Assembly (NCBI GenBank): GCA_965223545.1
Contig: OZ245006.1
Location: 301,954-365,953 of the forward strand
Direction of reading: 5' to 3'
Source: Planctomycetota bacterium
GTDB lineage: Bacteria > Planctomycetota > UBA1135 > UBA2386
DNA: 64,000 bases
Shown: piece after piece, positions 1 through 64,000 of the stretch
Layout of the letters: every line of letters starts with the position of its first letter
Numbering within the stretch: position 1 is the first letter of the stretch
The notes under the pieces: model-generated
Seen by the model: only the letters and a program-made list of their open reading frames with translations
Databases searched by the model: none
What the model was told of the DNA's origin: nothing
Made by a program: the position numbers and the translations under genes

Positions 1-497
1 ACGCCACCATCAGCAAGGAGATCGGTGACCTGCAGGCTGTGCTGGACGCCGTCGGCACCCGGCGCGTCTTCTACGCCGGCCACAGCATGGGCGCCGCCGT
101 CGGTGTGTTGTGCGCCGCGCGCGATCCGCGGCTGGCGGGCTTGATCTCGCTCGCCGGCATGGTGCACGTCGCCGAGTTCATGCGCCGGCTGTTCGGCCAC
201 CTGACGCCGGACCGCGACGTGATGCTCGACAAGCCGCACTGCCCGCTGACCAGCGCGTTCTTGGCCGACGCCGAGGCGATCGGCGACGTGCTGGCGGCGG
301 CCGCCGAGATCGCCCAGCCATGGCTCTTGGTGCACGGCACCGCCGACGAGCTGGTGCCGCTGCGCGACGCCGAGGACGCGCGCGCCACTTGCCCAAGGGC
401 CGAGCTGTGGACCATCGCCGGCGCCGACCACCGGTTCACCGGTGTCGAGGACGCGGTCGGCGCGCGGGTCGCCGCCTGGGTCGCCCGCCACGCCTGA
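1..497 (+). CDS. alpha/beta-hydrolase fold protein, 5'-truncated at the window edge; possibly type II thioesterase-like
   Basis: In-frame ORF running off the window start. It has a GHSMG nucleophile-elbow motif and a downstream Asp/His region (LLVHGTADELVP ... DHRF). It lies immediately upstream of the NRPS. Confidence 0.6.
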   Translation, partial: ATISKEIGDLQAVLDAVGTRRVFYAGHSMGAAVGVLCAARDPRLAGLISLAGMVHVAEFMRRLFGHLTPDRDVMLDKPHCPLTSAFLADAEAIGDVLAAAAEIAQPWLLVHGTADELVPLRDAEDARATCPRAELWTIAGADHRFTGVEDAVGARVAAWVARHA

Positions 498-499
498 CG

Positions 500-560
500 A
501 CTGTCGAGAAATCCGACGCCGCAGCAGCGGGGTTTTTGAGCGACCTGCGCCCGCGCGAAT
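500..560 (+). terminator. Weak stem-loop followed by a T-run (gccgcagcagcggggttttt) downstream of the hydrolase gene
   Basis: Short GC stem followed by TTTTT, seen directly. The stem is only 4-5 bp. Confidence 0.25.
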
Positions 561-625
561 GCCGACATCAAAGGACACCGGCACTCCTGCGGGGGCGCCG
601 GCGCTCGACCCTGGTGCCGCGTAGG

Positions 626-3600
626 ATGGCCGACCCCCAGCTGCAACCCGACGTGCAAGACGCGTACGGCCTGTCCCACTTGCAGGCCGGCATGCTGTTC
701 CACGCCCAGTCGGCGGACCGGCCCGGGTTCGACGTGGAGCAGATCGTGCTCGAGCTGCGCGGTCCCCTGGACCGGGCGCGAATGCGGCGCGCCTGGCAGA
801 CCGTGGTGGCGCGGCACGCGGTGCTGCGCACCAGGATCCGGTTCCACGAGCTGCGCGAACCACGCCAGGAAGTCGTGGCCGCGGTCGACGTGCCCTGGAC
901 CGAGCACGACGGGCGGGGCGGCGCGTTCCCGCTGGACGAGCTCTTGCACGCCGACCGCACGCGGGGCTTCGACCTCGAGTCCGCGCCGCTGATGCGCTGC
1001 ACGCTGGTGCACCGCGGCGCCGATCGCGCCGAGCTGATCTGGACGCTACACCACATCATTCTCGACGGGCGCTCGTTCCCGCTGGTGCTGCGCGAGGTGT
1101 TCACGGTGTACGCCGCCGAGGACGGTCCGGCGCCGCAGCCCGACCTTCCGCCGTACCACACCTACATCGATTGGCTGGGCTCCGTCGACCACGAACAGAG
1201 CCGTGCGTTCTGGACCGAACGGCTGCGCGGCTTCAGCCAGCCGACCGCACTGCCCCTGACCTCCTTCCACCGCAGTCCACAACCCTCGACGATCGAGCTG
1301 ACGGCCACCTTGACCGCGGCCGAGACCAACCAGCTCGAGGCCGCCCTGGAGCCGGCCGATGCCTCGCTGAACACCGCACTGCAGGCGGCGTGGTCGGTCC
1401 TGCTGGCCCGTTACGCCGGCGACGAAGACGTCGTGTTCGGCGCCACCCGCGCCTGCCGCTACTTCGACAGCAATCCGCAGGCCAAGGCCATGGTCGGCCT
1501 GTTCATCAACACGCTGCCGCTCCGCGCCCAGCTGCGCGGCGCCACCGTCGAGGACTTGCTGCGGCAACTGCGCACCGACTGGATCGCGCAGCGGCCGGTC
1601 GAGCACACTCCGCTGGTCGACGTGCACCGCTTCAGCGAGCTGCCGGCGGGGACGCCGCTGTTCGAGACCCTGGTGGTCTATGACAGCGAGCCCCTGGCGG
1701 CTCGAATCTGCGGCACCGCCGGCGAGCTCGAGATCGTCGATGCCACGCTGCACGAGCAACCGACCTTCCCCCTGGTGTTGCTGGGCTACGGCGGCGAGCG
1801 CTTGCGGCTCAAGCTGTTGTTCGACGATGGCCGCTTCGAGCGCGGCATCGCCGAGCGGATGTTGGCGCAGGTCGCGGGCCTGCTGCGTTGGATGGCCAGT
1901 GGACTCGAGCAGCCGGTTGCCGAGGCACCGGTGCTGTCGCCGGCCGAGCACACCGAGATCGTCCGCACCTGGAACGACACCGGCGGGGCCCCACCCCGCG
2001 ACCGCTGTCTGCACGAAGACTTCGCCGAGCAGGCACGGCAGCGCCCGCTCGACACCGCCCTGCGCTGCGCCGAGGAGACCTGGAGCTACGCGCGGCTGGA
2101 GGCGACGGCCAATCGGCTCGCCCACCGGCTGCTGCGGGCCGGCGCCGGCGCAGGCGTCCGCGTCGGCATTTGTCTGGAGCGCGCGCCCGCGCTGGTCGCA
2201 GGCCTGCTGGCGATCGCCAAGACCGGGGCCACCTACGTGCCCTTGGACGCCGAGCTGCCCCTCGACCGCCGCCAGTTCATCGCCGAGGACGCGGACCTGG
2301 GTCTGCTGCTGACGCAGCAGGAGCTCGGCGGCGACCTGCAGCCCGGCTGCCCGGTGCTGTTGTTGCACGAGCTCGGCGCGGTGCTCGAGGACGGCCCCGA
2401 CCCCGGCCCGCCGGTGGCCGATCTCGACCCCGACCGCCCGGCGTACGTGATCTACACCTCGGGTTCGACCGGCCGGCCGAAGGGCGTGGTGGTCCACCAC
2501 CGCAGCGCGCTCAACACCATCGACTGGGTCAACGAGACCTACGCGGTCGGCCCGGGCGACTGCCTGCTGTTCGTGACCTCGGTTTGCTTCGACCTCTCGG
2601 TGTACGACGTGTTCGGCGTGCTCGGCGCCGGCGCCTGTCTGCGCATCGCGCGCGCCGGAGAGCTGGCCGACCCCGCGGCGCTGGCAGCGCGGCTGACGAG
2701 CGGCGAGATCACGTTCTGGGACTCGGCGCCGGCGTTCCTGCAGCAGGTCGCGCCGTTTCTGCAACAGCAGTCAGCGCCGCCATCCACCGGCGGCCTGCGC
2801 CTGGTGTTCCTCAGCGGCGACTGGATCCCGGTCACCCTGCCCGAGCGAGTGACGGCGCGTTTCCCCGGCTGCCAGATCATCAGCCTGGGCGGTGCCACCG
2901 AGGCGTCGATCTGGTCCAACTTCTACGCCGTCCAGAATGTCGGCGACCGGTGGCCGAGCATTCCCTACGGCACGCCGATCCGCAACTGCCGCTACCACGT
3001 GCTCGACAGCGCGCTGCGGCCGATGCCAGCGGGGGCCACAGGCGAGCTGTTCATCGGCGGCGACTGCGTGGTCGCCGGCTACCACCGCCGCGACGAGCTC
3101 ACCGCCGAACGCTTCATCCCGGACCCGTTCCACCCAGGCCAGCGGCTGTACCGCACCGGCGATCTCGCGCGCTACGACAGCTTTGGCACCCTGGAGTTCT
3201 TGGGCCGCGCCGACAACCAGGTCAAGGTGCGCGGCTACCGCGTCGAGCTCGGCGAGATCGAGGCCGCGCTCGGCCGCTGCCGCGGCGTCGCCGAAGCCAT
3301 CGTGGTCGCGCCGCGCGACGCCGACGGGACGCGCTCGATCGTCGGCTTCGTCGAGCCCAGCGACCGCGGCGCCGTCGACGCCGATCTGCTGCGCGTGGAG
3401 ATCGAGCGCTGGCTTCCGTCCTACATGGTGCCGGGACGCATCGAGATCCTCGAGCGCTGGCCGCTGTCGCCCAACGGCAAGGTGGACCGCGCGGCCCTCG
3501 AGCGCCGCCCCGGGCACACGGCAAGGGCCCCTTCCGCGCCGGCGGAGACCGACCTCGAGCGGCAGCTGGTGGCGATCTGGTGCGACCTCTTGAACCTCGA

Positions 3601-4675
3601 CGCGATCGGCCGAGACGACAACTTCTTCGATCTCGGCGGACACTCGCTGCGCGCGGCCCAGCTGGTCGCCGAGATCGAGCGACGCCTCGGCGCCCGACTG
3701 CCACTGGAGTCCGTCCTGCAGGCGCCGACCGTCCGCCAGCTCGGCGCCACGCTCGAGCAGGGGCTCGGCACGGGTTCCGGCAGCTCCTTCGTCCACTTCA
3801 ACGCGGGCGGACACCGCGACCCCGTGTTCTTGATCGCCGGAATCGGCGGTCAGGTGTTCATGTTCCGCGAGATGGCGCAGATCCTCGGCGTGGACCAACC
3901 GCTGTACGCCGGCAAGGCGATCGGCATCGACGGCCGCCGCCGCACGCCCGACCGCGTCGAGGACATCGCCGCGCAATACCTCACCGAGCTGCTCGAGCTG
4001 CAGCCCACCGGGCGCTATCGCCTCGGCGGCTACTCGTTCGGCGGGCTGATCGCGTTCGAGGTCGCCGCCCGGCTGCGCGCCAGCGGCCGCGAAGTGACCT
4101 GGCTCGGACTGTTCGACACCCTGGCCCCCGGCTACCCGAGGCGCAAGCCGCTGCCGCAGCGCCTGCGCGAGCATCTCCGCAACCTGCTCGCCGCCGACAA
4201 CGACGAGGCCGGCAACTACCTGCGGGAGCGATTGCACAACATCGGTCGCCGGATTCGCCGCCGCATTGGGATGCGCACCGACATCACCACTCTGCCGGGC
4301 ATGGACGCCCGCACGCAGGATCGCTTCGCCGCGGTCGAAGCGGCGCTCAACCGCGCCAAATGGCGCTATCGCCCCAGCCACAAGCTCGACGTGCCGATCA
4401 CCGTGTTCTGCGCCGAAGAGGGCTTCGATTGGCCGGCGACGACGTTCGACGACCCCGGCCTTGGCTGGAGCCGCTACACCACGGCGGCCGTGCACCACCA
4501 CGCGGTGCCGGGCAGCCACCTCGAGCTGTTCCAAGCGCCCAACGTCGGTCCGCTCTCACAGCGAGTCCGCGAGCAGCTGGCGCCGAGCGACACGGGCACG
4601 CGCGACGAGCATTCCGGCACCCGGGCGCAACAGGTGGCCGCCAACGCCGCCGGTCACTCCTCTTCGATGCGGTAG
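626..4675 (+). CDS. Non-ribosomal peptide synthetase, single module C-A-PCP-TE (about 1350 aa)
   Basis: ATG at 626 is in-frame with the 110..4675 ORF. Condensation motif HHIILDGRSF. Adenylation cores YTSGSTGRPKG, YRTGDL and PNGKVDR. Carrier-protein motif FFDLGGHSLRA. Thioesterase GYSFGG. Stop TAG at 4673-4675. Confidence 0.9.
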   Translation: MADPQLQPDVQDAYGLSHLQAGMLFHAQSADRPGFDVEQIVLELRGPLDRARMRRAWQTVVARHAVLRTRIRFHELREPRQEVVAAVDVPWTEHDGRGGAFPLDELLHADRTRGFDLESAPLMRCTLVHRGADRAELIWTLHHIILDGRSFPLVLREVFTVYAAEDGPAPQPDLPPYHTYIDWLGSVDHEQSRAFWTERLRGFSQPTALPLTSFHRSPQPSTIELTATLTAAETNQLEAALEPADASLNTALQAAWSVLLARYAGDEDVVFGATRACRYFDSNPQAKAMVGLFINTLPLRAQLRGATVEDLLRQLRTDWIAQRPVEHTPLVDVHRFSELPAGTPLFETLVVYDSEPLAARICGTAGELEIVDATLHEQPTFPLVLLGYGGERLRLKLLFDDGRFERGIAERMLAQVAGLLRWMASGLEQPVAEAPVLSPAEHTEIVRTWNDTGGAPPRDRCLHEDFAEQARQRPLDTALRCAEETWSYARLEATANRLAHRLLRAGAGAGVRVGICLERAPALVAGLLAIAKTGATYVPLDAELPLDRRQFIAEDADLGLLLTQQELGGDLQPGCPVLLLHELGAVLEDGPDPGPPVADLDPDRPAYVIYTSGSTGRPKGVVVHHRSALNTIDWVNETYAVGPGDCLLFVTSVCFDLSVYDVFGVLGAGACLRIARAGELADPAALAARLTSGEITFWDSAPAFLQQVAPFLQQQSAPPSTGGLRLVFLSGDWIPVTLPERVTARFPGCQIISLGGATEASIWSNFYAVQNVGDRWPSIPYGTPIRNCRYHVLDSALRPMPAGATGELFIGGDCVVAGYHRRDELTAERFIPDPFHPGQRLYRTGDLARYDSFGTLEFLGRADNQVKVRGYRVELGEIEAALGRCRGVAEAIVVAPRDADGTRSIVGFVEPSDRGAVDADLLRVEIERWLPSYMVPGRIEILERWPLSPNGKVDRAALERRPGHTARAPSAPAETDLERQLVAIWCDLLNLDAIGRDDNFFDLGGHSLRAAQLVAEIERRLGARLPLESVLQAPTVRQLGATLEQGLGTGSGSSFVHFNAGGHRDPVFLIAGIGGQVFMFREMAQILGVDQPLYAGKAIGIDGRRRTPDRVEDIAAQYLTELLELQPTGRYRLGGYSFGGLIAFEVAARLRASGREVTWLGLFDTLAPGYPRRKPLPQRLREHLRNLLAADNDEAGNYLRERLHNIGRRIRRRIGMRTDITTLPGMDARTQDRFAAVEAALNRAKWRYRPSHKLDVPITVFCAEEGFDWPATTFDDPGLGWSRYTTAAVHHHAVPGSHLELFQAPNVGPLSQRVREQLAPSDTGTRDEHSGTRAQQVAANAAGHSSSMR

Positions 4676-4678
4676 AGG
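4648..4678. repeat. 31-bp exact direct repeat, copy 1 (cgccggtcactcctcttcgatgcggtagagg); it contains the NRPS stop codon
   Basis: Identical 31-mer at 6053-6083, seen directly. Confidence 0.85.
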
Positions 4679-4718
4679 CCGGCGAGAAGACGTACTGCCA
4701 GCCCGAACCCACCGCCAT

Positions 4719-4751
4719 GAGCCCGGAGGCACTGTCTCTCCGAGCCTCCGG
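4719..4751. repeat. Palindromic hairpin element (tgagcccggaggc-13 nt loop-gcctccgg); a second copy lies at 47447-47482
   Basis: The same 13-mer and 8-mer arm with similar loops occur at both loci. This one lies just downstream of the ATPase gene on the minus strand. Confidence 0.6.
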
Positions 4752-4829
4752 CGCGGCGGCGACGTTGTCATGTCAGCGGCGTCGCCTCGAGAATGTTGTC
4801 GAAGCTCGAAGATTCGAGGCGCCGGAGGC

Positions 4830-5993
4830 TCACTGGCCCCGCGGCAGATCGAGAGTCATCCTCGATGCTGCCATCGCACGGATCCGCTCGTCCATCGGAT
4901 AGCTGTCTGTCCCGGCGTGCACCACGACCAACTCGTCGAGTGCGAGATCATCGAGCGCAACCCGCATCGAGCGTGTGATCCTCGGAGCTACGGTCCGCTT
5001 GATCTCGAAGCCGAGCTTCCTCCCCCCGTGTAGGGCCAGGAGATCCAACTCCGCGCCTGCGTGGGTCGCCCAGAAATGCACATCCCGCTCATCCAAAGCC
5101 AGGAGGTCGCAAATCTGCTGCAGGATGAACCCCTCCCACGAAGCTCCCACTTTCGGATGACTCTCCAGCGCGTCGATGCCCTCGATTCCGAGTAGGGAAT
5201 GGAGCAGGCCCGTGTCACGCAAGTAGATCTTGGGTGACTTGACTTGGCGCTTCTTGACGTTGTCAAACCAAGGCTGCAGCTGCCGCACTACGAGCAACGA
5301 AGACAGCACGTCCAGATACCACTTCGCCTGCTTGTTGCTCACATCCATCGAGCGCGCGATCTCGGACGCATTCCAGGTCTGACCGTGGTAGTGCGCCAGC
5401 ATCATCCAGAACCGACGCAGAGTTGGCGCCGGGGCCCTGATGCCGAACTGAGGGACGTCACGCTCCAAGAAAGTCGTGATGAAGTCTCGCCGCCACGCCA
5501 CGCTGGCCGCCGCGCCACGAGCTAGGAAAGAGCGCGGGAAACCGCCGCGCACCCAGAGCTTGTCCAGATCCCTACCCGCGACCTCGTCGACACCGAATCC
5601 GGGCAGCCAGTAGTACGCGACCCTACCGGCAAGCGACTCGGAGGATTGTTGCAGCAGGTCCGGAGAGGCACTTCCCAGGATCAGGAACCGGGCCGGCTTG
5701 CGCGGTCGATCGGCAAGGACTCGGAGGACTGAAAACACCTCGGGCAGACGTTGCACCTCGTCGAGAACCACCAGACCCCGCAACCGGCGCAACCCCAACA
5801 TCGGGTCGGCGAGGCGGGCAAGGTCCGCCGGGTTCTCGAGGTCGAAGTGGGTCACCTGCCCCCGCCGGCGCTCCGCGACCGCTCTGGCGATCGTCGTCTT
5901 GCCAACCTGCCTCGCCCCGAGCACGGCCACTACCGGATTGTCTCGCAACCGCCATTCAATGGCGCGCAAGTGCCTGCTCCGGACAATCATCAA
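4830..5993 (-). CDS. AAA+ ATPase with C-terminal DUF4143-like domain (AAA_14 family)
   Basis: Walker A motif GARQVGKTT. It has the typical ATPase plus DUF4143 layout at about 387 aa. Its composition is lower-GC than the rest of the window. Confidence 0.75.
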   Translation of the reverse strand: MMIVRSRHLRAIEWRLRDNPVVAVLGARQVGKTTIARAVAERRRGQVTHFDLENPADLARLADPMLGLRRLRGLVVLDEVQRLPEVFSVLRVLADRPRKPARFLILGSASPDLLQQSSESLAGRVAYYWLPGFGVDEVAGRDLDKLWVRGGFPRSFLARGAAASVAWRRDFITTFLERDVPQFGIRAPAPTLRRFWMMLAHYHGQTWNASEIARSMDVSNKQAKWYLDVLSSLLVVRQLQPWFDNVKKRQVKSPKIYLRDTGLLHSLLGIEGIDALESHPKVGASWEGFILQQICDLLALDERDVHFWATHAGAELDLLALHGGRKLGFEIKRTVAPRITRSMRVALDDLALDELVVVHAGTDSYPMDERIRAMAASRMTLDLPRGQ

Positions 5994-6052
5994 CCTTGAA
6001 AATTAGCCCTGTATCGACCAATTTTCCAGGTTCGCCCTTCGGGGGCTGCAGG

Positions 6053-6083
6053 CGCCGGTCACTCCTCTTCGATGCGGTAGAGG
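6053..6083. repeat. 31-bp exact direct repeat, copy 2; it contains the stop codon of the minus-strand PQQ-propeller gene
   Basis: Identical to 4648-4678. Confidence 0.85.
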
Positions 6084-7411
6084 TGGGTCTTGGTGCGCAC
6101 CAAGAGCGCGCTGTCGTGCACTGCCGGAGACGCCATGCAGCCGGCGTCGAGCGTGTTGCGCGCGAGTTCGACGTACTCGTCCGCCGGCTCGATCACCACC
6201 GCGCCACCGTCTCGATCGAAGTAGTAGACCCGGCCCGGGGCCGCCAGTAGCGACGCGCAGTGCGGCGCCCCGAGGCGCTGGTACCACAGCCGTTCTCCCG
6301 TCTCGGCGTCGACGCAGCTGGCGATGCCCGAGTCGCTGACCTGGAAGATCCGCCCGTCGACGAACACCGGCGAAGGCATCGTGGGAACGCTGCGCCGCGC
6401 GCGCCAAACGACGTTGGCCTCGGTCACGTCACCCTGTCCCTCCGGGCGGACGGCCCAGAGCTCCGGCCGCATGAAGCCGGTGTTGAGGAACAGCAGCCCA
6501 TCGCCGGTGATCGGCCGCGACGACATCGAGAAACCGGGATGCTGCACCTTCCACAGCTCCTCGCCCGTTTCCGGATCGTATGCCACCGTCGCGCGCGCGC
6601 CGCTACTGATCACCCGCAGCTCATCGCCGACCGTGATCCCCAGCGGAGTGCTGTAGGCCTTGCGCAAGTCGGGTGGCAGCGAGCCGAAGTCCACCGACCG
6701 ATCGCGCCGCCACAGGGTCTCGCCGGTGGCCGGATCCAGCGCAACCACGTACTGGACGTCACCGCCGTCCATGTGCAGCACGAGCCGACCGGCGATCAGC
6801 GCGGGCGAGGACCCGGGTCCTTCCATGTGATCGCAGTGCAAATCGCGGCGCTGCCACACGACTTCGCCGCTGTCGCCATCCAGGCACGCGGTGCCGTAGG
6901 TGCCGAAGTGCAGGAACACGCGGGCGCCATCCGTCACCGGTGACGGCGACGCGTAGCTGTTCAGCGCGTTCTTCGGCTCCGGGTCGTCGATCGTGAACAC
7001 CTGTCGCTCGACCGCCAGCGCGCCATCCTGCAGATCCACGGCCAACGCCCACAACGCCCGGCCGCCGTCGGTGGCGGTGGTCATCCACGCCCGGTCCCCG
7101 GCGATCACCGGCGACGACCAACCCTCGCCGGGCAGCGGAGTCTTCCAGCGCACGTTGCGCTCTTCACTCCAATGCAGCGGCAGCGTGGCGCCGGTGTGCC
7201 CCTGGCGCGAGGGACCGCGGAAATCCTCCCAAAGGGGCTCCTGCGCCACGGCTGTTGCGGCCAAGAGCAACGGCCACGGGCCGATCCGAGCGGGCGCGAT
7301 CACCGCGGCATCGTAGACCGGCAGCCGGTGCACTGCCAGGTCGCGAGGGCGCGCCCTTTGCAAACACGGCGATCGGCACCGCCGAACACCTCCGTCTACG
7401 ATCGATCCCAT
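6059..7411 (-). CDS. Secreted PQQ-like beta-propeller repeat protein (BamB-like fold)
   Basis: Signal-peptide-like N-terminus (LLLAATAVAQEP). Repeated patterns such as 'ALDPATGETLW' and 'AYDPETGEELW' are characteristic of PQQ enzyme repeats. The start is ATG at 7411, though a downstream GTG is also possible. Confidence 0.7.
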   Translation of the reverse strand: MGSIVDGGVRRCRSPCLQRARPRDLAVHRLPVYDAAVIAPARIGPWPLLLAATAVAQEPLWEDFRGPSRQGHTGATLPLHWSEERNVRWKTPLPGEGWSSPVIAGDRAWMTTATDGGRALWALAVDLQDGALAVERQVFTIDDPEPKNALNSYASPSPVTDGARVFLHFGTYGTACLDGDSGEVVWQRRDLHCDHMEGPGSSPALIAGRLVLHMDGGDVQYVVALDPATGETLWRRDRSVDFGSLPPDLRKAYSTPLGITVGDELRVISSGARATVAYDPETGEELWKVQHPGFSMSSRPITGDGLLFLNTGFMRPELWAVRPEGQGDVTEANVVWRARRSVPTMPSPVFVDGRIFQVSDSGIASCVDAETGERLWYQRLGAPHCASLLAAPGRVYYFDRDGGAVVIEPADEYVELARNTLDAGCMASPAVHDSALLVRTKTHLYRIEEE

Positions 7412-7444
7412 CGGAAGGCACCACCCCCATCCCAAGGAGAACAG

Positions 7445-8266
7445 ATGAAGGCCCTCGCACTCGCCCTCACCGCCACCACCATCAGCGGAGTCGCGCTCAA
7501 CTCGGTCCTGTTGTTGGACGGCGTCAACGACACCGCCGAAATCGCCGACAGCCCGTCCCTGAGCGGTCTGCAACAGATCACCGTGGAGGCGTGGTTCCGT
7601 CCAAGCTCCACCGCCGGCTCGAGCAACGGCATCGAGCTCATCGTCGGCCAGTTCAGCAGCCTGCTGGGACAACTCCCGTACCACATCTCCTACCATCGCA
7701 CGATCCAGCGCGTGCGGGTCGCCATCAACGAGGCTGTCGGCGGGACCTTCTTCGATGGCGTCATCCCGATCGTGGAAGACACCTGGACCCACGCCGCGTT
7801 CACCTACGACGGCGCGGCCGTGCGCCTCTACGTCAACGGTCAGCTCGACACCGATCGGCGCAGCTCCAGCGGCCCGGTGGACGAGTCCACCGTCCCCGTG
7901 CGCATCGGTGCGCAGGCGGGTTCCACGACCAACCACTTCGCCGGCATGATCGACGAAGCACGCATCTGGAACGTCGCCCGCACGCAGGCCGAGATCCAGG
8001 GCGGCATGCGGGGCATCCCCAGGCACCGGGCGCCGGGACTCGTCGGCAACTGGTCGATGAGTAGCAGCGATCTGGCCGGCCAAACGCCCGATCTCAGCGG
8101 CTCCGGCAACCACGCAACCCTGCTCGATACGGCGACGATCATCGTTCCGGACGACCAGCCCAACGTCGTGGGCACGGCCCGCGCGCCGGTGGCACCCGGG
8201 TGGCCCGCGCTGCCGCCGCTCGCCCGACTGCTGCCAACCGGCGCGGGCGACTCCACCTCCAACTGA
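7445..8266 (+). CDS. Secreted LamG-like / concanavalin-A-like jelly-roll domain protein
   Basis: Ribosome-binding site GGAGAA precedes the ATG. Signal peptide MKALALALTATTISGVA. Pattern EAWF...TWTHAAFTYDG...LYVNG...IDEARIWN is typical of Laminin_G_3. Confidence 0.7.
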   Translation: MKALALALTATTISGVALNSVLLLDGVNDTAEIADSPSLSGLQQITVEAWFRPSSTAGSSNGIELIVGQFSSLLGQLPYHISYHRTIQRVRVAINEAVGGTFFDGVIPIVEDTWTHAAFTYDGAAVRLYVNGQLDTDRRSSSGPVDESTVPVRIGAQAGSTTNHFAGMIDEARIWNVARTQAEIQGGMRGIPRHRAPGLVGNWSMSSSDLAGQTPDLSGSGNHATLLDTATIIVPDDQPNVVGTARAPVAPGWPALPPLARLLPTGAGDSTSN

Positions 8267-8280
8267 TGGCGAGCGCCCGT

Positions 8281-8296
8281 GGCGGGACCGCCCGCC
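8281..8296. terminator. GC hairpin (ggcggg-accg-cccgcc) between the convergent LamG and UbiA-like genes
   Basis: Inverted repeat seen directly; there is no U-tract. Confidence 0.25.
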
Positions 8297-8302
8297 GATG
8301 GG

Positions 8303-9379
8303 CTACCAGGTCGCCAGCAGGGTGACGCCGTACATCCACAGCAGGAGCGACAGCCGGGCACGCACGCCGCCGAAACGGAACGCCAGCGGAAACGCGCAGC
8401 GCAACACCGGCACGTAGCAGGCGGTGAACGCGATCGCGAAGACCGCCACCCACGCCGCGCCAGGCCGCGCCCAGCCGATCCACCAGGCGCCGACCGGCAG
8501 CAGGCTGAGCAGCCAGCAGTAGCCGAGCAGCGCGCGCTTGGCCGACTCGAAGCCGATGCTGCGCACCAGACTGCGGCGGCCGACGACGGCGTCGTCCGGC
8601 AGCCGCGCCAGGTCGCGCAGATGCCGCTGCACCGCGCCGGCCAGCGCGCCGATCAGGCCCGCCGCCAGCCACGCCGGATGCGCCGGGCCACCGCCGAGCG
8701 AGCCGCCGACCGCGGCCAACACCGGACCGAAGATCGCGTACAGCGCCAGGTCGCCGAGCCGCCGCCACTTCATGCGCAACGGCGGCGCCACGTACTGCCA
8801 CGCAGCGAGCGCCCCGAGCGCACACAACGCCACCAGCTCCCAGCGCTGGTGCGCAATCGCCGCCGCGTGCCAAACGGCAACGCCGACCAACGCCATGACC
8901 ACGGCGCAGCGCACCAGCGCGCGCGGCGCCGGCAGCGCCGCCGCGGCCTCGCGGCCGCCACCGGTGCGCGCCCCGGGCACGGTGATCTCCGCGCGTTCGT
9001 GCGCTTCGCTCAGCAGGTTGGCGGCGCTGTGTAGCAGCACCACACCGACCACCACCGCCAGGGCGAGCGAGAACGGCGCCGGCCCGCCGATGCGCAAACC
9101 CAGCAGCAGCGGCAGCAGGCTCGCGACCAGCGTCTCGAGACGGCAAGCCGCCAGCACGCGCAGCGCGCGCGCCAGCAGCCCCGGGGCGACGCCGGCGGCC
9201 TCGGTGTAGCGCACCACCACCAGATCGTCGGTGCCGAGTGCGGCGGCGAGCTTGGACCGGCGCGCCCCACCCGCCGGATCGGTGACCGAGGCGATGTAGT
9301 CGACGCCATCGATCCGCACCCGCGGCGACCAGCGCAGCGCGCGCACCCGCGCGCTGCCTCGCGCCGCGGTTTCGATCAC
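8303..9379 (-). CDS. UbiA-family polyprenyltransferase-like membrane protein with a degenerate first Asp-rich motif
   Basis: Multiple TM helices. Segments PPLRMKWRRLGDLALYAIFGP and RDLARLPDDAVVGRRSLV resemble the UbiA/MenA core. The first NDxxDxxxD motif is replaced by SAANLLSEAHER. The GTG start overlaps the upstream stop as GTGA. Confidence 0.55.
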   Translation of the reverse strand: MIETAARGSARVRALRWSPRVRIDGVDYIASVTDPAGGARRSKLAAALGTDDLVVVRYTEAAGVAPGLLARALRVLAACRLETLVASLLPLLLGLRIGGPAPFSLALAVVVGVVLLHSAANLLSEAHERAEITVPGARTGGGREAAAALPAPRALVRCAVVMALVGVAVWHAAAIAHQRWELVALCALGALAAWQYVAPPLRMKWRRLGDLALYAIFGPVLAAVGGSLGGGPAHPAWLAAGLIGALAGAVQRHLRDLARLPDDAVVGRRSLVRSIGFESAKRALLGYCWLLSLLPVGAWWIGWARPGAAWVAVFAIAFTACYVPVLRCAFPLAFRFGGVRARLSLLLWMYGVTLLATW

Positions 9380-10518
9380 CGAGAGCGCCCCAGAAGCCGC
9401 CGCTGCAGGTCGACGAACAACCGGCCGAGGTCGTTGTCAGGCAGCTGCTCGGCATGCCGTTCGGCCAGCGCGACGTAGTCGCCCGCCAGCGCGCGGACGT
9501 CGGCAACCGCCGCCGCCAACTCGGCAGCCGAGAACAACGCGCCGCATAGCTGCCGGCTGCGCTCCGCGGAGCGCGGCGCCGGTGAGGCAAAGTAGTCCTG
9601 CAGCCTGGGCGCCGCCTGCGGCACCCGCCGCACCAGCGCGGCGGTGACCGCATTGGTCCGCGCCTCCTGCCAATCGCCGAAGGCCGGCTTGCCGCTGTCC
9701 GCAGCCTCAAAGTCGAGCACGTCGTCGGTCAGCTGGAACGCGACCCCGACCGTGCGCCCCATCGACGCATAGCTCCGGCGCGCGTCTTCTCCCAGCCCGG
9801 CCAGGTGCGCCGGCAACCACGTGCACAGCGACAACAACGCCGCCGTCTTCAGCTCGGCGACCTCGATGCAGGTCTCGACCGAGCCGTGGACCTCCCCCTG
9901 CAGCTCGTACTGCAGCACTTCGCCCGCGACCAAATCCTGCACTGCCCGCGCCACCCCGCGGATCGTCGCCACGTCGCCCAGCTCCGCGACGCGGTCCATC
10001 ACGTCGGCCAACAGCGCGTCGCCAGCGAGCACCGGGATGCGGTTGTCGTAGCTCGCATTGGCGCTGGGTAGATGACGCCGGCGGTCGGCGCGGTCGATGA
10101 CGTCATCGTGCAGGAGGCTGGCGGCGTGGATCATCTCCACCACGGTCGCGTAGCTGGCGAGCCGCGCGCCGGGGACGTCGAGCGCGCGGCCGAGGAGCCA
10201 AACCATCATCGGCCGCACCAGCTTGCCCTTCGAACGCAGCAAATGGCGCTTCGCTCCGCCCAAGCGCGGCACCAGCGCGTGCACCGGCTCCGCCTCGAGC
10301 TCGGCGAGCAACTGTTGCACGGAGGCGACGACCTGATCCCGGTGCGCATACAGAATGCGGGCGCGCGCCGGCTTCGACCGCCGACTCGACTCTGGCACCT
10401 CCTGCTGCGGATCGATTTGGGTCACGGACAAGAGCCACGATATCCAGCCGCGCCAGGCCAGGACAAACGCGTTTCCACCCGACCGGCGGGCGCCCGCCCA
10501 TGCCAGCGGAACTATCAT
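9376..10518 (-). CDS. Polyprenyl diphosphate synthase (IspB/GGPPS family); start uncertain, about 10425-10518
   Basis: FARM motif LLHDDVIDRADRRR and SARM motif FQLTDDVLDF. Translationally coupled to the downstream UbiA-like gene. Confidence 0.8.
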   Translation of the reverse strand: MIVPLAWAGARRSGGNAFVLAWRGWISWLLSVTQIDPQQEVPESSRRSKPARARILYAHRDQVVASVQQLLAELEAEPVHALVPRLGGAKRHLLRSKGKLVRPMMVWLLGRALDVPGARLASYATVVEMIHAASLLHDDVIDRADRRRHLPSANASYDNRIPVLAGDALLADVMDRVAELGDVATIRGVARAVQDLVAGEVLQYELQGEVHGSVETCIEVAELKTAALLSLCTWLPAHLAGLGEDARRSYASMGRTVGVAFQLTDDVLDFEAADSGKPAFGDWQEARTNAVTAALVRRVPQAAPRLQDYFASPAPRSAERSRQLCGALFSAAELAAAVADVRALAGDYVALAERHAEQLPDNDLGRLFVDLQRRLLGRSR

Positions 10519-10527
10519 CGCGGGCCG

Positions 10528-11697
10528 ATGCCCGCCGCCGAGTCCGCACCCCGACCCCCCGACACCCCGGCCGCCGGACCGGCCGATCGCCACCCGCGAC
10601 GGACGTGGTTTCGCCGCCATCCGCGCCTCGCCGGCGCCGCGGTGCTGATCGCGGGCACCGTGCTCCTCGACGTCGCGACCGCGAACATTCTTCGCGCCTG
10701 CGGTGTGCGTTGGGGCGAGGCCCCCGACGCCCAGTACCGGGTCGAGCATCCCGTCTACCACCACGGCCTGCGCCCCAACGTGACCGTCGAGCGCGCCCGC
10801 TGGGGGGCCCACCACTATTCGGTGTTCACCAACTCCCTGGGATTCCGCGACCGCGAGGTCCGCCAGGTCGCGCTGCGGACCGACAGCGATCGCGTGCTCT
10901 TGATCGGCGACTCGTTCACCGAGGGCATCGGCCTCGACTACGACGTGACCTTCGCCGGCCTGCTGCAGGAGCGCTTGCGCCCCCGCGGCATCGACGTGCT
11001 CAACGCCGCTGCGGTCAGCTACGCGCCCGTGATCTACGAGCGCAAGGTGCGCCACTTGCTGGATACCCAGGACTTGCAGGTCAGCGACGTCGTGGTCTGC
11101 CTCGACATCTCGGACATCCAGGACGAAGCCGAGTACTACCGCGAGGCGACCGACGGCACGCTGGTCACCGACAAGCACAACCCGATCTCCGAGGCCTACA
11201 AGCGCTTCATCGCGAACCACACGATCGCGCTCAAGACGATCGCCGCCTGGGTCAGAGCGCTGCGCCAGCGCAACGACGAAGCGATGGGTGTGACCGCGGC
11301 CACGGGGGTGTGGCGCGCGCAGTGGACCTTCGACGATCGCGCGTTCGAGCAGTACGGCCGCCGCGGGCTCGAGCTTGCCACCGCGCACATGGATGCCCTC
11401 GCGGCTCTGCTCGAAGCGCGCGGCATACGCCTGATGGTCGCGGTCTACCCGTGGCCGGATCAGCTCATCGCCGACACCGCCGACTCGCGCCAGGTACGCC
11501 ACTGGCGAGACTGGTGTGCGCAGCACGGTGCGACTTTCGTCGACTGCTTCGCGCCGTTCTTCCTCGCGGACCCGGACGCGGAGGCGGTCATCGAACGCCA
11601 CTTCATTCCGGGCGATACGCACTGGAACGTGCACGGGCACGCGCTGGTCGCGAAGGAGATCGGCACGGCTTTGGCGCGCGTGCTCGGCGGGCACTGA
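10528..11697 (+). CDS. SGNH/GDSL-family hydrolase, membrane-anchored
   Basis: N-terminal TM helix. Block I LLIGDSFTEG. Block V GDTHWNVHGHALVA at the C-terminus. Confidence 0.7.
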   Translation: MPAAESAPRPPDTPAAGPADRHPRRTWFRRHPRLAGAAVLIAGTVLLDVATANILRACGVRWGEAPDAQYRVEHPVYHHGLRPNVTVERARWGAHHYSVFTNSLGFRDREVRQVALRTDSDRVLLIGDSFTEGIGLDYDVTFAGLLQERLRPRGIDVLNAAAVSYAPVIYERKVRHLLDTQDLQVSDVVVCLDISDIQDEAEYYREATDGTLVTDKHNPISEAYKRFIANHTIALKTIAAWVRALRQRNDEAMGVTAATGVWRAQWTFDDRAFEQYGRRGLELATAHMDALAALLEARGIRLMVAVYPWPDQLIADTADSRQVRHWRDWCAQHGATFVDCFAPFFLADPDAEAVIERHFIPGDTHWNVHGHALVAKEIGTALARVLGGH

Positions 11698-11742
11698 GGC
11701 GGCGGTCCTTCGGTATCCTCGTTCAGCGGAGAGAGCCTGTCT

Positions 11743-11919
11743 TCAATCGGCCCGCGGCGGCCAGGCGGCGACGAACCAGGCCACGGTCGCGGCCAGCGCC
11801 ACCCCGGCCACCTGCGATCGGGTCAGGACACCGGCGAACGCCAAGCACGCCGGAGCCAGGATGCCGGCCACCAGCGCGCCGTAGCCGATCGCCGCGCGCA
11901 CTCGCGCACCCCCACTCAC
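11743..11919 (-). CDS. Small (about 58 aa) two-helix membrane protein translationally coupled to the upstream permease
   Basis: The GTG start overlaps the permease stop as GTGA. There are two hydrophobic helices and high GC3. Confidence 0.45.
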   Translation of the reverse strand: MSGGARVRAAIGYGALVAGILAPACLAFAGVLTRSQVAGVALAATVAWFVAAWPPRAD

Positions 11920-13346
11920 GCCGGCCTCCGGACGCGCGGCGCCACCACTGCGTATAGCACCCCACACGCGAGCCACGCCGGCAACGTCGTGAAGGAGGGG
12001 AACACTCCGGCACGCCAGGCCACCGCAGCTCCCGCCACGGGGAGCAGCCAGGCGACGAGCACCGCGCCGTTGACAGCGCGGCCGCGTGCCAGCGCCCACT
12101 CGGGCTGCAGCGACAAGCGCCGCGCGAGCAGGCGGTCGACGACGATGACCGCGCCGACCGGGGCCAGGATCGTGCCGTAGATGCCGACGAAGCCGAGCAG
12201 CTGCATGGCGAAGGCCGGGAACAGGCCGGCGACCGTCGCCAAGCCACCGGCGAGCAGGGTGACCGCGGTGCGCGACGAGCGCGGCGCCACGGCTTGGAAG
12301 GCCAAGCCCGCGCGGTAGATCGTCGGGTTGGCCGTGGTCCAGCCGGCCACGAGCACGCACAGCACCCCGACAAGGCCGAGCGCGTCGTAAGCCATCGGTC
12401 CCGGCAAGACCGCCGGTGCGACGCCGTTGGCCAGCTGGGCCTGCGCCGCCGGCGTGCGCAGCTGCACCGCGTACAGGAGCGCCGCCGCGATCCAGGCCAT
12501 GTAGTGGCCGATGAACATGCCCGCTGCCGAGGCCCAGCCGGCGCGCGGGCTGCGCGCGTAGCGGAGCACCGACAGATCGGCCATGCCGATGTGCATGGCG
12601 GCGTTGCAGAACCACGCGAAGAACACGACGTGCCAGAAGCCGAAGTGCGTCTGGCCGGGGAGCGGTGCGCCACCCGGCCAGATCTCGGTGCTCGCGACGT
12701 GCCAGAAGTCGGCCGGCGATTGCACTCCCAACCGCGGCAGGGCGACCAGACCACAGGCCAAGAACACCACCACCATCCACGGCGCGGCGACGTTGGCAAA
12801 CCGCGACACCGCTGCGTAGCCGCGCGCGGCGACCACCGAGATCACCGCGCCGACGCCGACCACAACCGCGACCCAGGCAGCACCGGTGGGCATCCAGGTG
12901 TCCAGGCCCGGCATCGGCATGTCGAACGGGATGCCGACCGCAGTCGCCGACACCGTGATCATCGCCCCGGCCAAAAAGCAGAACAGCACGCCGTTGGCGA
13001 GGTTGTAGAGCACGACCAGCCGGCGGCCGCAGATTCGCTCCAGCTGGTAGTAGAGCGTCAACCGCGAGCGCGTCGCGATCTCCGCGCAGAGGAAGCGCCA
13101 GCACAGCACCGCCAGCAGGTTGCCCAGCAACAGGCCGGCGAAGAGATCGACCGCGCTGACCCCGGCGGCGAGGAACAGCGGACCGATCATGAACTCGGTG
13201 CCGGCGGCGTGCTCGCCGGCGTACATCCCCCAAAACCAACGCGGTCCCTTGCGCGCTGCGGCTGGAACCGGCCGGCGCTCGAACTCGTCGCCGGCTGCCA
13301 CCGGCTCTGCGGAGGTGGCGGGGGCCGCGTTCTCCGGGGCATCCAT
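11916..13346 (-). CDS. Polytopic permease, NCS1 (nucleobase:cation symporter-1)-like
   Basis: It has about 12 predicted TM helices. Overall resemblance to cytosine/purine permeases is by eye only. Confidence 0.5.
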   Translation of the reverse strand: MDAPENAAPATSAEPVAAGDEFERRPVPAAARKGPRWFWGMYAGEHAAGTEFMIGPLFLAAGVSAVDLFAGLLLGNLLAVLCWRFLCAEIATRSRLTLYYQLERICGRRLVVLYNLANGVLFCFLAGAMITVSATAVGIPFDMPMPGLDTWMPTGAAWVAVVVGVGAVISVVAARGYAAVSRFANVAAPWMVVVFLACGLVALPRLGVQSPADFWHVASTEIWPGGAPLPGQTHFGFWHVVFFAWFCNAAMHIGMADLSVLRYARSPRAGWASAAGMFIGHYMAWIAAALLYAVQLRTPAAQAQLANGVAPAVLPGPMAYDALGLVGVLCVLVAGWTTANPTIYRAGLAFQAVAPRSSRTAVTLLAGGLATVAGLFPAFAMQLLGFVGIYGTILAPVGAVIVVDRLLARRLSLQPEWALARGRAVNGAVLVAWLLPVAGAAVAWRAGVFPSFTTLPAWLACGVLYAVVAPRVRRPA

Positions 13347-13355
13347 TGGAGAAGG

Positions 13356-14675
13356 CTACATCGCCCCACCATCCGGCGCCGGCGGCGCGGCCGCACCGTC
13401 GTTGATGAGGCCTTCGCTGCGCGCGACGCAGGTCGCCACCGTCGCGTCGCCGGTCACGTTCAACACCGTGCGGCACATGTCGAGCGGACGGTCGACCCCG
13501 AGGATCAGTGCAATGCCCTCGGCCGGCACTTCGATCTGCGCCAGGACGATGGTCAGCATGACGATGCCGACGCCGGGCACGGCCGCGGTGCCGATCGACG
13601 CCAACGCCGCCGTGAGGACGATCATCAGCTGATCGCCCACCGTGAGTGGGATGCCGTAGAAGGTGGCGATGAACACCGCCGCGACGCCCTGATACAGCCC
13701 GGTGCCGTCCATGTTGACGGTCGCGCCCAGCGGCAGCACGAAGCTCGACACCTCCTCGTCGACGCCGACTCCCTTCTCGACGCAGTCGATGGTGACTGGC
13801 AACGTCGCACCGGACGAGCTCGAGCTGAACGCGAGCAGCTGCGCCGGCGCCATCGCGGCGAAGAACTTGCGCACCGGCACCTTGCCGACGAAGCGCAGCA
13901 GCGGCAGGTAGACCAACATCGCGTGCAAGGTGAGCGCGGCGACGACGGTCAGCATGTAGCCGAGCAGGGCCGCGGCCAGATCTCCCAGCTGCTCGGCGTC
14001 ACTGCCGAACTCGGCGATCACCGACGCCATCAGCGCGAACACGCCGATCGGCGCGATACGCATGATCAGATGCACCATCTCGATGATGGCATCCGACAAC
14101 AGCGAGAACACTTCGACCACGTGCTCGACGCTCTTCTTGTTGCGCAACCGCGTCAGCGCGATGCCGAGCAACAGCGAGAAGAACACGACCTGCAACATCT
14201 TGCCGTCGTAGGCGTTGGCCAGCGCGTAGAAGGGGTTGGTCGGCACGATGTCGACCAGCTGGTCGCCGATGCTGACCGCCTTCGCGGTCTCGACCCGCTG
14301 GCCGGCGTCGGCGGCGAACCGCTCCATCAGCCGGTCGGCGCTCTCCCGCGACAGGTTGGAGCCGGGTTGCACGATGTTGGCCACCAACAATCCGACCGTG
14401 ATCGCCACCGCGGTGGTGCCCAGGTACAGCACCAGCGTCTTGCCGCCGATGCGCCCCACCTTGGCGGTGTCGTTGAGGCTGGCGACGCCCGCCACCAGCG
14501 AGAACAGCACCAGCGGCACCGCGATCATCTTCAGCAGATTGAGGAAGATGGTGCCGAACGGCTTGATCCAAACCAGGATGTGCTCGGCGTGCCCCATCTG
14601 GGCCGCGACGATGCCGTAGGTGACCCCGGCCGCCATCGACAGAAGGATCCACCAGTGCAGGGCGAGCTTGGTCAT
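13356..14675 (-). CDS. Dicarboxylate/amino acid:cation symporter (DAACS family, GltP/DctA-like)
   Basis: Sodium:dicarboxylate symporter hallmarks are present throughout, for example SSSSGATLP, GATVNMDGTG and NVTGDATVA. Confidence 0.85.
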   Translation of the reverse strand: MTKLALHWWILLSMAAGVTYGIVAAQMGHAEHILVWIKPFGTIFLNLLKMIAVPLVLFSLVAGVASLNDTAKVGRIGGKTLVLYLGTTAVAITVGLLVANIVQPGSNLSRESADRLMERFAADAGQRVETAKAVSIGDQLVDIVPTNPFYALANAYDGKMLQVVFFSLLLGIALTRLRNKKSVEHVVEVFSLLSDAIIEMVHLIMRIAPIGVFALMASVIAEFGSDAEQLGDLAAALLGYMLTVVAALTLHAMLVYLPLLRFVGKVPVRKFFAAMAPAQLLAFSSSSSGATLPVTIDCVEKGVGVDEEVSSFVLPLGATVNMDGTGLYQGVAAVFIATFYGIPLTVGDQLMIVLTAALASIGTAAVPGVGIVMLTIVLAQIEVPAEGIALILGVDRPLDMCRTVLNVTGDATVATCVARSEGLINDGAAAPPAPDGGAM

Positions 14676-14728
14676 CCGCAGAAGGCTATCCTAAGACCGC
14701 CCCCACACCGAAGGGCGCGGGCGCGGGA

Positions 14729-16447
14729 TCACCGCGGCGTAGTGCGGACGCGGTGCCGCTGAGCGCTGGGCTCGACCCAGAGGAAGCGCGGCGTGAAGCC
14801 CGCGCCGGTGACCGCGCGGCCCTGGAACCGCCGGTGCAGCAACGCCGTGCTGCGCGGGTAGTAAAGCACCGTGACCGGCTGCTCGTCGCGCAGCACGCTC
14901 GCCAGCTCGTGGAACGCGCGTTGCCGCGCCTCCTGGTCGGCGGCACCGCGCACCGCTTCGAGCGCCCGGTCGGCGGCGGCGCTGCGGTAACGCATCCAGT
15001 TCATGCCGGTCGCGGTGGCTTGTGAGGAGTGGAACACGGCGTAGCCGTCGTTCCAGACGTCCGGACTGAAGAAGTAGACGTAGCCGTCGAAGTCGCGCGC
15101 ACCGATCCGCTGCTGCAGCACCGGCACCGCCGCGGACTGCACGGTGAGCACCACTCCGGCCCGCGCCAAGTCGGCGGCGCACAGCTCGAGCGCGGCACGG
15201 TGGTCCGGCGTGCCCTCGTGCACCAGAAGCTCCAGCTCGAGTGGCTTCGCCCCCTCCGCTTCCCCGCGCGCCCCCCGCAACGCCGGCCGCAGCGCGCCGA
15301 GGTCGCGCCCGAGTGGCGGCACGTCGTCATCGCGCCCGTACGCCGGGTGGAACCAGCCGCGCGCCTGCTCGGCGCGCGGCCCGAGCAGCCGGGCGATCGC
15401 CGCGGTGTCCATCGCCATGCCGAGCGCGCGCCGCACCCCGGCGTCGCGGAACGGAGCGCGCTCGTGGTTCCAGACGATGAAGCAGACGCCGATGGTGCGA
15501 TAGCCGTAGACCAAGGCCCGGTATTCACGCGCCAACGTCGCGTCGGCCGCGAGGGTCGCCTCGGGGTCGCGGTCGGGGGCGAAGTCGACGTCGCCGGCGC
15601 CCAGGGCGGCGCGCAGCGCCGCCGGGTCGCCGAAGTGCCGCAGCCGAATCCCGGCGAGGTTCCAACCCGCCCGATCCGTAGCCCGCTGCCAGCTGTGCTC
15701 GTTCTGCAACAGGAGCAGCTCGCGATCGGTGGCGCTCGCCAGCCGATACGGCCCACTGCCGGGACCACACTCCGACACACCCAGCAGCAGCTCGCCGAAG
15801 CGGGGATCGCCCACCGCCGGCGCGGCGGCATCGCCAGCGGCGTGTGCGGCGGCGGCGACCGCGTCTTCGACCGCGGCGCGGCAAACCACGGGACAACGCA
15901 CCAGGACGCGTTCGAGTGCCGCGTAGCCCGCCTCGCGCAGCGTCAGGCGCAGCCGCCACGGCCCGCTCGGCTCGACGTGCTCGACCGCGCGCAGCGCCGG
16001 CCAGATGCTGCCTGGCAACGGGTGCCCGGCAGCGGCCAACTCGAACGGCAGCAGCACGTCCTCGACCTGCATCGGTGTGCCGTCGGCGAACACCACGTCG
16101 TCGCGCAGCTCGAGCTCGAAGGTGCGCGCCTCGCGCCCCGGCTGCCAATCGCGCACGACGGCAGGCACCAGACGGACCTCGTCCTCGTCGATCCGAGCCA
16201 GGGTGTCGTAGACCCGCGCCAAGAGATGGTTGCGGGCGAGCGAGTCGGTGCAGGTCAGGAGGTTGCGCTGCCGGATCGGGGCCGCCGTCGCCATCACCAG
16301 CAGGTCGCCCTGCGGCCGGGCGCGCCCATCCTCCAGCACCACCTCGTGCTCGTCGCGCGGCGCCGCGCCCGCCAGCGCCCAGAGGCCCAACGCGCCGATG
16401 CCGGCCACCGCCAGCAGCGACCACAACACCGTCGTGGTGGTCCGCAC
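14729..16447 (-). CDS. ABC-transporter-type solute-binding protein, family 5 (peptide/nickel); orphan
   Basis: SBP_bac_5 pattern. GTG start at 16447 gives a signal peptide MRTTTTVLWSLLAVAGIGALG. No permease or ATPase genes are adjacent. Confidence 0.75.
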   Translation of the reverse strand: MRTTTTVLWSLLAVAGIGALGLWALAGAAPRDEHEVVLEDGRARPQGDLLVMATAAPIRQRNLLTCTDSLARNHLLARVYDTLARIDEDEVRLVPAVVRDWQPGREARTFELELRDDVVFADGTPMQVEDVLLPFELAAAGHPLPGSIWPALRAVEHVEPSGPWRLRLTLREAGYAALERVLVRCPVVCRAAVEDAVAAAAHAAGDAAAPAVGDPRFGELLLGVSECGPGSGPYRLASATDRELLLLQNEHSWQRATDRAGWNLAGIRLRHFGDPAALRAALGAGDVDFAPDRDPEATLAADATLAREYRALVYGYRTIGVCFIVWNHERAPFRDAGVRRALGMAMDTAAIARLLGPRAEQARGWFHPAYGRDDDVPPLGRDLGALRPALRGARGEAEGAKPLELELLVHEGTPDHRAALELCAADLARAGVVLTVQSAAVPVLQQRIGARDFDGYVYFFSPDVWNDGYAVFHSSQATATGMNWMRYRSAAADRALEAVRGAADQEARQRAFHELASVLRDEQPVTVLYYPRSTALLHRRFQGRAVTGAGFTPRFLWVEPSAQRHRVRTTPR

Positions 16448-16544
16448 GACGTCTGATCCTACTGCTCTGCGGAGAGCCGGAGCAAAGCAAACCGACCCGC
16501 CCACGGCTGCGCGCCCCGGCGCCAGCGCCGATACTGGGATCGCC

Positions 16545-18110
16545 GTGTCGACGACCGCAAGCTCCCGTCCCCGCCGCTCGCGGTTTGCCCTGCTGCTGTT
16601 CGGTGTGGCCGCCGGCCTGGTGGCGTTCGAGCTCGCAGCGCAGACCGTGGCCTACGTGATCTGGCACACCGAGCGCCAATCGCCAAGCACCGCGACCGGC
16701 ACGTCCGCGGTTCTCTGCGTCGGCGACTCCAACACGTTCGGTATGGGGGCTTCGTCGGCGGAGTATTCGTACCCGGCGCGGTTGCAGCGCCGGCTGGACC
16801 GGGCGCAGCCCGGCCGTTGGCGCGTCGTCAACGGCGGCCGCCCCGGCCGCAACTCGGAGGAGCTGGTCCGCGCCCTGCCACTGCAGCTGCAGCGCTACCG
16901 CCCGCGTCTGGTGTACGTGCTGGTGGGCTTCAACGACGGCTGGTCGAACGCCGCGGCCGTCACCGATGCGCTGACCGTGGATGCGGACGCCTTCCCACTG
17001 CGCTGGCGGACCGGCCGCCTGCTGGCGTTGGCCGCACGGTGGTGGTCGGCCGTCTCCGACGACGGCCCGGCGCGCGAGCCGCTGACCGCGGGCGACTGGC
17101 ACGACAGGGAGCGAAGGCTCGCGCTATCGCTGGCGGCGGACGGGTGCTGCACCATCAACGGTACGGACGCCTTCTGGGAGCAGCGTGGCGAGCAGCTGGT
17201 GTTCACCATGGAGAACGGCGCGCGATGGCCGGTGACCTGGCGCCGAAAGGCCGAGCGACTGATCCTCGCCCGCGCCGGCCAGCCCATCTTCGACGGTGCT
17301 CCGGGGCGCGCACCGGCGGGAGACGGCGCACCGCGCCAGGCGATCTTCTTCGCCGCGCCGCCGCCGATGCCGTCCTCCGATCCTCGCTTCGAAGCAGAGT
17401 TTGCCAAGGCGTGCGCGCAGCTGCGGACCGACCCGACCGACGCGGCGCTCTGGAAGCGACTGGCTGCGTTCGAGCTGGACGCCCACCACCTACAACAGCT
17501 GGAGCACGTCCTGCGCGATGCGATTTCCACGACGACCGACGCCCCACCGCGGGCCCGCTTGCTGCGCGGCCTGTGCTCGGTGCCAGGCAAACCGCTCGAC
17601 GACCGATTGCGCTGGGCGCTGGAGGCGGCGACGCTCGACGGCGACGGCACCGCGGTCGTGCGCCTTTTGGCGCTGGCGTCGCCGCCAGTGGACCGCGCGC
17701 GCTTCGATGCTTTGGTGACGGAGGTCGCCGATGCCTCCGGCCGCGCAGCCCTGGCCCAGCTGTTCGACCGGCGCCCCCCTCCGCATGGACCCGGCGACGT
17801 CTCCGTGCTGGCGCACAACCTCCGCCGCGCGGTGCAGCTGTGCCGTGACGGTGGCGCGGAGTGCGTGTTGCTCGACTACCCACAGGTGGTGCCCGCCGTG
17901 CGCGCCACGGCCGACGGGCTGGCCGAGGAGCTCGGCCTCGGCCGCGTCGCCGTGCGCGCAGCGTTCGAGCAAGCGCTGGCTACGGCGAAGCCAACCGACC
18001 TGTTCGTCGCCGATGGGCACTGCAGCGACGCGGGCTACGCCGTGCTGGCTGAGGCGGTTTGGCAGGACGCGCGCCGGCGGTTGGCGGTGCCCGATGACGG
18101 GCCGCGGTAG
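16545..18110 (+). CDS. SGNH hydrolase with a large (about 330 aa) helical insertion between catalytic blocks
   Basis: GTG start and N-terminal TM helix. Block I LCVGDSNTFGMG, block II NGGRPG and block III GFNDGWSN are near the N-terminus. Block V DGHCSDAGYAVLA is near the C-terminus. Confidence 0.65.
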   Translation: MSTTASSRPRRSRFALLLFGVAAGLVAFELAAQTVAYVIWHTERQSPSTATGTSAVLCVGDSNTFGMGASSAEYSYPARLQRRLDRAQPGRWRVVNGGRPGRNSEELVRALPLQLQRYRPRLVYVLVGFNDGWSNAAAVTDALTVDADAFPLRWRTGRLLALAARWWSAVSDDGPAREPLTAGDWHDRERRLALSLAADGCCTINGTDAFWEQRGEQLVFTMENGARWPVTWRRKAERLILARAGQPIFDGAPGRAPAGDGAPRQAIFFAAPPPMPSSDPRFEAEFAKACAQLRTDPTDAALWKRLAAFELDAHHLQQLEHVLRDAISTTTDAPPRARLLRGLCSVPGKPLDDRLRWALEAATLDGDGTAVVRLLALASPPVDRARFDALVTEVADASGRAALAQLFDRRPPPHGPGDVSVLAHNLRRAVQLCRDGGAECVLLDYPQVVPAVRATADGLAEELGLGRVAVRAAFEQALATAKPTDLFVADGHCSDAGYAVLAEAVWQDARRRLAVPDDGPR

Positions 18111-18121
18111 CCGGGTGGCCC

Positions 18122-19738
18122 TCACCAGCCCTCGGGCACCAGGCCGAGTGCGCCGATCGGTGCGCCGGCGAACCGGCGGTGCAACAGGAGCGAGACGCGC
18201 GGGTGCACCAAGAGGGTGCACGGCTGATCGCGGTCCAGCTGGCGCTCCAGCGCGATGTGCTGCCGCCGGCGCTCCGCCGGCTCGTCGGCCGCCGCCAGCG
18301 CATCCAAGGCACGGTCGGTCGCGGCACTGGCGTAGCCCATCCAGTTACGGTCGTCGGTCGCCGACGAGTGGTATTCGGTGCGGGGGTCGCGCCACGGATC
18401 CTGACTGACGACCAGCAGGATGCCGTCGAAGTCGTGCGCGCGCAGCCGGGCCAGCATCGTCGCGAACGGCTGCGCCTCGACCTCCAGATCGACGTTGGCG
18501 CGCGCGAACGCCGGTGCGCTGAGGTCGGTGATGCGCCGGTGCTCGGGCGCCTCGCTGGCGATCAACAGGCGCACCTTCAGCCCGTCGTGGCCAGCGGCGC
18601 GCAGCCCTGCCGCTGCCGCCGCCGGATCGAAGCGCAGCGGGTCGCGTTCGAACTCCGGCGCATCGACCGTCCACGCCTCCGGCACCCGTGCGTGCCCGGC
18701 GAACAGATCGCGGACGATGCTCTGCCGGTCGAACAACCGCGTCAGCGCGCGGCGCACGGCGGAGTCGCCGAACGGCTGCCGCCGGTGGTTCCAGACGATC
18801 ATGTAGCGACCGCTGCCGCGGCCGTCGTAGACGACGTGCTGGTAGTGGCGCGCCAGCGCCGGATCGGCGGCCAACCGCGCCTCGCCGTCGGGATCGACCA
18901 GCCAGTCGATCTGTTGTCGGCGCAAGGCGACTCCACGGGCCACGGGATCGGTGATGAACAGCAGCCGCAGCGCGTCGAGGCGCCAGCGCTCGGGGTGCGC
19001 GGCGCGCGTCCAGGCGTGCGGGTTGCGCTCCAGCGTCCACTGCGCCGCATCGAAGCGCAGCCGCCCGTCGCCGGTGCGCGGCAGTCGGTACGGACCGGTG
19101 CCCGGCCCGGCATCGCGAATCCGCCCCAGCAGCTCGCCGAACGCGGCCGTACCGACCTCGGGGACCTCCCGCTCCTCGCCGCGCGCCAGCTGCGCGATCC
19201 GATCTTCGAAGAAGGCTCGGCTGACGACGAGGTAGCCGGTCGCCATCTGGCCGAACGCGCGCTCGCCGGCCTCGCGCATGCGCACGTGCACGGCGCCGTC
19301 GCGTTCCTCGATCGCCTCGACGTGCCGCAGCGCGGCGCCGATCTCGCCGAGGGCGAATCCACCGGCCGCGGCCACCCGATGGGTGAACAACACGTCGGCG
19401 GCGCGCAGCGGAGACCCATCGGCGAACACCGCATCGTCGCGCAGGGTGAAGCGCACGCCGAGACCGTCGGCGTCGCGCTCCCACGACCTTGCCAGCGCCG
19501 GTCGCAGCGCGGCGGTTCGCGGGTCGAGATCGGCAAGGGCCTCGTGGGTGTAGGCCAGCACTTGGCGCCGCGCGGTGCGCTCGCGGGTGGTGAACGGGTT
19601 GAGGTCGGTCGGCCGCTGAGCCGGGCCGGTCAGTACCCGGCGCTGCGCCGCCGCGGCCCCGGCGGGCGCGGCGCCGCCGGCGGGTGGGTCGTCGGCGCAC
19701 GCCGCCAACGCGCAGCACGCCACCACCGCAGTGGCCAC
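18122..19738 (-). CDS. Solute-binding protein family 5, lipoprotein; orphan
   Basis: GTG start gives MATAVVACCALAAC with a lipobox. The SBP_bac_5 pattern runs through the C-terminal 500 aa. Confidence 0.75.
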   Translation of the reverse strand: MATAVVACCALAACADDPPAGGAAPAGAAAAQRRVLTGPAQRPTDLNPFTTRERTARRQVLAYTHEALADLDPRTAALRPALARSWERDADGLGVRFTLRDDAVFADGSPLRAADVLFTHRVAAAGGFALGEIGAALRHVEAIEERDGAVHVRMREAGERAFGQMATGYLVVSRAFFEDRIAQLARGEEREVPEVGTAAFGELLGRIRDAGPGTGPYRLPRTGDGRLRFDAAQWTLERNPHAWTRAAHPERWRLDALRLLFITDPVARGVALRRQQIDWLVDPDGEARLAADPALARHYQHVVYDGRGSGRYMIVWNHRRQPFGDSAVRRALTRLFDRQSIVRDLFAGHARVPEAWTVDAPEFERDPLRFDPAAAAAGLRAAGHDGLKVRLLIASEAPEHRRITDLSAPAFARANVDLEVEAQPFATMLARLRAHDFDGILLVVSQDPWRDPRTEYHSSATDDRNWMGYASAATDRALDALAAADEPAERRRQHIALERQLDRDQPCTLLVHPRVSLLLHRRFAGAPIGALGLVPEGW

Positions 19739-19990
19739 GACCCGCGGCCAGACCTCGGGGGATGAGCGGCACAGCTGCACGATGGGGCGAGGCTGGGGCC
19801 GACCCGCGGCGAGGTCAAGTCGTGGTGCGAATGTCCCTTCGCCCGGCGCCGCGGAGCGAACCGACCCCGCCGGCTGGGCGTTGGGGCACCCCCGGGGTAG
19901 CTTTTTCCGACCGCGGGCGCTGGCTCGGGCACCGAACCCACGGCCACAAGGCGCCCACAAAGGCCACGCCGGCCCCGTAACATCCGCTCG

Positions 19991-20662
19991 ATGCAATCCA
20001 GGTTCGTGCTCTGGTCCGTGCTCGCCCACGGTGCGCTCATCCTGGGCGCGGGCGTGTACGCGACCCGGGGCGCCGACCCCCGCCCACTGCGGCTGCAGGT
20101 GCTCCCGCCGCAGCCCGCGCCACGGGAGGTGGAAACCAAGCCGCCGACACCGCCGCCCGCCGCCGAGACCACATCGACGGAGGCCGCGCTGGAGCGCCAC
20201 CTGCCGGCACCGCCGCAGACCTTCGAGCCACCTCCCGAGACCCTGCGCGACCGCCCCCTTCCCCGCCCGCTGCAGTGGACCGACGCGATGCTCCGGCCTC
20301 TGCGACCGGAACCCGAACCGCCCACCCAGCAGCCGCCCGAAAAGCCACCCGAAGAGCCGCCGCCGAGCCCACCACCCGCGCCGCTGGTCGAGGCCCGCAT
20401 CGTCGCCGGCCAGAACCCGAGTCCGCACTACCCGCGCGCGGCGCGCGATCTCGAGCTGGAAGGCGTGGTGCGGCTGCGCGCCCACATCGCCGGTGACGGC
20501 GGTGTCACCCGAGTCGAGGTCCTGCAGTCTTCCGGCCACGCGCTGCTCGACCAGGCGGCGACCGAGGCGCTCGAGCGCTGGCGCTTCGAGCCGGCCCGTC
20601 GCGGCGCGCTGCCGGTCGACAGCACGTTCGACCAGGAGTTCGAGTTCAGGCTGCGGGGCTGA
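19991..20662 (+). CDS. tonB: TonB-family energy transducer
   Basis: N-terminal TM helix, Pro-rich spacer (PPQPAPREVETKPPTPPP...EKPPEEPPPSPPP) and C-terminal TonB domain (YPRAARDLELEGVVRLRAHI...ALERWRFEP). Confidence 0.85.
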   Translation: MQSRFVLWSVLAHGALILGAGVYATRGADPRPLRLQVLPPQPAPREVETKPPTPPPAAETTSTEAALERHLPAPPQTFEPPPETLRDRPLPRPLQWTDAMLRPLRPEPEPPTQQPPEKPPEEPPPSPPPAPLVEARIVAGQNPSPHYPRAARDLELEGVVRLRAHIAGDGGVTRVEVLQSSGHALLDQAATEALERWRFEPARRGALPVDSTFDQEFEFRLRG

Positions 20663-20665
20663 GCC

Positions 20666-21505
<840 letters not shown>

Positions 21506-21543
21506 CGCGCTGGTGTGTCCACACGCGTCCCGGTCGAGGCTGT

Positions 21544-23820
21544 TCAGCGCCCGCCGATCACCGCGCGGAGCGCGTTGCTCGCGGTGACGCCCAGCGGGTT
21601 CGCCGGTGGGTCGACAACGGCCGCCTGCGCGTAGAACTGCGCCGCGATCAGGCTGGGATCGGCGGGGATCGACAATCCGATCCGGGTCGAGCCGGCGCTC
21701 GACAACGCGAGGACGATGCCGGCGGCCGCGTTGGTGTAGAGCGCGCAGTTGGGCATGCCGATGCCCGCGAGCGGAACGGGCAACGTCAGCGCCCCCCACT
21801 GGCTGCTCGAGTCGCCCAGCACCAGCAGGCCGGGGCTCCCGGGCGGGACCGCATCGAGCTGCAGCGTCGCGTTTCCACCCAGCCACGGCAACCCGTAGGG
21901 CGCGACCGACAGCGCCGGGACTCCCGCCGAACCGGAGCAACCCGCGCCGAACGGCACCGCCGCTGCCGGCGCGTCGGGGGCGAGGCTCCACCAGTCGTCG
22001 AGGAGGGTCAACCTGCCGATCGCGCCACCACTGATCCACATCCGGCCGCGCGTGCCGTCGTAGGCGGCGGCGTGCTCGCTGCGGGGGGGCGGCGGAGTGG
22101 CGGGGTTCCGCTGCGTCCAGGTGACGCCGTCCCACTCCCAGACATCCGCAAACTCACGGCCGGCACCGAAGCCGCCGAACAAGACCACACAGCCGCGGGC
22201 GCGGTCGAAGGTCAGCGTGTGCCCGGACCGCGGCGACGGAGACGCGGAGGGCGAACGCTGGCTCCACTGGCCACCGACCCACTCCCAGGTATCGCCGAAC
22301 GTCGTCGCCGCGTTGACACCGCCGAACAGCACGACGGCATCCCGGCGGGCGTCGTAGGCCAACGCGTGCCGCTCCCTCGCCGGCGGGGACTGCGGCGACG
22401 GCTCGGCCCGCCACGCCACGCCATCGGTCGACCACGTATCCCCGATGATCCCACTCGCCGCACGACCGCCGAAGACCAGCCCGCGCCTGCTGGATTCCAT
22501 CCAGGCGAACCCGTGCTCACTCCGTTCCGGCGGAGGGTTCTGCTGGTTGACCTGCCGCCAGTCGTTGCCGTTCCACGACCAAAGGTCGTTGTAGAACACC
22601 GCGCGGTTGCCGCCGAACATGAGCGAGCGGCGATTGTCGCCGTCGTAGACCAACGAGTGTCCCACCCGCGGCGGAGGCCGGGTCACCGGCTGTCGCTGAA
22701 CCCAGTCCGTGCCCACCCACTCCCAGGTCTTGTTGCCGTGGGTCGCCATCGGCGCTCCGCCGAACGCCACGACTCGATCGCGGCTCGTGTCGTACGCCAG
22801 CGCGTGTCCCTGCACCGGGCGGGGAGCCGGATCGTTGCGCAGTGACCAGTCGCTGCCGTCCCACTCCCAGAGATCGCTGCCGTTTCCGTACAGCACCACG
22901 CGCCGGCGGGCCGGGTCGTAGGCCATGTCGTGACAGATGCGTCCCGGTGGCGTCTGGGAAGGCTGCTGGCGCGTCCAGTTCGTTCCGTCCCAGGTCCACG
23001 TGTCATTCAGTGGTTGCAGCAGCACACCCCGACCGCCGAACAGCACGACGACCCCACGCGCCGCGTCGAACGCCATCGCGTGGTCGAACCGTGCACTCGG
23101 TGACTGCGCCGGCGAACGCACGTTCCAATCGCCGCCATCCCAGACCAGCGTCGTGTCCACCTCGGTGGCGAACCTGATGATGCTCTCACCGCCAAACGCC
23201 ACGATCTCGCCGCGCACCGAGTCGTATGCCATCGCGAATCCTTCGAGCGGCTGCGGCAATGGGGCGCCGGCGCGCAGCTTCCAGTTCGTGCCATCGAACA
23301 CCCAGGTCTCGTCGCTCGACATGGCGCCGACCGAGCCCCCCGCCAACACCATCACGCCGCGGGCGGCGTCGAAGGCCATCGGCGCCCGCCGCCGTGGACT
23401 CGGCGACGAGGCCGGCAACACTTGCGCCCATTGGCTCCCGTCCCACTCCCAGGTGTCACCGAGCGAAGCGAACAGATTGGTCAGCCCACCGAACGCGACA
23501 ACCACGCCGCGGCTCGTATCCAAGGCGAGTGCGTGACTCATGCGCGCCGGCATGCTCCCGGTGGGGATCAGGGTCACGCGAGTACCGTCCCAGTGCCACG
23601 ACTCGGGCACGACAGCACCGAGGCTGTAGCCGCCGCCGACCACGAGGACGCCGCGGCCGCTCGGATCGGTGGCCATCCGTGGCTCGCTGCGGAACCCGGG
23701 AATCGGTGCACGCGTCCACGACAGCTGAGCGGCGGGACAGGTGCAGCAAGACACCACGGCGAGGGCTGCTGCGCCCAGCGTGGCTCGGCCCGAGGTGATG
23801 GGGTGGGAATCGGGTCTCAT
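21544..23820 (-). CDS. Secreted Kelch-repeat beta-propeller protein (about 14 repeats) with a C-terminal about 120 aa Ala/Gly/Pro-rich domain
   Basis: Signal peptide MRPDSHPITSGRATLGAAALAVVSCC. Repeating unit '...VVLFGG....DTWEWDG..W..' occurs about 14 times. Confidence 0.8.
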   Translation of the reverse strand: MRPDSHPITSGRATLGAAALAVVSCCTCPAAQLSWTRAPIPGFRSEPRMATDPSGRGVLVVGGGYSLGAVVPESWHWDGTRVTLIPTGSMPARMSHALALDTSRGVVVAFGGLTNLFASLGDTWEWDGSQWAQVLPASSPSPRRRAPMAFDAARGVMVLAGGSVGAMSSDETWVFDGTNWKLRAGAPLPQPLEGFAMAYDSVRGEIVAFGGESIIRFATEVDTTLVWDGGDWNVRSPAQSPSARFDHAMAFDAARGVVVLFGGRGVLLQPLNDTWTWDGTNWTRQQPSQTPPGRICHDMAYDPARRRVVLYGNGSDLWEWDGSDWSLRNDPAPRPVQGHALAYDTSRDRVVAFGGAPMATHGNKTWEWVGTDWVQRQPVTRPPPRVGHSLVYDGDNRRSLMFGGNRAVFYNDLWSWNGNDWRQVNQQNPPPERSEHGFAWMESSRRGLVFGGRAASGIIGDTWSTDGVAWRAEPSPQSPPARERHALAYDARRDAVVLFGGVNAATTFGDTWEWVGGQWSQRSPSASPSPRSGHTLTFDRARGCVVLFGGFGAGREFADVWEWDGVTWTQRNPATPPPPRSEHAAAYDGTRGRMWISGGAIGRLTLLDDWWSLAPDAPAAAVPFGAGCSGSAGVPALSVAPYGLPWLGGNATLQLDAVPPGSPGLLVLGDSSSQWGALTLPVPLAGIGMPNCALYTNAAAGIVLALSSAGSTRIGLSIPADPSLIAAQFYAQAAVVDPPANPLGVTASNALRAVIGGR

Positions 23821-23947
23821 GTGGCGTGTCCAGGGTAGGCGACCTGATCGCCCCGGTGCCGCGGTGGCCGCTCTTACTGCAACGCTCGCCGACAAAAACT
23901 CCGTTCCGGTGTAGCAATGCACGCCTCCCGGGCGGACACCGAGCAAG

Positions 23948-26941
23948 ATGGCCCGCAGGGAAGACCAGCTGTTCATCCGCTTCCGGCGCCACGGCGACGC
24001 CGACGCGCTGGCGTCCGTCTTCGATGCCACCGCACAAGAGCTCCTGCGCCTCGCGCGGCATCTCGCGCCGGACGACGCCGCCGAGGACTTGGTCCAGCGC
24101 ACCTACCTCGACGCGATCCAGCACGCCGACCGCTACGACGCGAACCGCGGCGTCGTGCCGTGGCTGTGCGGCCTGCTCGCCATCCACGCGCGCCGTCATC
24201 GGCGCGCCTTGCAGCGGCGCAGGAAGGGCAACCAACGCCTGCGCGAAACCCCGCCGAGACGGACTCCGGATCCCGCCGCCACGGCGGAGAGCGCGGAGCT
24301 CAGCGCGGTGGTCCGCGCCGAGATCGCCCGCGCCGGCTCCCCGTACACCGAAGTACTGCAGCTGCAGCTCGAAGAGGGGCTCAGCGCGCGCGCGATCGCC
24401 GAGCGCTTGGGCCGGCCGCCGGGCACGGTCCGCACCCAGCTGGTGCGGGGCATCGACCGCTTGCGCCAACGGCTCGTCGGGTGCGCGCCTGCCACAATCG
24501 CCGTCACGACGGCTTCGACACACCAAGTGGCACCACTGCGCGCGGCCGTTGTGGCGGCGGCGCGGCGCGCGGGCCCATCGCTCGTTCCGGCCTCCACTGC
24601 CGCACTCGGAGCCCTCGCCATGAAGAAGCTCGCCCTCGCGATTCCGCTCGTCTTCCTCGCCACCCTGGTCGGGTGGTGGGCGATACCCACACAAGCCCCC
24701 CTGCAGCGCAGCGACCCGTCGCCGGACACCGCCGACCTCGGCGCCGCGACCGTCGGCAGCGCGCGCGACAACCGCGCCGCCGGGGCAACGCCGACCGCGC
24801 GACGGGCCGTCTCGCCCGCCGGCGCGCCGCGCACTCCGGCGCCGCGCCCGCTTCTCGCACGAGTCGTGGCGCTCGACGAGACTCCCCAGCCCGAGCGCTT
24901 CATCGTTGTCCGCGACGCCGGCCGACGCCTGGCCTCCGGCTGGACCGACGCCCGCGGTGAGGCGCGCTTCGACGACGTCCCCGAGAGCGCTCGGCTGCAG
25001 TGCGGTCCGGTGACCGTTTCGGCGACCGACGCCATTCGCAGCACCGACGCACCCGTCGTCGTGGTCCTTACCATGCCCGCCGGCAAGGCCGTCCGCGGGC
25101 GCGTCGTCGACGCCTTCGACCAGCCGGTCGCCGGCGCCGCCGTGCTGGGCTGGGGTGGCGGCGACCGCGACGACGGGCAGCCACTGACCCGGTCCGGCGC
25201 CGACGGCCGTTTCGAGGTCGACGAACTCCAGTCCAAGGTGATCGAGGTGCGCAAGGACGGCTTCGAGGTCGGCTGGAGCGGGTTGCTCGCGCAGGGCGCG
25301 GACGTGACGGTGCGACTGCGGCCGAACGACCGTCACTTGAGCGGCATCGTGCTCGCGCCCGACGGATCGCCGGCCGCCGGCGCCCGCGTCTTCGTCTTCG
25401 CCTACCTCGACCGCCCGGTCACCCACGGCGACAGCGGCGGTCGCAACTTCGAGGCCGCGTTCGACGCCGACGACCGGGGGCGCTTCGCGATTGGTTGGCT
25501 GCCCGCGGGCTCCGGCCACGTCGTGGCGACGCCCGGCACCGTCGACGCGAACACCACCCCGGTGTGGGCGGCGATGACGGAGCTCGGACTGAGCGGATCG
25601 ACGCGCGCCGCGCTGACTTTGCGGGGGGTCGCGACCGGCTCGGTCCGCGTGACGATCGCGGACGAGCACGGTGCGCCGATGCAGCGCGCGGTCGCGCGCA
25701 CGCGCGCCTCCGGAGTTGTCTTCGGCATGTCGGTGCCGATACGTGCCAGTGGGCAGACGAACGCCGAAGGGGTCGCCACGATCGATGGCCTGGTCGCGGG
25801 CCCGCACGTCGTGACGGTCTACCGCGGCAGCGACCGCCAAGAGCGGACCGCTGAGGTCGCTCCCGGAAGAACCACCGAGCTCGCCTTTCGCTGGGAACCA
25901 GCACGGACCTTCGCCCTGGAACTCGTCGATCCGGCGGGTCATCCGCACGCGCGCTGGCGCGCGCTCCTGCGCGGCGGCGGCCACACTACCGGAACAATCC
26001 TGTCGACAACGGGCGAGGACGGCATCGCGGAGTTCGAGGGACTCGCCGAAGACGTCTCCTACTCCCTGGTCGTTTTTGCCCCCAACCAGCCCATTCACCC
26101 GGTCGCACGCCGCGACGGCATCGATGCGGACACGGGGCGGATGCGAATGCAACTCGACGAGTCGCAGCTCCAACCGCGCAGTCTCCGTGGCCAATTCGTC
26201 GCCACCGACGGCCCGGTCACCGGCGAGGCAAAGCTTGTGCCGCTGGGCGGCGGGCTGCAGAACACGGCGGAACTCACCGACGGCGCGTTCGCGTTCGACG
26301 ACATGCCTCCGGGCCGCTACCGCCTGTTCCTCGACGCCACGGACCACGTCATGGACGCGCGCGAAGTGGAGATCTCTCCCGGCGCCGACACCGAGCTGCC
26401 CGCAGTAACCGTCGTTGCCGCGGCCAGGCTACGGGTCGCGTGCCCGGGACTCGGCGTCCAAGACGCCGACAAGCTCCGGGTCGCACTCGCGCGCACCCAC
26501 CCGGCGTTCGAGCTCACACGCTCCTCGGAGCAGGCCGCCGAGTGGCGCTGCGGCCACGCGATGCACCCCGGCACCTACCGGCTGTTGGTCTACGGCACCG
26601 ACACGCTCCCATTGGACATGGAGGTCGAGCTGCGCCCGGGCGACCAAGTGATCCAGTTCGAGCTGCCGGGGACCGCGACTCCGGTGGCGCTGCGCGCCCG
26701 GCTCCAAGACACGGACTACGGCGCCATCGCCCGCGGCGAAGTGGAGATCGAGGGCAACGGGGTTGCGATCCGCGAGCGGTTCTTCGGCCACTTCGACGAC
26801 ATCGAAGAGCAGCTCGCCATCCGCCGCTTCGGCCTCGCGCCCGGATCCTACGAAGTCACGGTGCGCGGCATGAAGGGCGAGACGTCGCAGACGATCGAGG
26901 TGGGAACAGTTGCGCTCGACGTCGATCTGGCCGTGCGCTGA
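23948..26941 (+). CDS. ECF (sigma-70 family) sigma factor fused in-frame to a TM helix and a large extracytoplasmic Ig-like / carboxypeptidase-regulatory-like repeat region (997 aa)
   Basis: Region 2 (DLVQRTYLDAIQHADRYDANRGVVPWLCGL) and region 4 (LSARAIAERLGRPPGTVRTQLVRGIDRLRQRL) are in the first about 180 aa. There is no in-frame stop before MKKLALAIPLVFLATLVGWWAI, a TM or signal-like segment. CarboxypepD_reg-like units follow, for example GRVVDAFDQPVAGAAV...ADGRFEV. Confidence 0.65.
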   Translation: MARREDQLFIRFRRHGDADALASVFDATAQELLRLARHLAPDDAAEDLVQRTYLDAIQHADRYDANRGVVPWLCGLLAIHARRHRRALQRRRKGNQRLRETPPRRTPDPAATAESAELSAVVRAEIARAGSPYTEVLQLQLEEGLSARAIAERLGRPPGTVRTQLVRGIDRLRQRLVGCAPATIAVTTASTHQVAPLRAAVVAAARRAGPSLVPASTAALGALAMKKLALAIPLVFLATLVGWWAIPTQAPLQRSDPSPDTADLGAATVGSARDNRAAGATPTARRAVSPAGAPRTPAPRPLLARVVALDETPQPERFIVVRDAGRRLASGWTDARGEARFDDVPESARLQCGPVTVSATDAIRSTDAPVVVVLTMPAGKAVRGRVVDAFDQPVAGAAVLGWGGGDRDDGQPLTRSGADGRFEVDELQSKVIEVRKDGFEVGWSGLLAQGADVTVRLRPNDRHLSGIVLAPDGSPAAGARVFVFAYLDRPVTHGDSGGRNFEAAFDADDRGRFAIGWLPAGSGHVVATPGTVDANTTPVWAAMTELGLSGSTRAALTLRGVATGSVRVTIADEHGAPMQRAVARTRASGVVFGMSVPIRASGQTNAEGVATIDGLVAGPHVVTVYRGSDRQERTAEVAPGRTTELAFRWEPARTFALELVDPAGHPHARWRALLRGGGHTTGTILSTTGEDGIAEFEGLAEDVSYSLVVFAPNQPIHPVARRDGIDADTGRMRMQLDESQLQPRSLRGQFVATDGPVTGEAKLVPLGGGLQNTAELTDGAFAFDDMPPGRYRLFLDATDHVMDAREVEISPGADTELPAVTVVAAARLRVACPGLGVQDADKLRVALARTHPAFELTRSSEQAAEWRCGHAMHPGTYRLLVYGTDTLPLDMEVELRPGDQVIQFELPGTATPVALRARLQDTDYGAIARGEVEIEGNGVAIRERFFGHFDDIEEQLAIRRFGLAPGSYEVTVRGMKGETSQTIEVGTVALDVDLAVR

Positions 26942-27080
26942 GGGGCGGCGGGCAAACGCGAAGCGCAGTCAAAGCGCAACAGCGCAACATCACAACGATA
27001 GGGCATGGTGGTTGGTTCCCCCCGTCCAAGGTCCCCGGTCGCACCGCCCGCGGCCGTCGAGCCAGGTTAGACTCGACGCC

Positions 27081-28973
27081 ATGGCACACACACCGACAGT
27101 CCATGCTCTCCTGGCGACCTCGATCCTCGGGATTATTGGAGACGTCCGCTCGCAGGGCGACGTATGGGTCCTCGGGCCGCCCAATGGCATCGATGACACC
27201 GCAGCCTTCCAGAACGCCATTTCTGGTTCGACTGAGACGACACCGACCTTGATCACGTTCGCTCATCCGGGCACCTATCGCTTCGGTCCAGTCGCTGGCG
27301 ACGCGCAGGACCCCTTGTTCGAAATCCATGGGTTCACCGACCTCCAGATCACTGCTGTCGCGGGCGTCACGATCGAGCTCTTTGGCTATGACCGAGTGAA
27401 GGGAAGCTCGAAGGACATCTTTGAGCTCAGCGGCTGCAACAGCGTCACGATCTCGGGTGCCGATGCCACCAACCCTCTCGTGTTCGACATGGAGCCAAGC
27501 TCCGGCGGATCGAACGGGCTGCCGTGGTTTCAAGGCACCCTACATGACATCGACCTCATCGGTGGGTTCGCCACGATCCGCATCACGGACCCCGACTTCT
27601 ACCTGCCAAGCGGTGTGCAGATTGCGGAACCTTGGAGCGCCCGTCCATTCATCAACGGATATCCACATGCGGAACGAACGGTTTGGGGTGCCGCTCATAG
27701 CGGCGTGATCCTCCCGGCACCTCCCCCCATGGCGACCCATCAGGACGTAACACTGAGCTATGCCGCTTCTGCGAGCGCCCGCCTGAGTACTTGGGCGACC
27801 GGCGACCGCATCGTCGTCTCGCTGGGGGACAGCGAACAAGCGCTGTTCCAATGCCGCAACCTGAGCGGAATCCCGAACTCCGATCTCGAGTTCACGAACA
27901 TCGAAGTCCGTTGTTTCGCCGGAAAGACACTCATGCTCGGCAACACACACGGCGTCACGCTCGACAACTACAACGTCCGCCCCGCATCGACTCTCCGGAA
28001 GCTCTCTTCGGTCCGAGACGGGGTCTCCGGACGGCCGACAGGAGAGGTCGTCATTCGCAACTGTGAGTTCAAAAAATGCGGAGACGACGCCATTCAGATG
28101 GGCTCCCAACCGGTCGCGCGCGTCGTCAGCTATGACGCCTTGCTGTCCCAGGCAGTGATCGCACTCGCGACTCCGGCGGGGCAACAACATCCCAACTACA
28201 AGCCAGGTTGGGCTGTCGAAGCACGGCCAGCGTCTTGGTCCCGCTCGAATCGCGAGACGGCAACAATCCTCTCGGTCCAGAACTCCGGCGCTCAGCAAAC
28301 CCTGACCCTGTTGAACGAGACGCCCGGGTTCGCCGCGGTCATGAAGCCCGACGCACTGTTGTTCGCCGTCTCCCAGAACTGGAGTTCCTGCCTCGTCGAT
28401 TCGTGCGTGATCAAGAGCGTGCGTGGTGGCGGGATCAAGCTGCGCAACGGCCCGATCACGATCAGGAACAGCCAGATCTTCAAGACGACGTCCTACGGGA
28501 TCTTCCTCGGCGGCGGTACTCCATCGGCCGGATCGAAGTACCCGCTCGGTGGAAACGTCTATCCCCCTGATTCCTCGGAGATCACGAACTGCGACATCCA
28601 GCACGCCGGTCCCCGAGGCAACATTCACCCCTCCATGCACGCGTCGGTCTACATCGGCGTTGCCGATGACGTCGTCAACGGCCAGTGGCAGAACCCAACC
28701 GCCTCGTGCGACGTGATCACGAACGTCCTGGTCCAGAACAACCGCTTCATCAGCGACCGCACCTACGCTCGGGGCGGTCTGTACTGTCACGGCATCGGTG
28801 GCGCGACCGGACTGCAGCTGGTGAACAACGACTTCCAAGACCTGGGAGACAGCACGACCTCAAATCTGCCCTGGCAGTACGGGGTGTACACCAGCGACTG
28901 CGTCATCACCACTGACACCGGAAACACCTACACGAACTGCTACAAGCCCTCGTTCTTTGGCGGGTGCCAGTAG
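27081..28973 (+). CDS. Right-handed parallel beta-helix repeat protein (pectate-lyase-like fold); compositionally atypical and lower-GC
   Basis: Repeated beta-helix rungs, for example NSVTISG, ITIRNSQI, VITNVLVQNNRF and LQLVNNDF. GC and GC3 are markedly lower than in neighbouring genes. There is no clear signal peptide. Confidence 0.6.
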   Translation: MAHTPTVHALLATSILGIIGDVRSQGDVWVLGPPNGIDDTAAFQNAISGSTETTPTLITFAHPGTYRFGPVAGDAQDPLFEIHGFTDLQITAVAGVTIELFGYDRVKGSSKDIFELSGCNSVTISGADATNPLVFDMEPSSGGSNGLPWFQGTLHDIDLIGGFATIRITDPDFYLPSGVQIAEPWSARPFINGYPHAERTVWGAAHSGVILPAPPPMATHQDVTLSYAASASARLSTWATGDRIVVSLGDSEQALFQCRNLSGIPNSDLEFTNIEVRCFAGKTLMLGNTHGVTLDNYNVRPASTLRKLSSVRDGVSGRPTGEVVIRNCEFKKCGDDAIQMGSQPVARVVSYDALLSQAVIALATPAGQQHPNYKPGWAVEARPASWSRSNRETATILSVQNSGAQQTLTLLNETPGFAAVMKPDALLFAVSQNWSSCLVDSCVIKSVRGGGIKLRNGPITIRNSQIFKTTSYGIFLGGGTPSAGSKYPLGGNVYPPDSSEITNCDIQHAGPRGNIHPSMHASVYIGVADDVVNGQWQNPTASCDVITNVLVQNNRFISDRTYARGGLYCHGIGGATGLQLVNNDFQDLGDSTTSNLPWQYGVYTSDCVITTDTGNTYTNCYKPSFFGGCQ

Positions 28974-28998
28974 CCCGCGCTCTTACACTGGATCGCCG

Positions 28999-30030
28999 AT
29001 GGTGCGTCCGGTCCAAAACCCACCGAACCCTTGGGCCCAAACCCACGTCGATCTCGGCGTGGCGCCCCCAGACGCGCGGCTCGAGGTCTACGAGGAAGAG
29101 GCCAAGAGCGTGGTGTCGCGCAACGAGAGCCCCGACGTGCCGTTCACGTTCAGCATCAATCCCTATCGCGGCTGCCACCACGGCTGTGCCTACTGCTACG
29201 CGCGGCCGACGCACGAGTACTTGGGGTTCGGCGCGGGCACCGACTTCGAACGGCGCATCGTGGTGAAGACCAACGCAGCCGCATTGCTCGAGGACGCGCT
29301 GCGCAAGGGCACGACGCGCGGCGAGGTGCTCGCGTTCTCCGGGGTGACCGACTGCTACCAGCCGCTCGAGGCCAGCTACCGGCTGACGCGCCGCTGTCTC
29401 GCGGTGTGCGCGCGCTTCGAACAGCCGGTCGGCATCATCACCAAAGGTGCGTTGGTCGAGCGCGACATCGACCTCCTGTCGGAACTTGGCCGCGTAGCGC
29501 GCGCGTCGGTGTTCTTGAGCATCCCGTTCGCCGACGACGCGATGGCGCAGCGGATCGAGCCCTTCGCGCCGACGCCGACGCGGCGGCTGCGCGCCCTGGC
29601 AGCGCTGGCCGAGGCCGGCATCGACTGCGGCGTCGCGGTGGCGCCGATCATCCCCGGCCTCAACGACGACCAGATCCCCCGGATCCTGAGGGCTGCGCGC
29701 GACGCCGGCGCGCGGCGCGCGTTCCCGATCCTGCTGCGCCTGCCCGGCAACGTCCGCGCCGTGTTCGCCGAGCGGCTGCACGAGCGCGAGCCGCTGCGGG
29801 CAGAACGCGTGCTGCGGTCCACCGCGGCGGCGCGCGGCGGCGACGACGCCGGCCAGCACCGGTTCGGCAAGCGGATGGTCGGCAGCGGCCCTCGCTGGGA
29901 CGCCGTGCGGCAGCTGTTTGCCCTCGAGTGCGCCCGGCTGGGCTACAGCACGGCCGACGAGCGGCGGTCGATGCCCGAGCCACGACCGGCGCGGCGGCCG
30001 CGGCAGCGCGGACTGTTCGGCGACGACTGA
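28999..30030 (+). CDS. Radical SAM protein, SplB-like (COG1533 'DNA repair photolyase' family)
   Basis: CHHGCAYC (Cx3Cx2C) cluster near the N-terminus. Overall resemblance to the PA0069/Rv2578c family. Confidence 0.75.
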   Translation: MVRPVQNPPNPWAQTHVDLGVAPPDARLEVYEEEAKSVVSRNESPDVPFTFSINPYRGCHHGCAYCYARPTHEYLGFGAGTDFERRIVVKTNAAALLEDALRKGTTRGEVLAFSGVTDCYQPLEASYRLTRRCLAVCARFEQPVGIITKGALVERDIDLLSELGRVARASVFLSIPFADDAMAQRIEPFAPTPTRRLRALAALAEAGIDCGVAVAPIIPGLNDDQIPRILRAARDAGARRAFPILLRLPGNVRAVFAERLHEREPLRAERVLRSTAAARGGDDAGQHRFGKRMVGSGPRWDAVRQLFALECARLGYSTADERRSMPEPRPARRPRQRGLFGDD

Positions 30031-30137
30031 ACCGAACTCGGCACCAGCCAAGGACATGCGCCCCCATCTTCCACGGCGGCCACGGGCGTTCGTTGACGCG
30101 CCCGCACGGCCCGCCTAGCTTGACCGCGACCTTGGTC

Positions 30138-31166
30138 ATGGGAGGCCTCTTGAACTCACGCAGCACCCCTCGAGCCGCACCTCTGGCTCTGCTCGTCCTC
30201 GGCGCATGCGCCACGACCCACCGGCCGGTGGTGGCCCCGCCGACGCCTGCCGCGGACGGTAGCGCGCCCGCCGCCGTGCCGGCGCGGCCGGCACCGCAGG
30301 ACTACACCCCGACCGGCCTGTTCGCCGAGGAGCACGGCGACTTCCTCGCCAAGGCCGATCGCTTCCGGCCGTCGGTCACCGGCACCTTCGCGATGCTGCC
30401 CAACGCATCGCTGAACAACGAGCCCGGCGACTTCGACTTGGCGCGTTTCCAGACCGGAGGTCGGATCCCGTTGGTGATCGACCCCGACTCGGTGTTCCTG
30501 GTCGGCGCCCGCGCCGAAGCGCGGCGCTACGAGTTCAGCTCGGGCTTCGGCGTGCCGGACGAGAACCTCGGCAGCGTCGGCCTCGAGTTCGGCTATGGCC
30601 GCTTCCTCAACCGCGACACCTACGCGCACGCGACCTTCGAGCCGGGGATCTACTCCGACTTCGAGGGGACCCTGCACCACCAGGACTACAAGTTCTTCGG
30701 TGAGGGCCTGGTGGTGTTCCGCTACGCGGAGGATCTCTACTTCAAGGGCGGCGTGCGGGTCTCCGAGGACTTCGCCGACGCACCGGTCTATCCCATGGCC
30801 GGCCTGTCCTGGATCGCCAACGAGCAGTGGCGCGTCGACATCCTGCTGCCACGGCGCGCCGAGGTTTCCTACCAGCCGCAGACGCCGACGACCTTCTACG
30901 CCGGCATCGACCTCGAGGGCCAGGAGTACCACCTGCGCAGCTCGGCGGCCACCGGCCGGCAGGAGTTCGACTTCCAGGTGCAGGAGATCCGCGTCTACGT
31001 CGGCGGCATCCACCGCTTCACCGACCACCTGTCGGCGTTCGGCCGCTTTGGCGCCGCCGTCGCCGGCGACCACAAGCTGCGCAGCGACAACAACCTCGGC
31101 CGGAGGATCAACGGCCAGCTCGACCCGACCCTGCTGTTCGAGGTCGGCGTCGGCTGGGACTTCTGA
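30138..31166 (+). CDS. Lipoprotein, putative outer-membrane beta-barrel-like protein
   Basis: Lipobox LLVLGAC. Alternating hydrophobic beta-strand pattern. C-terminal FEVGVGWDF ends in an aromatic residue, a typical outer-membrane-protein signature. Confidence 0.5.
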   Translation: MGGLLNSRSTPRAAPLALLVLGACATTHRPVVAPPTPAADGSAPAAVPARPAPQDYTPTGLFAEEHGDFLAKADRFRPSVTGTFAMLPNASLNNEPGDFDLARFQTGGRIPLVIDPDSVFLVGARAEARRYEFSSGFGVPDENLGSVGLEFGYGRFLNRDTYAHATFEPGIYSDFEGTLHHQDYKFFGEGLVVFRYAEDLYFKGGVRVSEDFADAPVYPMAGLSWIANEQWRVDILLPRRAEVSYQPQTPTTFYAGIDLEGQEYHLRSSAATGRQEFDFQVQEIRVYVGGIHRFTDHLSAFGRFGAAVAGDHKLRSDNNLGRRINGQLDPTLLFEVGVGWDF

Positions 31167-31178
31167 CCGCCGGCCCGC

Positions 31179-32822
31179 CTACTCGGCGGGCTTTGCCTCA
31201 CCCGAGACCGGCGGCACTCCCGCAGCCGGTGGCCCGTCGCCCTTCGGCGGCGTGCCCTTGGCAACGCCCGGCGTCAGCTTGCTGTCCTTGTCGAGGATGC
31301 GGCCCAACGCGTCCGGCATCTCGATGCCGCCGATGTCGCGCATGATGTTCAGCATCGGCGGCAGCGAGCTCGCCAGCCCTTGCAAGAAGCCCGCGGTGCC
31401 ACCGTTGCCGTTGCCGCTGCCGGTGTCCCAGACCACGACCTTGTCGAACTTGATGTTCTGGATCGCCTTGGCTGCGTTCTCGGACAGCTTCTCCAGGTGC
31501 TCGAGGACCAGCAGCTGGAACGCCTCCTGCGCGCCACCGCAGCCGTCCACGATCTGCCGCAGACCCTCGCCCTTCTTCGCCAGGATCTCGTACTCACCGC
31601 GCGCCTGCGCATCGAGCCGCGCGAAGATCGCATCCGCCTCACCCTGCGCCTCGATCCGGCGCTGATCGCTCAAAGCTTCGGCGTCGACGATCACCTTGGC
31701 CTTGTTGGCCTTGGCGACCGCCTCGAGCTCGGCGCGCTTTTCCTGTTCGATCTTGGTGGCCAGCGCCTGGGCGGCGATCGCCTCGGCCTTGTACTGCGCC
31801 TCGAGCACCGAAGCCTCGGCCTCGCGCTTGCGGGTCTCGCCCAGCTGATACGCATCGGCCTCGCGCACGCGCAGAGACGCGTTGGCGTCGGCGATCTCGC
31901 TCTTGGCGTGGTTCTCGCCGGCGACCGCCTTGGCGTTGGCGTCCGCCACCCGCACGCGCATCTCGCGTTCGGCTTCCTTGACCTGCGAGTCACGCTCGTA
32001 GCGCGCGGTCTCCTCGCCGATCACCTTGGCCTTCTCCAGGTCGGCGACCCGCACCGACTGCTCGCGCTCGGCGTCCTTGGTGCCGATCGTCTGCTCCTTG
32101 TGCCGGTTGGCGACCTCGATCGCGCGCTCGCGCTCCGCCTCGGCGACACCGATCGCGCCGCGCTTCTGCTGCACGGCGACATCGATCTCGGCCTGCTGCA
32201 CCGCGGTGGAGGCGGCCTTGCGGCCGATCGCCTCGATGTAGCCCGACTCGTCGGTGATGTCGGTGATGTTGACGTTGATCAGCACCAAACCGATCTTCTC
32301 CAGCTCGGGCTCGAGCGAGGTCTGGATCTGCTCCAGGAACTTGTCGCGGTCGCGGTTGATGTCCTCGATGTTCATCGAGGCGATCACCTGGCGCAGCTGA
32401 CCGAAGATGATGTCCTCGGCCTGCTTCATGATCTCGCGCGTCTCCAGCCCCAGCAGGCGGATCGCCGCGTTGTTCATCGTCGCCGGATCGGTGCCGATCG
32501 CGACGGTGAACACGCTGGGCACGTTGACGCGGATGTTCTCCGCCGACAGCGCCCCCTTGAGCGGCACCTCGATCTGGATCGGATCGAGGCTCAGAAAGCC
32601 GTAGTCCTGGATCAGCGGGATGACGAAGGCACCGCCGCCGTGCATGCAGCGCGCCGAGTGCCCCTCCCGCACCTTGCCGTAGATGACCAGGATCTTGTTG
32701 CTGGGGCAGCGCTTGTAGCGCTTGATCAGCAACATCACCAAGCCGAACACGAACAGGACCCCGACGACGACGCCGACCAGCAGCCAGACGTCGCTGTTGT
32801 TGGTGCCGAATTGTGCGATCAC
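31179..32822 (-). CDS. Flotillin family (SPFH/Band-7) protein
   Basis: N-terminal TM helix, SPFH domain, then a long EA-rich coiled-coil flotillin region. The GTG start is preceded by AGGAGG. Confidence 0.85.
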   Translation of the reverse strand: MIAQFGTNNSDVWLLVGVVVGVLFVFGLVMLLIKRYKRCPSNKILVIYGKVREGHSARCMHGGGAFVIPLIQDYGFLSLDPIQIEVPLKGALSAENIRVNVPSVFTVAIGTDPATMNNAAIRLLGLETREIMKQAEDIIFGQLRQVIASMNIEDINRDRDKFLEQIQTSLEPELEKIGLVLINVNITDITDESGYIEAIGRKAASTAVQQAEIDVAVQQKRGAIGVAEAERERAIEVANRHKEQTIGTKDAEREQSVRVADLEKAKVIGEETARYERDSQVKEAEREMRVRVADANAKAVAGENHAKSEIADANASLRVREADAYQLGETRKREAEASVLEAQYKAEAIAAQALATKIEQEKRAELEAVAKANKAKVIVDAEALSDQRRIEAQGEADAIFARLDAQARGEYEILAKKGEGLRQIVDGCGGAQEAFQLLVLEHLEKLSENAAKAIQNIKFDKVVVWDTGSGNGNGGTAGFLQGLASSLPPMLNIMRDIGGIEMPDALGRILDKDSKLTPGVAKGTPPKGDGPPAAGVPPVSGEAKPAE

Positions 32823-32885
32823 TCCGCCTCCTCTTGCTTTGCTTCGAATCCCATCAACGAGTCTCTTCTCACCGGCGCCCCGGCC

Positions 32886-33422
32886 TCACAGGGCCTGCAC
32901 CTCGACCGTGTCCTGCGCCGGCGTCGCCACCACGGTGACCTGCGCCCCGGTCGGCAGCTCGGCGCCGCGCGTCACCGCCTTGCACTCCAGCCGCCGGCCC
33001 TGGACCTCGAGGATCACCTTGCCGAGCCCTTGGTTCTCGGCCGGGATCCGCAGGTAGACCTTGCCCTGCACGCCGACCGCCTTGCCGAGGTCGACGTTGC
33101 CCTGCGACTGCAGCTTGAGCAGCGCCGTCATCAGGTAGGCGACCAAGATCATCGCCACCGCGCCGGCGCCGAGGGCGACCAACAGGACCTGCGTCGGGTC
33201 CCAGCCGCGCCCCTGCGCCGCCAGGCCGCCGATGCCGAAGAACGCCAAGAACGCGACCACCGTCTTGAACGACAAGACTTTGAACGCGACGTCCGCGCCA
33301 TCGAAGTCGCCGACGTCGGCGACGTCGCCGGCATCGCCGCCGAGACCGATGAACATCAGGGCGGTCTGCACGACGAGAATCGTGCCTCCCAACGCCGCAC
33401 ACACGAGGTACAGGGTGTCCAT
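32886..33422 (-). CDS. NfeD/YqiJ-like membrane protein (flotillin-associated, C-terminal OB-fold)
   Basis: Two or three TM helices plus a C-terminal beta-rich domain. It lies immediately upstream of the flotillin gene. Confidence 0.65.
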   Translation of the reverse strand: MDTLYLVCAALGGTILVVQTALMFIGLGGDAGDVADVGDFDGADVAFKVLSFKTVVAFLAFFGIGGLAAQGRGWDPTQVLLVALGAGAVAMILVAYLMTALLKLQSQGNVDLGKAVGVQGKVYLRIPAENQGLGKVILEVQGRRLECKAVTRGAELPTGAQVTVVATPAQDTVEVQAL

Positions 33423-33698
33423 ACTTCCTCTTGACGTTGCGCCGCCGGATGTCGCGCCGCGGCGGCCACTGCGCCACGCCGACCTGTGGCGTGGTGTCCG
33501 GGGCTACCTCCGGCTACCCCCCATTATTCAGGAGGCAGTCCCCGGATCCCAACACAGAGATGCGCGGCGCCGCATCGCCCCACCGCAACCGGCAGCTGCA
33601 CCTGCACGCGCTGCGCAATGCGCCGGCCAGCACCTACCGAGCCCGCCCCGAGGGTGTACCCTCCGGCGACCGACTAGGCCGCACGCGACCATCTTTCG

Positions 33699-34430
33699 AT
33701 GAAGCCCTGGAAACGACTCGCCTCAGCCCCGATCCCGGGCACGGAGGACACACTCGATCTCTATGGCCGCGACCGTGACTTCTACTTCCGCGTCAACGGC
33801 GTCGAGCTGATGAGCAGTCGAATGCACGGCTCGGAGGAGATTCTCGCCGAGCTCGCGTGCCAACGGATCGCGACCGTAGAAGCCCCACGGCTCCTGATCG
33901 GCGGCCTCGGCATGGGCTACACGCTCGCGCGCGCCCTGGCGCGATTGCCCGAGCCGGCCACGGTCGAGGTCGTCGAGCTGATCGAAGAGGTGATCGCCTG
34001 GAACCGCGGTCCGCTGGCCGAACTGACCGCCGCACCGCTCGACGATCCACGGGTCGCGATCCACCAAGGCGACGTCGCCGCCTACGTGCGCGGCGCACAG
34101 GATCGCTACGACGCGATTCTGCTCGATGTCGACAACGGTCCCGCCGGTCTGACGCGGGCGGACAACGCTCGGCTCTACAGCCGCACCGGCCTGGCGGCGC
34201 TGCGCGCCGCCCTGCGTCGCGACGGCGTGTTGCTGGTCTGGTCGGCGGCCCAAGAGCCGCAATTCCTGCGGCGCGTGCACGGCGCCGGCTTCGCCGTGGA
34301 GGAGATCCGGGTGCGTGCACGGCGCGACCGGGGGCCTCGCCGAACCATCTACCTGGCGACGCGGGGCGTCGCCCGCGCGCGGCCGCGGCGGGCCGTACCG
34401 GGTGCCTCGCACCGGGGTCGCGAGCATTGA
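33699..34430 (+). CDS. Spermidine-synthase-like (polyamine aminopropyltransferase fold) protein
   Basis: Motifs LLIGGLGMGYTLARAL and DAILLDVDNGP resemble the spermine/spermidine synthase family. Confidence 0.55.
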   Translation: MKPWKRLASAPIPGTEDTLDLYGRDRDFYFRVNGVELMSSRMHGSEEILAELACQRIATVEAPRLLIGGLGMGYTLARALARLPEPATVEVVELIEEVIAWNRGPLAELTAAPLDDPRVAIHQGDVAAYVRGAQDRYDAILLDVDNGPAGLTRADNARLYSRTGLAALRAALRRDGVLLVWSAAQEPQFLRRVHGAGFAVEEIRVRARRDRGPRRTIYLATRGVARARPRRAVPGASHRGREH

Positions 34431-34461
34431 CGCCGTACGCGGCGCGGCCAACGATGCCTTG

Positions 34462-34923
34462 ATGCCGGCCCATCCCGCGTCGCTGTTCATGCAGGAGCAG
34501 ATCCCGTTCCACCGCTGGCTCGGGCTGCGGGTCGAGCCGACCGACTCCGACCGCGCCGCCTTTCGCCTGCCCTGGCGCGACGAGTTGACCGGCAACCCAC
34601 TGCGGCCGGCGGTGCACGGCGGCGTGCTGGCAACGCTCGCCGACACCGCCGCGGTCACCGCGGTGTTGATCGCGTTGGCCGACGATCGCGGTCAGCCGAC
34701 CGCCGGCGACCAGCTCAGCACCGTCGATCTGCGCATCGACTACCTGCGCGCCAGCCACGGCCGCGATCTGGTCGCCGCCGCCGAGGTCGTCCGCGCCGGG
34801 GGCCGGATCGCGGTGGCCAAGGTCGCGATCCACGAGGACGGGCTGCCGGCAGCCGGTGCGGGTGACCCGATCGCGATCGCGCACTCCGTGTTCGCGGTGC
34901 AGCGCCCCAAGTCGGCCGACTGA
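34462..34923 (+). CDS. PaaI-family hotdog-fold thioesterase
   Basis: Segments HGGVLATLADTAA, VDLRIDYLRA and IAVAKVAI resemble the PaaI family. Confidence 0.6.
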   Translation: MPAHPASLFMQEQIPFHRWLGLRVEPTDSDRAAFRLPWRDELTGNPLRPAVHGGVLATLADTAAVTAVLIALADDRGQPTAGDQLSTVDLRIDYLRASHGRDLVAAAEVVRAGGRIAVAKVAIHEDGLPAAGAGDPIAIAHSVFAVQRPKSAD

Positions 34924-34948
34924 CGACGCGCGCCCCGCAGGTACGCGC

Positions 34949-35974
34949 TCAGCCGCCGCGCGTATGCATCTCCAAGCGCGGGTCGCTCCGCAGAGCGTCA
35001 CGGTCCACCAGCGCACCGCGCTCGGCCACCGTGAGCCGCTCCTCGGCGCCGCGGTCGCGGCGGCGGCGCCACAGCCCGGCCAGCAAGGCGCTCAGGTTGG
35101 CGTCGTCGGCACCATTGCGCAGCGGCCCGCGAAGGTCGAACCCGTCGCGCGCATACAGACAGCGATACAGCGTCCCGTCCGCGGTCAGCCGCGCGCGATC
35201 GCAGCTGCCGCAGAACGGCGCGGTGGTCGACGCGATGACGCCGAAGACTTGACCGTCGGGCAGTGCGAAGCGCTGCGCCGGCGCCGAGCCGCGCCCGGCC
35301 AGCGGCCGCGGGGCGCCGCGCGCGGCGGCGATCGTGGCCAGAATCTCGTCCCGCCCGAACACCTGTTCGGGCCGCCAGCGCGTCGCCCCGCCGACGTCCA
35401 TGTACTCGATGAAGCGCACCTCGGCGTCGTGTTCGCGCCCCAGCTCGAGCATCGCCAACAGCTCGTCGTCGTTGCTGCCGCGCAGCACGACCATGTTCAG
35501 CTTGGTGCCCTCGAAGCCGGCGTCGCGCGCCGCGGCCAAGCCTGCCATCACCGCATCCAGCTGGTCCCGGCCGACCATCTCCGCGAACCGCACACGCCGC
35601 GTGCTGTCGAGGCTGATGGTGATCCGCTGCAGGCCCGCGCGCCGCAGGGCGACCGCGTACTCTTCCAACAACACCGCGTTGGTGGTCAGCGCCACGTCGC
35701 GGATGCCCTCGATCCGCGCCAGCATGCGCACCAACACCGCCAGCTCGGCGCGCACCAACGGCTCACCGCCAGTCAGCCGCACGCGATCCACCCCGAGACC
35801 GGCGCACACCGTCACGACCCGCGCCAGCTCGTCGAAGGTCAACAGCTCCCGCCGCGGCAACCAGACGTAGTCGCGCTCGGGCATGCAGTAGCCGCAGCGC
35901 AGGTTGCAGCGGTCGGTGACCGACACTCGCAGGCTGCGCATCGGCCGGGCGTTCACGTCGTGGAGCGCTGGCAT
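34949..35974 (-). CDS. moaA: GTP 3',8-cyclase MoaA (molybdenum cofactor biosynthesis)
   Basis: N-terminal CNLRCGYC radical-SAM cluster. C-terminal FCGSCDRARLTADGTLYRCL second cluster. Confidence 0.9.
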   Translation of the reverse strand: MPALHDVNARPMRSLRVSVTDRCNLRCGYCMPERDYVWLPRRELLTFDELARVVTVCAGLGVDRVRLTGGEPLVRAELAVLVRMLARIEGIRDVALTTNAVLLEEYAVALRRAGLQRITISLDSTRRVRFAEMVGRDQLDAVMAGLAAARDAGFEGTKLNMVVLRGSNDDELLAMLELGREHDAEVRFIEYMDVGGATRWRPEQVFGRDEILATIAAARGAPRPLAGRGSAPAQRFALPDGQVFGVIASTTAPFCGSCDRARLTADGTLYRCLYARDGFDLRGPLRNGADDANLSALLAGLWRRRRDRGAEERLTVAERGALVDRDALRSDPRLEMHTRGG

Positions 35975-36097
35975 CGATCGGTTCTCGAGAATGAGCGCGC
36001 CGCTCGAACGGCCGCCCAACAGACCGTAGTTCGGTGCTCGAGGCCGGGCAACCGGGTGCGCCGGCCAGTGCGCGCCAACCCGCCGCGCGGTGCCGGC

Positions 36098-36421
36098 TCA
36101 GCCGGTGGCGTCGGTCTTCTGCGCGCGGGTGTGGGCGCGGTTGCGGCCGCGCACCGCCTTGACCAGCGGGAACTTGACCGTCTTGCCGCCGCGCTCGATG
36201 ACGATGACGCCGGTCTTGATGGCGCGGGTCGACAGCTTCATGCGCAGCACGGTGCCGTCCGGGGTCAGCACCCGCACGGTCTGGATGTTCGGCTTGAAGG
36301 TGCGCTTGGTGCGCCCCGTCACCCGCCGGCCGACGCCGCCCTTCTTCTTGGCCAGGCCGCGGCGGGCGACGCGATGGCCGACCCGGGTGCGGCGACCGGT
36401 GACTTCACAGACTCGCGACAT
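36098..36421 (-). CDS. rpmB: 50S ribosomal protein L28 (bL28) with an unusual about 35 aa C-terminal extension
   Basis: MSRVCEVTGRRTRVGHRVARRGLAKKKGGVGRRVTGRTKRTFKPNIQTVRV matches the bL28 core. The ORF continues to 107 aa. Confidence 0.85.
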   Translation of the reverse strand: MSRVCEVTGRRTRVGHRVARRGLAKKKGGVGRRVTGRTKRTFKPNIQTVRVLTPDGTVLRMKLSTRAIKTGVIVIERGGKTVKFPLVKAVRGRNRAHTRAQKTDATG

Positions 36422-36565
36422 GGAAGGTGGCGTCCTCGATACAGTCAGGCGAAAGAGGGGCGAGAATGGTAGCGGCGGGGGCCGGCGGGGCAAGCACTGG
36501 CCGCAAAACCCTCAAACCGAGCAGCGGCGCGCCGCTCAGAGGGGCCTTCAGAGATCGGCGGCCGC

Positions 36566-37528
36566 TCAATCCGCGCCCTCCACCGCCGGAGGCAGCTCGG
36601 TGCGCAGCGCGCCTTGGCCGGCACGGACCGCGACGATGACGACCCCCACCAGCATCATCGACAGGCACAGGACCTGGCCCATCGTCAGCCCGAGCCAGAC
36701 CGTTCCCAGCGGGTCGTCCGCGTCGCGGAACTGCTCGTCCGGCTGCCGGTAGTCCTCGATGAGGAAGCGGAACAGACCGTAGCCGAACATGAACAAGGCG
36801 CCGTACATCCCGATCCCCAGCGGCTTTCGCTTGGTCCACAAGTAGACCCCCAGCAGCACGAGCCCCAGCAGCAGACCCTCGCCGAGCGCTTCGTACAGCT
36901 GGCTCGGATGGCGCAGCGGCACCTGGTCCATCACCTCGGCCCACTGGCCGTTGTCGATCGCCGCGCGCAGCTGGGCCTCGCGGTCGCGCATGCCCTCGCC
37001 GCCGATGCCGAGCAGTCGCGAGGCCACCGGATCGGTGGGAAAGCGCATCGCCCAAGGCACGCTGGCGTCGGTGACGCGCCCGTACAGCTCGCCGTTGATG
37101 AAGTTGGCGCAGCGCACGGCGAAGATGCCCGGGGTCACCGCCAGCGCGAGGCAATCGAGCAGCCGCAGGGCCGGCACGCGGTGCCGGCGGGCGAACAGGA
37201 GGGTGGCGAGGATCACCCCGAGCAGACCGCCGTGGAACGACAGCCCACCCTCCCAGACGGCGATCACCCGCCAGCTGGCGAGCAGCTCGGGCCGGTAGAA
37301 CAGGCAGTAGCCGATCCGCCCGCCGAGCATCACGCCCAAGACCAGCCAGAACACCAGATCGCCGGCGCGCACGGCGGGCAGCGGGAACAGCCGCGCCCGC
37401 GCCAGCCGGACCAGGATCCAGTGGGCGACGACGAAGCCGATGATGTAGCCGAGGCTGTACCAGCGGATCTGCAGCGGCCCGAGCTCCAGCAGCACCGGGC
37501 TCCAGCACGGAAAGAGGATTTCGCCCAT
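36566..37528 (-). CDS. lgt: Prolipoprotein diacylglyceryl transferase
   Basis: Pattern MGEILFPCWSPVLLELGPLQIRWYSLGYIIGF...HGGLLG...FPTDP resembles Lgt. Confidence 0.85.
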   Translation of the reverse strand: MGEILFPCWSPVLLELGPLQIRWYSLGYIIGFVVAHWILVRLARARLFPLPAVRAGDLVFWLVLGVMLGGRIGYCLFYRPELLASWRVIAVWEGGLSFHGGLLGVILATLLFARRHRVPALRLLDCLALAVTPGIFAVRCANFINGELYGRVTDASVPWAMRFPTDPVASRLLGIGGEGMRDREAQLRAAIDNGQWAEVMDQVPLRHPSQLYEALGEGLLLGLVLLGVYLWTKRKPLGIGMYGALFMFGYGLFRFLIEDYRQPDEQFRDADDPLGTVWLGLTMGQVLCLSMMLVGVVIVAVRAGQGALRTELPPAVEGAD

Positions 37529-37691
37529 CGGAGAGTTGCGCGCGATGATGGGCGACCCGCGCCGAAGAAGCCACACCACCGGCGACTTCGCCGGGAGCCC
37601 CAGCCAAAGCCCCAGCCCGGCGGCAGCCGCGGGCCGCGCCAAGTGCCATGCCGTTTTTTATGCCGGCAGCGACGATACGCTGGCCGTCGCG

Positions 37692-38531
37692 ATGCTCGAC
37701 CTGCACCAGAATCTGCGCTCGGTCCTCGACGAACCGGCACGCGCCTGGCTCGACGGGGCGCGCGAGCGGGTCGCGAACGAGGGCCCGCTGGCCGTCGCCG
37801 AGCTGCTGCCGCAGCTGCCGCGCCGGCTCGGCCGCACCACGCTGGGCGGCGGCCGGGTGACGGTCGGCGACGGCAGCATCGACCTCGACGCCTGGCGCGC
37901 CTGCGATGCCGGCGCCCTCGTCCTGTTGCGGCGCGACGACGCGCCCGACGCGGTCGAGCTCGATCTGTTCGCGCACGGCGACCTCGAGGAGCGCGCCATG
38001 GTGCTGCGCTGCGCCGCAGTCCTGCCGGTGCGCGAGGCCACGGTGCAGCTGCTCGAAGAGGTCCAGCGCACCAACACCGTCAGCCACGTCGAGGCCGGCG
38101 CCCTCGACAGCGACCTGCTGGCGCGCGCGCACGGCACCGGCGGCTTCGACGCGGACGCCTTCAACCGCCTCATGCTCAAGGTCGCCTTTCTCGACCTGCC
38201 GCTGCACCGGGTGTTCGACGCCGAGATGCACGCCAACCCCGAGCTGTCGCGCATGCTGTGCGGGCTCGCCACCGAGCGCGAGGCGGCCGGCCGCGCGGTG
38301 TGGACCGACACCAACTGGATGATTGCGCACGCACCGGCACCGGGCACGCTGGCCCGGCTGATCGGCCAGCTCGAACACGGCGACGCGCGCCACCGGCTGG
38401 CGGCGGCGCGCGGCTTGGCCCTGCTGCGCAGCGCCGAGGCCCGCCCCTTCCTGCGCGAGCGCGCCGCGCGCGAGCCGATCGAAGCCATCGAGCGCGTGCT
38501 GCGCGCCGCCGGCGACGGCGAGGACGCCTGA
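37692..38531 (+). CDS. Hypothetical protein, partner of the downstream TatD-family hydrolase
   Basis: High GC3. Same strand as the downstream hydrolase and 38 bp upstream of it. No motif recognised. Confidence 0.45.
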   Translation: MLDLHQNLRSVLDEPARAWLDGARERVANEGPLAVAELLPQLPRRLGRTTLGGGRVTVGDGSIDLDAWRACDAGALVLLRRDDAPDAVELDLFAHGDLEERAMVLRCAAVLPVREATVQLLEEVQRTNTVSHVEAGALDSDLLARAHGTGGFDADAFNRLMLKVAFLDLPLHRVFDAEMHANPELSRMLCGLATEREAAGRAVWTDTNWMIAHAPAPGTLARLIGQLEHGDARHRLAAARGLALLRSAEARPFLRERAAREPIEAIERVLRAAGDGEDA

Positions 38532-38569
38532 GCAGAGAGCCCGCCCGAACGCCCTTGAAGGACTGAGTC

Positions 38570-39444
38570 ATGCGCATCTTCGAACCCCACGCCCACATGT
38601 TCAGCCGCGTCACCGACGACTACGAGCGCATGGCGCTCGCCGGCGTCCGCGCGGTACTCGAGCCGGCGTTCTGGCTCGGCCAGAACCGCACCTCGGTGGG
38701 CACCTTCATCGACTACTTCGACACGATCATCGGCTGGGAGCGCTTCCGCGCGCAGCAGTTCGGCATCCACCACTACTGCACGATGGCGCTCAACCCGCGC
38801 GAGGCCAACGACGACCGCGTCAACGACGCGGTGATGGAGATCCTGCCGCGCTACCTGGAGAAGGACAGCGTGCTCGGCGTCGGCGAGATCGGCCTCGACG
38901 ACCAGACCCAAAAAGAAGAGAAGTACTACATCGCGCAGCTCGAGCTCGGGCTGAAACACGACCTACCGATCCTGGTGCACACCCCCCACCGCGACAAGAT
39001 GCGCGGCTTCGAGCGCTGCGTCGACATCCTGCGCGACATGAGCTACCCGATGGAGCGGGTGCTGCTCGACCACGGCAACGAGGAAACCATCGTCCTCACC
39101 CGCGAGCTCGGCTGCTATTCGGGCTTCTCGATCTACCCGCACACCAAGATGGATCCGCCGCGCATGGTGCGCATCCTGCAGGAGTACGGGACCGAGCGGA
39201 TGATCATCAACAGCGCCTGCGACTGGGGTGTCAGCGATCCGCTGATGGTGCCGAAGACGGTGATGAAGATGGAGCAGGCGGGCTTCGACGACGCCGCGAT
39301 CCACACCTTGGTGTGGGACAACCCGATCGAGTTCTTCAGCCAGGGCGGCCGGCTGGATCGGACCGCGCTGGAGCGGCCGGCGCAGATCGACCGGCGCGAG
39401 ACCTGGGACGGCAACTCCGTGCTGCGCGGCCAAGACCCCGACGC

Positions 39445-39448
<4 letters not shown>
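38570..39448 (+). CDS. TatD-related metal-dependent hydrolase
   Basis: N-terminal HAH metal site (EPHAHMF). TIM-barrel amidohydrolase pattern LGVGEIGLD...ILVHTPH...LDHG. Its stop overlaps the prfC start as ATGA. Confidence 0.7.
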
Positions 39449-41031
<1,583 letters not shown>

Positions 41032-41035
41032 GGGC

Positions 41036-41061
41036 GAGACCGCCGGCCCGGTCCTCGGCGG
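41036..41061. terminator. Candidate bidirectional terminator hairpin (gaccgccg-N10-cggcggtc) between the convergent genes
   Basis: 8-bp GC stem seen directly. There is no U-tract. Confidence 0.3.
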
Positions 41062-41081
41062 TCACGACCCACAACCGCCAC

Positions 41082-42008
41082 TCAGCCGCCGTTGCCCTGA
41101 CCGCCCTCGCCACTCGCGCCGCCCTCTGCTTGCTCCGCCGCCCGCGCCGCCGCCGCCTCCGCCGCCTTGAGCTCGTACTGAATGTGCGTGCGCGCCGGCA
41201 AGTGGTCCATCACCGGGATGAAGCTCTTGCCCGGCGGCAGCTCGATGCGAAACGACTCGACCTCCATCGGCGCGTTCAGCGCGAGCCGGTCGATGGAAAC
41301 CCGCGCGACCTCGCGTCCATCCGCCCACAGCGTCATCTGGCGGATCACCAAGTCGGACTGGCGCACTTGTAGCTCGACGCGGTCGGGTTGCCCCTCCTCG
41401 GCCAGGCCCGCCGGCGGCTGCTCATCGCCGCCGACTCCGGCGCGGCGGTCGCCCTGGATCAGCCAGCACTCTTCGCCCTCTTGGCGCGAGGCGGTCACCG
41501 AGAGGTCGTAGTGCTGGTCGAGGCTCTCGAGCATCTCCGCGCCGAGCGGGTCCTTGGCCTTGTTGCCGAGGTCGCCGGGCACATCGCCCTCCTTGCCGAG
41601 GACCTCGCTGGCCCACTCCAACCGCTCGACCAGCTCGGGCTCCATCCGCAGGTAGGTCGGACCGAACGCCGGGTCCTGCTCGCGGATCCACACCCCCTGC
41701 GGCGTCTTGACCGTCTCGTGCTCGGAGACCACCTGACCGTTGTCGAAGACGGCGCGGTTCTCGATGTGGACATGTGTCGTGCCGAGGACACGGATGGTGC
41801 CCTTGATCTCAAACGCGGTGCCGCCGGCGAAGCGGCCCGTGCTGGTCATCTCCATCTCGACCGAGGTCGACTCCTTCTGCCGCTCCCGCAGCGTCTTCAC
41901 AAGTTCCGCTAGCGTGGGCGGTTGGCCCTCGCCCTGGGGGGCGACGGCGGCGCCGGCCGGCAGCGCGGCGAGGAGGAGGCAAAGAGTTCCGCAAGTGGTA
42001 CGCTTCAT
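41082..42008 (-). CDS. Secreted hypothetical protein
   Basis: Signal peptide MKRTTCGTLCLLLAALPAGAAVA. High GC3. Confidence 0.6.
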   Translation of the reverse strand: MKRTTCGTLCLLLAALPAGAAVAPQGEGQPPTLAELVKTLRERQKESTSVEMEMTSTGRFAGGTAFEIKGTIRVLGTTHVHIENRAVFDNGQVVSEHETVKTPQGVWIREQDPAFGPTYLRMEPELVERLEWASEVLGKEGDVPGDLGNKAKDPLGAEMLESLDQHYDLSVTASRQEGEECWLIQGDRRAGVGGDEQPPAGLAEEGQPDRVELQVRQSDLVIRQMTLWADGREVARVSIDRLALNAPMEVESFRIELPPGKSFIPVMDHLPARTHIQYELKAAEAAAARAAEQAEGGASGEGGQGNGG

Positions 42009-42160
42009 GCTGTTCGTTGCGCCCTGGCGCGAGCGCGCTCCGTGGCTGGCCGCCGCCCCAGCCTACACCGGGCTTCAGATTACCCGGACCACTGGGAACG
42101 CTCGCAGCGAAGCTCGAAACAACAAAGATCATGCCAACAACGGCAGATCGGAGACCCGCG

Positions 42161-43354
42161 ATGCGCAGATTCGCTCTTCTCATTCCCCTCGGCCTTGCCG
42201 CGACCGGCGGCTCGGTGGCCGCCGACGAGCTGCAGCTCGCTGACGGCCGCGTGCTGGTCGGTGCGGTCGAGACCCGCGGCAACGACTACCGGGTGCGCAC
42301 CCGCGACGGCGTCGTCACGGTGCCGATGGGCGACGTCGTCCGCCACCGCACCGACGACGACCTCCGCGCCGCGCTGTCGGCGTTGGCGGAGCGCGTCGGC
42401 GACGACGGCTACTCCCGCGTGCAGCTCGCCCGCACCGCGTTCGGCTGGGGACTGGACGACGAGATGTGGGAGCATCTCGACGCCGCCGTCGAGCGCACGC
42501 GGCCGCGCTCGGCGGGCGACAAGGCGCTGCGCTCGCTGCTCGCCGAACTCGAGCCCGCCCTGTTGCCCGCGGAGCACCGCGATGCCGACCCCGAAGTCCG
42601 AGTCCGCCAGCTGCTGCTGCGGCTGCGCCCCGGCAGCTCGCCGGCCAAACAGGCCGTCGTGCAGGAGCTGCTGGCGCGCGAGCCCGACGCCGACGCCCTG
42701 CTGCGGACGAAAGCGCGCGTGGCGACGCGGCCGCTGCACCGCGCCGCCGCGGTCCACGCCCTCGCGCGCCGCGAGGCCGAGGGCAACGATACGTTCGTGT
42801 TCCGCAGCCTGGTGATGGACGGCTCGCAGGACGTGCGCGATGCCGCCGCCCGCGCCACGCTGCGCAGCGGCCAGCGCGAGCAAGCGGTCCAGTACATCGC
42901 CGGCGGCCTGATGCACGACCACCCCGAGATCCGCGGGCGCACCGCGCACGCGATGGCCAACCTCGGCTCGATGGCGGCGGTGCCGCTGCTGGTCGCCGCC
43001 GGCCCGCTGGCGGGCACGCCGCGGGCGAGCCTGGCCGAGGGCGGCGGCGAGCGCGGCCACGTCGCGTTCATCGAGCAGACCAGCTTCATCCGCGACTTCG
43101 ACGTCGAGGTCGCGCAGGCGTCCTTCATCGCCGATCCCAAGGTCGACGTGCTGCAGTCCGGCACGGTCCTCGACGTCTCCGTGCACGCCGTCACCCGACA
43201 CCGGACCGAGATCGTCCGCGCCTACCGGCGCGCGCTGCACCACCTCACCGGCAGCGATCCGGGCAACCGCACGGCGAAATGGGCCGAGTGGATGCAGCAG
43301 CTGAAGCCGCGGCAAGCAGCGGCGACCACGGCGGCTCGCACCGCGCAGCAGTAA
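42161..43354 (+). CDS. Secreted HEAT/ARM-like repeat protein
   Basis: Signal peptide MRRFALLIPLGLAATGGSVAA. HEAT-like repeats, for example DVRDAAARATLRSG and HPEIRGRTAHAMANLG. Confidence 0.6.
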   Translation: MRRFALLIPLGLAATGGSVAADELQLADGRVLVGAVETRGNDYRVRTRDGVVTVPMGDVVRHRTDDDLRAALSALAERVGDDGYSRVQLARTAFGWGLDDEMWEHLDAAVERTRPRSAGDKALRSLLAELEPALLPAEHRDADPEVRVRQLLLRLRPGSSPAKQAVVQELLAREPDADALLRTKARVATRPLHRAAAVHALARREAEGNDTFVFRSLVMDGSQDVRDAAARATLRSGQREQAVQYIAGGLMHDHPEIRGRTAHAMANLGSMAAVPLLVAAGPLAGTPRASLAEGGGERGHVAFIEQTSFIRDFDVEVAQASFIADPKVDVLQSGTVLDVSVHAVTRHRTEIVRAYRRALHHLTGSDPGNRTAKWAEWMQQLKPRQAAATTAARTAQQ

Positions 43355-43433
43355 GACTGCACCCTGGCGGGCGACTCGAACCCGGCGGGAAACGGGCTTT
43401 CCCGAGGGACGCCGGCCTGCTCTGCTGGCGGCC

Positions 43434-44861
43434 GTGACTAGCCCGCGCCCCAAGCCCGACGTCGCGCTGATCGGCCTCGCCGCCATGGGCCAGAACCTGG
43501 CCCTCAACATCGCCCGCAAGGGCTTTCCGCTCGTCGTCCACAACCGCACGGCGGAGCGCACCCGCGCGTTCCTCGAGCAGCGGGTGCACGGCGAGCCGAT
43601 CTTCGGCGCCGACAGCTTGGCCGGGTTGGTGGAGCAAACCGCGGCGCCGCGCACCGTCTTGTTGATGGTCAAAGCCGGTGCGCCGGTCGACGAGACGTTG
43701 GCGGCACTGCTGCCGCTCCTCTCTGCCGACGACATCGTCATCGACGCGGGCAACTCCCACCCCGACGCCACCGAGCGCCGGTTCGCAGAAGTCGAACAAC
43801 GCGGCGTCCACTATGTCGGCCTCGGGGTCTCGGGCGGCGAGCAGGGCGCCCTCGAGGGCGCCAGCCTGATGCCGGGCTGTGACCAGGAGACCTACGCCCG
43901 GCTGGCGCCGATGCTGGAGGCGATCGCCGCGCAGGCCTCCGGCGAGCCCTGCGTCGCCCACCTCGGCCCCGGCGCCACCGGCCACTTCGTCAAGATGGTG
44001 CACAACGGCATCGAGTATGCCGACATGCAGCTGATCGCCGAGACGCACGACCTGATGCGGCACGCGCTGCGCCTGCAGCCCGCCGAACAGGCAGCGGTGT
44101 TCGCGCGGTGGAACGACGGCGACCTGGCCGGCTACCTGATCGAGATCACCGCCCACATCCTTGAGCAGCACGACGCCGAGACCGGCACGCCGATGGTCGA
44201 CGTGATCCTCGACCGCGCCGGCCAGAAGGGCACCGGGCGGTGGACCGCCGAGCTCGCGCTCCGTCTCGGGGTGCCGGTGCCGACGATCCACGCCGCGGTG
44301 TCGGCGCGCGGGCTGTCGGCGCGCCTGGCGGAGCGACGCCGCGCGGCCGCCGTGCTGACCGGTCCGGACAGCGACCCGGTGACCGACCGCCGGTTGGTGG
44401 ACGATCTCGAGCACGCGCTCTACGCCGCCAAGGTGTGCAGCTATGCGCAGGGCTTCGACCTGCTGCGCCACGCCAGCGCACACCACGGTTGGCAGCTCGA
44501 CCTGGGCGCGGTGGCGCGCATTTGGCGCAACGGGTGCATCATCCGCGCCGCCCTGCTCGAGCGCATCACCGAGGCCTACGCCGCCGGCGCGGACCTGCCC
44601 CATCTGCTGCTGGATCCCGGCTTGGGCGCGCGTTTGGGCGAGCACCAGCGCTCGTGGCGCGAGGTCGTCGGCCTGGCCGCGACCAGCGGCGTGCCGGCCC
44701 TGGCGTTCGGCGCCAGCCTGTCGTACTTCGACAGCTACCGCCGCGACCGGCTGCCGCAGGCGCTGACCCAGGCGCAGCGCGACCTGTTCGGCGCGCACAC
44801 CTTCGAGCGCGTCGATCGCCCCGAGGGCGAGCGGTTTCACCACGAGTGGGGATTCGACTGA
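43434..44861 (+). CDS. gnd: 6-phosphogluconate dehydrogenase (decarboxylating)
   Basis: GLAAMGQNLALNIA Rossmann motif and GHFVKMVHNGIEYADMQLI. Full-length match to Gnd. GTG start. Confidence 0.9.
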   Translation: MTSPRPKPDVALIGLAAMGQNLALNIARKGFPLVVHNRTAERTRAFLEQRVHGEPIFGADSLAGLVEQTAAPRTVLLMVKAGAPVDETLAALLPLLSADDIVIDAGNSHPDATERRFAEVEQRGVHYVGLGVSGGEQGALEGASLMPGCDQETYARLAPMLEAIAAQASGEPCVAHLGPGATGHFVKMVHNGIEYADMQLIAETHDLMRHALRLQPAEQAAVFARWNDGDLAGYLIEITAHILEQHDAETGTPMVDVILDRAGQKGTGRWTAELALRLGVPVPTIHAAVSARGLSARLAERRRAAAVLTGPDSDPVTDRRLVDDLEHALYAAKVCSYAQGFDLLRHASAHHGWQLDLGAVARIWRNGCIIRAALLERITEAYAAGADLPHLLLDPGLGARLGEHQRSWREVVGLAATSGVPALAFGASLSYFDSYRRDRLPQALTQAQRDLFGAHTFERVDRPEGERFHHEWGFD

Positions 44862-45014
44862 CGCGCGGTCGCGCCGGTGCCATGGACGGCGGCACGCCGC
44901 GCGCCGCGGAGGCCGCCGAGCCGGCTTGACCGCGGCCACCGCGGTGGTCGATCCAACGCATGTGAGCGCACCAGCAGCACACGGCCAGCCACGCGGCGAC
45001 GAGTGGTGGCCTGC

Positions 45015-45383
45015 ATGACCGTGGCCCGCCGTGTCGACGTGCTGGTGGTCTCTCGACAGCCGGCCTCGGTCGGCCCGCTGCTGCGCGCGGTCGCCGAGGC
45101 GGACTGCGGCGCCGACCTCGCCGCCGACCTGGCCGAGGCCCGCCAGCTGTTCTTCGAGCAGGGCGGCCACCAGCTGTTGGTGCTCGCTCCCGACCTCTCG
45201 CCCGGCAGCGCCCGGCGCATCGTCGGCGATCTCCGCGCCCTGGATCCGGAGCTCGGCGTGGTCGCCTTCGCGGACCGCCAGCTGGGCACGGCGCCGTGCC
45301 CGCGGTCGACGCGTGCCAGCGCCTTCCACCCGGCCTCACGCGCCGGCATCGGTGCCGTGCTCAAGGCGCTGCAACGGCTCTGA
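45015..45383 (+). CDS. Hypothetical CheY-like receiver-fold protein
   Basis: About 120 aa with a (beta-alpha)5-like pattern, VDVLVVS...LLVLAPDLSP...VVAFAD. No output domain. Confidence 0.4.
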   Translation: MTVARRVDVLVVSRQPASVGPLLRAVAEADCGADLAADLAEARQLFFEQGGHQLLVLAPDLSPGSARRIVGDLRALDPELGVVAFADRQLGTAPCPRSTRASAFHPASRAGIGAVLKALQRL

Positions 45384-45389
45384 GAGCCT

Positions 45390-45656
45390 TCAGAGCAAGT
45401 GGAACGCCGACTGCTGGCCGCAGCGGCAGCGCAGCCGGATGACTTCGGCACCCTGCGTGCGCGCGAGCTGCGCCGCGCGCGACAGCAGCGACAGCGACAC
45501 CGGCCGCAGGGAGGACTCGACGTCGGCCCCCGGCTCGGGGGCGTCCGCGTAGCCGATGCGCCCCAAGCACCGTCGGCACGCGAGGCAGCACACCGCGACC
45601 CGGCGCTCGATCTCCTCGGGGAGCAGTACGGTTTCGAACAGGTCCAAGGGTCTGCG
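45390..45656 (-). CDS. Small Cys4 zinc-ribbon-like hypothetical protein; TTG/GTG start uncertain
   Basis: High-GC3 ORF with CCLACRRC ... RCRCGQQ cysteine pairs. Confidence 0.3.
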   Translation of the reverse strand, partial: RRPLDLFETVLLPEEIERRVAVCCLACRRCLGRIGYADAPEPGADVESSLRPVSLSLLSRAAQLARTQGAEVIRLRCRCGQQSAFHLL

Positions 45657-45783
45657 GGGTTGGATGCGCGGCTGGCGCGGGGCGGCGCGAGGGCTCTGAC
45701 GCCGGCATCTTGCGGGATATTCTGCAAACGCGCAACGCCGCGTGTCACCGGCCACGCCATCGGCGCCACAAGGAGATGGAGCC

Positions 45784-47301
45784 GTGGACAAACCAACCGC
45801 AGTCGGCGCCGGAATGCTGTGCGGCGTGCACGCGATTCCCGTGCGGGTCGAAGCGACCCTGCGCGGCAGCGGCACGCCGCGCATCCTCGGCAGCGTGGAC
45901 ACCGTGGTGCGCGAGGCCTACCACCGATTGCTGACCGCGTTCCCCGCCGACGGGCTGGAGCCACCGCGCGGCTGCCCGACGATCAACTTCTCGCCGGCGA
46001 ACCTGCGCAAGACCGGCAGTGGGTTCGATCTGCCGATGGCATTGGCCCTGGCCGGCGCCGCCGGCCACTACCCGAGCGATCGCGCGGCGACCGTCACCGC
46101 GCTGGGTGAGCTGGGCCTGGACGGCGCGGTGCTGCCGGTGCGCGGGGCGGTGCCGGTGGCGATCGCCGCCGCCCGGACCGGCCGCCGCGACCTGTTGCTG
46201 GCCGAGCGCGACGCGCGGTTGGCCGCTCTGGTGCCGGGGGTCCGCGCCTTTGCCGTGGCGCGGCTGGCCCAGGCCATCGCCTGGCTGCGCGGGACCATCG
46301 ACCTGTCGCCGGCCGAGCCGGCGGCGCCGCCCCCGCCAGCCGCGGTCGCCGACCTCGCCGACATCCGCGGTCACGAGACGGCGAAGACCGCGCTGCAGGT
46401 GGCGGCGGCGGGCAACCACAACACGCTGCTCGTCGGGCCACCCGGATCGGGCAAGTCGGCGCTGCTGCGCCGGCTGCCCGGGCTGCTGCCCGCGGCCTCG
46501 CCGGGCGAGCAGCTGGAGATCATGGCGATCGGCTCGCTGCGCGCCGCCGACGGCTGCGCGCCGGCGGCGCAGCGGCCGGTGCGCTGCCCACACCACACCA
46601 GCAGCTTCGTCAGCCTGCTCGGCGGCGGCCCGGAGCTGCGCCCTGGCGAGGTCACCCTCGCGCATCGGGGCGTGCTGTTCCTCGACGAGCTGGCGGAGTT
46701 CCGCCGCGAGGCGCTCGAGGCCCTGCGGCAGCCACTCGAGGATGCAAAGGTCAGCGTCGGGCGGGCGCGCGGAGTGATCCAGATGCCGGCCGACTTCCTG
46801 TTCGTGGCGGCGATGAACCCGTGCCCGTGTGGCTACTGGGGACACCGCGGCCGCGCATGCGTGTGCGGGCCGTCGCAGCGGCGCCGCTACGCGGCGCGGA
46901 TCTCGGGGCCGCTGCTCGACCGCCTCGACCTGCAGGTGGCGTTGCCGCAGCTGTCCGCCGCCGAGCTCGCCCAGCCGGCCGACGCGCGCTGGTCGACCGC
47001 CGCCCTCCGCGCGCCGATCGACACGGCGCGGGCGCGCCAGGCTGCGCGCTCACCCCGGTCGCCGGTGCCCAACAGCCGGCTTGGCGGCGAGCTGCTGGAG
47101 GCGGCCATCGGACCGGACCAGGCCACCCGGACACGCCTCGACGCCTTGGTGCGGCGGCACCACTTGTCCGGCCGCGCCCGGGAGCGCCTGCTGCGGGTGG
47201 CACGGACGGTCGCCGACCTCGACGACCGCGATACGGTCACGGTCGAGGATCTGCTCGCGGCGGCGCGCTTGCGGGGGCTGCATCACTCGCCGACCGAATG
47301 A
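45784..47301 (+). CDS. comM: YifB/ComM-family Mg-chelatase-like AAA+ ATPase
   Basis: N-terminal Lon-protease-like domain. Walker A GPPGSGKS and Walker B VLFLDE. Zn-binding PCPCGYWGHRGRACVC. C-terminal Mg_chelatase_C domain. Confidence 0.85.
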   Translation: MDKPTAVGAGMLCGVHAIPVRVEATLRGSGTPRILGSVDTVVREAYHRLLTAFPADGLEPPRGCPTINFSPANLRKTGSGFDLPMALALAGAAGHYPSDRAATVTALGELGLDGAVLPVRGAVPVAIAAARTGRRDLLLAERDARLAALVPGVRAFAVARLAQAIAWLRGTIDLSPAEPAAPPPPAAVADLADIRGHETAKTALQVAAAGNHNTLLVGPPGSGKSALLRRLPGLLPAASPGEQLEIMAIGSLRAADGCAPAAQRPVRCPHHTSSFVSLLGGGPELRPGEVTLAHRGVLFLDELAEFRREALEALRQPLEDAKVSVGRARGVIQMPADFLFVAAMNPCPCGYWGHRGRACVCGPSQRRRYAARISGPLLDRLDLQVALPQLSAAELAQPADARWSTAALRAPIDTARARQAARSPRSPVPNSRLGGELLEAAIGPDQATRTRLDALVRRHHLSGRARERLLRVARTVADLDDRDTVTVEDLLAAARLRGLHHSPTE

Positions 47302-47355
47302 GCGTCGGGAGCCGGCATCTTCGCGCGGCGGCAGCTGCTCCGTTAAGCCCTCTGC

Positions 47356-47450
47356 GCTCAGCGCGGCCGAGGCCGCAAACACAAACACGGAGCATTCCGC
47401 GACCCGAGCGTCGGTCGCGGGTCCCGCGGTCGCCGGCGGCCGCGCTGAGC
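47356..47450. repeat. Nested palindromes: gctcagcgcggccg / cggccgcgctgagc arms enclosing an inner hairpin at 47398-47419
   Basis: Inverted repeats seen directly. A third direct copy of gctcagcgcggccg lies at about 47556. Confidence 0.55.
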
Positions 47451-47482
47451 CCGGAGGCCAGTGTTGTCTTCGAGCCTCCGGG
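47447..47482. repeat. Second copy of the hairpin element (tgagcccggaggc-15 nt loop-gcctccggg)
   Basis: Same arms as the 4719-4751 copy. Downstream motif ccggaggctca is also shared; cgagaatgtt recurs in inverted orientation. Confidence 0.6.
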
Positions 47483-47560
47483 AGTTGCGGTATCGAAGTC
47501 CCGGCGACGACGGGCCTTCCGAAAGGTTGTTGCCGCTCGAACATTCTCGGACCCGGAGGC

Positions 47561-49075
47561 TCAGCGCGGCCGCCCGGGTGCGCTGGAGTCGCGAGCTCCG
47601 CTGCTGTCGCGGCGGGTGTCCTCGTTGGTTGCGGCCCCGGCCGCGATGAGTGCATCCAAGGCCGCCGCTGGACCACCGACCAGTTCGGCGTCGCGCGCGG
47701 GCCGGAAGCCCTTTGGGTAGAGCTCGGCCGAGGTGCGGATGCGCTCGAAATCCCTGGCGAAGGCTTCGAACGCGTCGCGCGGGGCGTCGCAGCAGAACGC
47801 CATCGTCGCCTCGCCGACGCGGAACACCCAAACCTGGCAGCGGAAGCGGTGGTGCGCGCCCGCGCGGTCATCCTCGTAGTCGACGTCGATGCACACCGCC
47901 GGTCGGTCGCGGAGGGTGGTGACCCGCCGCCCCATCTCCTGCATCGCCGGGCGGACGTGCGCCAACCAACGCACGACCGTGTCCGCGGCTGACTCGAGCA
48001 TCAGCTGGCGGTCGATCTGGTCGAACGCCAGCAGGCATGCGCTGACCCCGCGGCCGGGGACCTGGAGCAATACGCCGCCCGGCGGCGCGGTGGCGGCCTG
48101 CCACGCCGGGTTGGGCAACCACAGCGCGAAGCGGCCCTCGGCCTCGGCCGCCAGTGCCGACGGGTAGGTCGAGTCCTCGAACGCCATCAGGCGACGCACC
48201 GCCGCCTCCGAAGCGGCGACGGCCACGAGCTGGGCGCCGTTGACCTCGCGGCGCAGAACGCGCGCGGAGGCGTCGACCCATTCGGTGTTGCCGGTGGACG
48301 CCGGGCCCGGGGCGGTGCACAGCTCGACCACCGTGCGGCGCACGCCGTCGATCTCCACTTCGCGCCGGCTGGCCGGGTAGACCGCCCGCTCGACGAACTC
48401 CTCGCGTTCGGGCACGAACAAGCGCACCACGCGCTCGTCGCGGAGCTCACCGTGGTTCTGCCGCATCGCGGCGGCGACGATCAGCGGGAACTGCATGCCG
48501 GTCCGCCAGGGGTGGCGCCGGCGCTGCCGGGGGCGCGCCCCGTGCGAATCGACCACGAGCTCGTCGCCGACCACTTCGCCGCGCACCAACCGCTCCTGCA
48601 GGACCCGGCCGTCCGCCGCCGTGCTGCGCTCGTGGTAGAAGCACGCCAGTGGCACCAAGTCGGCGCTGGCGGTCTCCAGAATCGTCACCGCGGTGGTGCG
48701 GGTGCCGTAGCGGAACTCCCACTCCTCGCCGATGCGCAGCAGCCCGTCCTCGGTCGCGGTCACGGTCGACTGCAATCTGCCGACGACGCGGCCCTCGGCG
48801 TCGTGCACCGCGAACCACTCATCGCGCGGATCCAGGGCGACCGGCACGGGTGCCGCCGCCACCGGCGCGTCCGCCATCGACTCGATCCTCGCCCGGTCGA
48901 AGCCGACGACGGTGCCATCGGCCAACCGGAGCTCGATGTAGCCCTCGGTCTGCTGCTGGATCTCGCCCTCCAGCTCGCCCCCGCCAACCAGCTGCAGCAA
49001 GACGCGCGGCGGCGGATCCTGGGGAGCCGGCACGGCGGAGATCAACGCAACGGCCAAGAGCAGGGGGTTCGGCAT
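47561..49075 (-). CDS. Secreted hypothetical protein
   Basis: Signal peptide MPNPLLLAVALISAVPAP. High GC3. Confidence 0.55.
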   Translation of the reverse strand: MPNPLLLAVALISAVPAPQDPPPRVLLQLVGGGELEGEIQQQTEGYIELRLADGTVVGFDRARIESMADAPVAAAPVPVALDPRDEWFAVHDAEGRVVGRLQSTVTATEDGLLRIGEEWEFRYGTRTTAVTILETASADLVPLACFYHERSTAADGRVLQERLVRGEVVGDELVVDSHGARPRQRRRHPWRTGMQFPLIVAAAMRQNHGELRDERVVRLFVPEREEFVERAVYPASRREVEIDGVRRTVVELCTAPGPASTGNTEWVDASARVLRREVNGAQLVAVAASEAAVRRLMAFEDSTYPSALAAEAEGRFALWLPNPAWQAATAPPGGVLLQVPGRGVSACLLAFDQIDRQLMLESAADTVVRWLAHVRPAMQEMGRRVTTLRDRPAVCIDVDYEDDRAGAHHRFRCQVWVFRVGEATMAFCCDAPRDAFEAFARDFERIRTSAELYPKGFRPARDAELVGGPAAALDALIAAGAATNEDTRRDSSGARDSSAPGRPR

Positions 49076-49195
49076 CACGGGGTCGTCGGGGGTCGATCCG
49101 GTCGAGACCAGAGGGGTCTCTGTTGTGTTCGACGTCAGCGACAGCCCCACTTGAGCGGGTTGGCGCCGGGGGACCCTGTCGGTGCCGCGCGATTC

Positions 49196-49540
49196 CTAAC
49201 CGCGTGGCTCCGCCGGCCCCGAGTCCCGCGCGCACGCCGCCAACACCCAATCGAGATACGCCGGCGACCCGCCATCCACCGCGACCTCGACCACCTCGGG
49301 CACGTCGTACTCGTGCCACTCCCGCAGCTTCTCGCTCAGCTCCGCGACACCGGAGCGCGCCACCTTGATCAGCAGCAGCATCTCGGCGTCGTCCTGGACG
49401 GCGCCTTGCCAACGGTAGATCGAACGTACGGGACCGACGAGGTTGACGCACGCGGCAAGCCCGGCGTCGACCACGCGCCGCGCCAGATCGGGGGCTGCCG
49501 CGGGAGGCGCGGTACACAGCACCAGGGAAACGCCGGTCAC
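49196..49540 (-). CDS. cutA: Divalent-cation tolerance protein CutA
   Basis: CutA1 pattern SLVLCTAP...AACVNLVGPVRSIYRWQG...EVVEV. The GTG start overlaps the upstream stop as GTGA. Confidence 0.8.
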   Translation of the reverse strand: MTGVSLVLCTAPPAAAPDLARRVVDAGLAACVNLVGPVRSIYRWQGAVQDDAEMLLLIKVARSGVAELSEKLREWHEYDVPEVVEVAVDGGSPAYLDWVLAACARDSGPAEPRG

Positions 49541-50289
49541 TTGCCCTTCCCCAAGCGGTCCGCGAGAGCGGGGTGCAAGCCCGCGCGCAGGATCTTCGCC
49601 TGCGTGGCCGGAATGTCGTACGGCACGCGGTGGAACTCCACGCGGTTGCCGTCGACGACGGCAAAGCACGCGCGGTTGTCACCGTCGCGCGGCTGCCCCA
49701 CGCTGCCGACGTTGATGATCATCGGCTCGCCGGTGAGCTCGACCGAGCTGCACTCCGCGGTGGCGGCGGTGAAGCGGTAGTCGCTGCCGTGCACTCCGGG
49801 CCAGTGGGTATGGCCGACGAAACACGGCCGGTCGATCAGTGAAAACAGCTCGACCATCTTCTCGGGCTCGAGGAACACGTCGCTCTTCAGCACGTATTCC
49901 ATGATCGGATCGCGGGGCGAGCCATGACAGTAGAGGTGGCCGTGCGCCTCCATCCGGACCGGCAGCGAGGCCAGGAAGTTCCACATCGCCTTGCGCTTGG
50001 GACTCCACCAGCTCGGCCGCAGGCGGCGGCGCGTGAACAACAGGGCCTCCCGCGCCAACGGGTTGAACTCGTCGACGCTGTGGAACAAGCCCCAGTCGTG
50101 GTTGCCCATGATCGTCCAGGCGCAGCGCTGCATGACCATCGTCACGCACTCCTCGGGGTCGGCGCCATAGCCGACGACGTCGCCGAGGCAGCAGACCTCG
50201 TCGACGCCGAGCCGGTCGATCCTCGCCAGCACCGCCTCCAGCGCCTCCGCGTTGCTGTGCAGATCGGAGATCAGGGCGACCGTCGTCAC
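49537..50289 (-). CDS. Calcineurin-like metallophosphoesterase (YfcE/MJ0936-like)
   Basis: Motifs ISDLHSN, GDVVGYG, GNHD and GHTH. The GTG start overlaps the upstream stop. Confidence 0.75.
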   Translation of the reverse strand: MTTVALISDLHSNAEALEAVLARIDRLGVDEVCCLGDVVGYGADPEECVTMVMQRCAWTIMGNHDWGLFHSVDEFNPLAREALLFTRRRLRPSWWSPKRKAMWNFLASLPVRMEAHGHLYCHGSPRDPIMEYVLKSDVFLEPEKMVELFSLIDRPCFVGHTHWPGVHGSDYRFTAATAECSSVELTGEPMIINVGSVGQPRDGDNRACFAVVDGNRVEFHRVPYDIPATQAKILRAGLHPALADRLGKGK

Positions 50290-51281
50290 CGCCCCCCCGC
50301 GTCGATCCCCGCGCACTGCAGCGCCTGCGCCACCCGTTCCGACAGGACCTCCGCGGCTTTGCTCAGCGGGCCGTCGAGCACCGCGCCGGCCGCCTTGACG
50401 TGACCGCCCCCACCGAACTCGGCGGCGATGGCGCGCACGTCGACCGCGCCGCTGGCGCGCAGCGAGAGCTTCACCGCGCCGTCGAAGCGCTCCTTCAACA
50501 ACGCGACCACCTCGATCCCACCGATGCAACGCAACGGCTCCAGCACGCCATCGGTCTCGAACGAGATCTCGGCTGCCCGCGCCATCGCCGCCTTGTCCAT
50601 CATTGCGTACGCGTAGCGCCCGCCCAGCTCGACCCGATGTGTCGCCAACGCACGCTGCAGCAATTCCACCGAACCGGTGTGCATCTGTCGGTGCATCGCG
50701 TCGTAGATCCGCGCCGGTTCGACACCGGCCCGCACCAGTTCCGCTGCGATCGACAGAGTCTCGGCGTCGGTATTGGAGTAGCGGAACCAACCGGTGTCCG
50801 CCACCAGCGAGACGAACACACCTTCGGCGGCCGCCTGCGACAGTTGCACGCGGTAGTGCTCATAGAGCCGGTGGACCAACGTCCCGGTGGAGGCAGCCGT
50901 GCTGTCCACGTAGCACACCTGGCCATCGCCATCTTCGCTGCCGACGTGGTGGTCGATGACCGCCAGCGGCAACCCGGCCCGGCGAATGCACTGGCCCAGG
51001 TCCGCGAGCCGGCTCAGCTGGGCGCAGTCCAACAGGACGACCAAAGAGATGTCCGAGAGATCGGTCTCGCCTCGCGCCACCCCATAAGGCGTGTGTGCCG
51101 TGAGAGCGGCATGCGCCGCCGGCACGGGATCCGGGTTGAGGATGCGCACCTCCTTGCCCTGCGCGCGCAGCAGGTGATAGAGCGCCGCTTGCGCCCCCAG
51201 GCAGTCACCGTCCGGGTGCTCGTGCCCGCAGAGCAAGAAGCTCGAGTGACTCTCGATCAGCTGGAGAAAGCGGGAATCCAC
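50286..51281 (-). CDS. DHH-family phosphoesterase, NrnA-like (nanoRNase/pAp phosphatase)
   Basis: Motifs HEHPDGDCLGA, AVIDHH and DHHA1 GGGH. GTG start at 51281. It is the first gene of a three-gene overlapping operon. Confidence 0.75.
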   Translation of the reverse strand: MDSRFLQLIESHSSFLLCGHEHPDGDCLGAQAALYHLLRAQGKEVRILNPDPVPAAHAALTAHTPYGVARGETDLSDISLVVLLDCAQLSRLADLGQCIRRAGLPLAVIDHHVGSEDGDGQVCYVDSTAASTGTLVHRLYEHYRVQLSQAAAEGVFVSLVADTGWFRYSNTDAETLSIAAELVRAGVEPARIYDAMHRQMHTGSVELLQRALATHRVELGGRYAYAMMDKAAMARAAEISFETDGVLEPLRCIGGIEVVALLKERFDGAVKLSLRASGAVDVRAIAAEFGGGGHVKAAGAVLDGPLSKAAEVLSERVAQALQCAGIDAGGR

Positions 51282-51405
51282 GATGAGGCTGCTCTGCCGG
51301 ACTGTAGGGCAGCGCTCCGCACAGCTCAATGCGGGGGCGCTGCGGGACGCACAGAACTCCTCCGAACCTCTACGCTGGCCGGCAAAGCCAGATGCGACTC
51401 GACCC

Positions 51406-52923
51406 ATGACCCCGAACATGACCCTCGCGACCGCGCTGTCGGTGCTTTCTCTGTGCGCCCCGTTGGCCGCCCAGCCCCAGCTGTCCGCGCCGCGCACCCT
51501 CGCCGCCCAAGCTGGGCAGATCGCGCTGGCCTACGACGAGCCCAACGATCGATTCCTCGTCGCCTACACCAGCGCCGCGGGAGTGAAGGGCACCTTGGTC
51601 CAGGCCGACGGCTCGATCGCGGCCGGGCCGTTTCCGATATCCACCCGCAATGCCCGTGACGTCGCCGTCGGCAACGTCGCTGCCCGCGGCGCATTCGTCG
51701 CGGTGTACCCCCGCGGAATCCCGTCGGCGCTCTACGGCGTGGTGATCGACGCGGCGACCGGCGCGGTGTCTCCGGAGATCCTCGTCGACTCGACCGAGGG
51801 CTTTGCGCTGTTCGAGCCGGCGCTCTCCGACGCGACCACCGGGCTCGACGCGCTGACGTTGGCCTACACCCGCCGAGACAACGCCGCGTGCTTCGTCAAC
51901 TGCCTCTCGATCGGCGCCGCCCGACTCGCCGTCAGTGCCGCTCTGCGGCTGCAGGTCGTCCGCCGCGCGGTCATCGGCCACGACATCAGCCGGCCGCGGC
52001 TGGCCGAGTCCACCGTCGCTGCCGGCACCGTGGTGATGAGCTATACGGGCTACAGCACGATCAGCACCACCGTGCACGCGTCGTTCCAGACGGTCGACGC
52101 GACCTTGACCGGCACCGGCGCGACCTGGCTCCACTCGATCGCGGACAACCTCTCCACCGGCATCGGCGGAGACGGATCCTCCTGGCACGTCGCGGTCGGC
52201 ACCGCGTTCGACCTCCGTGGCTACCGCCTCGACTCCGGTGGGCAAGCGCCGGTCCTCGGCACTGGCGGCGTGTTGGTCTCCGGCGTGACCTCGGCGGTGC
52301 AGCCCGTCGTCCTCGGCCAATCCGCGCTCGTGTTCCACCAAACGCTCAGCAGCGGGCGGTCGGAACTCTGGCTGCGGTCGCGCACGCCAACCGGCTGTGG
52401 AGCGTGCGAGGCACCGCGCCTGGTGGCAGCCGACAGTCCCGGGTTCGCGGTCGCCGCGCGGCGGCGCAATGGTCGGCCGGCCGACCGCGCGCTGCTCGCA
52501 TGGCGCGTCGCGGCAACGCTGCAATCGGCCGTGGTGAACGTCGCCGACGGCGCGGTGACCGACCTGGGCGGCGGCTGCGGCGCGGGCGCGCGCGCGTTCG
52601 TCGGCTGCGCCCGCCCCGGCAACGCGTGCTTCGTCCACGAGGTGCGCGGCGCTCCACCGCGCTCGTTGGCCTGGCTGGCGATCGGCAGTCGGCCAGCTCT
52701 GCTCTCCTGCGGTCCCTGTCAGCTGCGCGTCGACCCCGTCGGCGCGGCCCTCCTCTGGACCCGCATCGATACGCGCGGACAGGGCAGGCAGACCACCCCG
52801 CTGCCGGCATCACCGGCGCTGGTCGGGGCTCGATTCGTCGAGCAGTGGTTGGTCTTCGAGCCCTCGGGCTGCGCGCCGTATGGCGTCGCCCTCAGCAACG
52901 CCCTGGACACAACCATCCAGTAG
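51406..52923 (+). CDS. Secreted hypothetical protein
   Basis: Signal peptide MTPNMTLATALSVLSLCAPLAAQ. High GC3. Confidence 0.55.
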   Translation: MTPNMTLATALSVLSLCAPLAAQPQLSAPRTLAAQAGQIALAYDEPNDRFLVAYTSAAGVKGTLVQADGSIAAGPFPISTRNARDVAVGNVAARGAFVAVYPRGIPSALYGVVIDAATGAVSPEILVDSTEGFALFEPALSDATTGLDALTLAYTRRDNAACFVNCLSIGAARLAVSAALRLQVVRRAVIGHDISRPRLAESTVAAGTVVMSYTGYSTISTTVHASFQTVDATLTGTGATWLHSIADNLSTGIGGDGSSWHVAVGTAFDLRGYRLDSGGQAPVLGTGGVLVSGVTSAVQPVVLGQSALVFHQTLSSGRSELWLRSRTPTGCGACEAPRLVAADSPGFAVAARRRNGRPADRALLAWRVAATLQSAVVNVADGAVTDLGGGCGAGARAFVGCARPGNACFVHEVRGAPPRSLAWLAIGSRPALLSCGPCQLRVDPVGAALLWTRIDTRGQGRQTTPLPASPALVGARFVEQWLVFEPSGCAPYGVALSNALDTTIQ

Positions 52924-52983
52924 ACGGTACGGAGCCTGGCTCCGTACCATCACGCTGACGGTAGGTCAGGTTCGGCGGGGTGA

Positions 52984-55566
52984 TCAGGCCTCGAAGTAGA
53001 CCGTTACGCGGGTGATCTCGATGCTGGCGGAGACCGCGAGGTCGTAGAGCACCAGGAACCGATAGCCGGTGGCGTCGTCGTCGTCGAGCACGCCTTCGCC
53101 GGCCGGTGCGAAGCGGCCGACGTAGCGGCGCCAGTCGCCGATCGTGGCGGGGTCGACTTGGCCGGTGGTGGCCTGCACCTGCGCGCCCTGGAAGTAGACC
53201 TGCACGGCGGAACCCATTCCGATCGCCGGCCCCATGGCGCGGAAGCCACTGGGCCCGGTCCAGCTCGGGTCGTCCGAGTAGAACACGTCCTGCCCGTCCA
53301 GCTTGGCGCGCACTTCGTAGCGCAGGAACGTCGGCTTGAACAGCTGTCGCGTCGGGTAGAAGCGCGACTGGTCGCCGACCTGCAGGTCGGAGTCGCTGAG
53401 CACCCCGACGCTGTTCGCGGTGGCCGCCGGCACGGTGTTCGGAAGCAGGCTCGGACCGCCGCCGTTGGGGGTCTCCAGCCGCACCGAGCCCGCGGCTCCG
53501 TCGCCACCGACGACGTGCACGATGTAGATCGCGCCGTCTTGATAGGTGCCGCCCTTGCCGCCGCTGGTGTCGATCGCGCCGAGCACACTCGACGCCCCGC
53601 CGCACTGCATCAGGATCGAGCCACCCGAGCCGCCACCGCCGGGAGACAGGGGCGGCGAGCCCGACGGGCTCAGACCACCACGGCCGCCGAAGGCCTGGAT
53701 CTCCGAGCCGGCTTCGGTGCGAATGTTGCCGCCGGCGCGGAACAGGATCGCGCCACCGCCACCGCCACCACCGGTCCCCGGCTTCCACACCACCGGCGTG
53801 TTCAGCAAGGAGAAGTGGGGGTGCGAACCGGAACCACCGCCACCGGAGCCGCCGACCATGAAGTGATCCACGGACCGGGTGCCGGACGGCACCGGGAACA
53901 GGTCGAACGCGATGCCGCCCGTCGAGTCGGGCCCGGCGTTCTGCTTGCTGCCGTTGGTCGAGATCACCTCGCCCTTGGCGCCCTGGGCGGCGAAGCCACC
54001 ACCGGCACCACCGGCCGCGATCTGCGCGGAGAACTGACCCGCCTGCAGCGAGTAAGTGACCTGCAGCGGCGCCACCGGATACTGCAACGAGCCGCCACCA
54101 CCGGTGCCGACCGCCCGCGCCGAGTAGGCGTGACCCGCCGGCAGGAGCACGTCCTCACCGGGCAAGCCATTCGAGGGGTTGGTCAAGCCGGTCGACGCAC
54201 GCGCGCCATCGCCGCCCTTGGCGCCACCAGGGGCTCCGGCAGCGCCGGGCTGGCCGAGCAGCCCACCCTGATAGACACCGGGCGACGGCGCGTTGAGCTC
54301 GATCTTGCCGCGCACGTTGATTTCACCGCGAACGAACACCTGGGGCGGGGTCGAACCGACCCAACGCAGGACGGTGTTCTCGGGCACTTCGAAGCGCGAG
54401 AAGAAGAACACGCCGTCGGTGACGGTCACGTCGTTGCCATCCAGCGTGCGGGCACCGGGAATGGTCTGGTTGTCGGTGTTCCACTCGTAGATCGGATCGG
54501 CACCCAGCGGCACGGTGACCGCCCTGCCGTCCCGGATGTCGAATTCGCCCATCAAGCCGTGGCCGCCGATGACGCCCGGCTTCGCGCTGCCGTTGCCCCA
54601 GGAACCCGACGAGTACGCCGGGTCGAGCTGACCGCCGGTACCGAAGCTCTCGGACACCTCGAACTCCTGCGGCTGGCCGGCATCGGTGATGAAGGAGAAG
54701 ACCCGGCGCGCGGCGGGCTTGCCGGACAGGTCGGTGACCCGGTCGGTGACCTCCACCTCGACGCAAACTCCGCCCGGCAGCTGCACGGTCGGCTTGAGGA
54801 CGACCTGGGTCGTCTTGTTGATGGGATCGACGATCGCCTGCGGCACGCCGCCGAGGTCGACCGCCGGCTGGGCGGGATCACATTCGACACCACCACCCGC
54901 CTTTGGACGGGTGCGACGCAGCCGATACAGCACCGGCGCGGTCGCCGTGGTCGCCCCCTGGAACGGCTGCACGTCGAGGATCTCGCTGAACGCCAGGATG
55001 ATCGTCACCGACGTCGGCACCCCCGTCGTGCTCGCCGGTGAGATCATCGTGCCGACGGGCGGTTGGCCGTCGAGGTCCTCGACCCCGCGCGTCACGTTGA
55101 GAGTGCACGACAGGGTCTGCGGCAACCGGTCGCCCGACGTCGAGCGCAGCGACTGTGGCTCGGCCGGCCCACCCGGCAGCGTCAGGATGTAGGTCTCGTT
55201 GGCGCGGAAGCCGAATGACGTCACTCCACCGACGATCTTGATGTCCGGCTCGAACCGCAGCTCGTTCCCGTTGACCAGCAGCCGGCCGACCGGTGCCTCG
55301 CCGTTGCGCGTCTGGATCGACACCGAGGCCGCGTTGACCGACGACGGGTCGATGGGCGCGTTGAACTGAATGACGATCGGCTGGTTCTGGGCGATGTCCG
55401 TCACCCCACAACCTCCGTTCGCACAGCCGAGGTTGCAGTTTTGGATGCAGAACTGGCCCCCACCCGCGCAGCGCGCCGACGCCGAGGTCGGGCCATCGGA
55501 GCCACCGGAGCACGATGCGAACAGGAAGCCGCCGAGCAGCAAGGCGATCAGGAACGGATTCTTCAT
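52984..55566 (-). CDS. Large surface lipoprotein (860 aa): Cys-rich N-terminal segment, SbsA-type Ig-like domain, Gly-rich beta-helix-like core and conserved C-terminal domain
   Basis: Lipobox LFASC. Cysteine cluster CIQNCNLGCANGGCG. Ig-like domain QPIVIQFNAPIDPSSVNAASVSIQ. Poly-Gly tracts. Paralogous to the next gene. Confidence 0.7.
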   Translation of the reverse strand: MKNPFLIALLLGGFLFASCSGGSDGPTSASARCAGGGQFCIQNCNLGCANGGCGVTDIAQNQPIVIQFNAPIDPSSVNAASVSIQTRNGEAPVGRLLVNGNELRFEPDIKIVGGVTSFGFRANETYILTLPGGPAEPQSLRSTSGDRLPQTLSCTLNVTRGVEDLDGQPPVGTMISPASTTGVPTSVTIILAFSEILDVQPFQGATTATAPVLYRLRRTRPKAGGGVECDPAQPAVDLGGVPQAIVDPINKTTQVVLKPTVQLPGGVCVEVEVTDRVTDLSGKPAARRVFSFITDAGQPQEFEVSESFGTGGQLDPAYSSGSWGNGSAKPGVIGGHGLMGEFDIRDGRAVTVPLGADPIYEWNTDNQTIPGARTLDGNDVTVTDGVFFFSRFEVPENTVLRWVGSTPPQVFVRGEINVRGKIELNAPSPGVYQGGLLGQPGAAGAPGGAKGGDGARASTGLTNPSNGLPGEDVLLPAGHAYSARAVGTGGGGSLQYPVAPLQVTYSLQAGQFSAQIAAGGAGGGFAAQGAKGEVISTNGSKQNAGPDSTGGIAFDLFPVPSGTRSVDHFMVGGSGGGGSGSHPHFSLLNTPVVWKPGTGGGGGGGAILFRAGGNIRTEAGSEIQAFGGRGGLSPSGSPPLSPGGGGSGGSILMQCGGASSVLGAIDTSGGKGGTYQDGAIYIVHVVGGDGAAGSVRLETPNGGGPSLLPNTVPAATANSVGVLSDSDLQVGDQSRFYPTRQLFKPTFLRYEVRAKLDGQDVFYSDDPSWTGPSGFRAMGPAIGMGSAVQVYFQGAQVQATTGQVDPATIGDWRRYVGRFAPAGEGVLDDDDATGYRFLVLYDLAVSASIEITRVTVYFEA

Positions 55567-55627
55567 GGAACGCGGAACGAAGCGGAGGGAAACGGGGGGA
55601 AAGGCCGACGGCCGGGCACGCGCTGGT

Positions 55628-58294
55628 TCACAGGGGGCGGAACACGATGCGCACGTGGTCGACGACCGCGGTGGTCGACAGTGCGCGGTCGAACAGCAGC
55701 AAGAAGCGAATCATCACCGCGCCGTCGGTGTGCACCGATGCCTGGCCCGCGGCGTGGTCGCCGACGTAGCGACGCCAGGGCTTGATGCTGTCGGGATCGA
55801 CCTGGCCGAGCGCGTCGACACCGGCACCCTGCGCGTAGAAGCGCACCGGCTGACCCTGTCCGGCCAACATGCCGACCGCGGGGTCGTCGCTGTAGGTCAC
55901 CACCGGCGCACCCGGCGATGGGATCAGGTCCATCTCGTAGCGCTCGAAGATCGGCGGGAACACCTGCAGGGTCGGGGTCCAGATGGAGACCGCACCGACC
56001 AACGAGTCCTCCGCCGTCAGCGGGGCCACGGTGATGGACGGTGTGATGACTTGACCTTGCGGACCTAGCGCCATGGGCTCGGTTTCCTTCAACAGGGTCA
56101 GTGCCGGTGTCTGGGTCGTCTCCAGCCGGAGGAAGCCATGGCTGGCGTCTCCGCCCTTGGACTGCATGTTCCAGTTGGTCGGAATGCCGAACGACGAACC
56201 GCCGAGGCCGCCGGCGATCGAGATCTTGCCGGTCTGCAGGACCGAGGATGCGACTTGCAGCAGGACGCTGCCGCCGGCACCCGCGCCTCCCGGCACCCCG
56301 AAGTTGTTGGCGCTGAAACTCGGCGCGTCCCCCGTGCTCCCGCCGGAGGCATCGATCACGCCATCCAGCCCGAGCTCGAAGTCACGGCCGATGCGCAAAC
56401 CGAGCGCACCGCCGCCACCGGCGCCGCCGCCACCGGACCGCCAGCGAATCTGCGTGCTGCCGGGCTGCGACACCGACAGGAACGGGTGCGACCCCGCGCC
56501 GCCGCCGCCGGCACCGCCGATCAGCATGTGATCCCACGCGTCGACGCCGGCGGGAATCGGCAGCAGGTCGAACTGGGTCCCCGCGTCTGCCGGCGGGCCA
56601 GCCTCTGCCGGCGCGCCCGTCGGCGTGACCAGCACCTCGCCCTCACTGCCCGCGACGGCAAAGCCAGCGCCACCACCACCGGCCGCGACTTGCCCGGAGA
56701 ACTGTCCCAGGACCTGCGTCATGTCGACGTCGCTGTCCAAGCCGGTCGCCGGGAACTGGCCGGAGCCGCGACCGGCCGAGTTGCGCGCCCGCGTCGCATA
56801 GGCGTGCCCCGCCGGCACCTGTGCATCCTGACCGTTGCGGCCGTTGAACCGGGGCTGGTTGCCCTGGCCATCGCCCATGTCGGCACCGTCGCCACCCGCG
56901 GCGGAACCCGCCGCGCCGCCGCTGCTGCCGCCGACCGCACCGGCCTGCCCGACCGGGTCGTTGCCGTCCGGCGCCATCAAGCTGCCCCCGGCGAGGTCGA
57001 GGATGCCGTCGACCTTCATCAGGCCGCGCACGAAGATCCGCGCCGGGTTGCTTCCCACGAAGCGCACCCGCACGCCCTTGGTCAGCACGAACTTGCTGAA
57101 CCGGAACACACCGTCGGTGACGACTTCGTCGTTCCCGCTGAGGGTGTGCGAGCGGACGCCGGCGAAGTTGTGGGTGCGCGGAATCAGCTGATTGTCGGTG
57201 TTCCACTCCCACACGTTGGGCTCGACCTCGACGCCCAGCTCGGGGGCGAACACTCCGTGCGCGCCGTCCCAGCCGATGTCACCGGCCATCGCAACACCAC
57301 CGCCCCACGCCCCGGAGGACGAGTCGAACTCCATGCCGAGACTGTTCTGGAACGACTCGTGCAGCGTCACCGCTGGCTGTGGAGTTGGCCGGGTGGTGAA
57401 CTGGAAGCGTTGGCCCGGCGACGGAGTGCCGGCGAGATCCTCGACGCGCGCGGTGACCTCGACGTGGATGCAGACGCCGCTCGGTGCCGTCTGCGCCGGC
57501 ACGAAGGTCGCGGTCGTCAGCTGGCGCACCAAGTCGTCGCGCAGATCCCAGGTGCCCAACAGCTCCTGCGGAACGAACGCCGGATCGCACTCGGTGCCGC
57601 CGCCCGCCGCCGGCCGCTGGCGCTGGACGCGCACGACGATCGGCTGGTTGGCGGCCGTCGAGGTGAGGAACGGCGCGTGGGTGATGAACTCGCTGAACTC
57701 GAGCACGATCTGCGCATTCGGCGCGAACGGACCGTTCCCGGCCGGCGAGATCATGTCCGCCTGCGGCGGCGCCTCGTCGAGGTCGAGCACGCCGCGCGAC
57801 ACGGTCAGCGCGCACTGGTACGGCGCGGCGAGCTCGTCGCCGGACACCGAACGCAGCACGGAAGGCTGCGACGCGCCCGCCGGCAGCGATAGCAAGTAGG
57901 TCTCGCCGGCGCGGAAGCCGAAGAAGCTCGTGGCGCCGACCGACAGCACCTCGGGCAAGAAGGTGACCACCGAACCCGACACCAAGAAGGTGCCCACCGG
58001 CTCTTCACCGGCGGCCGTGCGCAGCGACACCGTCGACGAGTTGACCGTCGCGGGATCCACGTCCTGGTTGAAGGTGAAGATCAGCGGTTGGTTCTGCGCG
58101 ATCTGGTTGATGCTGCAGCCCGCGGTCGTGCAGCCCAGGTTGCAGGAAGCCAGGCACAGGGCCTCGCTCTGCGGAACTCCCGTGGCGCAGCTCGGCACTA
58201 CCGGTCCCGGGTCGGTGGCGGAACCGCCGGAGCAGGCGGCCAGCGCCAAGAGACACGGAATCGACAAGAGTACGGAGCGGCTCAGCATGGGCAC
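55628..58294 (-). CDS. Large surface lipoprotein (888 aa), paralog of 52984-55566
   Basis: Lipobox LALAAC. Cysteine cluster CLASCNLGCTTAGCS. Shared blocks with its neighbour include RVRFVGSNPARIFVRG, AGHAYATRA, FDLLPIPAG and WRRYVG. Confidence 0.7.
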   Translation of the reverse strand: MPMLSRSVLLSIPCLLALAACSGGSATDPGPVVPSCATGVPQSEALCLASCNLGCTTAGCSINQIAQNQPLIFTFNQDVDPATVNSSTVSLRTAAGEEPVGTFLVSGSVVTFLPEVLSVGATSFFGFRAGETYLLSLPAGASQPSVLRSVSGDELAAPYQCALTVSRGVLDLDEAPPQADMISPAGNGPFAPNAQIVLEFSEFITHAPFLTSTAANQPIVVRVQRQRPAAGGGTECDPAFVPQELLGTWDLRDDLVRQLTTATFVPAQTAPSGVCIHVEVTARVEDLAGTPSPGQRFQFTTRPTPQPAVTLHESFQNSLGMEFDSSSGAWGGGVAMAGDIGWDGAHGVFAPELGVEVEPNVWEWNTDNQLIPRTHNFAGVRSHTLSGNDEVVTDGVFRFSKFVLTKGVRVRFVGSNPARIFVRGLMKVDGILDLAGGSLMAPDGNDPVGQAGAVGGSSGGAAGSAAGGDGADMGDGQGNQPRFNGRNGQDAQVPAGHAYATRARNSAGRGSGQFPATGLDSDVDMTQVLGQFSGQVAAGGGGAGFAVAGSEGEVLVTPTGAPAEAGPPADAGTQFDLLPIPAGVDAWDHMLIGGAGGGGAGSHPFLSVSQPGSTQIRWRSGGGGAGGGGALGLRIGRDFELGLDGVIDASGGSTGDAPSFSANNFGVPGGAGAGGSVLLQVASSVLQTGKISIAGGLGGSSFGIPTNWNMQSKGGDASHGFLRLETTQTPALTLLKETEPMALGPQGQVITPSITVAPLTAEDSLVGAVSIWTPTLQVFPPIFERYEMDLIPSPGAPVVTYSDDPAVGMLAGQGQPVRFYAQGAGVDALGQVDPDSIKPWRRYVGDHAAGQASVHTDGAVMIRFLLLFDRALSTTAVVDHVRIVFRPL

Positions 58295-58687
58295 CCCTCG
58301 GTGACCGGGAACAGAGTCGAAAACACGGAAGGGCCGGACCCGATCGGGGCTGCCGGGGGGCGGCCAAGGGCACTCATAAACATACCAAAACCAGGAGGAT
58401 ATGGCGGTGGATTCACCGCGTGGGCAGCATCGCCCCGCAGCATCGCACCAAACACCATACCAGCGGAGCGCAAGCCGACCACGCGGGGCTGTGGGCCGGT
58501 GAGCCTAACCGCTGTTCGCAACGGTCCCCAGCTGGATCCGCGCGGCCTTGGGCAGTTTTTCGCCACCCCCGACGGACCGGGCGAACGCCCCCGCGCGCCG
58601 CCCGTGGTGAGCGTTATCCCACGCCCAACTGTTCGACAACGAACGCCACGGTGACCGCCCGCAATCGCGGTGCTAGTCTGCGGCGCC

Positions 58688-59734
58688 ATGGCCACCGCCG
58701 ATCCGTCCAGCTCCCCGCCGCCACCCGGCCGCGCCGCCCATCCCGCGCTGATCGGGTTGTCGGTGATCACCCTCGGTTGCGTCGCCTACGGGCTCTACTC
58801 GAGTCAGCGGCGTCACGACCAGCTCGAGGACCGGCTCGCGGAGGTGCGTGCAGCGGTCGAGAAGCAGGCCGCCGGCCTGCAGCTGCTGCGCTTCGAGAGC
58901 CGCAGCAAGAAAGGCCTCGGGATGGAGGCACTGTGCGATCAACTCGCGTTCTGGGGGGAACAGTACGACCACGCGTCCACCCCTCAGGTCGAGCGCCCGG
59001 CGATCCAGGAGCGCCTCGACGGCGTCCTCGAGGCGATGGAGTTCATCGGCGGGGAGCGCGCCGTCGCCGAGCTCGAGCGTCGCTTCGTCGCGCTCGATGC
59101 CGAACGGGAGGCCGCGGTGCGCGAGTGGGTCCTGCGCGCACTGGCTCATCTGAACACCGAACGCAGCCGCGAGGTCCTGGCGACCGTCGCCCGCGGGCTC
59201 GAGTTCCGCACCACTCCGGCGATCCGCCTGTTCGCCGCCAAGGAGCTGCTGCGCTTGGCGCCGGACCGGGGCGCAGAAGTGGTGCGCGACATCCTGCGCC
59301 TGGAGAGCGCGCATGGGCTCGACATCCAGCGCGTGCCGGTCGACCAGCGGCCGTTGTACGAGCGCCACATCGACAACTTCCCCGCCAACCGCGCCTTCTA
59401 CAACTACGTCGACCTCTTCGCCAGCTCGGGGAGCGACGATCGGGAGAGCGAGCTCTTGATGCTTCTGGGTCGGTACCGCGAGCACGATCTGCTCACCACC
59501 CAGCAAGCCGTGAAATCGCTGGCGGCGCTCGGCTCGCGGCAGGCGTCCGACACCATCAAACAGCTGTTCGAACGGCCACCCGACAGCTTCAACCCGCTGT
59601 TCCGCAACCACTGCCTCGACGCGCTGGCGGCGATTCTCGCCGACGACGCCCACCCCTACTTTCGCGAGGCACTGGCCAAGGAGCGCAACGAGCTGGTGCG
59701 CGCCAAGCTGAACGACCTGCTCGGCAGCGGCTGA
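58688..59734 (+). CDS. Membrane-anchored HEAT-like repeat hypothetical protein
   Basis: N-terminal TM helix (LIGLSVITLGCVAYGLY) followed by a helical repeat region. Confidence 0.5.
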   Translation: MATADPSSSPPPPGRAAHPALIGLSVITLGCVAYGLYSSQRRHDQLEDRLAEVRAAVEKQAAGLQLLRFESRSKKGLGMEALCDQLAFWGEQYDHASTPQVERPAIQERLDGVLEAMEFIGGERAVAELERRFVALDAEREAAVREWVLRALAHLNTERSREVLATVARGLEFRTTPAIRLFAAKELLRLAPDRGAEVVRDILRLESAHGLDIQRVPVDQRPLYERHIDNFPANRAFYNYVDLFASSGSDDRESELLMLLGRYREHDLLTTQQAVKSLAALGSRQASDTIKQLFERPPDSFNPLFRNHCLDALAAILADDAHPYFREALAKERNELVRAKLNDLLGSG

Positions 59735-59751
59735 GGGCCGGGCTGGCGGGC

Positions 59752-61587
59752 TCAGTCGCGTGGCGCTGCCGCCAGCCCCTGCAGCGCGGCCAGAACCGCG
59801 GGCTCGAACGGCGCCTGCTGCGCGGCGCGACGGACGTCGGCCGCGGCGGCGGCTGGCTGACCCGCGGCGCGGTGGGCGTCGGCGCGGTCGAGCAACACGG
59901 TCCAGTGATCCAGTCCCAACGACACGCTCTCGTCCAGCAGCTCCACCGCCAGGTCGGGGCGCCCCTGGAGACGGCGCGCGTGCGCCGCGGTGCGGTAGAC
60001 CAGGCCCTTGGGCGCCTCGAACTCGTGCACTGACAGGGCCGCCGCCACCGCCTGATCGTAGCCGGCCGGGTCGCCGGTGCGGCGCGCCGCGGCCGCCAGC
60101 GCCCGGCTGAGGAGGAGGCGGAAGAACGGGTTGTTCGCCCCGCGCTCCACCAGCCAGCGCGCGTGCGCCAGGGCTACCACCGGATCGCCGCGCTCGCCGA
60201 GCTGCAGATTCAGCTCGGCGATGCTGCGCCGCGCGGAGACGTAGTCGGGGTAGCGCGCCACCGCGGCGCGCATGTGGCGGAGCGCCGGCTCCAGCGCGCC
60301 CGCCCGCATCGCCAGCGCACCGAGGCTGTAGTGCGCCCGGTAGGACTCCGGCGCGAGCACCAGCGCGCGGCGCCAGAGCTCGCACTCGTCCCGATAGGCG
60401 GCACTGCGCTCGAACGCCACCGCGCCGAAGCCGAGCGCGAAGCTGGCCGGAATCGCCACGGCAACGGCCCTGAGCCAACCGCGGTCGGCGCGCCGCGGCA
60501 GCGCGGCGCCCGCCGCCAGCGCGGCGCCGGCGACCAGGCCGTACATGCGATGCTCGCTGAGCGGCACGTTGAGCGGCACCACGATCCACGGCAGCGACGT
60601 CAGCCAAGCGAGCGCGGTGGCCGCGAACAGCACCGGCCGCCGCGCGGGTCGCGCCAGCCCCCACGCCGTGAGCCCGCCGATCAGAACGACGCCGAACAGG
60701 ACCGTCGCGGACGCCGGGCCGCGCACGAACTCGACCGCTGGATCGAGAGTCAGCGCGTTCGGCCAAACCAGCTGTGCCAAGTAGCCGGGCAGCGCGCTCG
60801 CCATCGTGCACAGCTGCGTCAGCAGATCGCGGCCGGCACCGGTCAGCGGGTCGGCCCCACCGACCACGACGACGCGGGGCAGGGTCGCGGCGCCGAACAG
60901 GGCGCGACGGATCAGCAGATAGCCCACCGCGACGGCCACCACCGGCAGCAGCCGCACCACCACCGCCCGCGGCCGCAGCGCTCCGGACTGCCGCCAATGC
61001 ACCAGCTCCAGCGCCACGACGAGCGCCGGCAGGACCACCCCGGTCTCCTTCGCGCCGCACGCGATCACCCCACACAGTGCCACCACCCAGGGCCAGCCGC
61101 GCCCCCGCGCCTGGGCGTACAGATGGGCGTGCAGACCGGCCAGCAGCGCGACCAGAAGCAGGCCCTCGCTGCGCGCCGAGATCATGTTGACGGTCTCCGA
61201 TACCAGCGGATGCACGGCGAACAGGAGGCCCGCTGCGGCAGCCGCCCACCGACCCAGCCCGAGGCGCCGGCCAAGCCCGGCCAGCAGCAGGGCCGCGGCC
61301 GCGTGCAGGAGTACGTTGGTCAGCTTGAACATCCAGACCGCACCGCCGGCGATGGCGTGGTCCACCGCGAACGTGGTGAGCAGCACCGGCCGGTACATGC
61401 GGTTGTCGAGCGAGCTGAACAGCGTCACGTCGGTGAAGAACGCGGGCACGTTGGCGAGCGACCACAGCGCGGTGTTCTCCGCCACCGAGTGGTGGTCGTC
61501 GTAGACGAACGCCCCACCGAGGGCCACGCCGTACGCACCGAACGCGCCCACCAACACCAGGATCCACGGCAACCCAATGCGCTTCAT
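59752..61587 (-). CDS. GT-C-fold membrane glycosyltransferase-like protein with a C-terminal TPR domain (PMT/TMTC/ArnT-like architecture)
   Basis: About 11 TM helices. DD motif in the first extracytoplasmic loop (GAFVYDDHHSV). TPR-like helical repeats at the C-terminus. The ATG start overlaps the upstream stop as ATGA. Confidence 0.6.
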   Translation of the reverse strand: MKRIGLPWILVLVGAFGAYGVALGGAFVYDDHHSVAENTALWSLANVPAFFTDVTLFSSLDNRMYRPVLLTTFAVDHAIAGGAVWMFKLTNVLLHAAAALLLAGLGRRLGLGRWAAAAAGLLFAVHPLVSETVNMISARSEGLLLVALLAGLHAHLYAQARGRGWPWVVALCGVIACGAKETGVVLPALVVALELVHWRQSGALRPRAVVVRLLPVVAVAVGYLLIRRALFGAATLPRVVVVGGADPLTGAGRDLLTQLCTMASALPGYLAQLVWPNALTLDPAVEFVRGPASATVLFGVVLIGGLTAWGLARPARRPVLFAATALAWLTSLPWIVVPLNVPLSEHRMYGLVAGAALAAGAALPRRADRGWLRAVAVAIPASFALGFGAVAFERSAAYRDECELWRRALVLAPESYRAHYSLGALAMRAGALEPALRHMRAAVARYPDYVSARRSIAELNLQLGERGDPVVALAHARWLVERGANNPFFRLLLSRALAAAARRTGDPAGYDQAVAAALSVHEFEAPKGLVYRTAAHARRLQGRPDLAVELLDESVSLGLDHWTVLLDRADAHRAAGQPAAAAADVRRAAQQAPFEPAVLAALQGLAAAPRD

Positions 61588-62792
61588 CGCGACGCCGCCC
61601 CCGACGCGATCACGCTCTCCCCGCGCGGGCGAGGTCCCGCAGCGCTCGGTCCCGGAAGCGAAGCGGTCTCGATGCCGGCCTGTGCCAGTGCGAGCCGCAG
61701 CGAGGCGGCAACCGCGCCGCTGGAAAAGCGCCGGTCGTAGGCGGGCCGGGCCGCGGCGGCCCGCGCCGCCAAACCCTCTGCATCGTCGCGCGCCGCCCCG
61801 AGCGCGCGGCCGATCGCCGCCGGATCGCCGGGTGGCACGAGCAGCGCCGCCGCGGCCGCGGCTCGTCGCACGGGTGGCGCGTCGACAGTCAGCACCGGAC
61901 GCCCCGCGGCCAGCGCGTGCATCACCTTGAACGGCACTACGCGCGACGCCTTGGCCGAGGCGCCGAACACGCCACACACCAGATGGGCCGCCGCGATCGC
62001 GCTGTCGAGATCGGGACGGTCGACGAACACCGGGCCGAGGCGCACTCCACCGTGGGCCGCGGCACGGCGCCGGTCTTCTTCGCCACCGCCGATCAACGTC
62101 AGCTCGACGCCGGAGGCCCCCACGGCGGCGTCCAGCAGGTGCCGCAGGCCGTGCAGCGGAACGCCGGTGCCGAAGAACAGCGCGCGCAGCGGCGCGCCGG
62201 CGCGCGGCGGCTCGAACCGCGGCGCTTCCGCCGGCGCCCACGGATCGGACACCGGTACCCATGAGAACCGCTCGCCGCCGACACCGACGATCTCGGCGAC
62301 CGCCTGCGCGTGCTCGGGGGTGTCGAGCAAGACGACGTCCGCGGCGCGGCAGGCGCGGCGGTCCAGCGCGCTGAACACCGCGCCTGCCGCCCGCCCGGCA
62401 CCGAGCAGCTGCCGGTCGCCGACCACGGTGTCGTAGGCGGACAAGAACAGGTCGAGTACGATCGGACCGTCGAAGCAGCGCCGCAGCCATGGTGCGACCA
62501 GGTGGCCCGGGTAGGGGATCAAGACGACGTCCGGGCGGTGGGCGGCCAGCGCGGCGCGCACCTGGCGCCGAGTTCCGCTGCCCGACGCCAGAACGCGCGG
62601 CACCGCGCGCGCCATCGCCCCCCACGAGGACAGAGCCCGTCGCTTGGCAGCGCCGGCGAACGGCGTCGGCAGCCGACACTCCACGACGTCGAGCGGCAGC
62701 GCGCGCAAGCCCGCCAGCAACGCGGCGGGCCGGGGGTAGCCGGGACCGGTATCCCAGCAACCACAGACCATGATCTTGGCCACGGACCTCAC
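61584..62792 (-). CDS. Glycosyltransferase, GT4 (GT-B fold) family
   Basis: GT-B pattern: N-terminal domain, then C-terminal motifs LIGGGEE and VVPFKVMHALAAGRPVL. Both its start and stop overlap neighbouring genes by 4 bp. Confidence 0.65.
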   Translation of the reverse strand: MRSVAKIMVCGCWDTGPGYPRPAALLAGLRALPLDVVECRLPTPFAGAAKRRALSSWGAMARAVPRVLASGSGTRRQVRAALAAHRPDVVLIPYPGHLVAPWLRRCFDGPIVLDLFLSAYDTVVGDRQLLGAGRAAGAVFSALDRRACRAADVVLLDTPEHAQAVAEIVGVGGERFSWVPVSDPWAPAEAPRFEPPRAGAPLRALFFGTGVPLHGLRHLLDAAVGASGVELTLIGGGEEDRRRAAAHGGVRLGPVFVDRPDLDSAIAAAHLVCGVFGASAKASRVVPFKVMHALAAGRPVLTVDAPPVRRAAAAAALLVPPGDPAAIGRALGAARDDAEGLAARAAAARPAYDRRFSSGAVAASLRLALAQAGIETASLPGPSAAGPRPRGESVIASGAASR

Positions 62793-63784
62793 TCGCGGCT
62801 ACTGCGCTCCATGCGCAGCGCGGCGACCTGCTCCGAGATCAAGCCCAGGCCGAAGATGACGGTCGCCTGCGTCAGCAGGAACACGGCCATGTTGGTGAAC
62901 CGGCTCTGGCTGAAGTAGGTGTAGCCGTACCACGCCAAGCCCATTGCGGCGAACGCCAGCGCCAGCGGCCCGAACACCCGCAGGGGAGCGAAGAACGTGG
63001 CGATCCGCATGATGATCAACAGGAACCGGCTGCCATCCCGCAGCAGGCGGATGTGGCTCTTGCCCTGCCGGCGGCGCACGACGATGTCGCAGAAACCGAC
63101 GGCGTAACCGCCGCGCAGCATGGCGAGCGTGATCGTCGTCGGGTAGCTGAACGTGTTGGGCAGCAGATAGGCGTAGCTCTTGGCGACTTCCGCCCGCATC
63201 AGCCGGTAGCCACTGGTGAGGTCCGGGATCGGCCGGCTGGTGACGTAGCTCGCCAGCCCGTTGTAGACCTTGTTGGCCAGGTTGCGGTGCCAGTCACCCC
63301 CACTGCCGCCGCGCGAGCCGACGACCATGTCGTGGTCCGCCGCCATCCGCAGCATGCCGGGGATGTGCTCCGGCGGGTGCTGGCCGTCGCCGTCGAGCAG
63401 GAGGATCCACTCGGCGGTCGCCGCCCGAATGCCGCGCTTCACCGCGGCACCGTTCCCCAGGCTGCGCGGGTGCCGGAGCACGCGCGCGCCGCAGCGCCGG
63501 CCGATCTCGGCGGTGTCGTCCTCGCTGCCGTCATCGATCAGCAGCAGCTCGTAGCGCAGGCCCGTCTGCGCGCGCAGCACCGTCTGCAGCTCCACCAGGA
63601 GGGCGTCCAGGCCGGCGGCCTCGTTCTTCGCCGGGATCACCACCGACAGCGACCGCACCGCCGCCTCCGGGGCGGGCGCGCCGTCGGACACCCGCTCCGG
63701 CAGGTCGCCGGTCGCCATCAGAGTCGCGACCTGCGCGCGGCCCTCGGTTGCCGAAACGATCATGCCATCGGGCCTATCGACCAC
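62789..63784 (-). CDS. GT2 polyprenol-phosphate glycosyltransferase (DPM1/ArnC/GtrB-like) with C-terminal TM helices
   Basis: Motifs SVVIPAKNEA and LLLIDDGSED (DXD). C-terminal hydrophobic helices are typical of GtrB/ArnC. Confidence 0.75.
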   Translation of the reverse strand: MVDRPDGMIVSATEGRAQVATLMATGDLPERVSDGAPAPEAAVRSLSVVIPAKNEAAGLDALLVELQTVLRAQTGLRYELLLIDDGSEDDTAEIGRRCGARVLRHPRSLGNGAAVKRGIRAATAEWILLLDGDGQHPPEHIPGMLRMAADHDMVVGSRGGSGGDWHRNLANKVYNGLASYVTSRPIPDLTSGYRLMRAEVAKSYAYLLPNTFSYPTTITLAMLRGGYAVGFCDIVVRRRQGKSHIRLLRDGSRFLLIIMRIATFFAPLRVFGPLALAFAAMGLAWYGYTYFSQSRFTNMAVFLLTQATVIFGLGLISEQVAALRMERSSRE

Positions 63785-63819
63785 CGCCGGCAGCCGACTT
63801 GATGGCGGTTAAGCGGCAA

Positions 63820-63852
63820 GAAGCCGCCCCTCGTTGCCGAGGGAGCGGCTTC
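63820..63852 (-). terminator. Strong GC hairpin (gaagccgcccctcg-ttgc-cgagggagcggcttc) downstream of the partial minus-strand gene and upstream of the GT operon
   Basis: About 13-bp stem with one bulge, seen directly. It is followed on the minus strand by a T-containing stretch. Confidence 0.4.
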
Positions 63853-63884
63853 CGGCCGTTGCCCCAGAGGGACGGTGCGTCGAT

Positions 63885-64000
63885 CAGTTGACGACGACCC
63901 AGCGCTGGTTGTCCAGGCCGGTGGAGTTGGCGGCGTTGGTGCTGCCCATGTTCGCGCTGGTGATGCCAGTCAGGAACGCGGCGGTCACGGCCGGAGTGGT
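63885..64000 (-). CDS. 3' end of a minus-strand gene running off the window; C-terminus ...STGLDNQRWVVVN
   Basis: Clean high-GC3 reading frame ending in TGA at about 63885. The QxW motif hints at a ricin-B-like lectin, but this is weak. Confidence 0.35.

What the first reader, a model, noticed from the sequence alone, without database searches (positions are those of the whole stretch)
4648..6083. AAA+ (DUF4143) ATPase cassette inserted between convergent NRPS and PQQ-propeller genes, bounded by an exact 31-bp duplication that rebuilds both gene 3' ends
The 31-mer cgccggtcactcctcttcgatgcggtagagg occurs at 4648-4678 and again at 6053-6083. Copy 1 encodes the NRPS C-terminus (...GHSSSMR*) on the plus strand. 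Copy 2 encodes the C-terminus of the minus-strand PQQ protein (...HLYRIEEE*) on the opposite strand. The simplest history is that the two convergent genes once overlapped at their 3' ends in a single copy of this sequence. A 1374-bp element then inserted with duplication of the overlap, leaving both ORFs intact. The intervening DNA is clearly lower in GC than its surroundings. It carries only the ATPase gene plus a hairpin repeat, with no transposase or integrase. A 31-bp duplication is far longer than typical IS target-site duplications. That suggests site-specific or replicative integration by an uncharacterised mechanism, or a small non-autonomous mobile element. DUF4143 ATPases are poorly characterised.
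Basis: seen in the sequence. Interest (0 to 1): 0.75.

Follow-up and report, generated by a model that had tools for sequence, protein, structure and literature searches.

The report
Single-gene defence cassette with duplicated target
A 1.4-kb foreign gene cassette encoding an ATPase-nuclease (the common but untested phage-defence candidate PDC-S01) was inserted where two host genes overlapped. It duplicated 31 bp so both genes stayed whole, and relatives in many phyla show the same habit without any recombinase of their own.

Summary
An exact 31-bp direct repeat (4648-4678 / 6053-6083) brackets a 1,374-bp, lower-GC segment. Its only gene is an AAA_14 + DUF4143 protein: an AAA+/STAND-like ATPase with a C-terminal PD-(D/E)XK nuclease, PADLOC family PDC-S01. 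Copy 1 ends the NRPS gene. Copy 2 ends the PQQ-propeller gene with its family-conserved HLYRIE... C-terminus.

The pattern is general. Of 151 homologous loci from many phyla, 17 carry long flanking repeats of target DNA (19-190 bp), against 4 of 214 displaced controls. The repeats cover 3' ends of protein genes, 3' halves of tRNA genes, or tight convergent junctions.

The conserved unit is a ~40-bp palindrome holding the promoter, directly followed by the ORF. It has no terminal inverted repeats or conserved ends and encodes no recombinase. No clear integrase was found near the repeat-flanked copies sampled.

In one locus (L143) the repeat copy that now completes the target gene is the diverged one. 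The displaced copy keeps the lineage consensus. So that cassette brought its own copy of the target's 3' end.

Best reading: a miniature integrase-less integrative cassette that enters by a crossover within a short shared segment. The enzyme is unknown. The mobility habit was not found in the searchable literature.

The parts
4648..4678 (.). Direct repeat copy 1. It holds the NRPS stop codon (TAG 4673-4675) and a now unused copy of the PQQ gene's last 7 codons plus stop on the opposite strand.
6053..6083 (.). Direct repeat copy 2. It holds the functional 3' end of the PQQ-propeller gene (LYRIEEE*, stop = reverse complement of 6059-6061).
4679..6052 (-). Inserted segment of 1,374 bp, GC 0.635 against 0.709 for the window.
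4830..5990 (-). PDC-S01 gene of 386 aa, starting at the family-conserved ATG (MIxRxRH...). It encodes an AAA_14 ATPase (Walker A GARQVGKT at residue 25, Walker B LVVLDE at 73), a helical/winged-helix middle region, and a C-terminal PD-(D/E)XK nuclease domain (E286, D316, E329-x-K331).
5992..6032 (-). Family-conserved palindrome directly upstream of the start codon: AACCTGGAAAATT-N15-AATTTTCAAGGTT on the gene strand. The inner arms have decayed in this copy. It contains a promoter-like TGGAAA/17 nt/TAATTT, 9 nt before the ATG. Inferred to be an operator plus promoter for a near-leaderless mRNA.
6033..6052 (.). 20-nt spacer between the palindrome and repeat copy 2. This spacer is 0-290 nt in other repeat-flanked loci and is not conserved.
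4718..4832 (.). Strongly structured palindromic tail (RNA fold z = -3.75) whose end overlaps the ATPase stop codon. It is 71-79% similar to 47444-47563, so it is a REP/MITE-like element present twice in the window.
110..4675 (+). Host NRPS module (Condensation, AMP-binding, PP-binding, Thioesterase). Its last 9 codons lie in repeat copy 1.
6059..7333 (-). Host PQQ/BamB-like beta-propeller gene (424 aa, identical to P0121).

Best explanation
SHOWN. The 1,374 bp between the two 31-mers is a horizontally acquired, self-contained single-gene cassette. It consists of a palindromic operator/promoter, a near-leaderless ORF for an AAA+ ATPase fused to a PD-(D/E)XK nuclease (the candidate anti-phage gene PDC-S01), and a structured tail. 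It sits exactly where the NRPS and PQQ-propeller genes formerly overlapped by 22 bp. The 31-bp repeat keeps both genes intact. Long repeats of target DNA flanking palindrome-plus-gene are a recurrent property of this gene family across phyla. They usually cover the 3' end of a host gene or tRNA.

INFERRED. The cassette behaves as a miniature integrative element without its own recombinase. A circular or circularisable copy that already carries a short copy of the target's 3' end recombines with the chromosome inside that shared segment (Campbell-type, attP x attB-like). The shared segment ends up on both sides. The cassette-borne copy then completes the host gene and the native end is displaced.

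The crossover is made in trans, by a tyrosine recombinase resident elsewhere in the cell or by RecA-dependent recombination over the short identity. It is not made by end-specific transposition.

Once in place the gene is autoregulated through the palindrome. It is kept either because it defends the host or because it is selfish. How a cassette first acquires a new target segment is not explained.
For: Window:
- Exact 31-bp repeat.
- Both gene ends are rebuilt, and the PQQ C-terminus is family-conserved.
- Lower GC and GC3.
- Single gene of AAA_14 + DUF4143 = PDC-S01, E = 3.7e-83.
- The nine ORFs scanned from 8.3 to 24.1 kb are ordinary genes, and the two plasmid integrases found no relative among the window's ORFs.

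Family:
- 17 of 151 loci have flanking repeats scoring at least 25, against 4 of 214 displaced controls, Fisher p = 1.7e-4.
- Repeats are 19-190 bp and every target differs. Targets include the last 36 codons of cas1, the 3' ends of an ECF sigma factor gene and a sugar dehydrogenase gene, tight convergent junctions (L049, L035), and the 3' 46-49 nt of tRNA-Asn and tRNA-Glu starting at the anticodon stem-loop.
- The palindrome is present in nearly all loci and only upstream: 77 pairs upstream, 0 in downstream flanks or coding sequence.
- Diverged copies in different contexts share only palindrome to stop: L004/L088 and L132/L133, 1.21-1.28 kb. So there are no defined transposon ends.
- The repeats are mosaics: a perfect core plus a homologous but diverged extension.
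- In L143 six differences all fall in the last 24 of 104 positions, and both copies keep frame and a stop codon. The displaced copy encodes the orthologue consensus ...SDKVVTL, while the copy now finishing the gene encodes ...AEKVVTL. So the incoming DNA carried its own version of the target's 3' end.
- L117 and the Aminobacter plasmid L173 have three repeat copies with cassettes in tandem.
- On repABC plasmids the cassette occupies a slot at the 3' end of repC that holds toxin-antitoxin cassettes in relatives, beside a backbone tyrosine integrase.
- No strong integrase or transposase hit appeared among 72 ORFs within 5 kb of 20 repeat-flanked cassettes.
- The literature calls PDC-S01 very abundant, repeatedly transferred between domains and found 'embedded' inside other systems (PMC12988326).
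Against: - No empty site and no excised circle were seen for the window or any other locus.
- In the window the repeat is perfect with sharp edges. Nothing shows that one copy came in with the cassette, and the tail has no significant similarity to PQQ genes beyond the repeat. A freshly made target-site duplication fits the window equally well.
- Every repeat-flanked locus has a different target. So each needs a first event that a Campbell model does not explain.
- No recombinase was identified near most cassettes.
- Only 31 bp of identity is near the lower limit for RecA-dependent crossover (my own knowledge).
- About 89% of loci show no repeats.
- The Pfam summary of neighbouring ORFs listed only the top 25 of 56 families, so weak integrase hits could have been missed.
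Confidence: 0.5

Rival explanations
1. Self-transposition by the encoded protein. The AAA+ ATPase/PD-(D/E)XK nuclease binds its palindrome and cuts or nicks the target on the two strands at loosely coupled positions 19-190 bp apart. The cassette is joined in, and gap filling makes a true, variable-length target-site duplication (31 bp here). This would be a new class of transposable element.
For: - The ATPase-nuclease is the only gene always present.
- The nuclease motif E286, D316, E329-x-K331 and the Walker motifs are invariant in the 40-sequence alignment, and the fold is PD-(D/E)XK.
- The AAA+ part resembles Orc/Cdc6, MuB and RuvB.
- A conserved palindrome sits at one edge of the unit.
- The perfect, sharp-edged repeats in the window and L060 look like fresh duplications.
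- No other recombinase is nearby.
Against: - A hydrolytic PD-(D/E)XK nuclease has no known strand-transfer activity (established knowledge).
- There is no conserved second end, no terminal inverted repeats and no second palindrome.
- The family is single or low copy per genome, and identical proteins were never seen in two contexts.
- The L143 pattern, in which the functional copy is the diverged one, is not expected from a target-site duplication.
- Triple repeats with tandem cassettes are not expected either.
Confidence: 0.2
2. Passive capture. No dedicated machinery exists. Foreign cassette DNA is occasionally copied or ligated into the chromosome by replication template switching or illegitimate recombination, which can leave a flanking duplication. 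Only insertions that spare both neighbours survive. The gene is then kept and spread by ordinary homologous recombination because it is useful.
For: - Cassette ends are undefined and the spacers between repeat and gene vary.
- Targets are unrelated to one another.
- Repeats regularly end at gene boundaries, as selection against gene disruption would produce.
- Mosaic repeats fit later homologous recombination between relatives.
- The cassette has a consensus-like promoter and a leaderless start, so it should be expressed in any host.
Against: - Long flanking repeats are about 6-fold enriched around this gene relative to other positions in the same loci. A generic process should not be gene-specific.
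- tRNA repeats starting at the anticodon stem-loop in three cases (L010, L096, and the orphan half in L004) look site-specific.
Confidence: 0.15
3. Remnant of a larger integrative island. A normal integrase-bearing island integrated at the NRPS/PQQ junction through a 31-bp att site and later lost everything except the ATPase gene by internal deletion (a CIME-like relic).
For: - Repeats containing the 3' ends of target genes and tRNAs are typical att sites.
- Tyrosine integrases lie next to the cassette on some rhizobial plasmids.
Against: - The same minimal content, palindrome plus gene, is found between repeats in about 20 unrelated loci with periods of only 1.35-1.6 kb. Independent deletions would not converge like this.
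- In the plasmids where it was compared (L173, L172, L182), the integrase belongs to the backbone and is also present when the slot holds a toxin-antitoxin pair.
Confidence: 0.08
4. No insertion at all. The three-gene arrangement is ancestral, and the 31-bp repeat arose by chance or by local gene conversion.
For: No empty site was found.
Against: - No 31-mer repeat is expected by chance.
- Composition deviates from the neighbours.
- The pattern recurs in many unrelated loci.
- The nearest ATPase relatives, at 79% and then 60-65% identity, come from metagenomes and other phyla.
Confidence: 0.02

Closest known systems
PDC-S01 (PADLOC phage-defence candidate; Pfam AAA_14 + DUF4143; COG1373)
   Same: The window protein matches the PDC-S01 models (3.7e-83) and both Pfam domains. 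It has the described architecture of an ATPase fused to a PD-(D/E)XK domain. The family is reported as extremely abundant, transferred across domains, and found embedded in other defence systems.
   Different: The papers I could search describe only the protein and its abundance. They do not mention the conserved palindromic promoter/operator, the near-leaderless start, or the long repeats of target DNA that make the gene a discrete insertable cassette.
Integrase-less, att-flanked integrative elements (CIMEs, cis-mobilisable elements of streptococcal ICEs) and tRNA-targeting genomic islands
   Same: Direct repeats contain the 3' end of the target gene or tRNA. The element-borne copy restores the gene. 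Tandem accretion occurs at one site. No recombinase lies inside the element.
   Different: CIMEs are deletion derivatives tied to one helper integrase and one att site (my own knowledge). Here the unit is always one specific gene of about 1.3 kb, the targets differ in every locus, and no helper was identified.
Integron gene cassettes
   Same: A single-gene mobile unit with an imperfect palindrome whose outer arms are conserved and inner arms vary while staying complementary. Units can stand in tandem.
   Different: The palindrome lies upstream and contains the promoter. It lacks the RYYYAAC/GTTRRRY cores. No IntI or attI is present. Integron insertion does not duplicate tens of base pairs of target.
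Insertion sequences, MITEs, and Tn7-type TnsA (PD-(D/E)XK) plus TnsC (AAA+) modules
   Same: Small size, a flanking duplication, and the same domain types (nuclease plus AAA+ ATPase) that occur in Tn7-like machinery.
   Different: There is no DDE, HUH, tyrosine or serine transposase and there are no terminal inverted repeats. Copy number is low. The duplication is 19-190 bp and variable, rather than short and fixed.
Free-standing homing endonuclease genes
   Same: A lone nuclease gene inserted between conserved host genes without disrupting them, with patchy distribution.
   Different: Homing leaves no target duplication. This family is not confined to one cognate site.

Membership tests
PDC-S01 / AAA_14-DUF4143 (COG1373) | AAA_14 P-loop domain with Walker A and B motifs | tested here: met
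   Pfam PF13173 at 1.7e-22. GARQVGKT at residue 25 and LVVLDE at residue 73.
PDC-S01 / AAA_14-DUF4143 (COG1373) | DUF4143 domain and a match to the PADLOC PDC-S01 models | tested here: met
   PF13635 at 3.8e-42. PDLC04790 at 3.7e-83.
PDC-S01 / AAA_14-DUF4143 (COG1373) | C-terminal PD-(D/E)XK nuclease fold with catalytic residues | tested here: met
PDC-S01 / AAA_14-DUF4143 (COG1373) | Protection against phage | not testable with these tools
Insertion sequence / transposon | Encodes a transposase (DDE, HUH, tyrosine or serine) | tested here: not met
   The only ORF with a family match is the ATPase.
Insertion sequence / transposon | Terminal inverted repeats or conserved ends | tested here: not met
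   No significant terminal inverted repeats in the window. The palindrome occurs upstream only. Homology between diverged copies ends at variable points.
Insertion sequence / transposon | Short target-site duplication of fixed length | tested here: not met
   31 bp in the window and 19-190 bp in relatives.
Insertion sequence / transposon | Multiple near-identical copies per genome | tested here: not met
   One copy in the 64 kb. The protein cluster has one member on one contig. Paralogues in one metagenome-assembled genome are only 82% identical. The whole genome could not be searched.
Integrative element using att recombination (genomic island / CIME) | Direct repeats that include the 3' end of the target gene, leaving it intact | tested here: met
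   In the window both gene ends lie in the repeat. In relatives the repeats cover tRNA 3' halves and protein-gene 3' ends.
Integrative element using att recombination (genomic island / CIME) | The element carries its own copy of the target segment before integration | tested here: inconclusive
   Supported in L143, where the diverged copy now completes the gene and the consensus copy is displaced. It cannot be decided in the window because the repeat is perfect.
Integrative element using att recombination (genomic island / CIME) | Integrase inside or next to the element | tested here: not met
   None inside the insert. The nine ORFs scanned from 8.3 to 24.1 kb are ordinary genes. The two plasmid integrases found no relative among the window's ORFs. 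No strong hit appeared in 72 ORFs near 20 repeat-flanked cassettes. Integrases are adjacent only on some rhizobial plasmids.
Integrative element using att recombination (genomic island / CIME) | Excised circular form and an empty site | not testable with these tools
   No circular small contigs. No close relative of the host. Read data or PCR are needed.
Integron cassette | attC downstream of a promoterless ORF, with IntI/attI nearby | tested here: not met
   The palindrome lies upstream and contains promoter elements. No integrase was found.
Homing endonuclease gene | Insertion without target duplication at one cognate site | tested here: not met
   A 31-bp duplication is present. Targets differ between loci.

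The most novel reading that the evidence does not exclude
PDC-S01 genes are a previously unrecognised class of autonomous mobile element. The AAA+ ATPase/PD-(D/E)XK nuclease, acting on its own upstream palindrome and on the target, would itself drive insertion and create long, variable target duplications that preserve neighbouring genes. If so, the fourth most common 'defence system' of prokaryotes is primarily a selfish, self-inserting gene, and this would explain why it is found embedded inside operons.
Probability: 0.2. Interest if true: 0.9.

Novelty: new variant of a known kind. Interest (0 to 1): 0.68.

Why it matters
PDC-S01 is reported as one of the most abundant candidate defence genes in bacteria and archaea. 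It was recognised because it sits embedded inside other systems, and nobody has explained how it gets there.

The window gives a clean example of a general answer. The gene travels as a tiny plug-and-play cassette: an operator/promoter and a near-leaderless ORF. Its insertion duplicates tens of base pairs of the target, so neighbouring genes survive even when they overlap.

This makes three questions directly testable:
- Which enzyme performs the integration: the cassette's own nuclease-ATPase, a hijacked integrase, or RecA.
- Whether the protein is a defence effector or chiefly a selfish element.
- Whether the palindrome is its binding site.

It also warns annotators that defence-system counts for PDC-S01 may partly count a mobile element.

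Tried and rejected
1. Constant circle length. Four unrelated loci had a repeat-to-repeat period of 1351-1352 bp. The metagenome set gave 1363-1598 bp, so this is not a general ruler and remains an unexplained coincidence.
2. Cruciform or hairpin targets. Only L049 and L056 have strongly folding repeats. Overall fold z-scores do not differ from controls, p = 0.35.
3. A second palindrome or terminal inverted repeats at the far end. None was found in any locus.
4. Circular contigs. Ten contigs of 1.3-1.9 kb show no terminal overlap.
5. The same protein in different contexts. P0081 and P0029 occur on several contigs, but all are the same locus.
6. Donor 'baggage' homologous to PQQ in the window's tail. 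There is no significant similarity beyond the 31-mer.
7. Empty sites. The nearest PQQ homologue is about 61-62% identical. The window ATPase and P0001 were not on record for context look-up. The only other record of the L143 target gene is the same filled locus.
Genome-wide copy number and the integrase inventory are therefore unknown.
9. Integrase association. Adjacency on rhizobial plasmids looked promising. In the plasmids compared (L173, L172, L182) it reflects a backbone integrase beside a variable slot at the 3' end of repC.
10. Sequence search of solved structures gave nothing. NCBIfam has no model for the protein.

Full report
OBSERVATION. The 31-mer CGCCGGTCACTCCTCTTCGATGCGGTAGAGG occurs exactly twice in the window, at 4648-4678 and 6053-6083, on the same strand and without mismatch. 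None is expected by chance. Identity ends sharply on both sides. The NRPS ORF (Condensation, AMP-binding, PP-binding, Thioesterase; 110..4675 +) ends at TAG 4673-4675 inside copy 1. The PQQ/BamB-like propeller gene on the minus strand ends at the reverse complement of 6059-6061 inside copy 2. With only one copy, the two stop codons would lie in a 22-bp tail-to-tail overlap. All 11 homologues inspected end in ...HLYRI(E/Q) followed by a short variable tail, so ...HLYRIEEE* is the native end of the PQQ gene.

The 1,374 bp in between have GC 0.635 against 0.709 for the window (2.8th percentile of equal-sized windows). The gene's GC3 is 0.78 against 0.87-0.88 in both neighbours.

THE GENE. The only gene is 4830..5990 (-), 386 aa from the family-conserved ATG. 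The database entry P0001 is 379 aa and lacks the first seven residues; a TTG at codon 8 would fit. It matches Pfam AAA_14 and DUF4143 and the PADLOC models for PDC-S01 at E = 3.7e-83. NCBIfam has no model and no solved structure matches by sequence.

The literature lists DUF4143 as a PD-(D/E)XK family of unknown function (PMC3424549). It describes PDC-S01 as the fourth most common defence candidate in prokaryotes, an ATPase fused to a PD-(D/E)XK domain, transferred repeatedly between domains, and not yet validated for most candidates (PMC12988326). The PDC models were generated from genes embedded inside BREX, DISARM and type I R-M loci. The authors leave open how embedding happens (10.1101/2024.01.29.577857). 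I found nothing on flanking repeats, a palindrome or mobility.

HOST AND RELATIVES. The window comes from an 8,065,702-bp NCBI contig. Named PQQ homologues are Planctomycetota, but the closest is only about 61-62% identical, so no near relative exists in which to look for an empty site. The ATPase has one 79% relative on a metagenome contig, then thousands at 60-65%.

Scans of species-representative genomes and of metagenomes with an alignment of the family returned 160 loci from many phyla. These include Acidobacteriota, Planctomycetota, Gemmatimonadota, deltaproteobacterial groups, Spirochaetes, Chloroflexota and Bacteroidota.

A CONSERVED PALINDROME AND PROMOTER. Almost every locus has, directly upstream of the start codon, a palindrome of about 40 bp. 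The consensus is TACCTTGAAAATTCGGT-TGACAnn-ACCGAATTTTCAAGGTA.
- The outer arms are conserved in sequence.
- The inner arms vary but stay complementary.
- The centre often reads TTGACA.
- A TAnnnT hexamer follows 17 nt later, and the ATG lies about 6 nt beyond it.

This reads as a consensus-type promoter buried in a symmetric operator, giving a leaderless or nearly leaderless mRNA (inference). In a subfamily that includes the window and the rhizobial plasmid copies, the palindrome abuts the ATG and the -10-like hexamer lies in its right arm.

With at most two mismatches per half-site, the paired motif occurs 77 times in the upstream zones. It never occurs in coding or downstream zones. The window copy is at 5992-6032 with decayed inner arms.

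THE REPEAT IS A FAMILY HABIT. I aligned the 600 nt upstream against the 800 nt downstream of each gene.
- 17 of 151 loci have direct repeats scoring at least 25.
- Only 4 of 214 windows of the same geometry displaced by 3.2 or 5 kb in the same loci do so (odds ratio 6.7, p = 1.7e-4).
- Repeat lengths run from 19 to about 190 bp, and repeat-to-repeat periods are mostly 1351-1598 bp.

Every target is different.
- Last 36 codons of cas1 (L023).
- 3' end of an ECF sigma factor gene, with a convergent gene ending 4 nt beyond the distal copy (L035).
- The whole 98-bp spacer between a convergent regulator/methyltransferase pair (L049).
- Last 35 codons of a UDP-N-acetylglucosamine dehydrogenase gene (L143).
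- 5' ends of downstream genes (L124, L139).
- 3' 46-49 nt of tRNA-Asn (L010) and tRNA-Glu (L096), beginning at the anticodon stem-loop.

These are documented. An orphan tRNA-Lys-like 3' half lies 19 nt beyond the cassette in L004. The window's case, a repeat spanning a tight convergent junction, thus has close parallels.

WHAT MOVES. Two pairs of 84-85% identical copies sit in unrelated contexts.
- In L004/L088, homology runs from about 30 nt left of the palindrome to about 55 nt past the stop codon.
- In L132/L133, homology runs clearly from the palindrome to 3 nt past the stop codon.

The spacers between repeat and palindrome (0-290 nt) and between stop and repeat (0-300 nt) are not conserved. 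There are no terminal inverted repeats. Identical proteins were never seen in two contexts, and paralogues in one genome are only 82% identical. This is not how insertion sequences look.

WHICH KIND OF DUPLICATION. Many repeats are mosaics: a perfectly identical core flanked by a homologous but diverged stretch. L143 is the most telling. The first 80 positions are identical. All six differences fall in the last 24 positions, and by my arithmetic (24/104)^6 is about 1.5e-4. Both copies keep the reading frame and a stop codon (TGA versus TAG).

The four closest of the seven orthologues fetched (82-86% identical overall) end in ...S(D/A)KVVTL, three of them in ...SDKVVTL. The displaced distal copy encodes GSDKVVTL, whereas the copy that now completes the gene encodes GAEKVVTL. 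So the incoming DNA brought its own, slightly different version of the target's 3' end, and the native end was pushed to the far side. That is the signature of attP x attB-type or Campbell-type integration. It is not the signature of a staggered-cut duplication that later decayed.

Triple repeat copies with cassettes in tandem point the same way. L117 has a decayed ATPase, another segment and an intact ATPase. In the Aminobacter plasmid L173, three diverged copies of the repC 3' end bracket the integrase gene and the ATPase cassette.

WHO CATALYSES IT. No recombinase is encoded in the cassette. In the window, the nine ORFs scanned from 8.3 to 24.1 kb are ordinary genes. The two plasmid integrases found no relative among the window's ORFs. 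Among 72 ORFs within 5 kb of 20 repeat-flanked cassettes there were no strong integrase or transposase hits, although only the top 25 of 56 matched families were listed.

On plasmids (265 records, 45-49% identity, mostly Rhizobiales and Rhodobacterales) the gene often sits in a variable slot at the 3' end of repC. In related backbones the same slot holds a toxin-antitoxin pair, and a backbone tyrosine integrase flanks it. In Agrobacterium and Rhizobium plasmids the cassette follows an integrase gene after 47 nt. In a Sphingobium plasmid it is embedded in the F-type tra operon.

So tyrosine recombinases are sometimes at hand but are not part of the unit. I therefore infer a crossover made in trans, by a resident recombinase or RecA over the short identity. 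I regard self-catalysed insertion by the ATPase-nuclease as the main rival. How a cassette first acquires a segment matching a new target is unexplained under the favoured model. In the window itself the perfect, sharp-edged 31-mer does not discriminate between the models.

THE TAIL. The 151 nt between repeat copy 1 and the ATPase stop fold strongly (z = -3.75). Positions 4718-4832 are 71-79% similar to 47444-47563, which lies between another pair of convergent genes (45742-47301 + and 47561-49150 -). In both places the end ...CCGGAGGCTCA supplies the TGA stop of the minus-strand gene. Only these two copies exist in the window.

Part of the 'insert' is therefore a REP/MITE-like element of this genome or of the donor's lineage. 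This suggests either later invasion or a related donor.

VERDICT. The feature is a real insertion of a foreign, self-contained PDC-S01 cassette, and the 31-bp repeat preserves two formerly overlapping genes. The same habit recurs across phyla.

The protein family is known, but I could not find its behaviour as a discrete, integrase-less integrative cassette with a conserved operator/promoter in the searchable literature. The mechanism is only partly resolved. The best-supported route is Campbell/att-type integration through a short shared segment (about 0.5). Self-transposition with long staggered cuts (about 0.2) is the most novel reading that the evidence does not exclude.

Noticed in passing
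window 4718-4832 and 47444-47563: A palindromic element of about 120 nt with ends TGAGCCYCCGG...CCGGRGGCTCA occurs twice, 71-79% identical. Each copy lies at the 3' end of a minus-strand gene and supplies that gene's TGA stop. The second copy sits between convergent genes 45742-47301 (+) and 47561-49150 (-). It looks like a REP/MITE-like terminator element.
   Followed up: partly
window 26300-28300: A second low-GC stretch (GC 0.61-0.62), lower than the ATPase insert. The candidate ORFs are 26910-28973 (+) and 27540-28838 (-). No flanking long repeats were found.
   Followed up: partly
L035, L010, L067, L049: Four unrelated repeat-flanked cassettes have a repeat-to-repeat period of 1351 or 1352 bp, although repeat length, CDS length and spacers all differ. 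Other loci give 1363-1598 bp. The coincidence is unexplained.
   Followed up: partly
L023 924-2430: Here the cassette is inserted at the 3' end of a cas1 gene. The 109-bp repeat covers the last 36 codons of cas1. This is an example of 'embedding' in a CRISPR-Cas locus.
   Followed up: partly
L174 3465-4637 (Sphingobium plasmid pKN1): A homologous ATPase gene lies on the opposite strand inside an F-type conjugative transfer operon, between traH and traF, with gaps of 93 and 15 nt to its neighbours.
   Followed up: no
L171-L173, L176, L177, L181, L182 (repABC plasmids): The region just past the 3' end of repC is a variable slot. In related backbones it holds the ATPase cassette, toxin-antitoxin pairs or a recombinase. 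L173 has three diverged copies of the repC 3' end bracketing an integrase gene and the ATPase.
   Followed up: partly
L117 610-4375: A tandem arrangement: a decayed ATPase copy with its own palindrome, then a 173-bp repeat, a 934-bp unrelated segment, the repeat again, an intact cassette, and the repeat a third time. The repeat itself looks REP-like, so it may be a genome-wide repeat rather than a target duplication.
   Followed up: partly
L004 about 1920-1965: An orphan tRNA-Lys-like 3' half (anticodon loop to discriminator base, minus strand) lies 19 nt beyond the end of the cassette. No complete tRNA gene is in the locus. The sister cassette L088 lacks the fragment.
   Followed up: partly
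window 5967-5990: The database protein for this gene (P0001, 379 aa) lacks the first seven residues of the 386-aa reading; a TTG at codon 8 would fit. The upstream ATG gives the N-terminus MIVRSRH..., which matches the family consensus MIxRxRH, so that entry probably starts too late.
   Followed up: partly
L167 1-3661: One metagenome locus carries two divergent AAA_14/DUF4143 genes flanking a nucleotidyltransferase/HEPN toxin-antitoxin pair. L013, L025 and L063 also hold a second family member within a few kb.
   Followed up: no

What the first reader, a model, noticed from the sequence alone, without database searches (positions are those of the whole stretch)
4719..4830. Hairpin repeat family shared between the ATPase insertion and a distant intergenic region
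Inside the inserted segment, the sequence tgagcccggaggc-actgtctctccga-gcctccgg forms a 9-bp-stem hairpin. A near-identical element occurs at 47447-47482 (tgagcccggaggc-cagtgttgtcttcga-gcctccggg). Both loci also carry ccggaggctca about 90 nt downstream, and the 10-mer cgagaatgtt in opposite orientation. Both loci have additional local palindromes. This looks like a REP/MITE-like structured repeat that may be the mobile or recombinogenic part of the insertion. It could also act as a terminator for the ATPase gene.
Basis: seen in the sequence. Interest (0 to 1): 0.55.

Follow-up and report, generated by a model that had tools for sequence, protein, structure and literature searches.

The report
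Genome-specific hairpin repeat family, dispersed and tandem
The two hairpin sequences are real copies of a 115-118-base non-coding repeat that occurs at least 11 times in this one 8-Mb bacterial genome, including two tandem arrays; it is an ordinary REP/BIME/MITE-like intergenic repeat, and nothing shows that it caused the neighbouring ATPase gene insertion.

Summary
Observation confirmed and extended. Positions 4718-4832 and 47446-47563 are two full-length copies of one element, called E here (single-sequence nhmmer E=7.7e-7). Both are bounded by TGAGCC...GGCTCA and have unrelated flanks. Both lie between convergent genes, and the terminal TCA is the stop codon of the minus-strand gene. An 11-13-bp stem closing a ~92-nt hairpin dominates (p>=0.9).

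A six-frame peptide query found two spurious ORFs from the same 8,065,702-bp contig. They read through tandem arrays of E alternating with an 81-84-nt spacer module, called S here. That gives at least 11 E copies at 4 or more loci, in two subfamilies.

Nothing similar turned up in Rfam, the 185,579 species genomes, metagenomes, viral contigs, plasmids or 1.84 billion representative proteins. E is also absent from the orthologous ComM site in relatives and from the closest ATPase homologue.

Copy 1 lies 38 nt inside a 1,374-bp ATPase insertion flanked by perfect 31-bp direct repeats, not at its boundary.

Best reading: a lineage-specific mosaic intergenic repeat, BIME/NIME/MITE-like, that is a passenger in the insertion. 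Terminator and recombination-site roles are unproven. It is a new member of a known kind, of low to moderate interest.

The parts
4718..4832 (.). E module, copy e1 (type 1), 115 nt, TGAGCC...GGCTCA. It is a solo copy. Its terminal TCA (4830-4832) is the stop codon of the ATPase gene.
   Evidence: It is 84/86 compatible with the back-translated array-A unit. Its flank is unrelated to the S module.
4723..4751 (.). 8 bp, -15.6 kcal/mol when folded in isolation.
   Evidence: Pair probability <0.001 in the context of the whole element.
4742..4831 (.). Dominant long hairpin of e1. The 13-bp perfect closing stem is GAGCCTCCGGCGC (4742-4754) / GCGCCGGAGGCTC (4819-4831).
   Evidence: I6; p 0.999 on + and 0.99 on -.
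47446..47563 (.). E module, copy e2 (type 2), 118 nt. Its terminal TCA (47561-47563) is the stop codon of the 529-aa ORF.
   Evidence: Its translation plus the first 21 codons of the spacer is 54/54 identical to the N-terminus of P0242.
47472..47562 (.). Dominant long hairpin of e2. The 11-bp closing stem is GAGCCTCCGGG (47472-47482) / CCCGGAGGCTC (47552-47562). The competing short hairpin is 47450-47458 / 47474-47482.
   Evidence: p 0.90 and 0.98. The 11th pair is C-G in e1 and G-C in e2, a compensatory change.
47356..47445 (.). S (spacer) module, type 2. It is bounded by the inverted 14-mers GCTCAGCGCGGCCG (47356-47369) and CGGCCGCGCTGAGC (47438-47451). The 14-mer recurs at 47559-47572, giving a 203-nt unit period.
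   Evidence: D12; I7. Similarity to the array spacer S1 is suggestive only (17 of 400 random segments score as high).
47564..47654 (.). Inverted, diverged S-like arm (71% complementary to 47353-47445). Together with S and e2 it forms a ~300-nt imperfect palindrome. It lies inside the C-terminal tail of the 529-aa ORF.
   Evidence: I1; E about 1e-6.
47376..47401 (-). Terminator-like hairpin CGCGGAATGCTCCGTG followed by TTTGTGTTTG, inside the S module and downstream of e2 on the minus strand.
   Evidence: This is a consensus match only; function was not tested.
4648..4678 (.). Left copy of the perfect 31-nt direct repeat CGCCGGTCACTCCTCTTCGATGCGGTAGAGG. It holds the NRPS stop codon (TAG, 4673-4675).
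   Evidence: (D1).
6053..6083 (.). Right copy of the 31-nt direct repeat. It holds the stop codon (TCA, 6059-6061) of the 684-aa PQQ beta-propeller gene.
   Evidence: (D1).
4679..6052 (.). The 1,374-bp inserted segment: 38 nt, then e1, then the ATPase gene, then its conserved promoter/operator, then about 20 nt.
   Evidence: GC is 58-65% against about 71% for the window. GC3 is 0.78 against 0.88-0.94 in most neighbouring genes.
4830..5990 (-). AAA_14 + DUF4143 ATPase gene (386 aa from the ATG). Its stop codon is at the native position compared with nine homologues.

Best explanation
The two sequences belong to a non-coding, lineage-specific mosaic repeat family. The family has two palindromic modules.

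- E is 115-118 nt, bounded by TGAGCC...GGCTCA. It folds into a ~92-nt hairpin closed by an 11-13-bp stem, preceded by a third copy of the arm that can form a weaker alternative hairpin.
- S is 81-85 nt, bounded by GCTCAGCGCGGCCG / CGGCCGCGCTGAGC.
- The two modules share the pentanucleotide TGAGC/GCTCA where they join.

Shown:
- E occurs alone (copy 1), as S-E-inverted S (copy 2), and as E-S-E-S tandem arrays at two other places in the same genome.
- There are two subfamilies, about 70% identical to each other, and each has near-identical copies.

Inferred:
- The family spreads inside this genome like BIME/NIME/MITE-type repeats. Arrays would grow by unequal recombination or slippage. Single modules would reach new intergenic sites by a hairpin-directed or TGAGC-directed mechanism that leaves no clear target duplication.
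- On the mRNA of the abutting gene, E forms a long hairpin that includes the stop codon. Where S is present, it adds a terminator-like hairpin plus T-tract. The side effect would be 3'-end protection or termination.
- In the ATPase insertion, E is a resident repeat carried along, or inserted next to the gene's stop codon. It is not the agent of the insertion.
For: - **Homology and boundaries.** (D20; E=7.7e-7 over the full length).
- **Structure.** (I6).
- **Position.** Both copies lie between convergent genes, and the minus-strand gene's stop codon falls in the element.
- **Array A (six E + six S).** P0241 carries 65-aa (195-nt) units. The E part is 36/38 identical to the e1 translation and 84/86 compatible at back-translated positions.
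- **Array B (three E + three S).** P0242 mixes both subfamilies. Its first 54 residues are identical to e2 plus the start of S in the window.
- **Same genome.** Both ORFs come from the same 8,065,702-bp contig as the window's own proteins.
- **Non-coding.** GC3 in that frame is 0.61-0.67, against 0.88-0.94 in most of the window's genes, and the ORFs have no Pfam hit.
- **Lineage-specific.**
  - No Rfam match.
  - The 70 GTDB anchor hits are single hits per genome, and none shares the 3' block.
  - Metagenomes gave 0 hits and then 9 unrelated hairpins.
  - Viral contigs and plasmids gave none.
  - phmmer against 1.84e9 representative proteins returned only the two source-genome ORFs.
- **Not a conserved cis-element of the flanking genes.** The ComM/orthologue synteny is kept in a relative whose 223-nt spacer has no obvious E (read by eye) and no nhmmer hit at E<=1. 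In another relative the two genes overlap.
- **Not part of the ATPase unit.**
Against: - No transposase, RAYT or integrase was found in the window, and the rest of the genome could not be read. Mobility is therefore inferred from distribution only.
- No target-site duplication is visible at copy 1. GCGC at copy 2 is ambiguous because it is palindromic.
- No empty-site comparison was possible.
- The array DNA was seen only through one reading frame of two annotated ORFs.
- The element's TGA coincides with the native stop codon of the ATPase. This is unexplained by random insertion and could mean a functional or targeted relationship.
- Homology between the array spacer S1 and the window's S is only suggestive (p about 0.04).
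Confidence: 0.6

Rival explanations
1. E, with or without S, is mainly a functional 3'-end RNA module. On the abutting gene's mRNA it would form a stable hairpin starting at the stop codon, protecting against 3' exonucleases, terminating transcription from both convergent genes, or slowing ribosome release. Its spread would be secondary.
For: - Same orientation relative to the abutting gene at both loci, with the stop codon inside the closing stem.
- The long hairpin is strongly favoured on both strands.
- One compensatory pair extends the stem.
- S carries a terminator-like hairpin plus T-tract downstream on the same strand.
- REP/BIME elements are reported to affect mRNA stability and to favour convergent gene pairs (PMC3184786).
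Against: - E itself has no U-tract.
- E is absent from the orthologous site in relatives and from ATPase homologues.
- Tandem arrays of 3 to 6 units are hard to explain as 3' UTRs.
- Fold z-scores are only modest, -1.8 to -4.0.
- With two nucleotide sequences, covariation has almost no power.
Confidence: 0.2
2. The units are genes for a family of small RNAs, arranged singly and in tandem arrays. Each unit would have its own promoter in S and E as the structured body.
For: - Tandem arrays of about 195-201-nt units, each with a stable hairpin and a terminator-like site.
- Tandem sRNA gene arrays are known in other bacteria (own knowledge).
Against: - No conserved promoter. The single sigma-70-like match lies in e1 only and is not conserved in e2.
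- No Rfam match.
- The family is not conserved outside one genome.
- Copy 1 lacks S altogether.
Confidence: 0.08
3. One reading: E is the cis-acting recombination or mobility site that brought the ATPase gene in. That would make it an attC-like or att-like structured site of a single-gene cassette.
For: - E starts exactly at the native stop codon of a single foreign-looking gene, inside a 1,374-bp insertion with perfect 31-bp direct repeats.
- e1 is about 98% compatible with array units. So the donor was this genome or a close relative that carries the family.
Against: - E is 38 nt inside the left repeat, and the right end of the insertion has nothing similar.
- Copy 2 is not associated with any long direct repeat or inserted gene.
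- ATPase homologues elsewhere have no E and no direct repeats.
- No integron core sites (GTTRRRY) at the element ends (read).
- No integrase in the window.
Confidence: 0.07
4. The repeats are protein-coding. P0241 and P0242 would be real repeat proteins, and e1/e2 would be gene fragments.
For: Two annotated ORFs of 400 and 201 aa read through the arrays without stop codons.
Against: - GC3 is 0.61-0.67 in that frame, against 0.88-0.94 in most genes of the window.
- Arg/Pro/Gly-rich composition typical of off-frame GC-rich DNA.
- No Pfam hit.
- No homologue in 1.84e9 representative proteins outside this genome.
- e1 and e2 are not in ORFs in that frame that make biological sense.
Confidence: 0.02

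Closest known systems
REP sequences, BIMEs and REPINs of Enterobacteria, Pseudomonas and Stenotrophomonas
   Same: - GC-rich intergenic palindromes that occur singly or in mosaic tandem clusters.
- Favoured between convergent genes, able to fold in mRNA, and linked to mRNA stability and recombination (PMC3184786; PMC3116915).
- The E/S alternation in arrays resembles the mosaic of REPs and other motifs in BIMEs.
   Different: - REPs are 20-40 nt with a GTAG or CGTC tag (PMC3733652). E is 115-118 nt, and its hairpin is preceded by TGAG.
- REPINs are symmetric inverted REP doublets. E is asymmetric (arm, inverted arm, ... arm).
- No RAYT could be looked for outside the window.
- The known copy number is 11, not hundreds.
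Neisserial intergenic mosaic elements (NIMEs: RS elements flanked by dRS3 inverted repeats)
   Same: Non-coding arrays of 50-150-bp repeat units, each bounded by short inverted repeats, placed next to genes and proposed to promote recombination of flanking genes (PMC1797815). Here E and S units are bounded by TGAGC(C)/GCTCA-containing inverted repeats and form arrays.
   Different: - No sequence similarity.
- The dRS3 consensus ATTCCC-N8-GGGAAT is absent.
- Only two module types are seen here, against more than 100 RS families.
- No evidence here for a role in recombination.
Bacterial MITEs that fold into long hairpins (Correia/CREE, ERIC, RUP; Coxiella MITEs)
   Same: About 100-160 nt, non-coding, with terminal inverted repeats and a long RNA hairpin. 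They insert close to or overlapping gene ends and can supply stop codons (PMC2229807, PMC5896051, PMC1797815).
   Different: - The outer inverted repeat is only 6 nt (TGAGCC).
- No target-site duplication.
- No parent IS is known.
- Tandem arrays with a second module are not typical of MITEs.
Integron attC sites
   Same: A structured imperfect palindrome of similar size lying directly after the stop codon of a single inserted gene.
   Different: - No R''/R' core sites.
- No integrase or cassette array in the window.
- The insertion has 31-bp direct repeats, which integron recombination does not make.

Membership tests
REP / REPIN-RAYT | 20-40-nt imperfect palindrome carrying a GTAG or CGTC tag at one end (PMC3733652) | tested here: not met
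   The hairpin is preceded by TGAG and followed by CTCA on the other strand. The conserved unit is 115-118 nt.
REP / REPIN-RAYT | REPIN: two REPs in inverted orientation around a short spacer, forming a symmetric hairpin (PMC3116915) | tested here: not met
   The arms are arranged CCGGAGGC ... GCCTCCGG ... CCGGAGGC. The left end is not an inverted copy of the right end beyond TGAGCC.
REP / REPIN-RAYT | A RAYT (Y1 transposase) gene in the genome, flanked by the repeats | not testable with these tools
   No Y1_Tnp or other transposase was found among the window's main ORFs. The rest of the 8.07-Mb genome could not be fetched.
REP / REPIN-RAYT | Tens to hundreds of dispersed extragenic copies | tested here: inconclusive
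   At least 11 E copies at 4 or more loci. Copies not covered by an annotated ORF are invisible to the method used.
MITE | Terminal inverted repeats | tested here: inconclusive
   The outer inverted repeat is only 6 nt (TGAGCC/GGCTCA). There is an inner 11-13-bp inverted repeat. At copy 2 the inverted repeat extends into the flanks (17 bp perfect, about 92 nt at 71%), but those flanks are S modules.
MITE | Target-site duplication | tested here: not met
   The flanks are ...ccgcca|E|ctggcc at copy 1 and ...gcgc|E|gcgc at copy 2. The latter is palindromic and so ambiguous.
MITE | A parent insertion sequence with the same ends | not testable with these tools
Mosaic intergenic repeat arrays (BIME / NIME kind) | Two or more palindromic module types alternating in tandem non-coding arrays, and also found singly | tested here: met
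   P0241 reads through (E1-S1) x6. P0242 reads through E2-S2-E1-S1-E2'-S2. The window holds a solo E and an S-E-inverted S arrangement. The non-coding nature rests on GC3.
Mosaic intergenic repeat arrays (BIME / NIME kind) | Sequence membership in the E. coli BIME or Neisseria NIME families | tested here: not met
   No dRS3 or REP consensus is present. No Rfam hit, and no hits in any other genome.
Intrinsic (Rho-independent) terminator | GC-rich hairpin directly followed by a U-tract | tested here: not met
   No terminator-like site within E on either strand. The only site is in S, at 47401-47376 on the minus strand.
Integron attC | Inverse core and core sites (RYYYAAC ... GTTRRRY) at the ends, with an integrase or cassette array nearby | tested here: not met
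   No GTTRRRY at or near either end of e1 or e2 (read). No integrase among the window's ORFs.
Any Rfam RNA family | Covariance-model match | tested here: not met
   0 hits at gathering thresholds for the whole window. In E-value mode at both loci, only noise well below the gathering scores.

The most novel reading that the evidence does not exclude
E and S modules could be the cis-acting sites of an unrecognised mobilisation or recombination system. It would relocate single genes and generate long (31-bp) target duplications that preserve overlapping convergent gene ends. The AAA_14/DUF4143 (PD-(D/E)XK-like) ATPase would be either cargo or the enzyme acting on the hairpins.
Probability: 0.06. 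Interest if true: 0.75.

Novelty: new member of a known kind. Interest (0 to 1): 0.3.

Why it matters
If the reading is right, this adds a lineage-specific mosaic repeat family to a poorly studied, Planctomycetota-related genome. Practical consequences:

- At least two annotated proteins of that genome (P0241, P0242) are probably artefacts of repeat arrays.
- One real gene (the 529-aa ORF) has a C-terminal tail made of repeat DNA.
- Such repeats are useful markers for strain typing, and they are likely hotspots for rearrangement.

It does not by itself explain the ATPase insertion. That insertion's perfect 31-bp duplication of two overlapping gene ends remains the more unusual feature of the region.

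Tried and rejected
- **Rfam.** A gathering-threshold scan of the whole window and E-value scans of both loci found nothing.
- **Exact-anchor scans.**
  - GTDB species genomes gave 70 single hits, none sharing the 3' block, so I read them as chance matches.
  - Metagenomes gave 0 hits with the three-block pattern. The stem-only pattern gave 9 hairpins, which I judged unrelated inside by reading them.
  - Viral contigs gave 0.
- **blastn against plasmids.** Nothing.
- **Fetching the source genome by exact protein look-up.** It failed for five window proteins or their annotated forms and for P0241.
- **Orthologous ComM locus in relatives.** No element.
- **ATPase homologue contexts.** No element and no direct repeats.
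- **A long direct repeat around copy 2, analogous to the 31-mer at copy 1.** None was found. There is only a weak 28-nt match at 79% identity (47345-47372 vs 47706-47733, E=0.29), which I do not trust.
- **Homology of the 38 nt beyond e1.** Tested against the array spacer (random level) and against the sequence downstream of ATPase homologues (none).
- **Rejected readings.**
  - Integron attC: no core sites.
  - IS200/IS605-like ends: no matching left and right hairpins, and the 31-bp duplication does not fit.
  - Canonical terminator: no U-tract.
  - Protein-coding repeats: low GC3.
  - tRNA-linked integration: no tRNA in the window.
- **Not done.** No covariance model was built, because two nucleotide copies give no power.
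Full report
**1. The observation**

TGAGCCCGGAGGC occurs exactly twice in the window, at 4718 and 47446. In both places GCCTCCGG follows after a 13- or 15-nt loop, and CCGGAGGCTCA lies about 105 nt from the start (4822-4832 and 47553-47563). The stem is 8 bp at locus 1 and 9 bp at locus 2.

The similarity extends well beyond the hairpin:
- The two loci align collinearly from TGAGCC to GGCTCA (115 and 118 nt, about 70% identity).
- The alignment stops at both ends.
- The last 41 nt are 78% identical in the same orientation (D20).

Copy 1 used alone as an nhmmer query finds copy 2 over its full length at E=7.7e-7. The next hit is at E=0.35. The window holds no third copy. The inverted 10-mer CGAGAATGTT is real, but it falls at non-homologous positions of the collinear alignment, so it is incidental.

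**2. Anatomy**

I call the element E. It carries three copies of one arm:
- CCGGAGGC at 4723-4730
- its complement GCCTCCGG at 4744-4751
- CCGGAGGC again at 4822-4829

The middle arm can pair with either neighbour, and the two pairings exclude each other.
- The pairing with the distal arm is longer. It is 13 bp perfect in copy 1 (4742-4754 / 4819-4831, I6) and 11 bp in copy 2 (47472-47482 / 47552-47562). It closes a hairpin of about 92 nt.
- In partition-function folds of either strand, this long stem has pair probability 0.90-0.999.
- Folded in isolation, the short hairpin is worth -15.6 and -19.8 kcal/mol in the two copies. It could therefore form transiently on a plus-strand transcript before the distal arm is made. 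That is inference.
- The 11th pair of the long stem is C-G in copy 1 and G-C in copy 2, one compensatory change.
- Fold z-scores are modest, -1.8 to -4.0.

**3. Context in the window**

Both copies lie between convergent genes.
- Locus 1: an NRPS (110-4675, +) faces an AAA_14/DUF4143 ATPase (4830-5990, -).
- Locus 2: a ComM/YifB Mg-chelatase-like gene (45742-47301, +) faces a 529-aa gene with no Pfam match but gene-like GC3 of 0.91 (47561-49150, -). Evidence.

At both loci the terminal TCA of E is the stop codon of the minus-strand gene. On that strand the UGA is paired inside the closing stem.
- For the ATPase, the stop codon is at the native position: the protein ends at the same alignment column as the longest of nine homologues.
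- For the 529-aa gene, the ORF runs about 37 residues beyond the C-terminus of its orthologue (40% identity) before reaching the element's stop codon.

No Rfam family matches. E has no U-tract on either strand.

**4. Locus 2 is more than E**

E sits at the centre of the longest inverted repeat in the window. The arms 47353-47445 and 47564-47654 are 71% complementary (blastn E about 1e-6; I1, 69). The first 17 bp on each side are perfect. The left arm has its own terminal inverted repeat, GCTCAGCGCGGCCG (47356) / CGGCCGCGCTGAGC (47438) (I7). That 14-mer recurs at the right end of E, 203 nt further on (D12). I call this second module S.

On the minus strand, S contains a terminator-like hairpin followed by TTTGTGTTTG (47401-47376). 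The right arm is the stretch that forms the extra C-terminal tail of the 529-aa ORF.

**5. More copies in the same genome**

The source genome could not be fetched by exact protein look-up. Its annotated proteins, however, are in the protein collection. They can be recognised by their contig length of 8,065,702 bp.

I joined the six-frame translations of both copies into one query. It gave one hit among 5.8 billion clusters, P0241.

*Array A (P0241):*
- P0241 has six tandem units of exactly 65 residues, that is 195 nt. The first unit is cut by the ORF start.
- Each unit holds a 38-residue part that is 36/38 identical to copy 1 read on the minus strand, followed by a 27-residue spacer.
- Back-translated, 84 of 86 determined positions agree with copy 1.

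*Array B (P0242):*
- A phmmer search with P0241 against 1.84 billion representative proteins returned only itself, P0242, and one protein I judged unrelated from its sequence (28% identity).
- P0242 comes from the same contig.
- It reads E(type 2)-S2-E(type 1)-S1-E(type 2 variant)-S2.
- Its first 54 residues are identical to the translation of copy 2 plus the start of S in the window. After that it continues differently, so it is another locus.

*What follows from this:*
- In this frame GC3 is 0.61-0.67, against 0.88-0.94 in most of the window's genes. Both ORFs are therefore almost certainly spurious calls over non-coding repeats.
- The genome holds at least 11 E copies at four or more loci.
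- There are two subfamilies, each with near-identical members. E occurs with S or alone.
- The 38 nt next to copy 1 do not resemble S (score at the random level), so copy 1 is a solo E.
- The array spacer S1 resembles the window's S only suggestively (17 of 400 random segments score as high).

**6. Distribution outside this genome**

Nothing was found elsewhere:
- 70 single hits to the hairpin anchors in 185,579 species genomes, none sharing the 3' block.
- 0 hits, and then 9 hairpins I judged unrelated by reading them, in metagenomes.
- None in viral contigs or plasmids.

The closest ComM homologues (64-65% identity) are from Planctomycetota MAGs. In one of them the ComM/orthologue synteny is kept. 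Its 223-nt spacer shows no obvious E by eye, and nhmmer over all loci then held found nothing there at E<=1. In another relative the two genes overlap.

E is therefore a lineage-specific addition. It is not a conserved cis-element of its flanking genes.

**7. Link to the ATPase insertion**

A perfect 31-nt direct repeat (4648-4678 and 6053-6083, D1) flanks 1,374 bp. The repeat holds the overlapping 3' ends of the NRPS gene and of a 684-aa PQQ beta-propeller gene.

In order, the insert contains 38 nt, E, the ATPase gene, its promoter region, and about 20 nt.

The ATPase looks foreign. Its GC is 58-65% and its GC3 is 0.78.
- Its closest homologue (79% identity) sits in an unrelated, lower-GC contig. 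The two share the upstream palindromic operator (GAAAATT...AATTTTC) and the C-terminal length. The homologue has no E and no direct repeats.
- A Gemmatales homologue gives the same picture.

E is not at either boundary of the insertion, and the right end holds nothing similar. Copy 2 has no comparable direct repeat.

Copy 1 is about 98% compatible with the array units. So the inserted piece carries a resident repeat of this genome next to a foreign gene. Either [E + ATPase] was relocated within the lineage, or E landed at the ATPase stop codon after the insertion. I cannot tell which. What made the 31-bp duplication also remains unexplained.

**8. Comparison with known kinds**

The closest kinds are REP/BIME clusters, neisserial NIMEs and hairpin-forming MITEs (PMC3184786, PMC3116915, PMC3733652, PMC1797815, PMC2229807).

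The general pattern is met: palindromic modules that occur singly and in mosaic arrays, lie at gene ends between convergent genes, and are specific to one lineage.

The specific definitions are not met:
- no GTAG/CGTC tag
- not a symmetric REPIN
- no target-site duplication
- no dRS3 consensus
- no attC core sites

Whether a RAYT or parent IS exists could not be tested. No transposase or integrase is among the window's main ORFs, and the window has no tRNA gene.

**9. Verdict**

This is a real, lineage-specific mosaic hairpin repeat family, a new member of a known kind. The emphasis on the short hairpin, the terminator idea and the causal link to the insertion are not supported. Interest is low to moderate.

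Noticed in passing
window 4648-4678 and 6053-6083 (insert 4679-6052): A perfect 31-nt direct repeat flanks a 1,374-bp single-gene (AAA_14/DUF4143 ATPase) insertion. It duplicates the overlapping 3' ends of a convergent NRPS gene and a PQQ beta-propeller gene, so both stay intact. The mechanism is unknown (att-like recombination, or a staggered break with fill-in?).
   Followed up: partly
window 5994-6030; L071 4040-4090; L084 2950-2990: ATPase homologues from unrelated contigs keep a palindromic motif just upstream of the start codon. It reads CCTTGAAAATT...AATTTTCCAGG in the window and is a 17-bp perfect inverted repeat, ACCTTGAAATCTCGGTG/CACCGAGATTTCAAGGT, in a Gemmatales MAG. It is probably an operator travelling with the gene.
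   Followed up: partly
window 47561-47672: The 529-aa ORF extends about 37 residues beyond the C-terminus of its orthologue. It runs through the inverted S arm and ends at the stop codon supplied by E, so the repeat has created a C-terminal tail.
   Followed up: partly
P0241 and P0242 (source genome, outside the window): Two annotated proteins of the source genome (400 and 201 aa) are made entirely of E/S repeat units read in one frame. GC3 is low and there is no Pfam hit. They are probably annotation artefacts over tandem repeat arrays.
   Followed up: yes
L076 975-1058, L077 4303-4386, L080 2998-3093 (-): Three metagenomic sequences share the same outer stem CGAGCCTCCGG/CCGGAGGCTCA. They also share an inner layout (GCCTCCGG-loop-CCGGAGG ... 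TTCCCNCCGGGA-loop-CCGGAGGCTCA) and have no Rfam match. They may be an undescribed structured RNA, and I saw no interior similarity to E.
   Followed up: partly
L073 1120-1225; L078 906-999 / L079 2287-2380: The stem-only metagenome scan also turned up other hairpins. One is a tandemly repeated ~65-nt hairpin unit (L073). Another is a 94-nt hairpin whose arms read as a near-perfect ~27-bp stem, identical in two contigs (L078, L079).
   Followed up: no
window 47345-47372 and 47706-47733: A weak direct similarity (22/28 nt, E=0.29) between the left edge of the S module and the region coding for the native C-terminus of the 529-aa gene. It is too weak to call a degenerate target duplication, but its position recalls the 31-mer at locus 1.
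   Followed up: partly
window 4673-4675 / 4718-4720 and 47299-47301 / 47446-47448: At both loci the left-end TGA of E is in frame with the stop codon of the upstream plus-strand gene (45 and 147 nt apart). The chance of this is about 1 in 9, so it is probably a coincidence.
   Followed up: no
window 22100-23320: Several direct-repeat families with spacings that are multiples of about 145-150 nt (D1, D9, D11). I take them to be a repeat-containing coding region rather than a non-coding array, but this was not tested.
   Followed up: no
window 52984-58294: Two adjacent paralogous Big_5-domain genes (860 and 888 aa) with 74-79% identical stretches about 2.7 kb apart.
   Followed up: no

Follow-up and report, generated by a model that had tools for sequence, protein, structure and literature searches.

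The DNA analysed here, a continuous stretch of 64 kb (hereafter the window), carries on its + strand at 23948..26941 a gene for a protein of 997 amino acids, exactly as the original prediction had it, and the gene closes with a stop codon at 26939-26941. The protein comprises sigma2 and sigma4 domains of an ECF sigma factor, a 48-aa linker, one transmembrane (TM) helix, ~50 aa of disorder and ~8 β-sandwich domains, all close to the ~180 aa of sigma factor, 45-aa linker and ~770 aa of extracytoplasmic sequence first estimated. In-frame GC3 stays at 0.76-0.96 across the full ORF and drops to 0.5-0.6 just beyond both limits, indicating a single coding frame over its entire length. An AlphaFold2 (AF2) model of the full-length protein (mean pLDDT 84.5) placed helices in sigma2 (4-100), sigma4 (109-177), the linker (194-208) and the TM segment (221-244), followed by disorder (247-292) and ~8 β-sandwich domains (300-997). 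An antisense ORF of 963 aa at this position was rejected as a high-GC shadow and not a gene. Kelch, Beta_helix and radical SAM genes are the neighbours, and an intergenic region of 127 bp (23821..23947) separates the fusion gene from the divergent Kelch gene. A protein identical to the 997-aa fusion (P0001) is deposited in NCBI/ENA.

The N-terminal half belongs to the ECF (group 4) sigma-70 family. Its assignment to this family held up against the ECF profile TIGR02937 (sigma70-ECF), which scored 59.1 bits against a curated cutoff of 42.9. Consistently, Pfam matched Sigma70_r2 at residues 26-90 (30.3, threshold 24) and Sigma70_r4_2 at residues 135-172 (27.1, threshold 25.7), and found neither sigma region r3 nor r1 in the 997-aa protein. 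The scores for the NCBIfam planctomycete ECF subfamilies TIGR02989 (55.0, cutoff 124.55) and TIGR02984 (43.7, cutoff 183.75) fell short. The closest sequence matches in the PDB are the ECF sigma factors SigE, SigW, SigH and AlgU, with profile matches that end at residue 178. Column counts for the family were taken from 49 members. The sigma2 domain (aa 4-100, 23957..24247), whose helices were modelled with pLDDT >90, contains the invariant residues D47 and Q50 of the DLVQ motif as well as W72 and L73. The sigma4 domain (aa 109-177, 24272..24478) contains the helix-turn-helix GTVRTQLVRG, of which GTVRxQ is >90% conserved among the 49 sequences, and the invariant residues R167 and L172. These conserved positions fall in regions 2.2-2.4 and 4.2, which mediate core binding and promoter recognition. 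Family members share on average 51% pairwise identity in sigma2 and 49% in sigma4, as against 21-27% in the ectodomain. The alignment thus indicates that the sigma core is under purifying selection.

The cytoplasmic linker (24476..24571) is specific to the family, with no Pfam match and no relative among solved structures. It begins with a turn after sigma4 of consensus L-P-x-G (P177 in 42/49 members, G179 in 37/49), followed by an amphipathic helix at residues 193-208, VAPLRAAVVAAARRA, with the consensus GLAAVRxxVLxxA. L194, R198 and V201 are retained in 42, 44 and 39 of the 49 members, respectively, and identity across the helix is 38% family-wide versus 18-24% in its flanks. Purifying selection, as read from these columns, acts on the linker helix as well. 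The helix was modelled with low confidence (pLDDT ~68-80 in the full-length model; 59-66 in a model of the N-terminal part only, pTM 0.50). A Foldseek search of the PDB with the modelled sigma2/sigma4 arrangement gave TM scores of 0.3-0.5 to both anti-sigma-bound and holoenzyme sigma factors, matching neither. Autoinhibition by the linker helix therefore finds no support in these models, neither of which docks the helix confidently.

Downstream of the linker helix lies a juxtamembrane motif, G-A-L-A-M-K-K (24608..24628; consensus GG-h-h-M-x-K-K), in which G221 is present in 34/49 members and lysines are enriched at positions 226-228. The motif contains an internal ATG (24620-24622). It runs directly into the single TM helix (aa 228-248, 24629..24691), a hydrophobic segment, LALAIPLVFLATLVGWWAIPT, with a mean Kyte-Doolittle value of 2.2 and a near-invariant tryptophan at its end (W243, 41/49), supported by a hydrophobicity scan of 59 homologues and by AF2. 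From the cytoplasmic sigma domains and the basic residues that precede the helix, we infer an N-in/C-out topology. In terms of sequence, the family signature is sigma4, LPxG, the amphipathic GLAAVRxxVL helix, GG-h-h-M-x-K-K, the TM helix and the near-invariant Trp.

A Pro/Ala-rich, disordered spacer (aa 249-299, 24692..24844) follows outside the membrane, with AF2 pLDDT <50 at 247-292, no secondary structure predicted between the TM helix and residue 300, and 18% identity across the family. The ectodomain itself (aa 300-997, 24845..26938) consists of ~8 tandem CarboxypepD_reg/Ig-like β-sandwich domains, as indicated by Pfam, AF2 and Foldseek. CarboxypepD_reg (PF13620) matched four stretches with 77.9 bits against a gathering threshold of 32.3, and fn3_3 scored 31.0 against 24.4; a weak match to bMG3 was also seen. 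The modelled ectodomain is all-β, mostly with pLDDT >85, and Foldseek matched it to pilins, adhesins and strings of macroglobulin MG domains.

The fusion is genuine and is kept across Planctomycetota. All 58 non-identical homologues (703-1473 aa) combine Sigma70_r2 or r4 with a long C-terminal extension, which carries CarboxypepD_reg repeats in 57 of them, and unbroken ORFs of 740-1194 aa occur at nine loci in Planctomycetota metagenome-assembled genomes (MAGs). No relative has a stop codon between the two halves. Among the best 150 cluster representatives retrieved with the ectodomain, 62 contain a sigma domain, so at least 62 clusters at 50% identity carry the fusion. That the fused frame arose from an error in sequencing or assembly, or from a point mutation that recently removed a stop codon in one genome, is hardly credible: the same unbroken architecture recurs in every retrieved homologue, including those of only 25% identity, the ORF shows an even coding signal throughout, and the linker itself is conserved. 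These observations refute such an origin. Other members combine the same head with a Prenyltrans toroid or with HEAT repeats. Relatives retrieved in the genome scan were mostly from Planctomycetota MAGs. Three loci were rejected as natural variants. The 336-aa product of L007, taken at first for a short form of sigma plus TM helix, results from a frameshift, with ectodomain homology continuing in another frame, and the apparent split variants L014 and L015 are truncated sigma factors. One further short member, P0066, has 292 aa.

Ectodomain relatives also occur as stand-alone proteins. These (e.g., P0135 and P0181) start with M-x-K, continue with a TM helix ending in W and a low-complexity spacer, and contain the same repeats; they are homologous to residues 225-997 of the fusion, with an alignment of 468 aa at 27% identity (E = 8e-18). 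Sigma domain and linker are both missing from them, no sigma gene was found upstream, and their role is presumably that of simple envelope proteins, exported or anchored. By this comparison, the internal Met-Lys-Lys of the fusion is probably a relic, namely the former start codon and n-region of a signal anchor, given that the stand-alone relatives begin at M-x-K with no sigma upstream and that the M225 column holds Met in only 19/49 members (V in 12, L in 7). We infer from the same alignments that a sigma gene was joined to the complete gene of a signal-anchored, exported β-sandwich protein.

The original prediction had regarded the internal ATG as a perfect start for a separate exported protein and had offered two cistrons in one frame as an alternative. 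In favour of this alternative, M225-K-K and the hydrophobic helix after it resemble the beginning of an exported protein, the stand-alone homologues begin alike, a GGAG precedes the ATG at 24620 by 8 nt, and the hydrophobicity scan of the 59 homologues found a Met a few residues ahead of the TM helix in about two-thirds of members. On this basis, initiation at M225 could add a signal-anchored or exported β-sandwich protein beside the full-length product. We consider such a second product very unlikely. The halves are never split by a stop codon in any homologue, the composition of the Met column shows that internal initiation is no family requirement, and the GGAG is drawn from codons of the conserved Gly-Ala and may be a by-product of coding. 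Moreover, a product containing sigma alone would be impossible without proteolysis. Two cistrons are thus not a property of the family, and the start-like look of M225 is better explained as a relic of the fusion.

Class I anti-sigma factors bind sigma2 and sigma4 through a four-helix domain of ~80-90 aa. The claim that the protein cannot accommodate a canonical anti-sigma domain is right: sigma4 and the TM helix are separated by just 48 aa with a single helix, which lie beyond the end of the PDB profile matches, and a built-in class I fold was not found there. Pfam detected no anti-sigma domain in the 997-aa protein, including FecR and DUF4880 at E ≤ 1 and zf-HC2, and the ZAS motif HxxxCxxC was absent from residues 150-320 in all 49 members. 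Likewise, the 64-kb window contains no other sigma or anti-sigma gene. All-against-all BLAST of the flanking ORFs at 10 loci and the window revealed no conserved neighbour besides the fusion gene. No site-1 or site-2 protease gene was found in the window (~30 ORFs were scanned for site-2 proteases), and none is conserved nearby; such proteases are usually unlinked to sigma genes. A gene for a TonB_C protein, which is not a receptor, lies 3.3 kb upstream of the fusion.

ECF sigma factors bind core RNA polymerase and direct it to AAC/CGT-type promoters, usually including their own. The intergenic region contains a candidate ECF-like site, GCAAC-N18-CGTT (23879-23905), and matches to GCAAC-N15-18-CGWT lie on both sides of the fusion gene; the pattern is at chance level, with 7 matches in the window against 4.85 expected. 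An unbiased bipartite k-mer search of 12 upstream regions, 11 of them homologous, yielded no shared motif above shuffles, and a scan for sigma-70 promoters and terminators found nothing. These searches thus demonstrated no autoregulatory ECF promoter for the fusion gene.

A fortuitous origin of the fusion also has to be weighed, in which a duplicated sigma gene captured the gene of an exported protein, the ectodomain serves a structural or adhesive role, and the sigma half is merely anchored or decaying. The same origin was proposed by Pinto & da Fonseca (2020) for planctomycetal ECF extensions (PMC7671368). Consistent with it, the fusion gene lacks a conserved gene context, its ectodomain is a generic, adhesin- or pilin-like string of β-sandwiches, and L007, L014 and L015 are frameshifted or truncated. 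Nevertheless, the fusion persists in at least 62 clusters, the sigma core retains ~50% identity with invariant functional residues, and the specific linker signature accompanies it even where other ectodomains are attached. Persistence, constraint on the sigma factor and the linker signature suggest that the fused head is under selection rather than decaying, which makes a fusion of little signalling function improbable.

At the level of architecture, the proposal of a single membrane-tethered sigma factor is borne out by homologues, HMMs, the TM helix and AF2, and the protein may plausibly serve as a one-component signalling device. By analogy with IutY and ECF52, release by regulated proteolysis after sensing by the ectodomain is the most likely mechanism, although we put no more than even weight on the full proposal that this one polypeptide is a self-contained transmembrane signalling sigma factor released in this way. 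The tether would hold sigma off productive engagement with RNA polymerase and promoters, possibly with help from the linker helix. An extracytoplasmic cue would lead to trimming of the ectodomain to the ~50-aa spacer, upon which an intramembrane site-2 protease would cut the Ala/Gly-rich TM helix, and the freed sigma with its linker would bind core RNA polymerase and switch on its regulon. IutY, the only experimentally studied fused sigma factor, is activated by sequential cleavage by Prc and then RseP, with the periplasmic part trimmed to ~50 aa to form the RseP substrate (PMC5411451). The same mode of activation has been proposed for ECF48, ECF52 and ECF53 (PMC8999054, PMC5826349).

Several observations weigh against release. 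The sequence data hold no evidence of cleavage, no site-1/site-2 protease gene is linked, and no ECF autoregulatory promoter emerged. Additionally, the sigma factor left after site-2 cleavage would retain a hydrophobic, Ala-rich C-terminal stub of the kind that serves as a ClpXP degron in canonical systems, so that release could destroy the factor instead of activating it.

Alternatively, the sigma factor might never be released and might work while tethered, recruiting RNA polymerase at the membrane, with the ectodomain acting through the TM and linker helices by conformation or oligomerisation. ToxR/CadC-type regulators act while membrane-bound. The linker helix and juxtamembrane motif are better conserved than the ectodomain and the other inter-domain segments (38% versus 18-27%), suggesting that the tether is not just a means of holding the protein. 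Other functional ECF sigma factors, ECF41 and ECF42, likewise have an extension at the C-terminus of sigma4 (PMC8999054), and planctomycetal ECF sigma factors of Tuwongella were found in detergent-soluble (membrane) fractions (PMC8567305). However, the models give no signal of structural coupling, and IutY, the sole characterised fused sigma, requires proteolytic release (PMC5411451). Activity in the tethered state is, in our estimate, unlikely. To our knowledge, a sigma factor that functions while membrane-anchored has no precedent.

Bolder still, and rather doubtful, is the idea that the conserved head is a previously undescribed minimal transducer in which a 15-residue linker helix may replace a whole anti-sigma domain. 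If so, the linker helix would be a built-in inhibitor or a membrane-proximal switch, and the ectodomain would exert direct control over the sigma factor to which it is fused, possibly even in the anchored state. The ~8-domain rod could then probe the enlarged planctomycetal periplasm or the outer envelope.

Bacterial signal transduction has its third major route in ECF sigma factors, of which Planctomycetota encode dozens per genome. Many of these bear unexplained extensions at the C-terminus and lack an anti-sigma partner. The locus described here is a clean, well-conserved case of a sigma factor in covalent linkage with both a membrane anchor and a large ectodomain, and it offers three experimental handles: the family-specific linker helix, the juxtamembrane motif and the stand-alone ectodomain relatives. 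Its mechanism, if solved, would tell whether sigma regulation is possible without an anti-sigma domain, and would distinguish release from tethered action.

The description of such proteins as rare was overstated, since the fusion occupies at least 62 clusters at 50% identity and fused ECF/TM extensions are already in the literature, among them IutY, ECF48/52/53 and planctomycetal ECFs with long variable extensions (PMC5411451, PMC8999054, PMC7671368). The 997-aa fusion adds to this known class, in which an ECF sigma factor bears a membrane-spanning C-terminal extension, and opens no new one. Within the phylum, ECF57 (formerly ECF01-Gob) and other planctomycetal ECFs likewise have large variable C-terminal extensions and no anti-sigma gene, and share with the fusion family a non-conserved gene context and several paralogues per genome (PMC7826278, PMC7671368). 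ECF57 is described as having WD40-like repeats as well as a conserved pair of cysteines that link sigma2 to sigma4, and the fusion differs on both counts: no WD40 Pfam match was found in the 997-aa protein or its 58 homologues, only C74 is semi-conserved (23/49), and sigma4 has no conserved cysteine.

In RpoE/RseA and SigW/RsiW, a cytoplasmic sigma factor is similarly held by a single-pass membrane protein whose outer part senses the envelope. That bond is non-covalent, whereas the 997-aa fusion is covalent and lacks the class I anti-sigma fold, and its sigma factor, unlike theirs, would itself bear the stub after site-2 cleavage.

ECF52 (SCO4117), ECF48 and ECF53 of Actinobacteria join an ECF sigma factor to one or two TM helices, a Pro-rich stretch and a putative binding domain (PMC8999054, PMC5826349). 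The 997-aa fusion follows the same order, with one TM helix (228-248), Pro/Ala-rich disorder (249-299) and folded domains thereafter. The actinobacterial proteins have a ZAS-like zinc finger between sigma and TM helix, whereas the fusion family has none (0/49) and a linker of just 48 aa. The ectodomains differ as well, with a carbohydrate-binding module in the ECF52 type and CarboxypepD_reg repeats in the fusion.

IutY of Pseudomonas putida, a FecI/FecR-type hybrid (ECF243), likewise unites a cytosolic ECF sigma factor, one TM helix and a periplasmic domain in one polypeptide. It has a FecR-like anti-sigma domain and signals through a TonB-dependent receptor, whereas the fusion has no FecR or other anti-sigma domain and no adjacent transducer gene. 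The fusion, from Planctomycetota and not Proteobacteria, possesses its own family-specific linker and a ~700-aa β-sandwich ectodomain. IutY is the best model for how the 997-aa fusion may work.

The open reading frame (ORF) claimed by the original prediction is indeed present at positions 23948–26941 of the forward strand, with 997 codons followed by a stop. Because the GC content of the window is 70.9%, very long ORFs occur in several frames, and the gene is overlapped by one of 963 aa on the opposite strand (23456–26347) and by one of 347 aa in another frame. Third-position GC is 0.76–0.96 over the full length of the 23948–26941 frame and 0.5–0.6 directly downstream; since this signal appears only in the forward frame, the overlapping ORFs are shadows typical of 71% GC DNA. 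Curated thresholds were applied independently to the sigma and ectodomain halves, and both scored above them. The sigma half reached 59.1 bits against TIGR02937 (sigma70-ECF; cutoff 42.9), with Sigma70_r2 at aa 26–90 and Sigma70_r4_2 at aa 135–172, and the ectodomain matched CarboxypepD_reg in four stretches (77.9 versus 32.3) and fn3_3, likewise above threshold. A hydrophobicity scan indicated one transmembrane (TM) segment at aa 228–248, with M225-K-K just before it. Judged from its sequence, the protein is an ECF sigma factor by every testable criterion.

Searching 5.8 billion proteins turned up an identical one, encoded on a contig of 8.07 Mb, together with 58 relatives of 703–1473 aa, the nearest sharing 44% identity over the full length. 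All 58 combine Sigma70_r2 and/or r4 with a long C-terminal extension, which carries CarboxypepD_reg repeats in 57; the exception, P0033, has a Prenyltrans toroid. Proteins of this kind are already deposited with generic annotation, every source-named relative being labelled 'sigma-70 family RNA polymerase sigma factor [Planctomycetota bacterium]'. Genomic DNA was scanned as well, with each species represented by one genome, and most of the relatives came from Planctomycetota MAGs. Nine of these loci contain unbroken ORFs of 740–1194 aa with identical part order, and the short cases are defects: in locus L007 the ectodomain goes on in another frame, and loci L014 and L015 hold truncated sigmas. 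The original prediction had proposed to refute itself by a stop codon between the halves in homologues; they keep the fusion throughout, in 58/58 proteins and the nine continuous loci. This rules out a sequencing error and a stop codon lost in this genome alone, and a fusion that is an artefact of any kind is next to impossible.

Several fusion paralogues can occur per genome. At least three fusion-family loci lie in a single MAG (SMAG_U1950, with L003, L006 and L014), and in another locus a second sigma-like ORF and an ectodomain ORF follow the first copy (L004:1748–3666). In the 1295-aa relative P0040, the ORF does not end with the ectodomain but extends into a second protein with its own signal peptide, MKTTPLFLLALALLGRPAAAQ; either a stop codon has been lost or this is one more read-through fusion.

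Conservation within the family (49 members) was assessed on two alignments, A1 of the whole protein and A2 of the first 250 residues. Mean pairwise identity is 51% in sigma2, 49% in sigma4 and 38% in the linker helix, with 18–24% in the remaining parts of the linker and 21–27% in the ectodomain. Sigma-70 regions 2.2–2.4 and 4.2 bind core polymerase and promoter DNA. Residues D47, Q50, W72, L73, R167 and L172, which lie in these regions, are invariant, so selection acts on this domain as a sigma. We regard a largely fortuitous fusion, set beside these values, as improbable. The profile of the N-terminal 250 residues aligned with the solved ECF sigmas SigE, SigW, SigH, SigL, AlgU, RpoE and CnrH over positions 1–178 only, and the signature that follows, from sigma to TM helix, is absent from every Pfam model and solved structure. 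It comprises L-P-x-G after the last sigma4 helix (P177 in 42/49, G179 in 37/49), an amphipathic linker helix with the consensus G-L-A-A-V-R-x-x-V-L-x-x-A (L194 in 42/49, R198 in 44/49, V201 in 39/49; VAPLRAAVVAAARRA in the window protein), a Gly/Ala/Thr-rich stretch, G-G-h-h-M-x-K-K, an Ala/Gly-rich TM helix and a near-invariant Trp (W243, 41/49). The ZAS motif was found in 0/49 members, and the sole semi-conserved cysteine is C74 (23/49).

Full-length AlphaFold2 modelling from the 49-sequence family alignment (mean pLDDT 84.5, pTM 0.67) predicted sigma2 helices at aa 4–100, sigma4 helices at aa 109–177, a short linker helix at aa 194–208 and the TM helix at aa 221–244, followed by a disordered stretch at aa 247–292 (pLDDT <50) and about eight beta-sandwich domains up to the C-terminus. 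The models were used to ask whether the linker helix docks on the sigma in the manner of a minimal anti-sigma element; the helix is predicted with only moderate confidence, at a pLDDT of ~68–80 in this model and 59–66 in an N-terminal model (pTM 0.50). The modelled sigma2/sigma4 arrangement gives TM scores of 0.3–0.5 to PDB sigmas and resembles neither inhibited nor holoenzyme-bound forms. Querying the PDB with Foldseek matched the ectodomain to strings of Ig-like, CnaB and MG domains from pilins, adhesins, S-layer proteins and alpha-2-macroglobulins; it is therefore a generic beta-sandwich rod without a catalytic or known ligand-binding fold. The sigma–linker–TM head is also joined to a Prenyltrans/TED-like alpha/alpha toroid in P0033 and to HEAT repeats in locus L010 (7956–9989), which shows ectodomain swapping. 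Overall, the transducing head is conserved, the modules outside the membrane are exchangeable, and there are no fixed partners.

The ectodomain alone (aa 300–997) was searched with phmmer against 1.84 billion cluster representatives, giving 545 matches at E ≤ 1e-3. Among the best 150 of these, an HMM built in this analysis detected a sigma domain in 62 and none in 88, and about 50 of the 88 sigma-less relatives have a Met directly before a signal/anchor helix. One of them, P0135, begins with MQKLVLGVALAVAAAAVWWLSQRD and is colinear with aa 225–997 of the window protein (27% identity over 468 aa, E 8e-18). The fused gene thus amounts to a sigma and its linker joined to an entire gene of the stand-alone type, the origin that Pinto & da Fonseca put forward for the extensions of planctomycetal ECFs (PMC7671368). 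No upstream sigma gene was present at P0135 (locus L081) or P0181 (locus L084), the two readable contexts, where the neighbours are divergently transcribed. The N-termini of three other ectodomain relatives (P0126, P0190 and P0235) look more like multi-pass membrane proteins than like a sigma or a simple anchor, which hints that the ectodomain module is attached to other transducers.

The stand-alone proteins bear on the earlier reading of M225-K-K and its hydrophobic helix as the start of a separate exported protein. They do start alike, and GGAG lies 8 nt upstream of the ATG at 24620; however, GGAG is formed by the codons of a conserved Gly-Ala, and the M225 column of the fused family holds Met in only 19/49 members (Val in 12, Leu in 7). 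The column behaves like a juxtamembrane site for hydrophobic residues, and unlike a conserved start codon. Internal initiation is not a family feature, and in this particular gene an additional product initiated at 24620 is as improbable as a fortuitous fusion.

The surroundings of the gene were also inspected. Upstream, across 127 bp, a divergent gene (21544–23820, reverse strand) encodes a 758-aa Kelch beta-propeller protein whose signal-like N-terminus contains Cys; this gene is not conserved beside homologues. Directly downstream, a right-handed Beta_helix protein of ~630 aa is encoded at 27082–28973 (forward strand), coinciding with an island of 61–62% GC (27000–29000) in surroundings of 68–77%, and may have been acquired recently. 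Next comes a radical SAM gene, and on the upstream side of the fusion TonB_C and SIR2 genes are found farther out. Neither an anti-sigma gene nor another sigma occurs in the window, no site-2 protease was found among the ~30 window ORFs scanned, and the window and 10 homologous loci share no neighbour gene besides the fusion itself. ECF-like GCAAC-N15-18-CG(A/T)T sites occur on the forward strand in both flanking intergenic regions (23879–23905 and 26976–26999, the latter within a run of three CAAC repeats), at chance frequency for the window (7 matches versus 4.85 expected), and a motif search of 12 upstream regions for an autoregulatory promoter stayed within shuffle noise. At the window start, positions 29–4675 (forward strand) encode a non-ribosomal peptide synthetase module (Condensation, AMP-binding, PP-binding, Thioesterase) that runs off the edge.

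From the parts observed here, their order and their conservation, we infer how the protein might work. An N-in/C-out topology is expected, given that the sigma must sit in the cytoplasm and that the TM helix is preceded by basic residues. The closest precedent is Pseudomonas putida IutY, in which one polypeptide contains both a cytosolic ECF sigma domain and a domain in the periplasm; it becomes active once Prc has shortened the latter to ~50 residues and RseP has made an intramembrane cut (PMC5411451). IutY-like activation has been predicted for actinobacterial ECF48/52/53 (PMC8999054, PMC5826349). The ~50-aa disordered spacer that separates the first folded domain from the membrane, and the Ala/Gly-rich TM helix, fit the IutY precedent, and release by regulated proteolysis is therefore favoured. 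By this analogy, to which we give about an even chance, the ectodomain would be trimmed before an intramembrane cut frees the sigma. A weak point is that the hydrophobic, Ala-rich stub on the released sigma could act as a degron. Activity of the sigma while still tethered is unlikely, and it is about as doubtful that the 15-residue linker helix, together with the juxtamembrane motif, makes up a minimal switch within the protein, one that might operate with no release of the sigma.

Judging from its architecture, the protein would work most like IutY and ECF52. However, it lacks the FecR-like domain and transducer that define IutY, its family lacks the ZAS motif that defines ECF52, and the WD40-like repeats and two bridging cysteines reported for planctomycetal ECF57 are absent. 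It also scored below the cutoffs of planctomycete-specific NCBIfam subfamilies. Wiegand et al. (2020) are said to have distinguished 30 planctomycetal groups. The family may already carry an ECF group number. Fused membrane-spanning ECF extensions, and planctomycetal ECFs with long variable C-terminal extensions, are established (PMC7826278, PMC7671368, PMC8999054). Specific to this family are its linker signature, a design free of any anti-sigma element, and a clear origin by fusion with a stand-alone signal-anchored protein.
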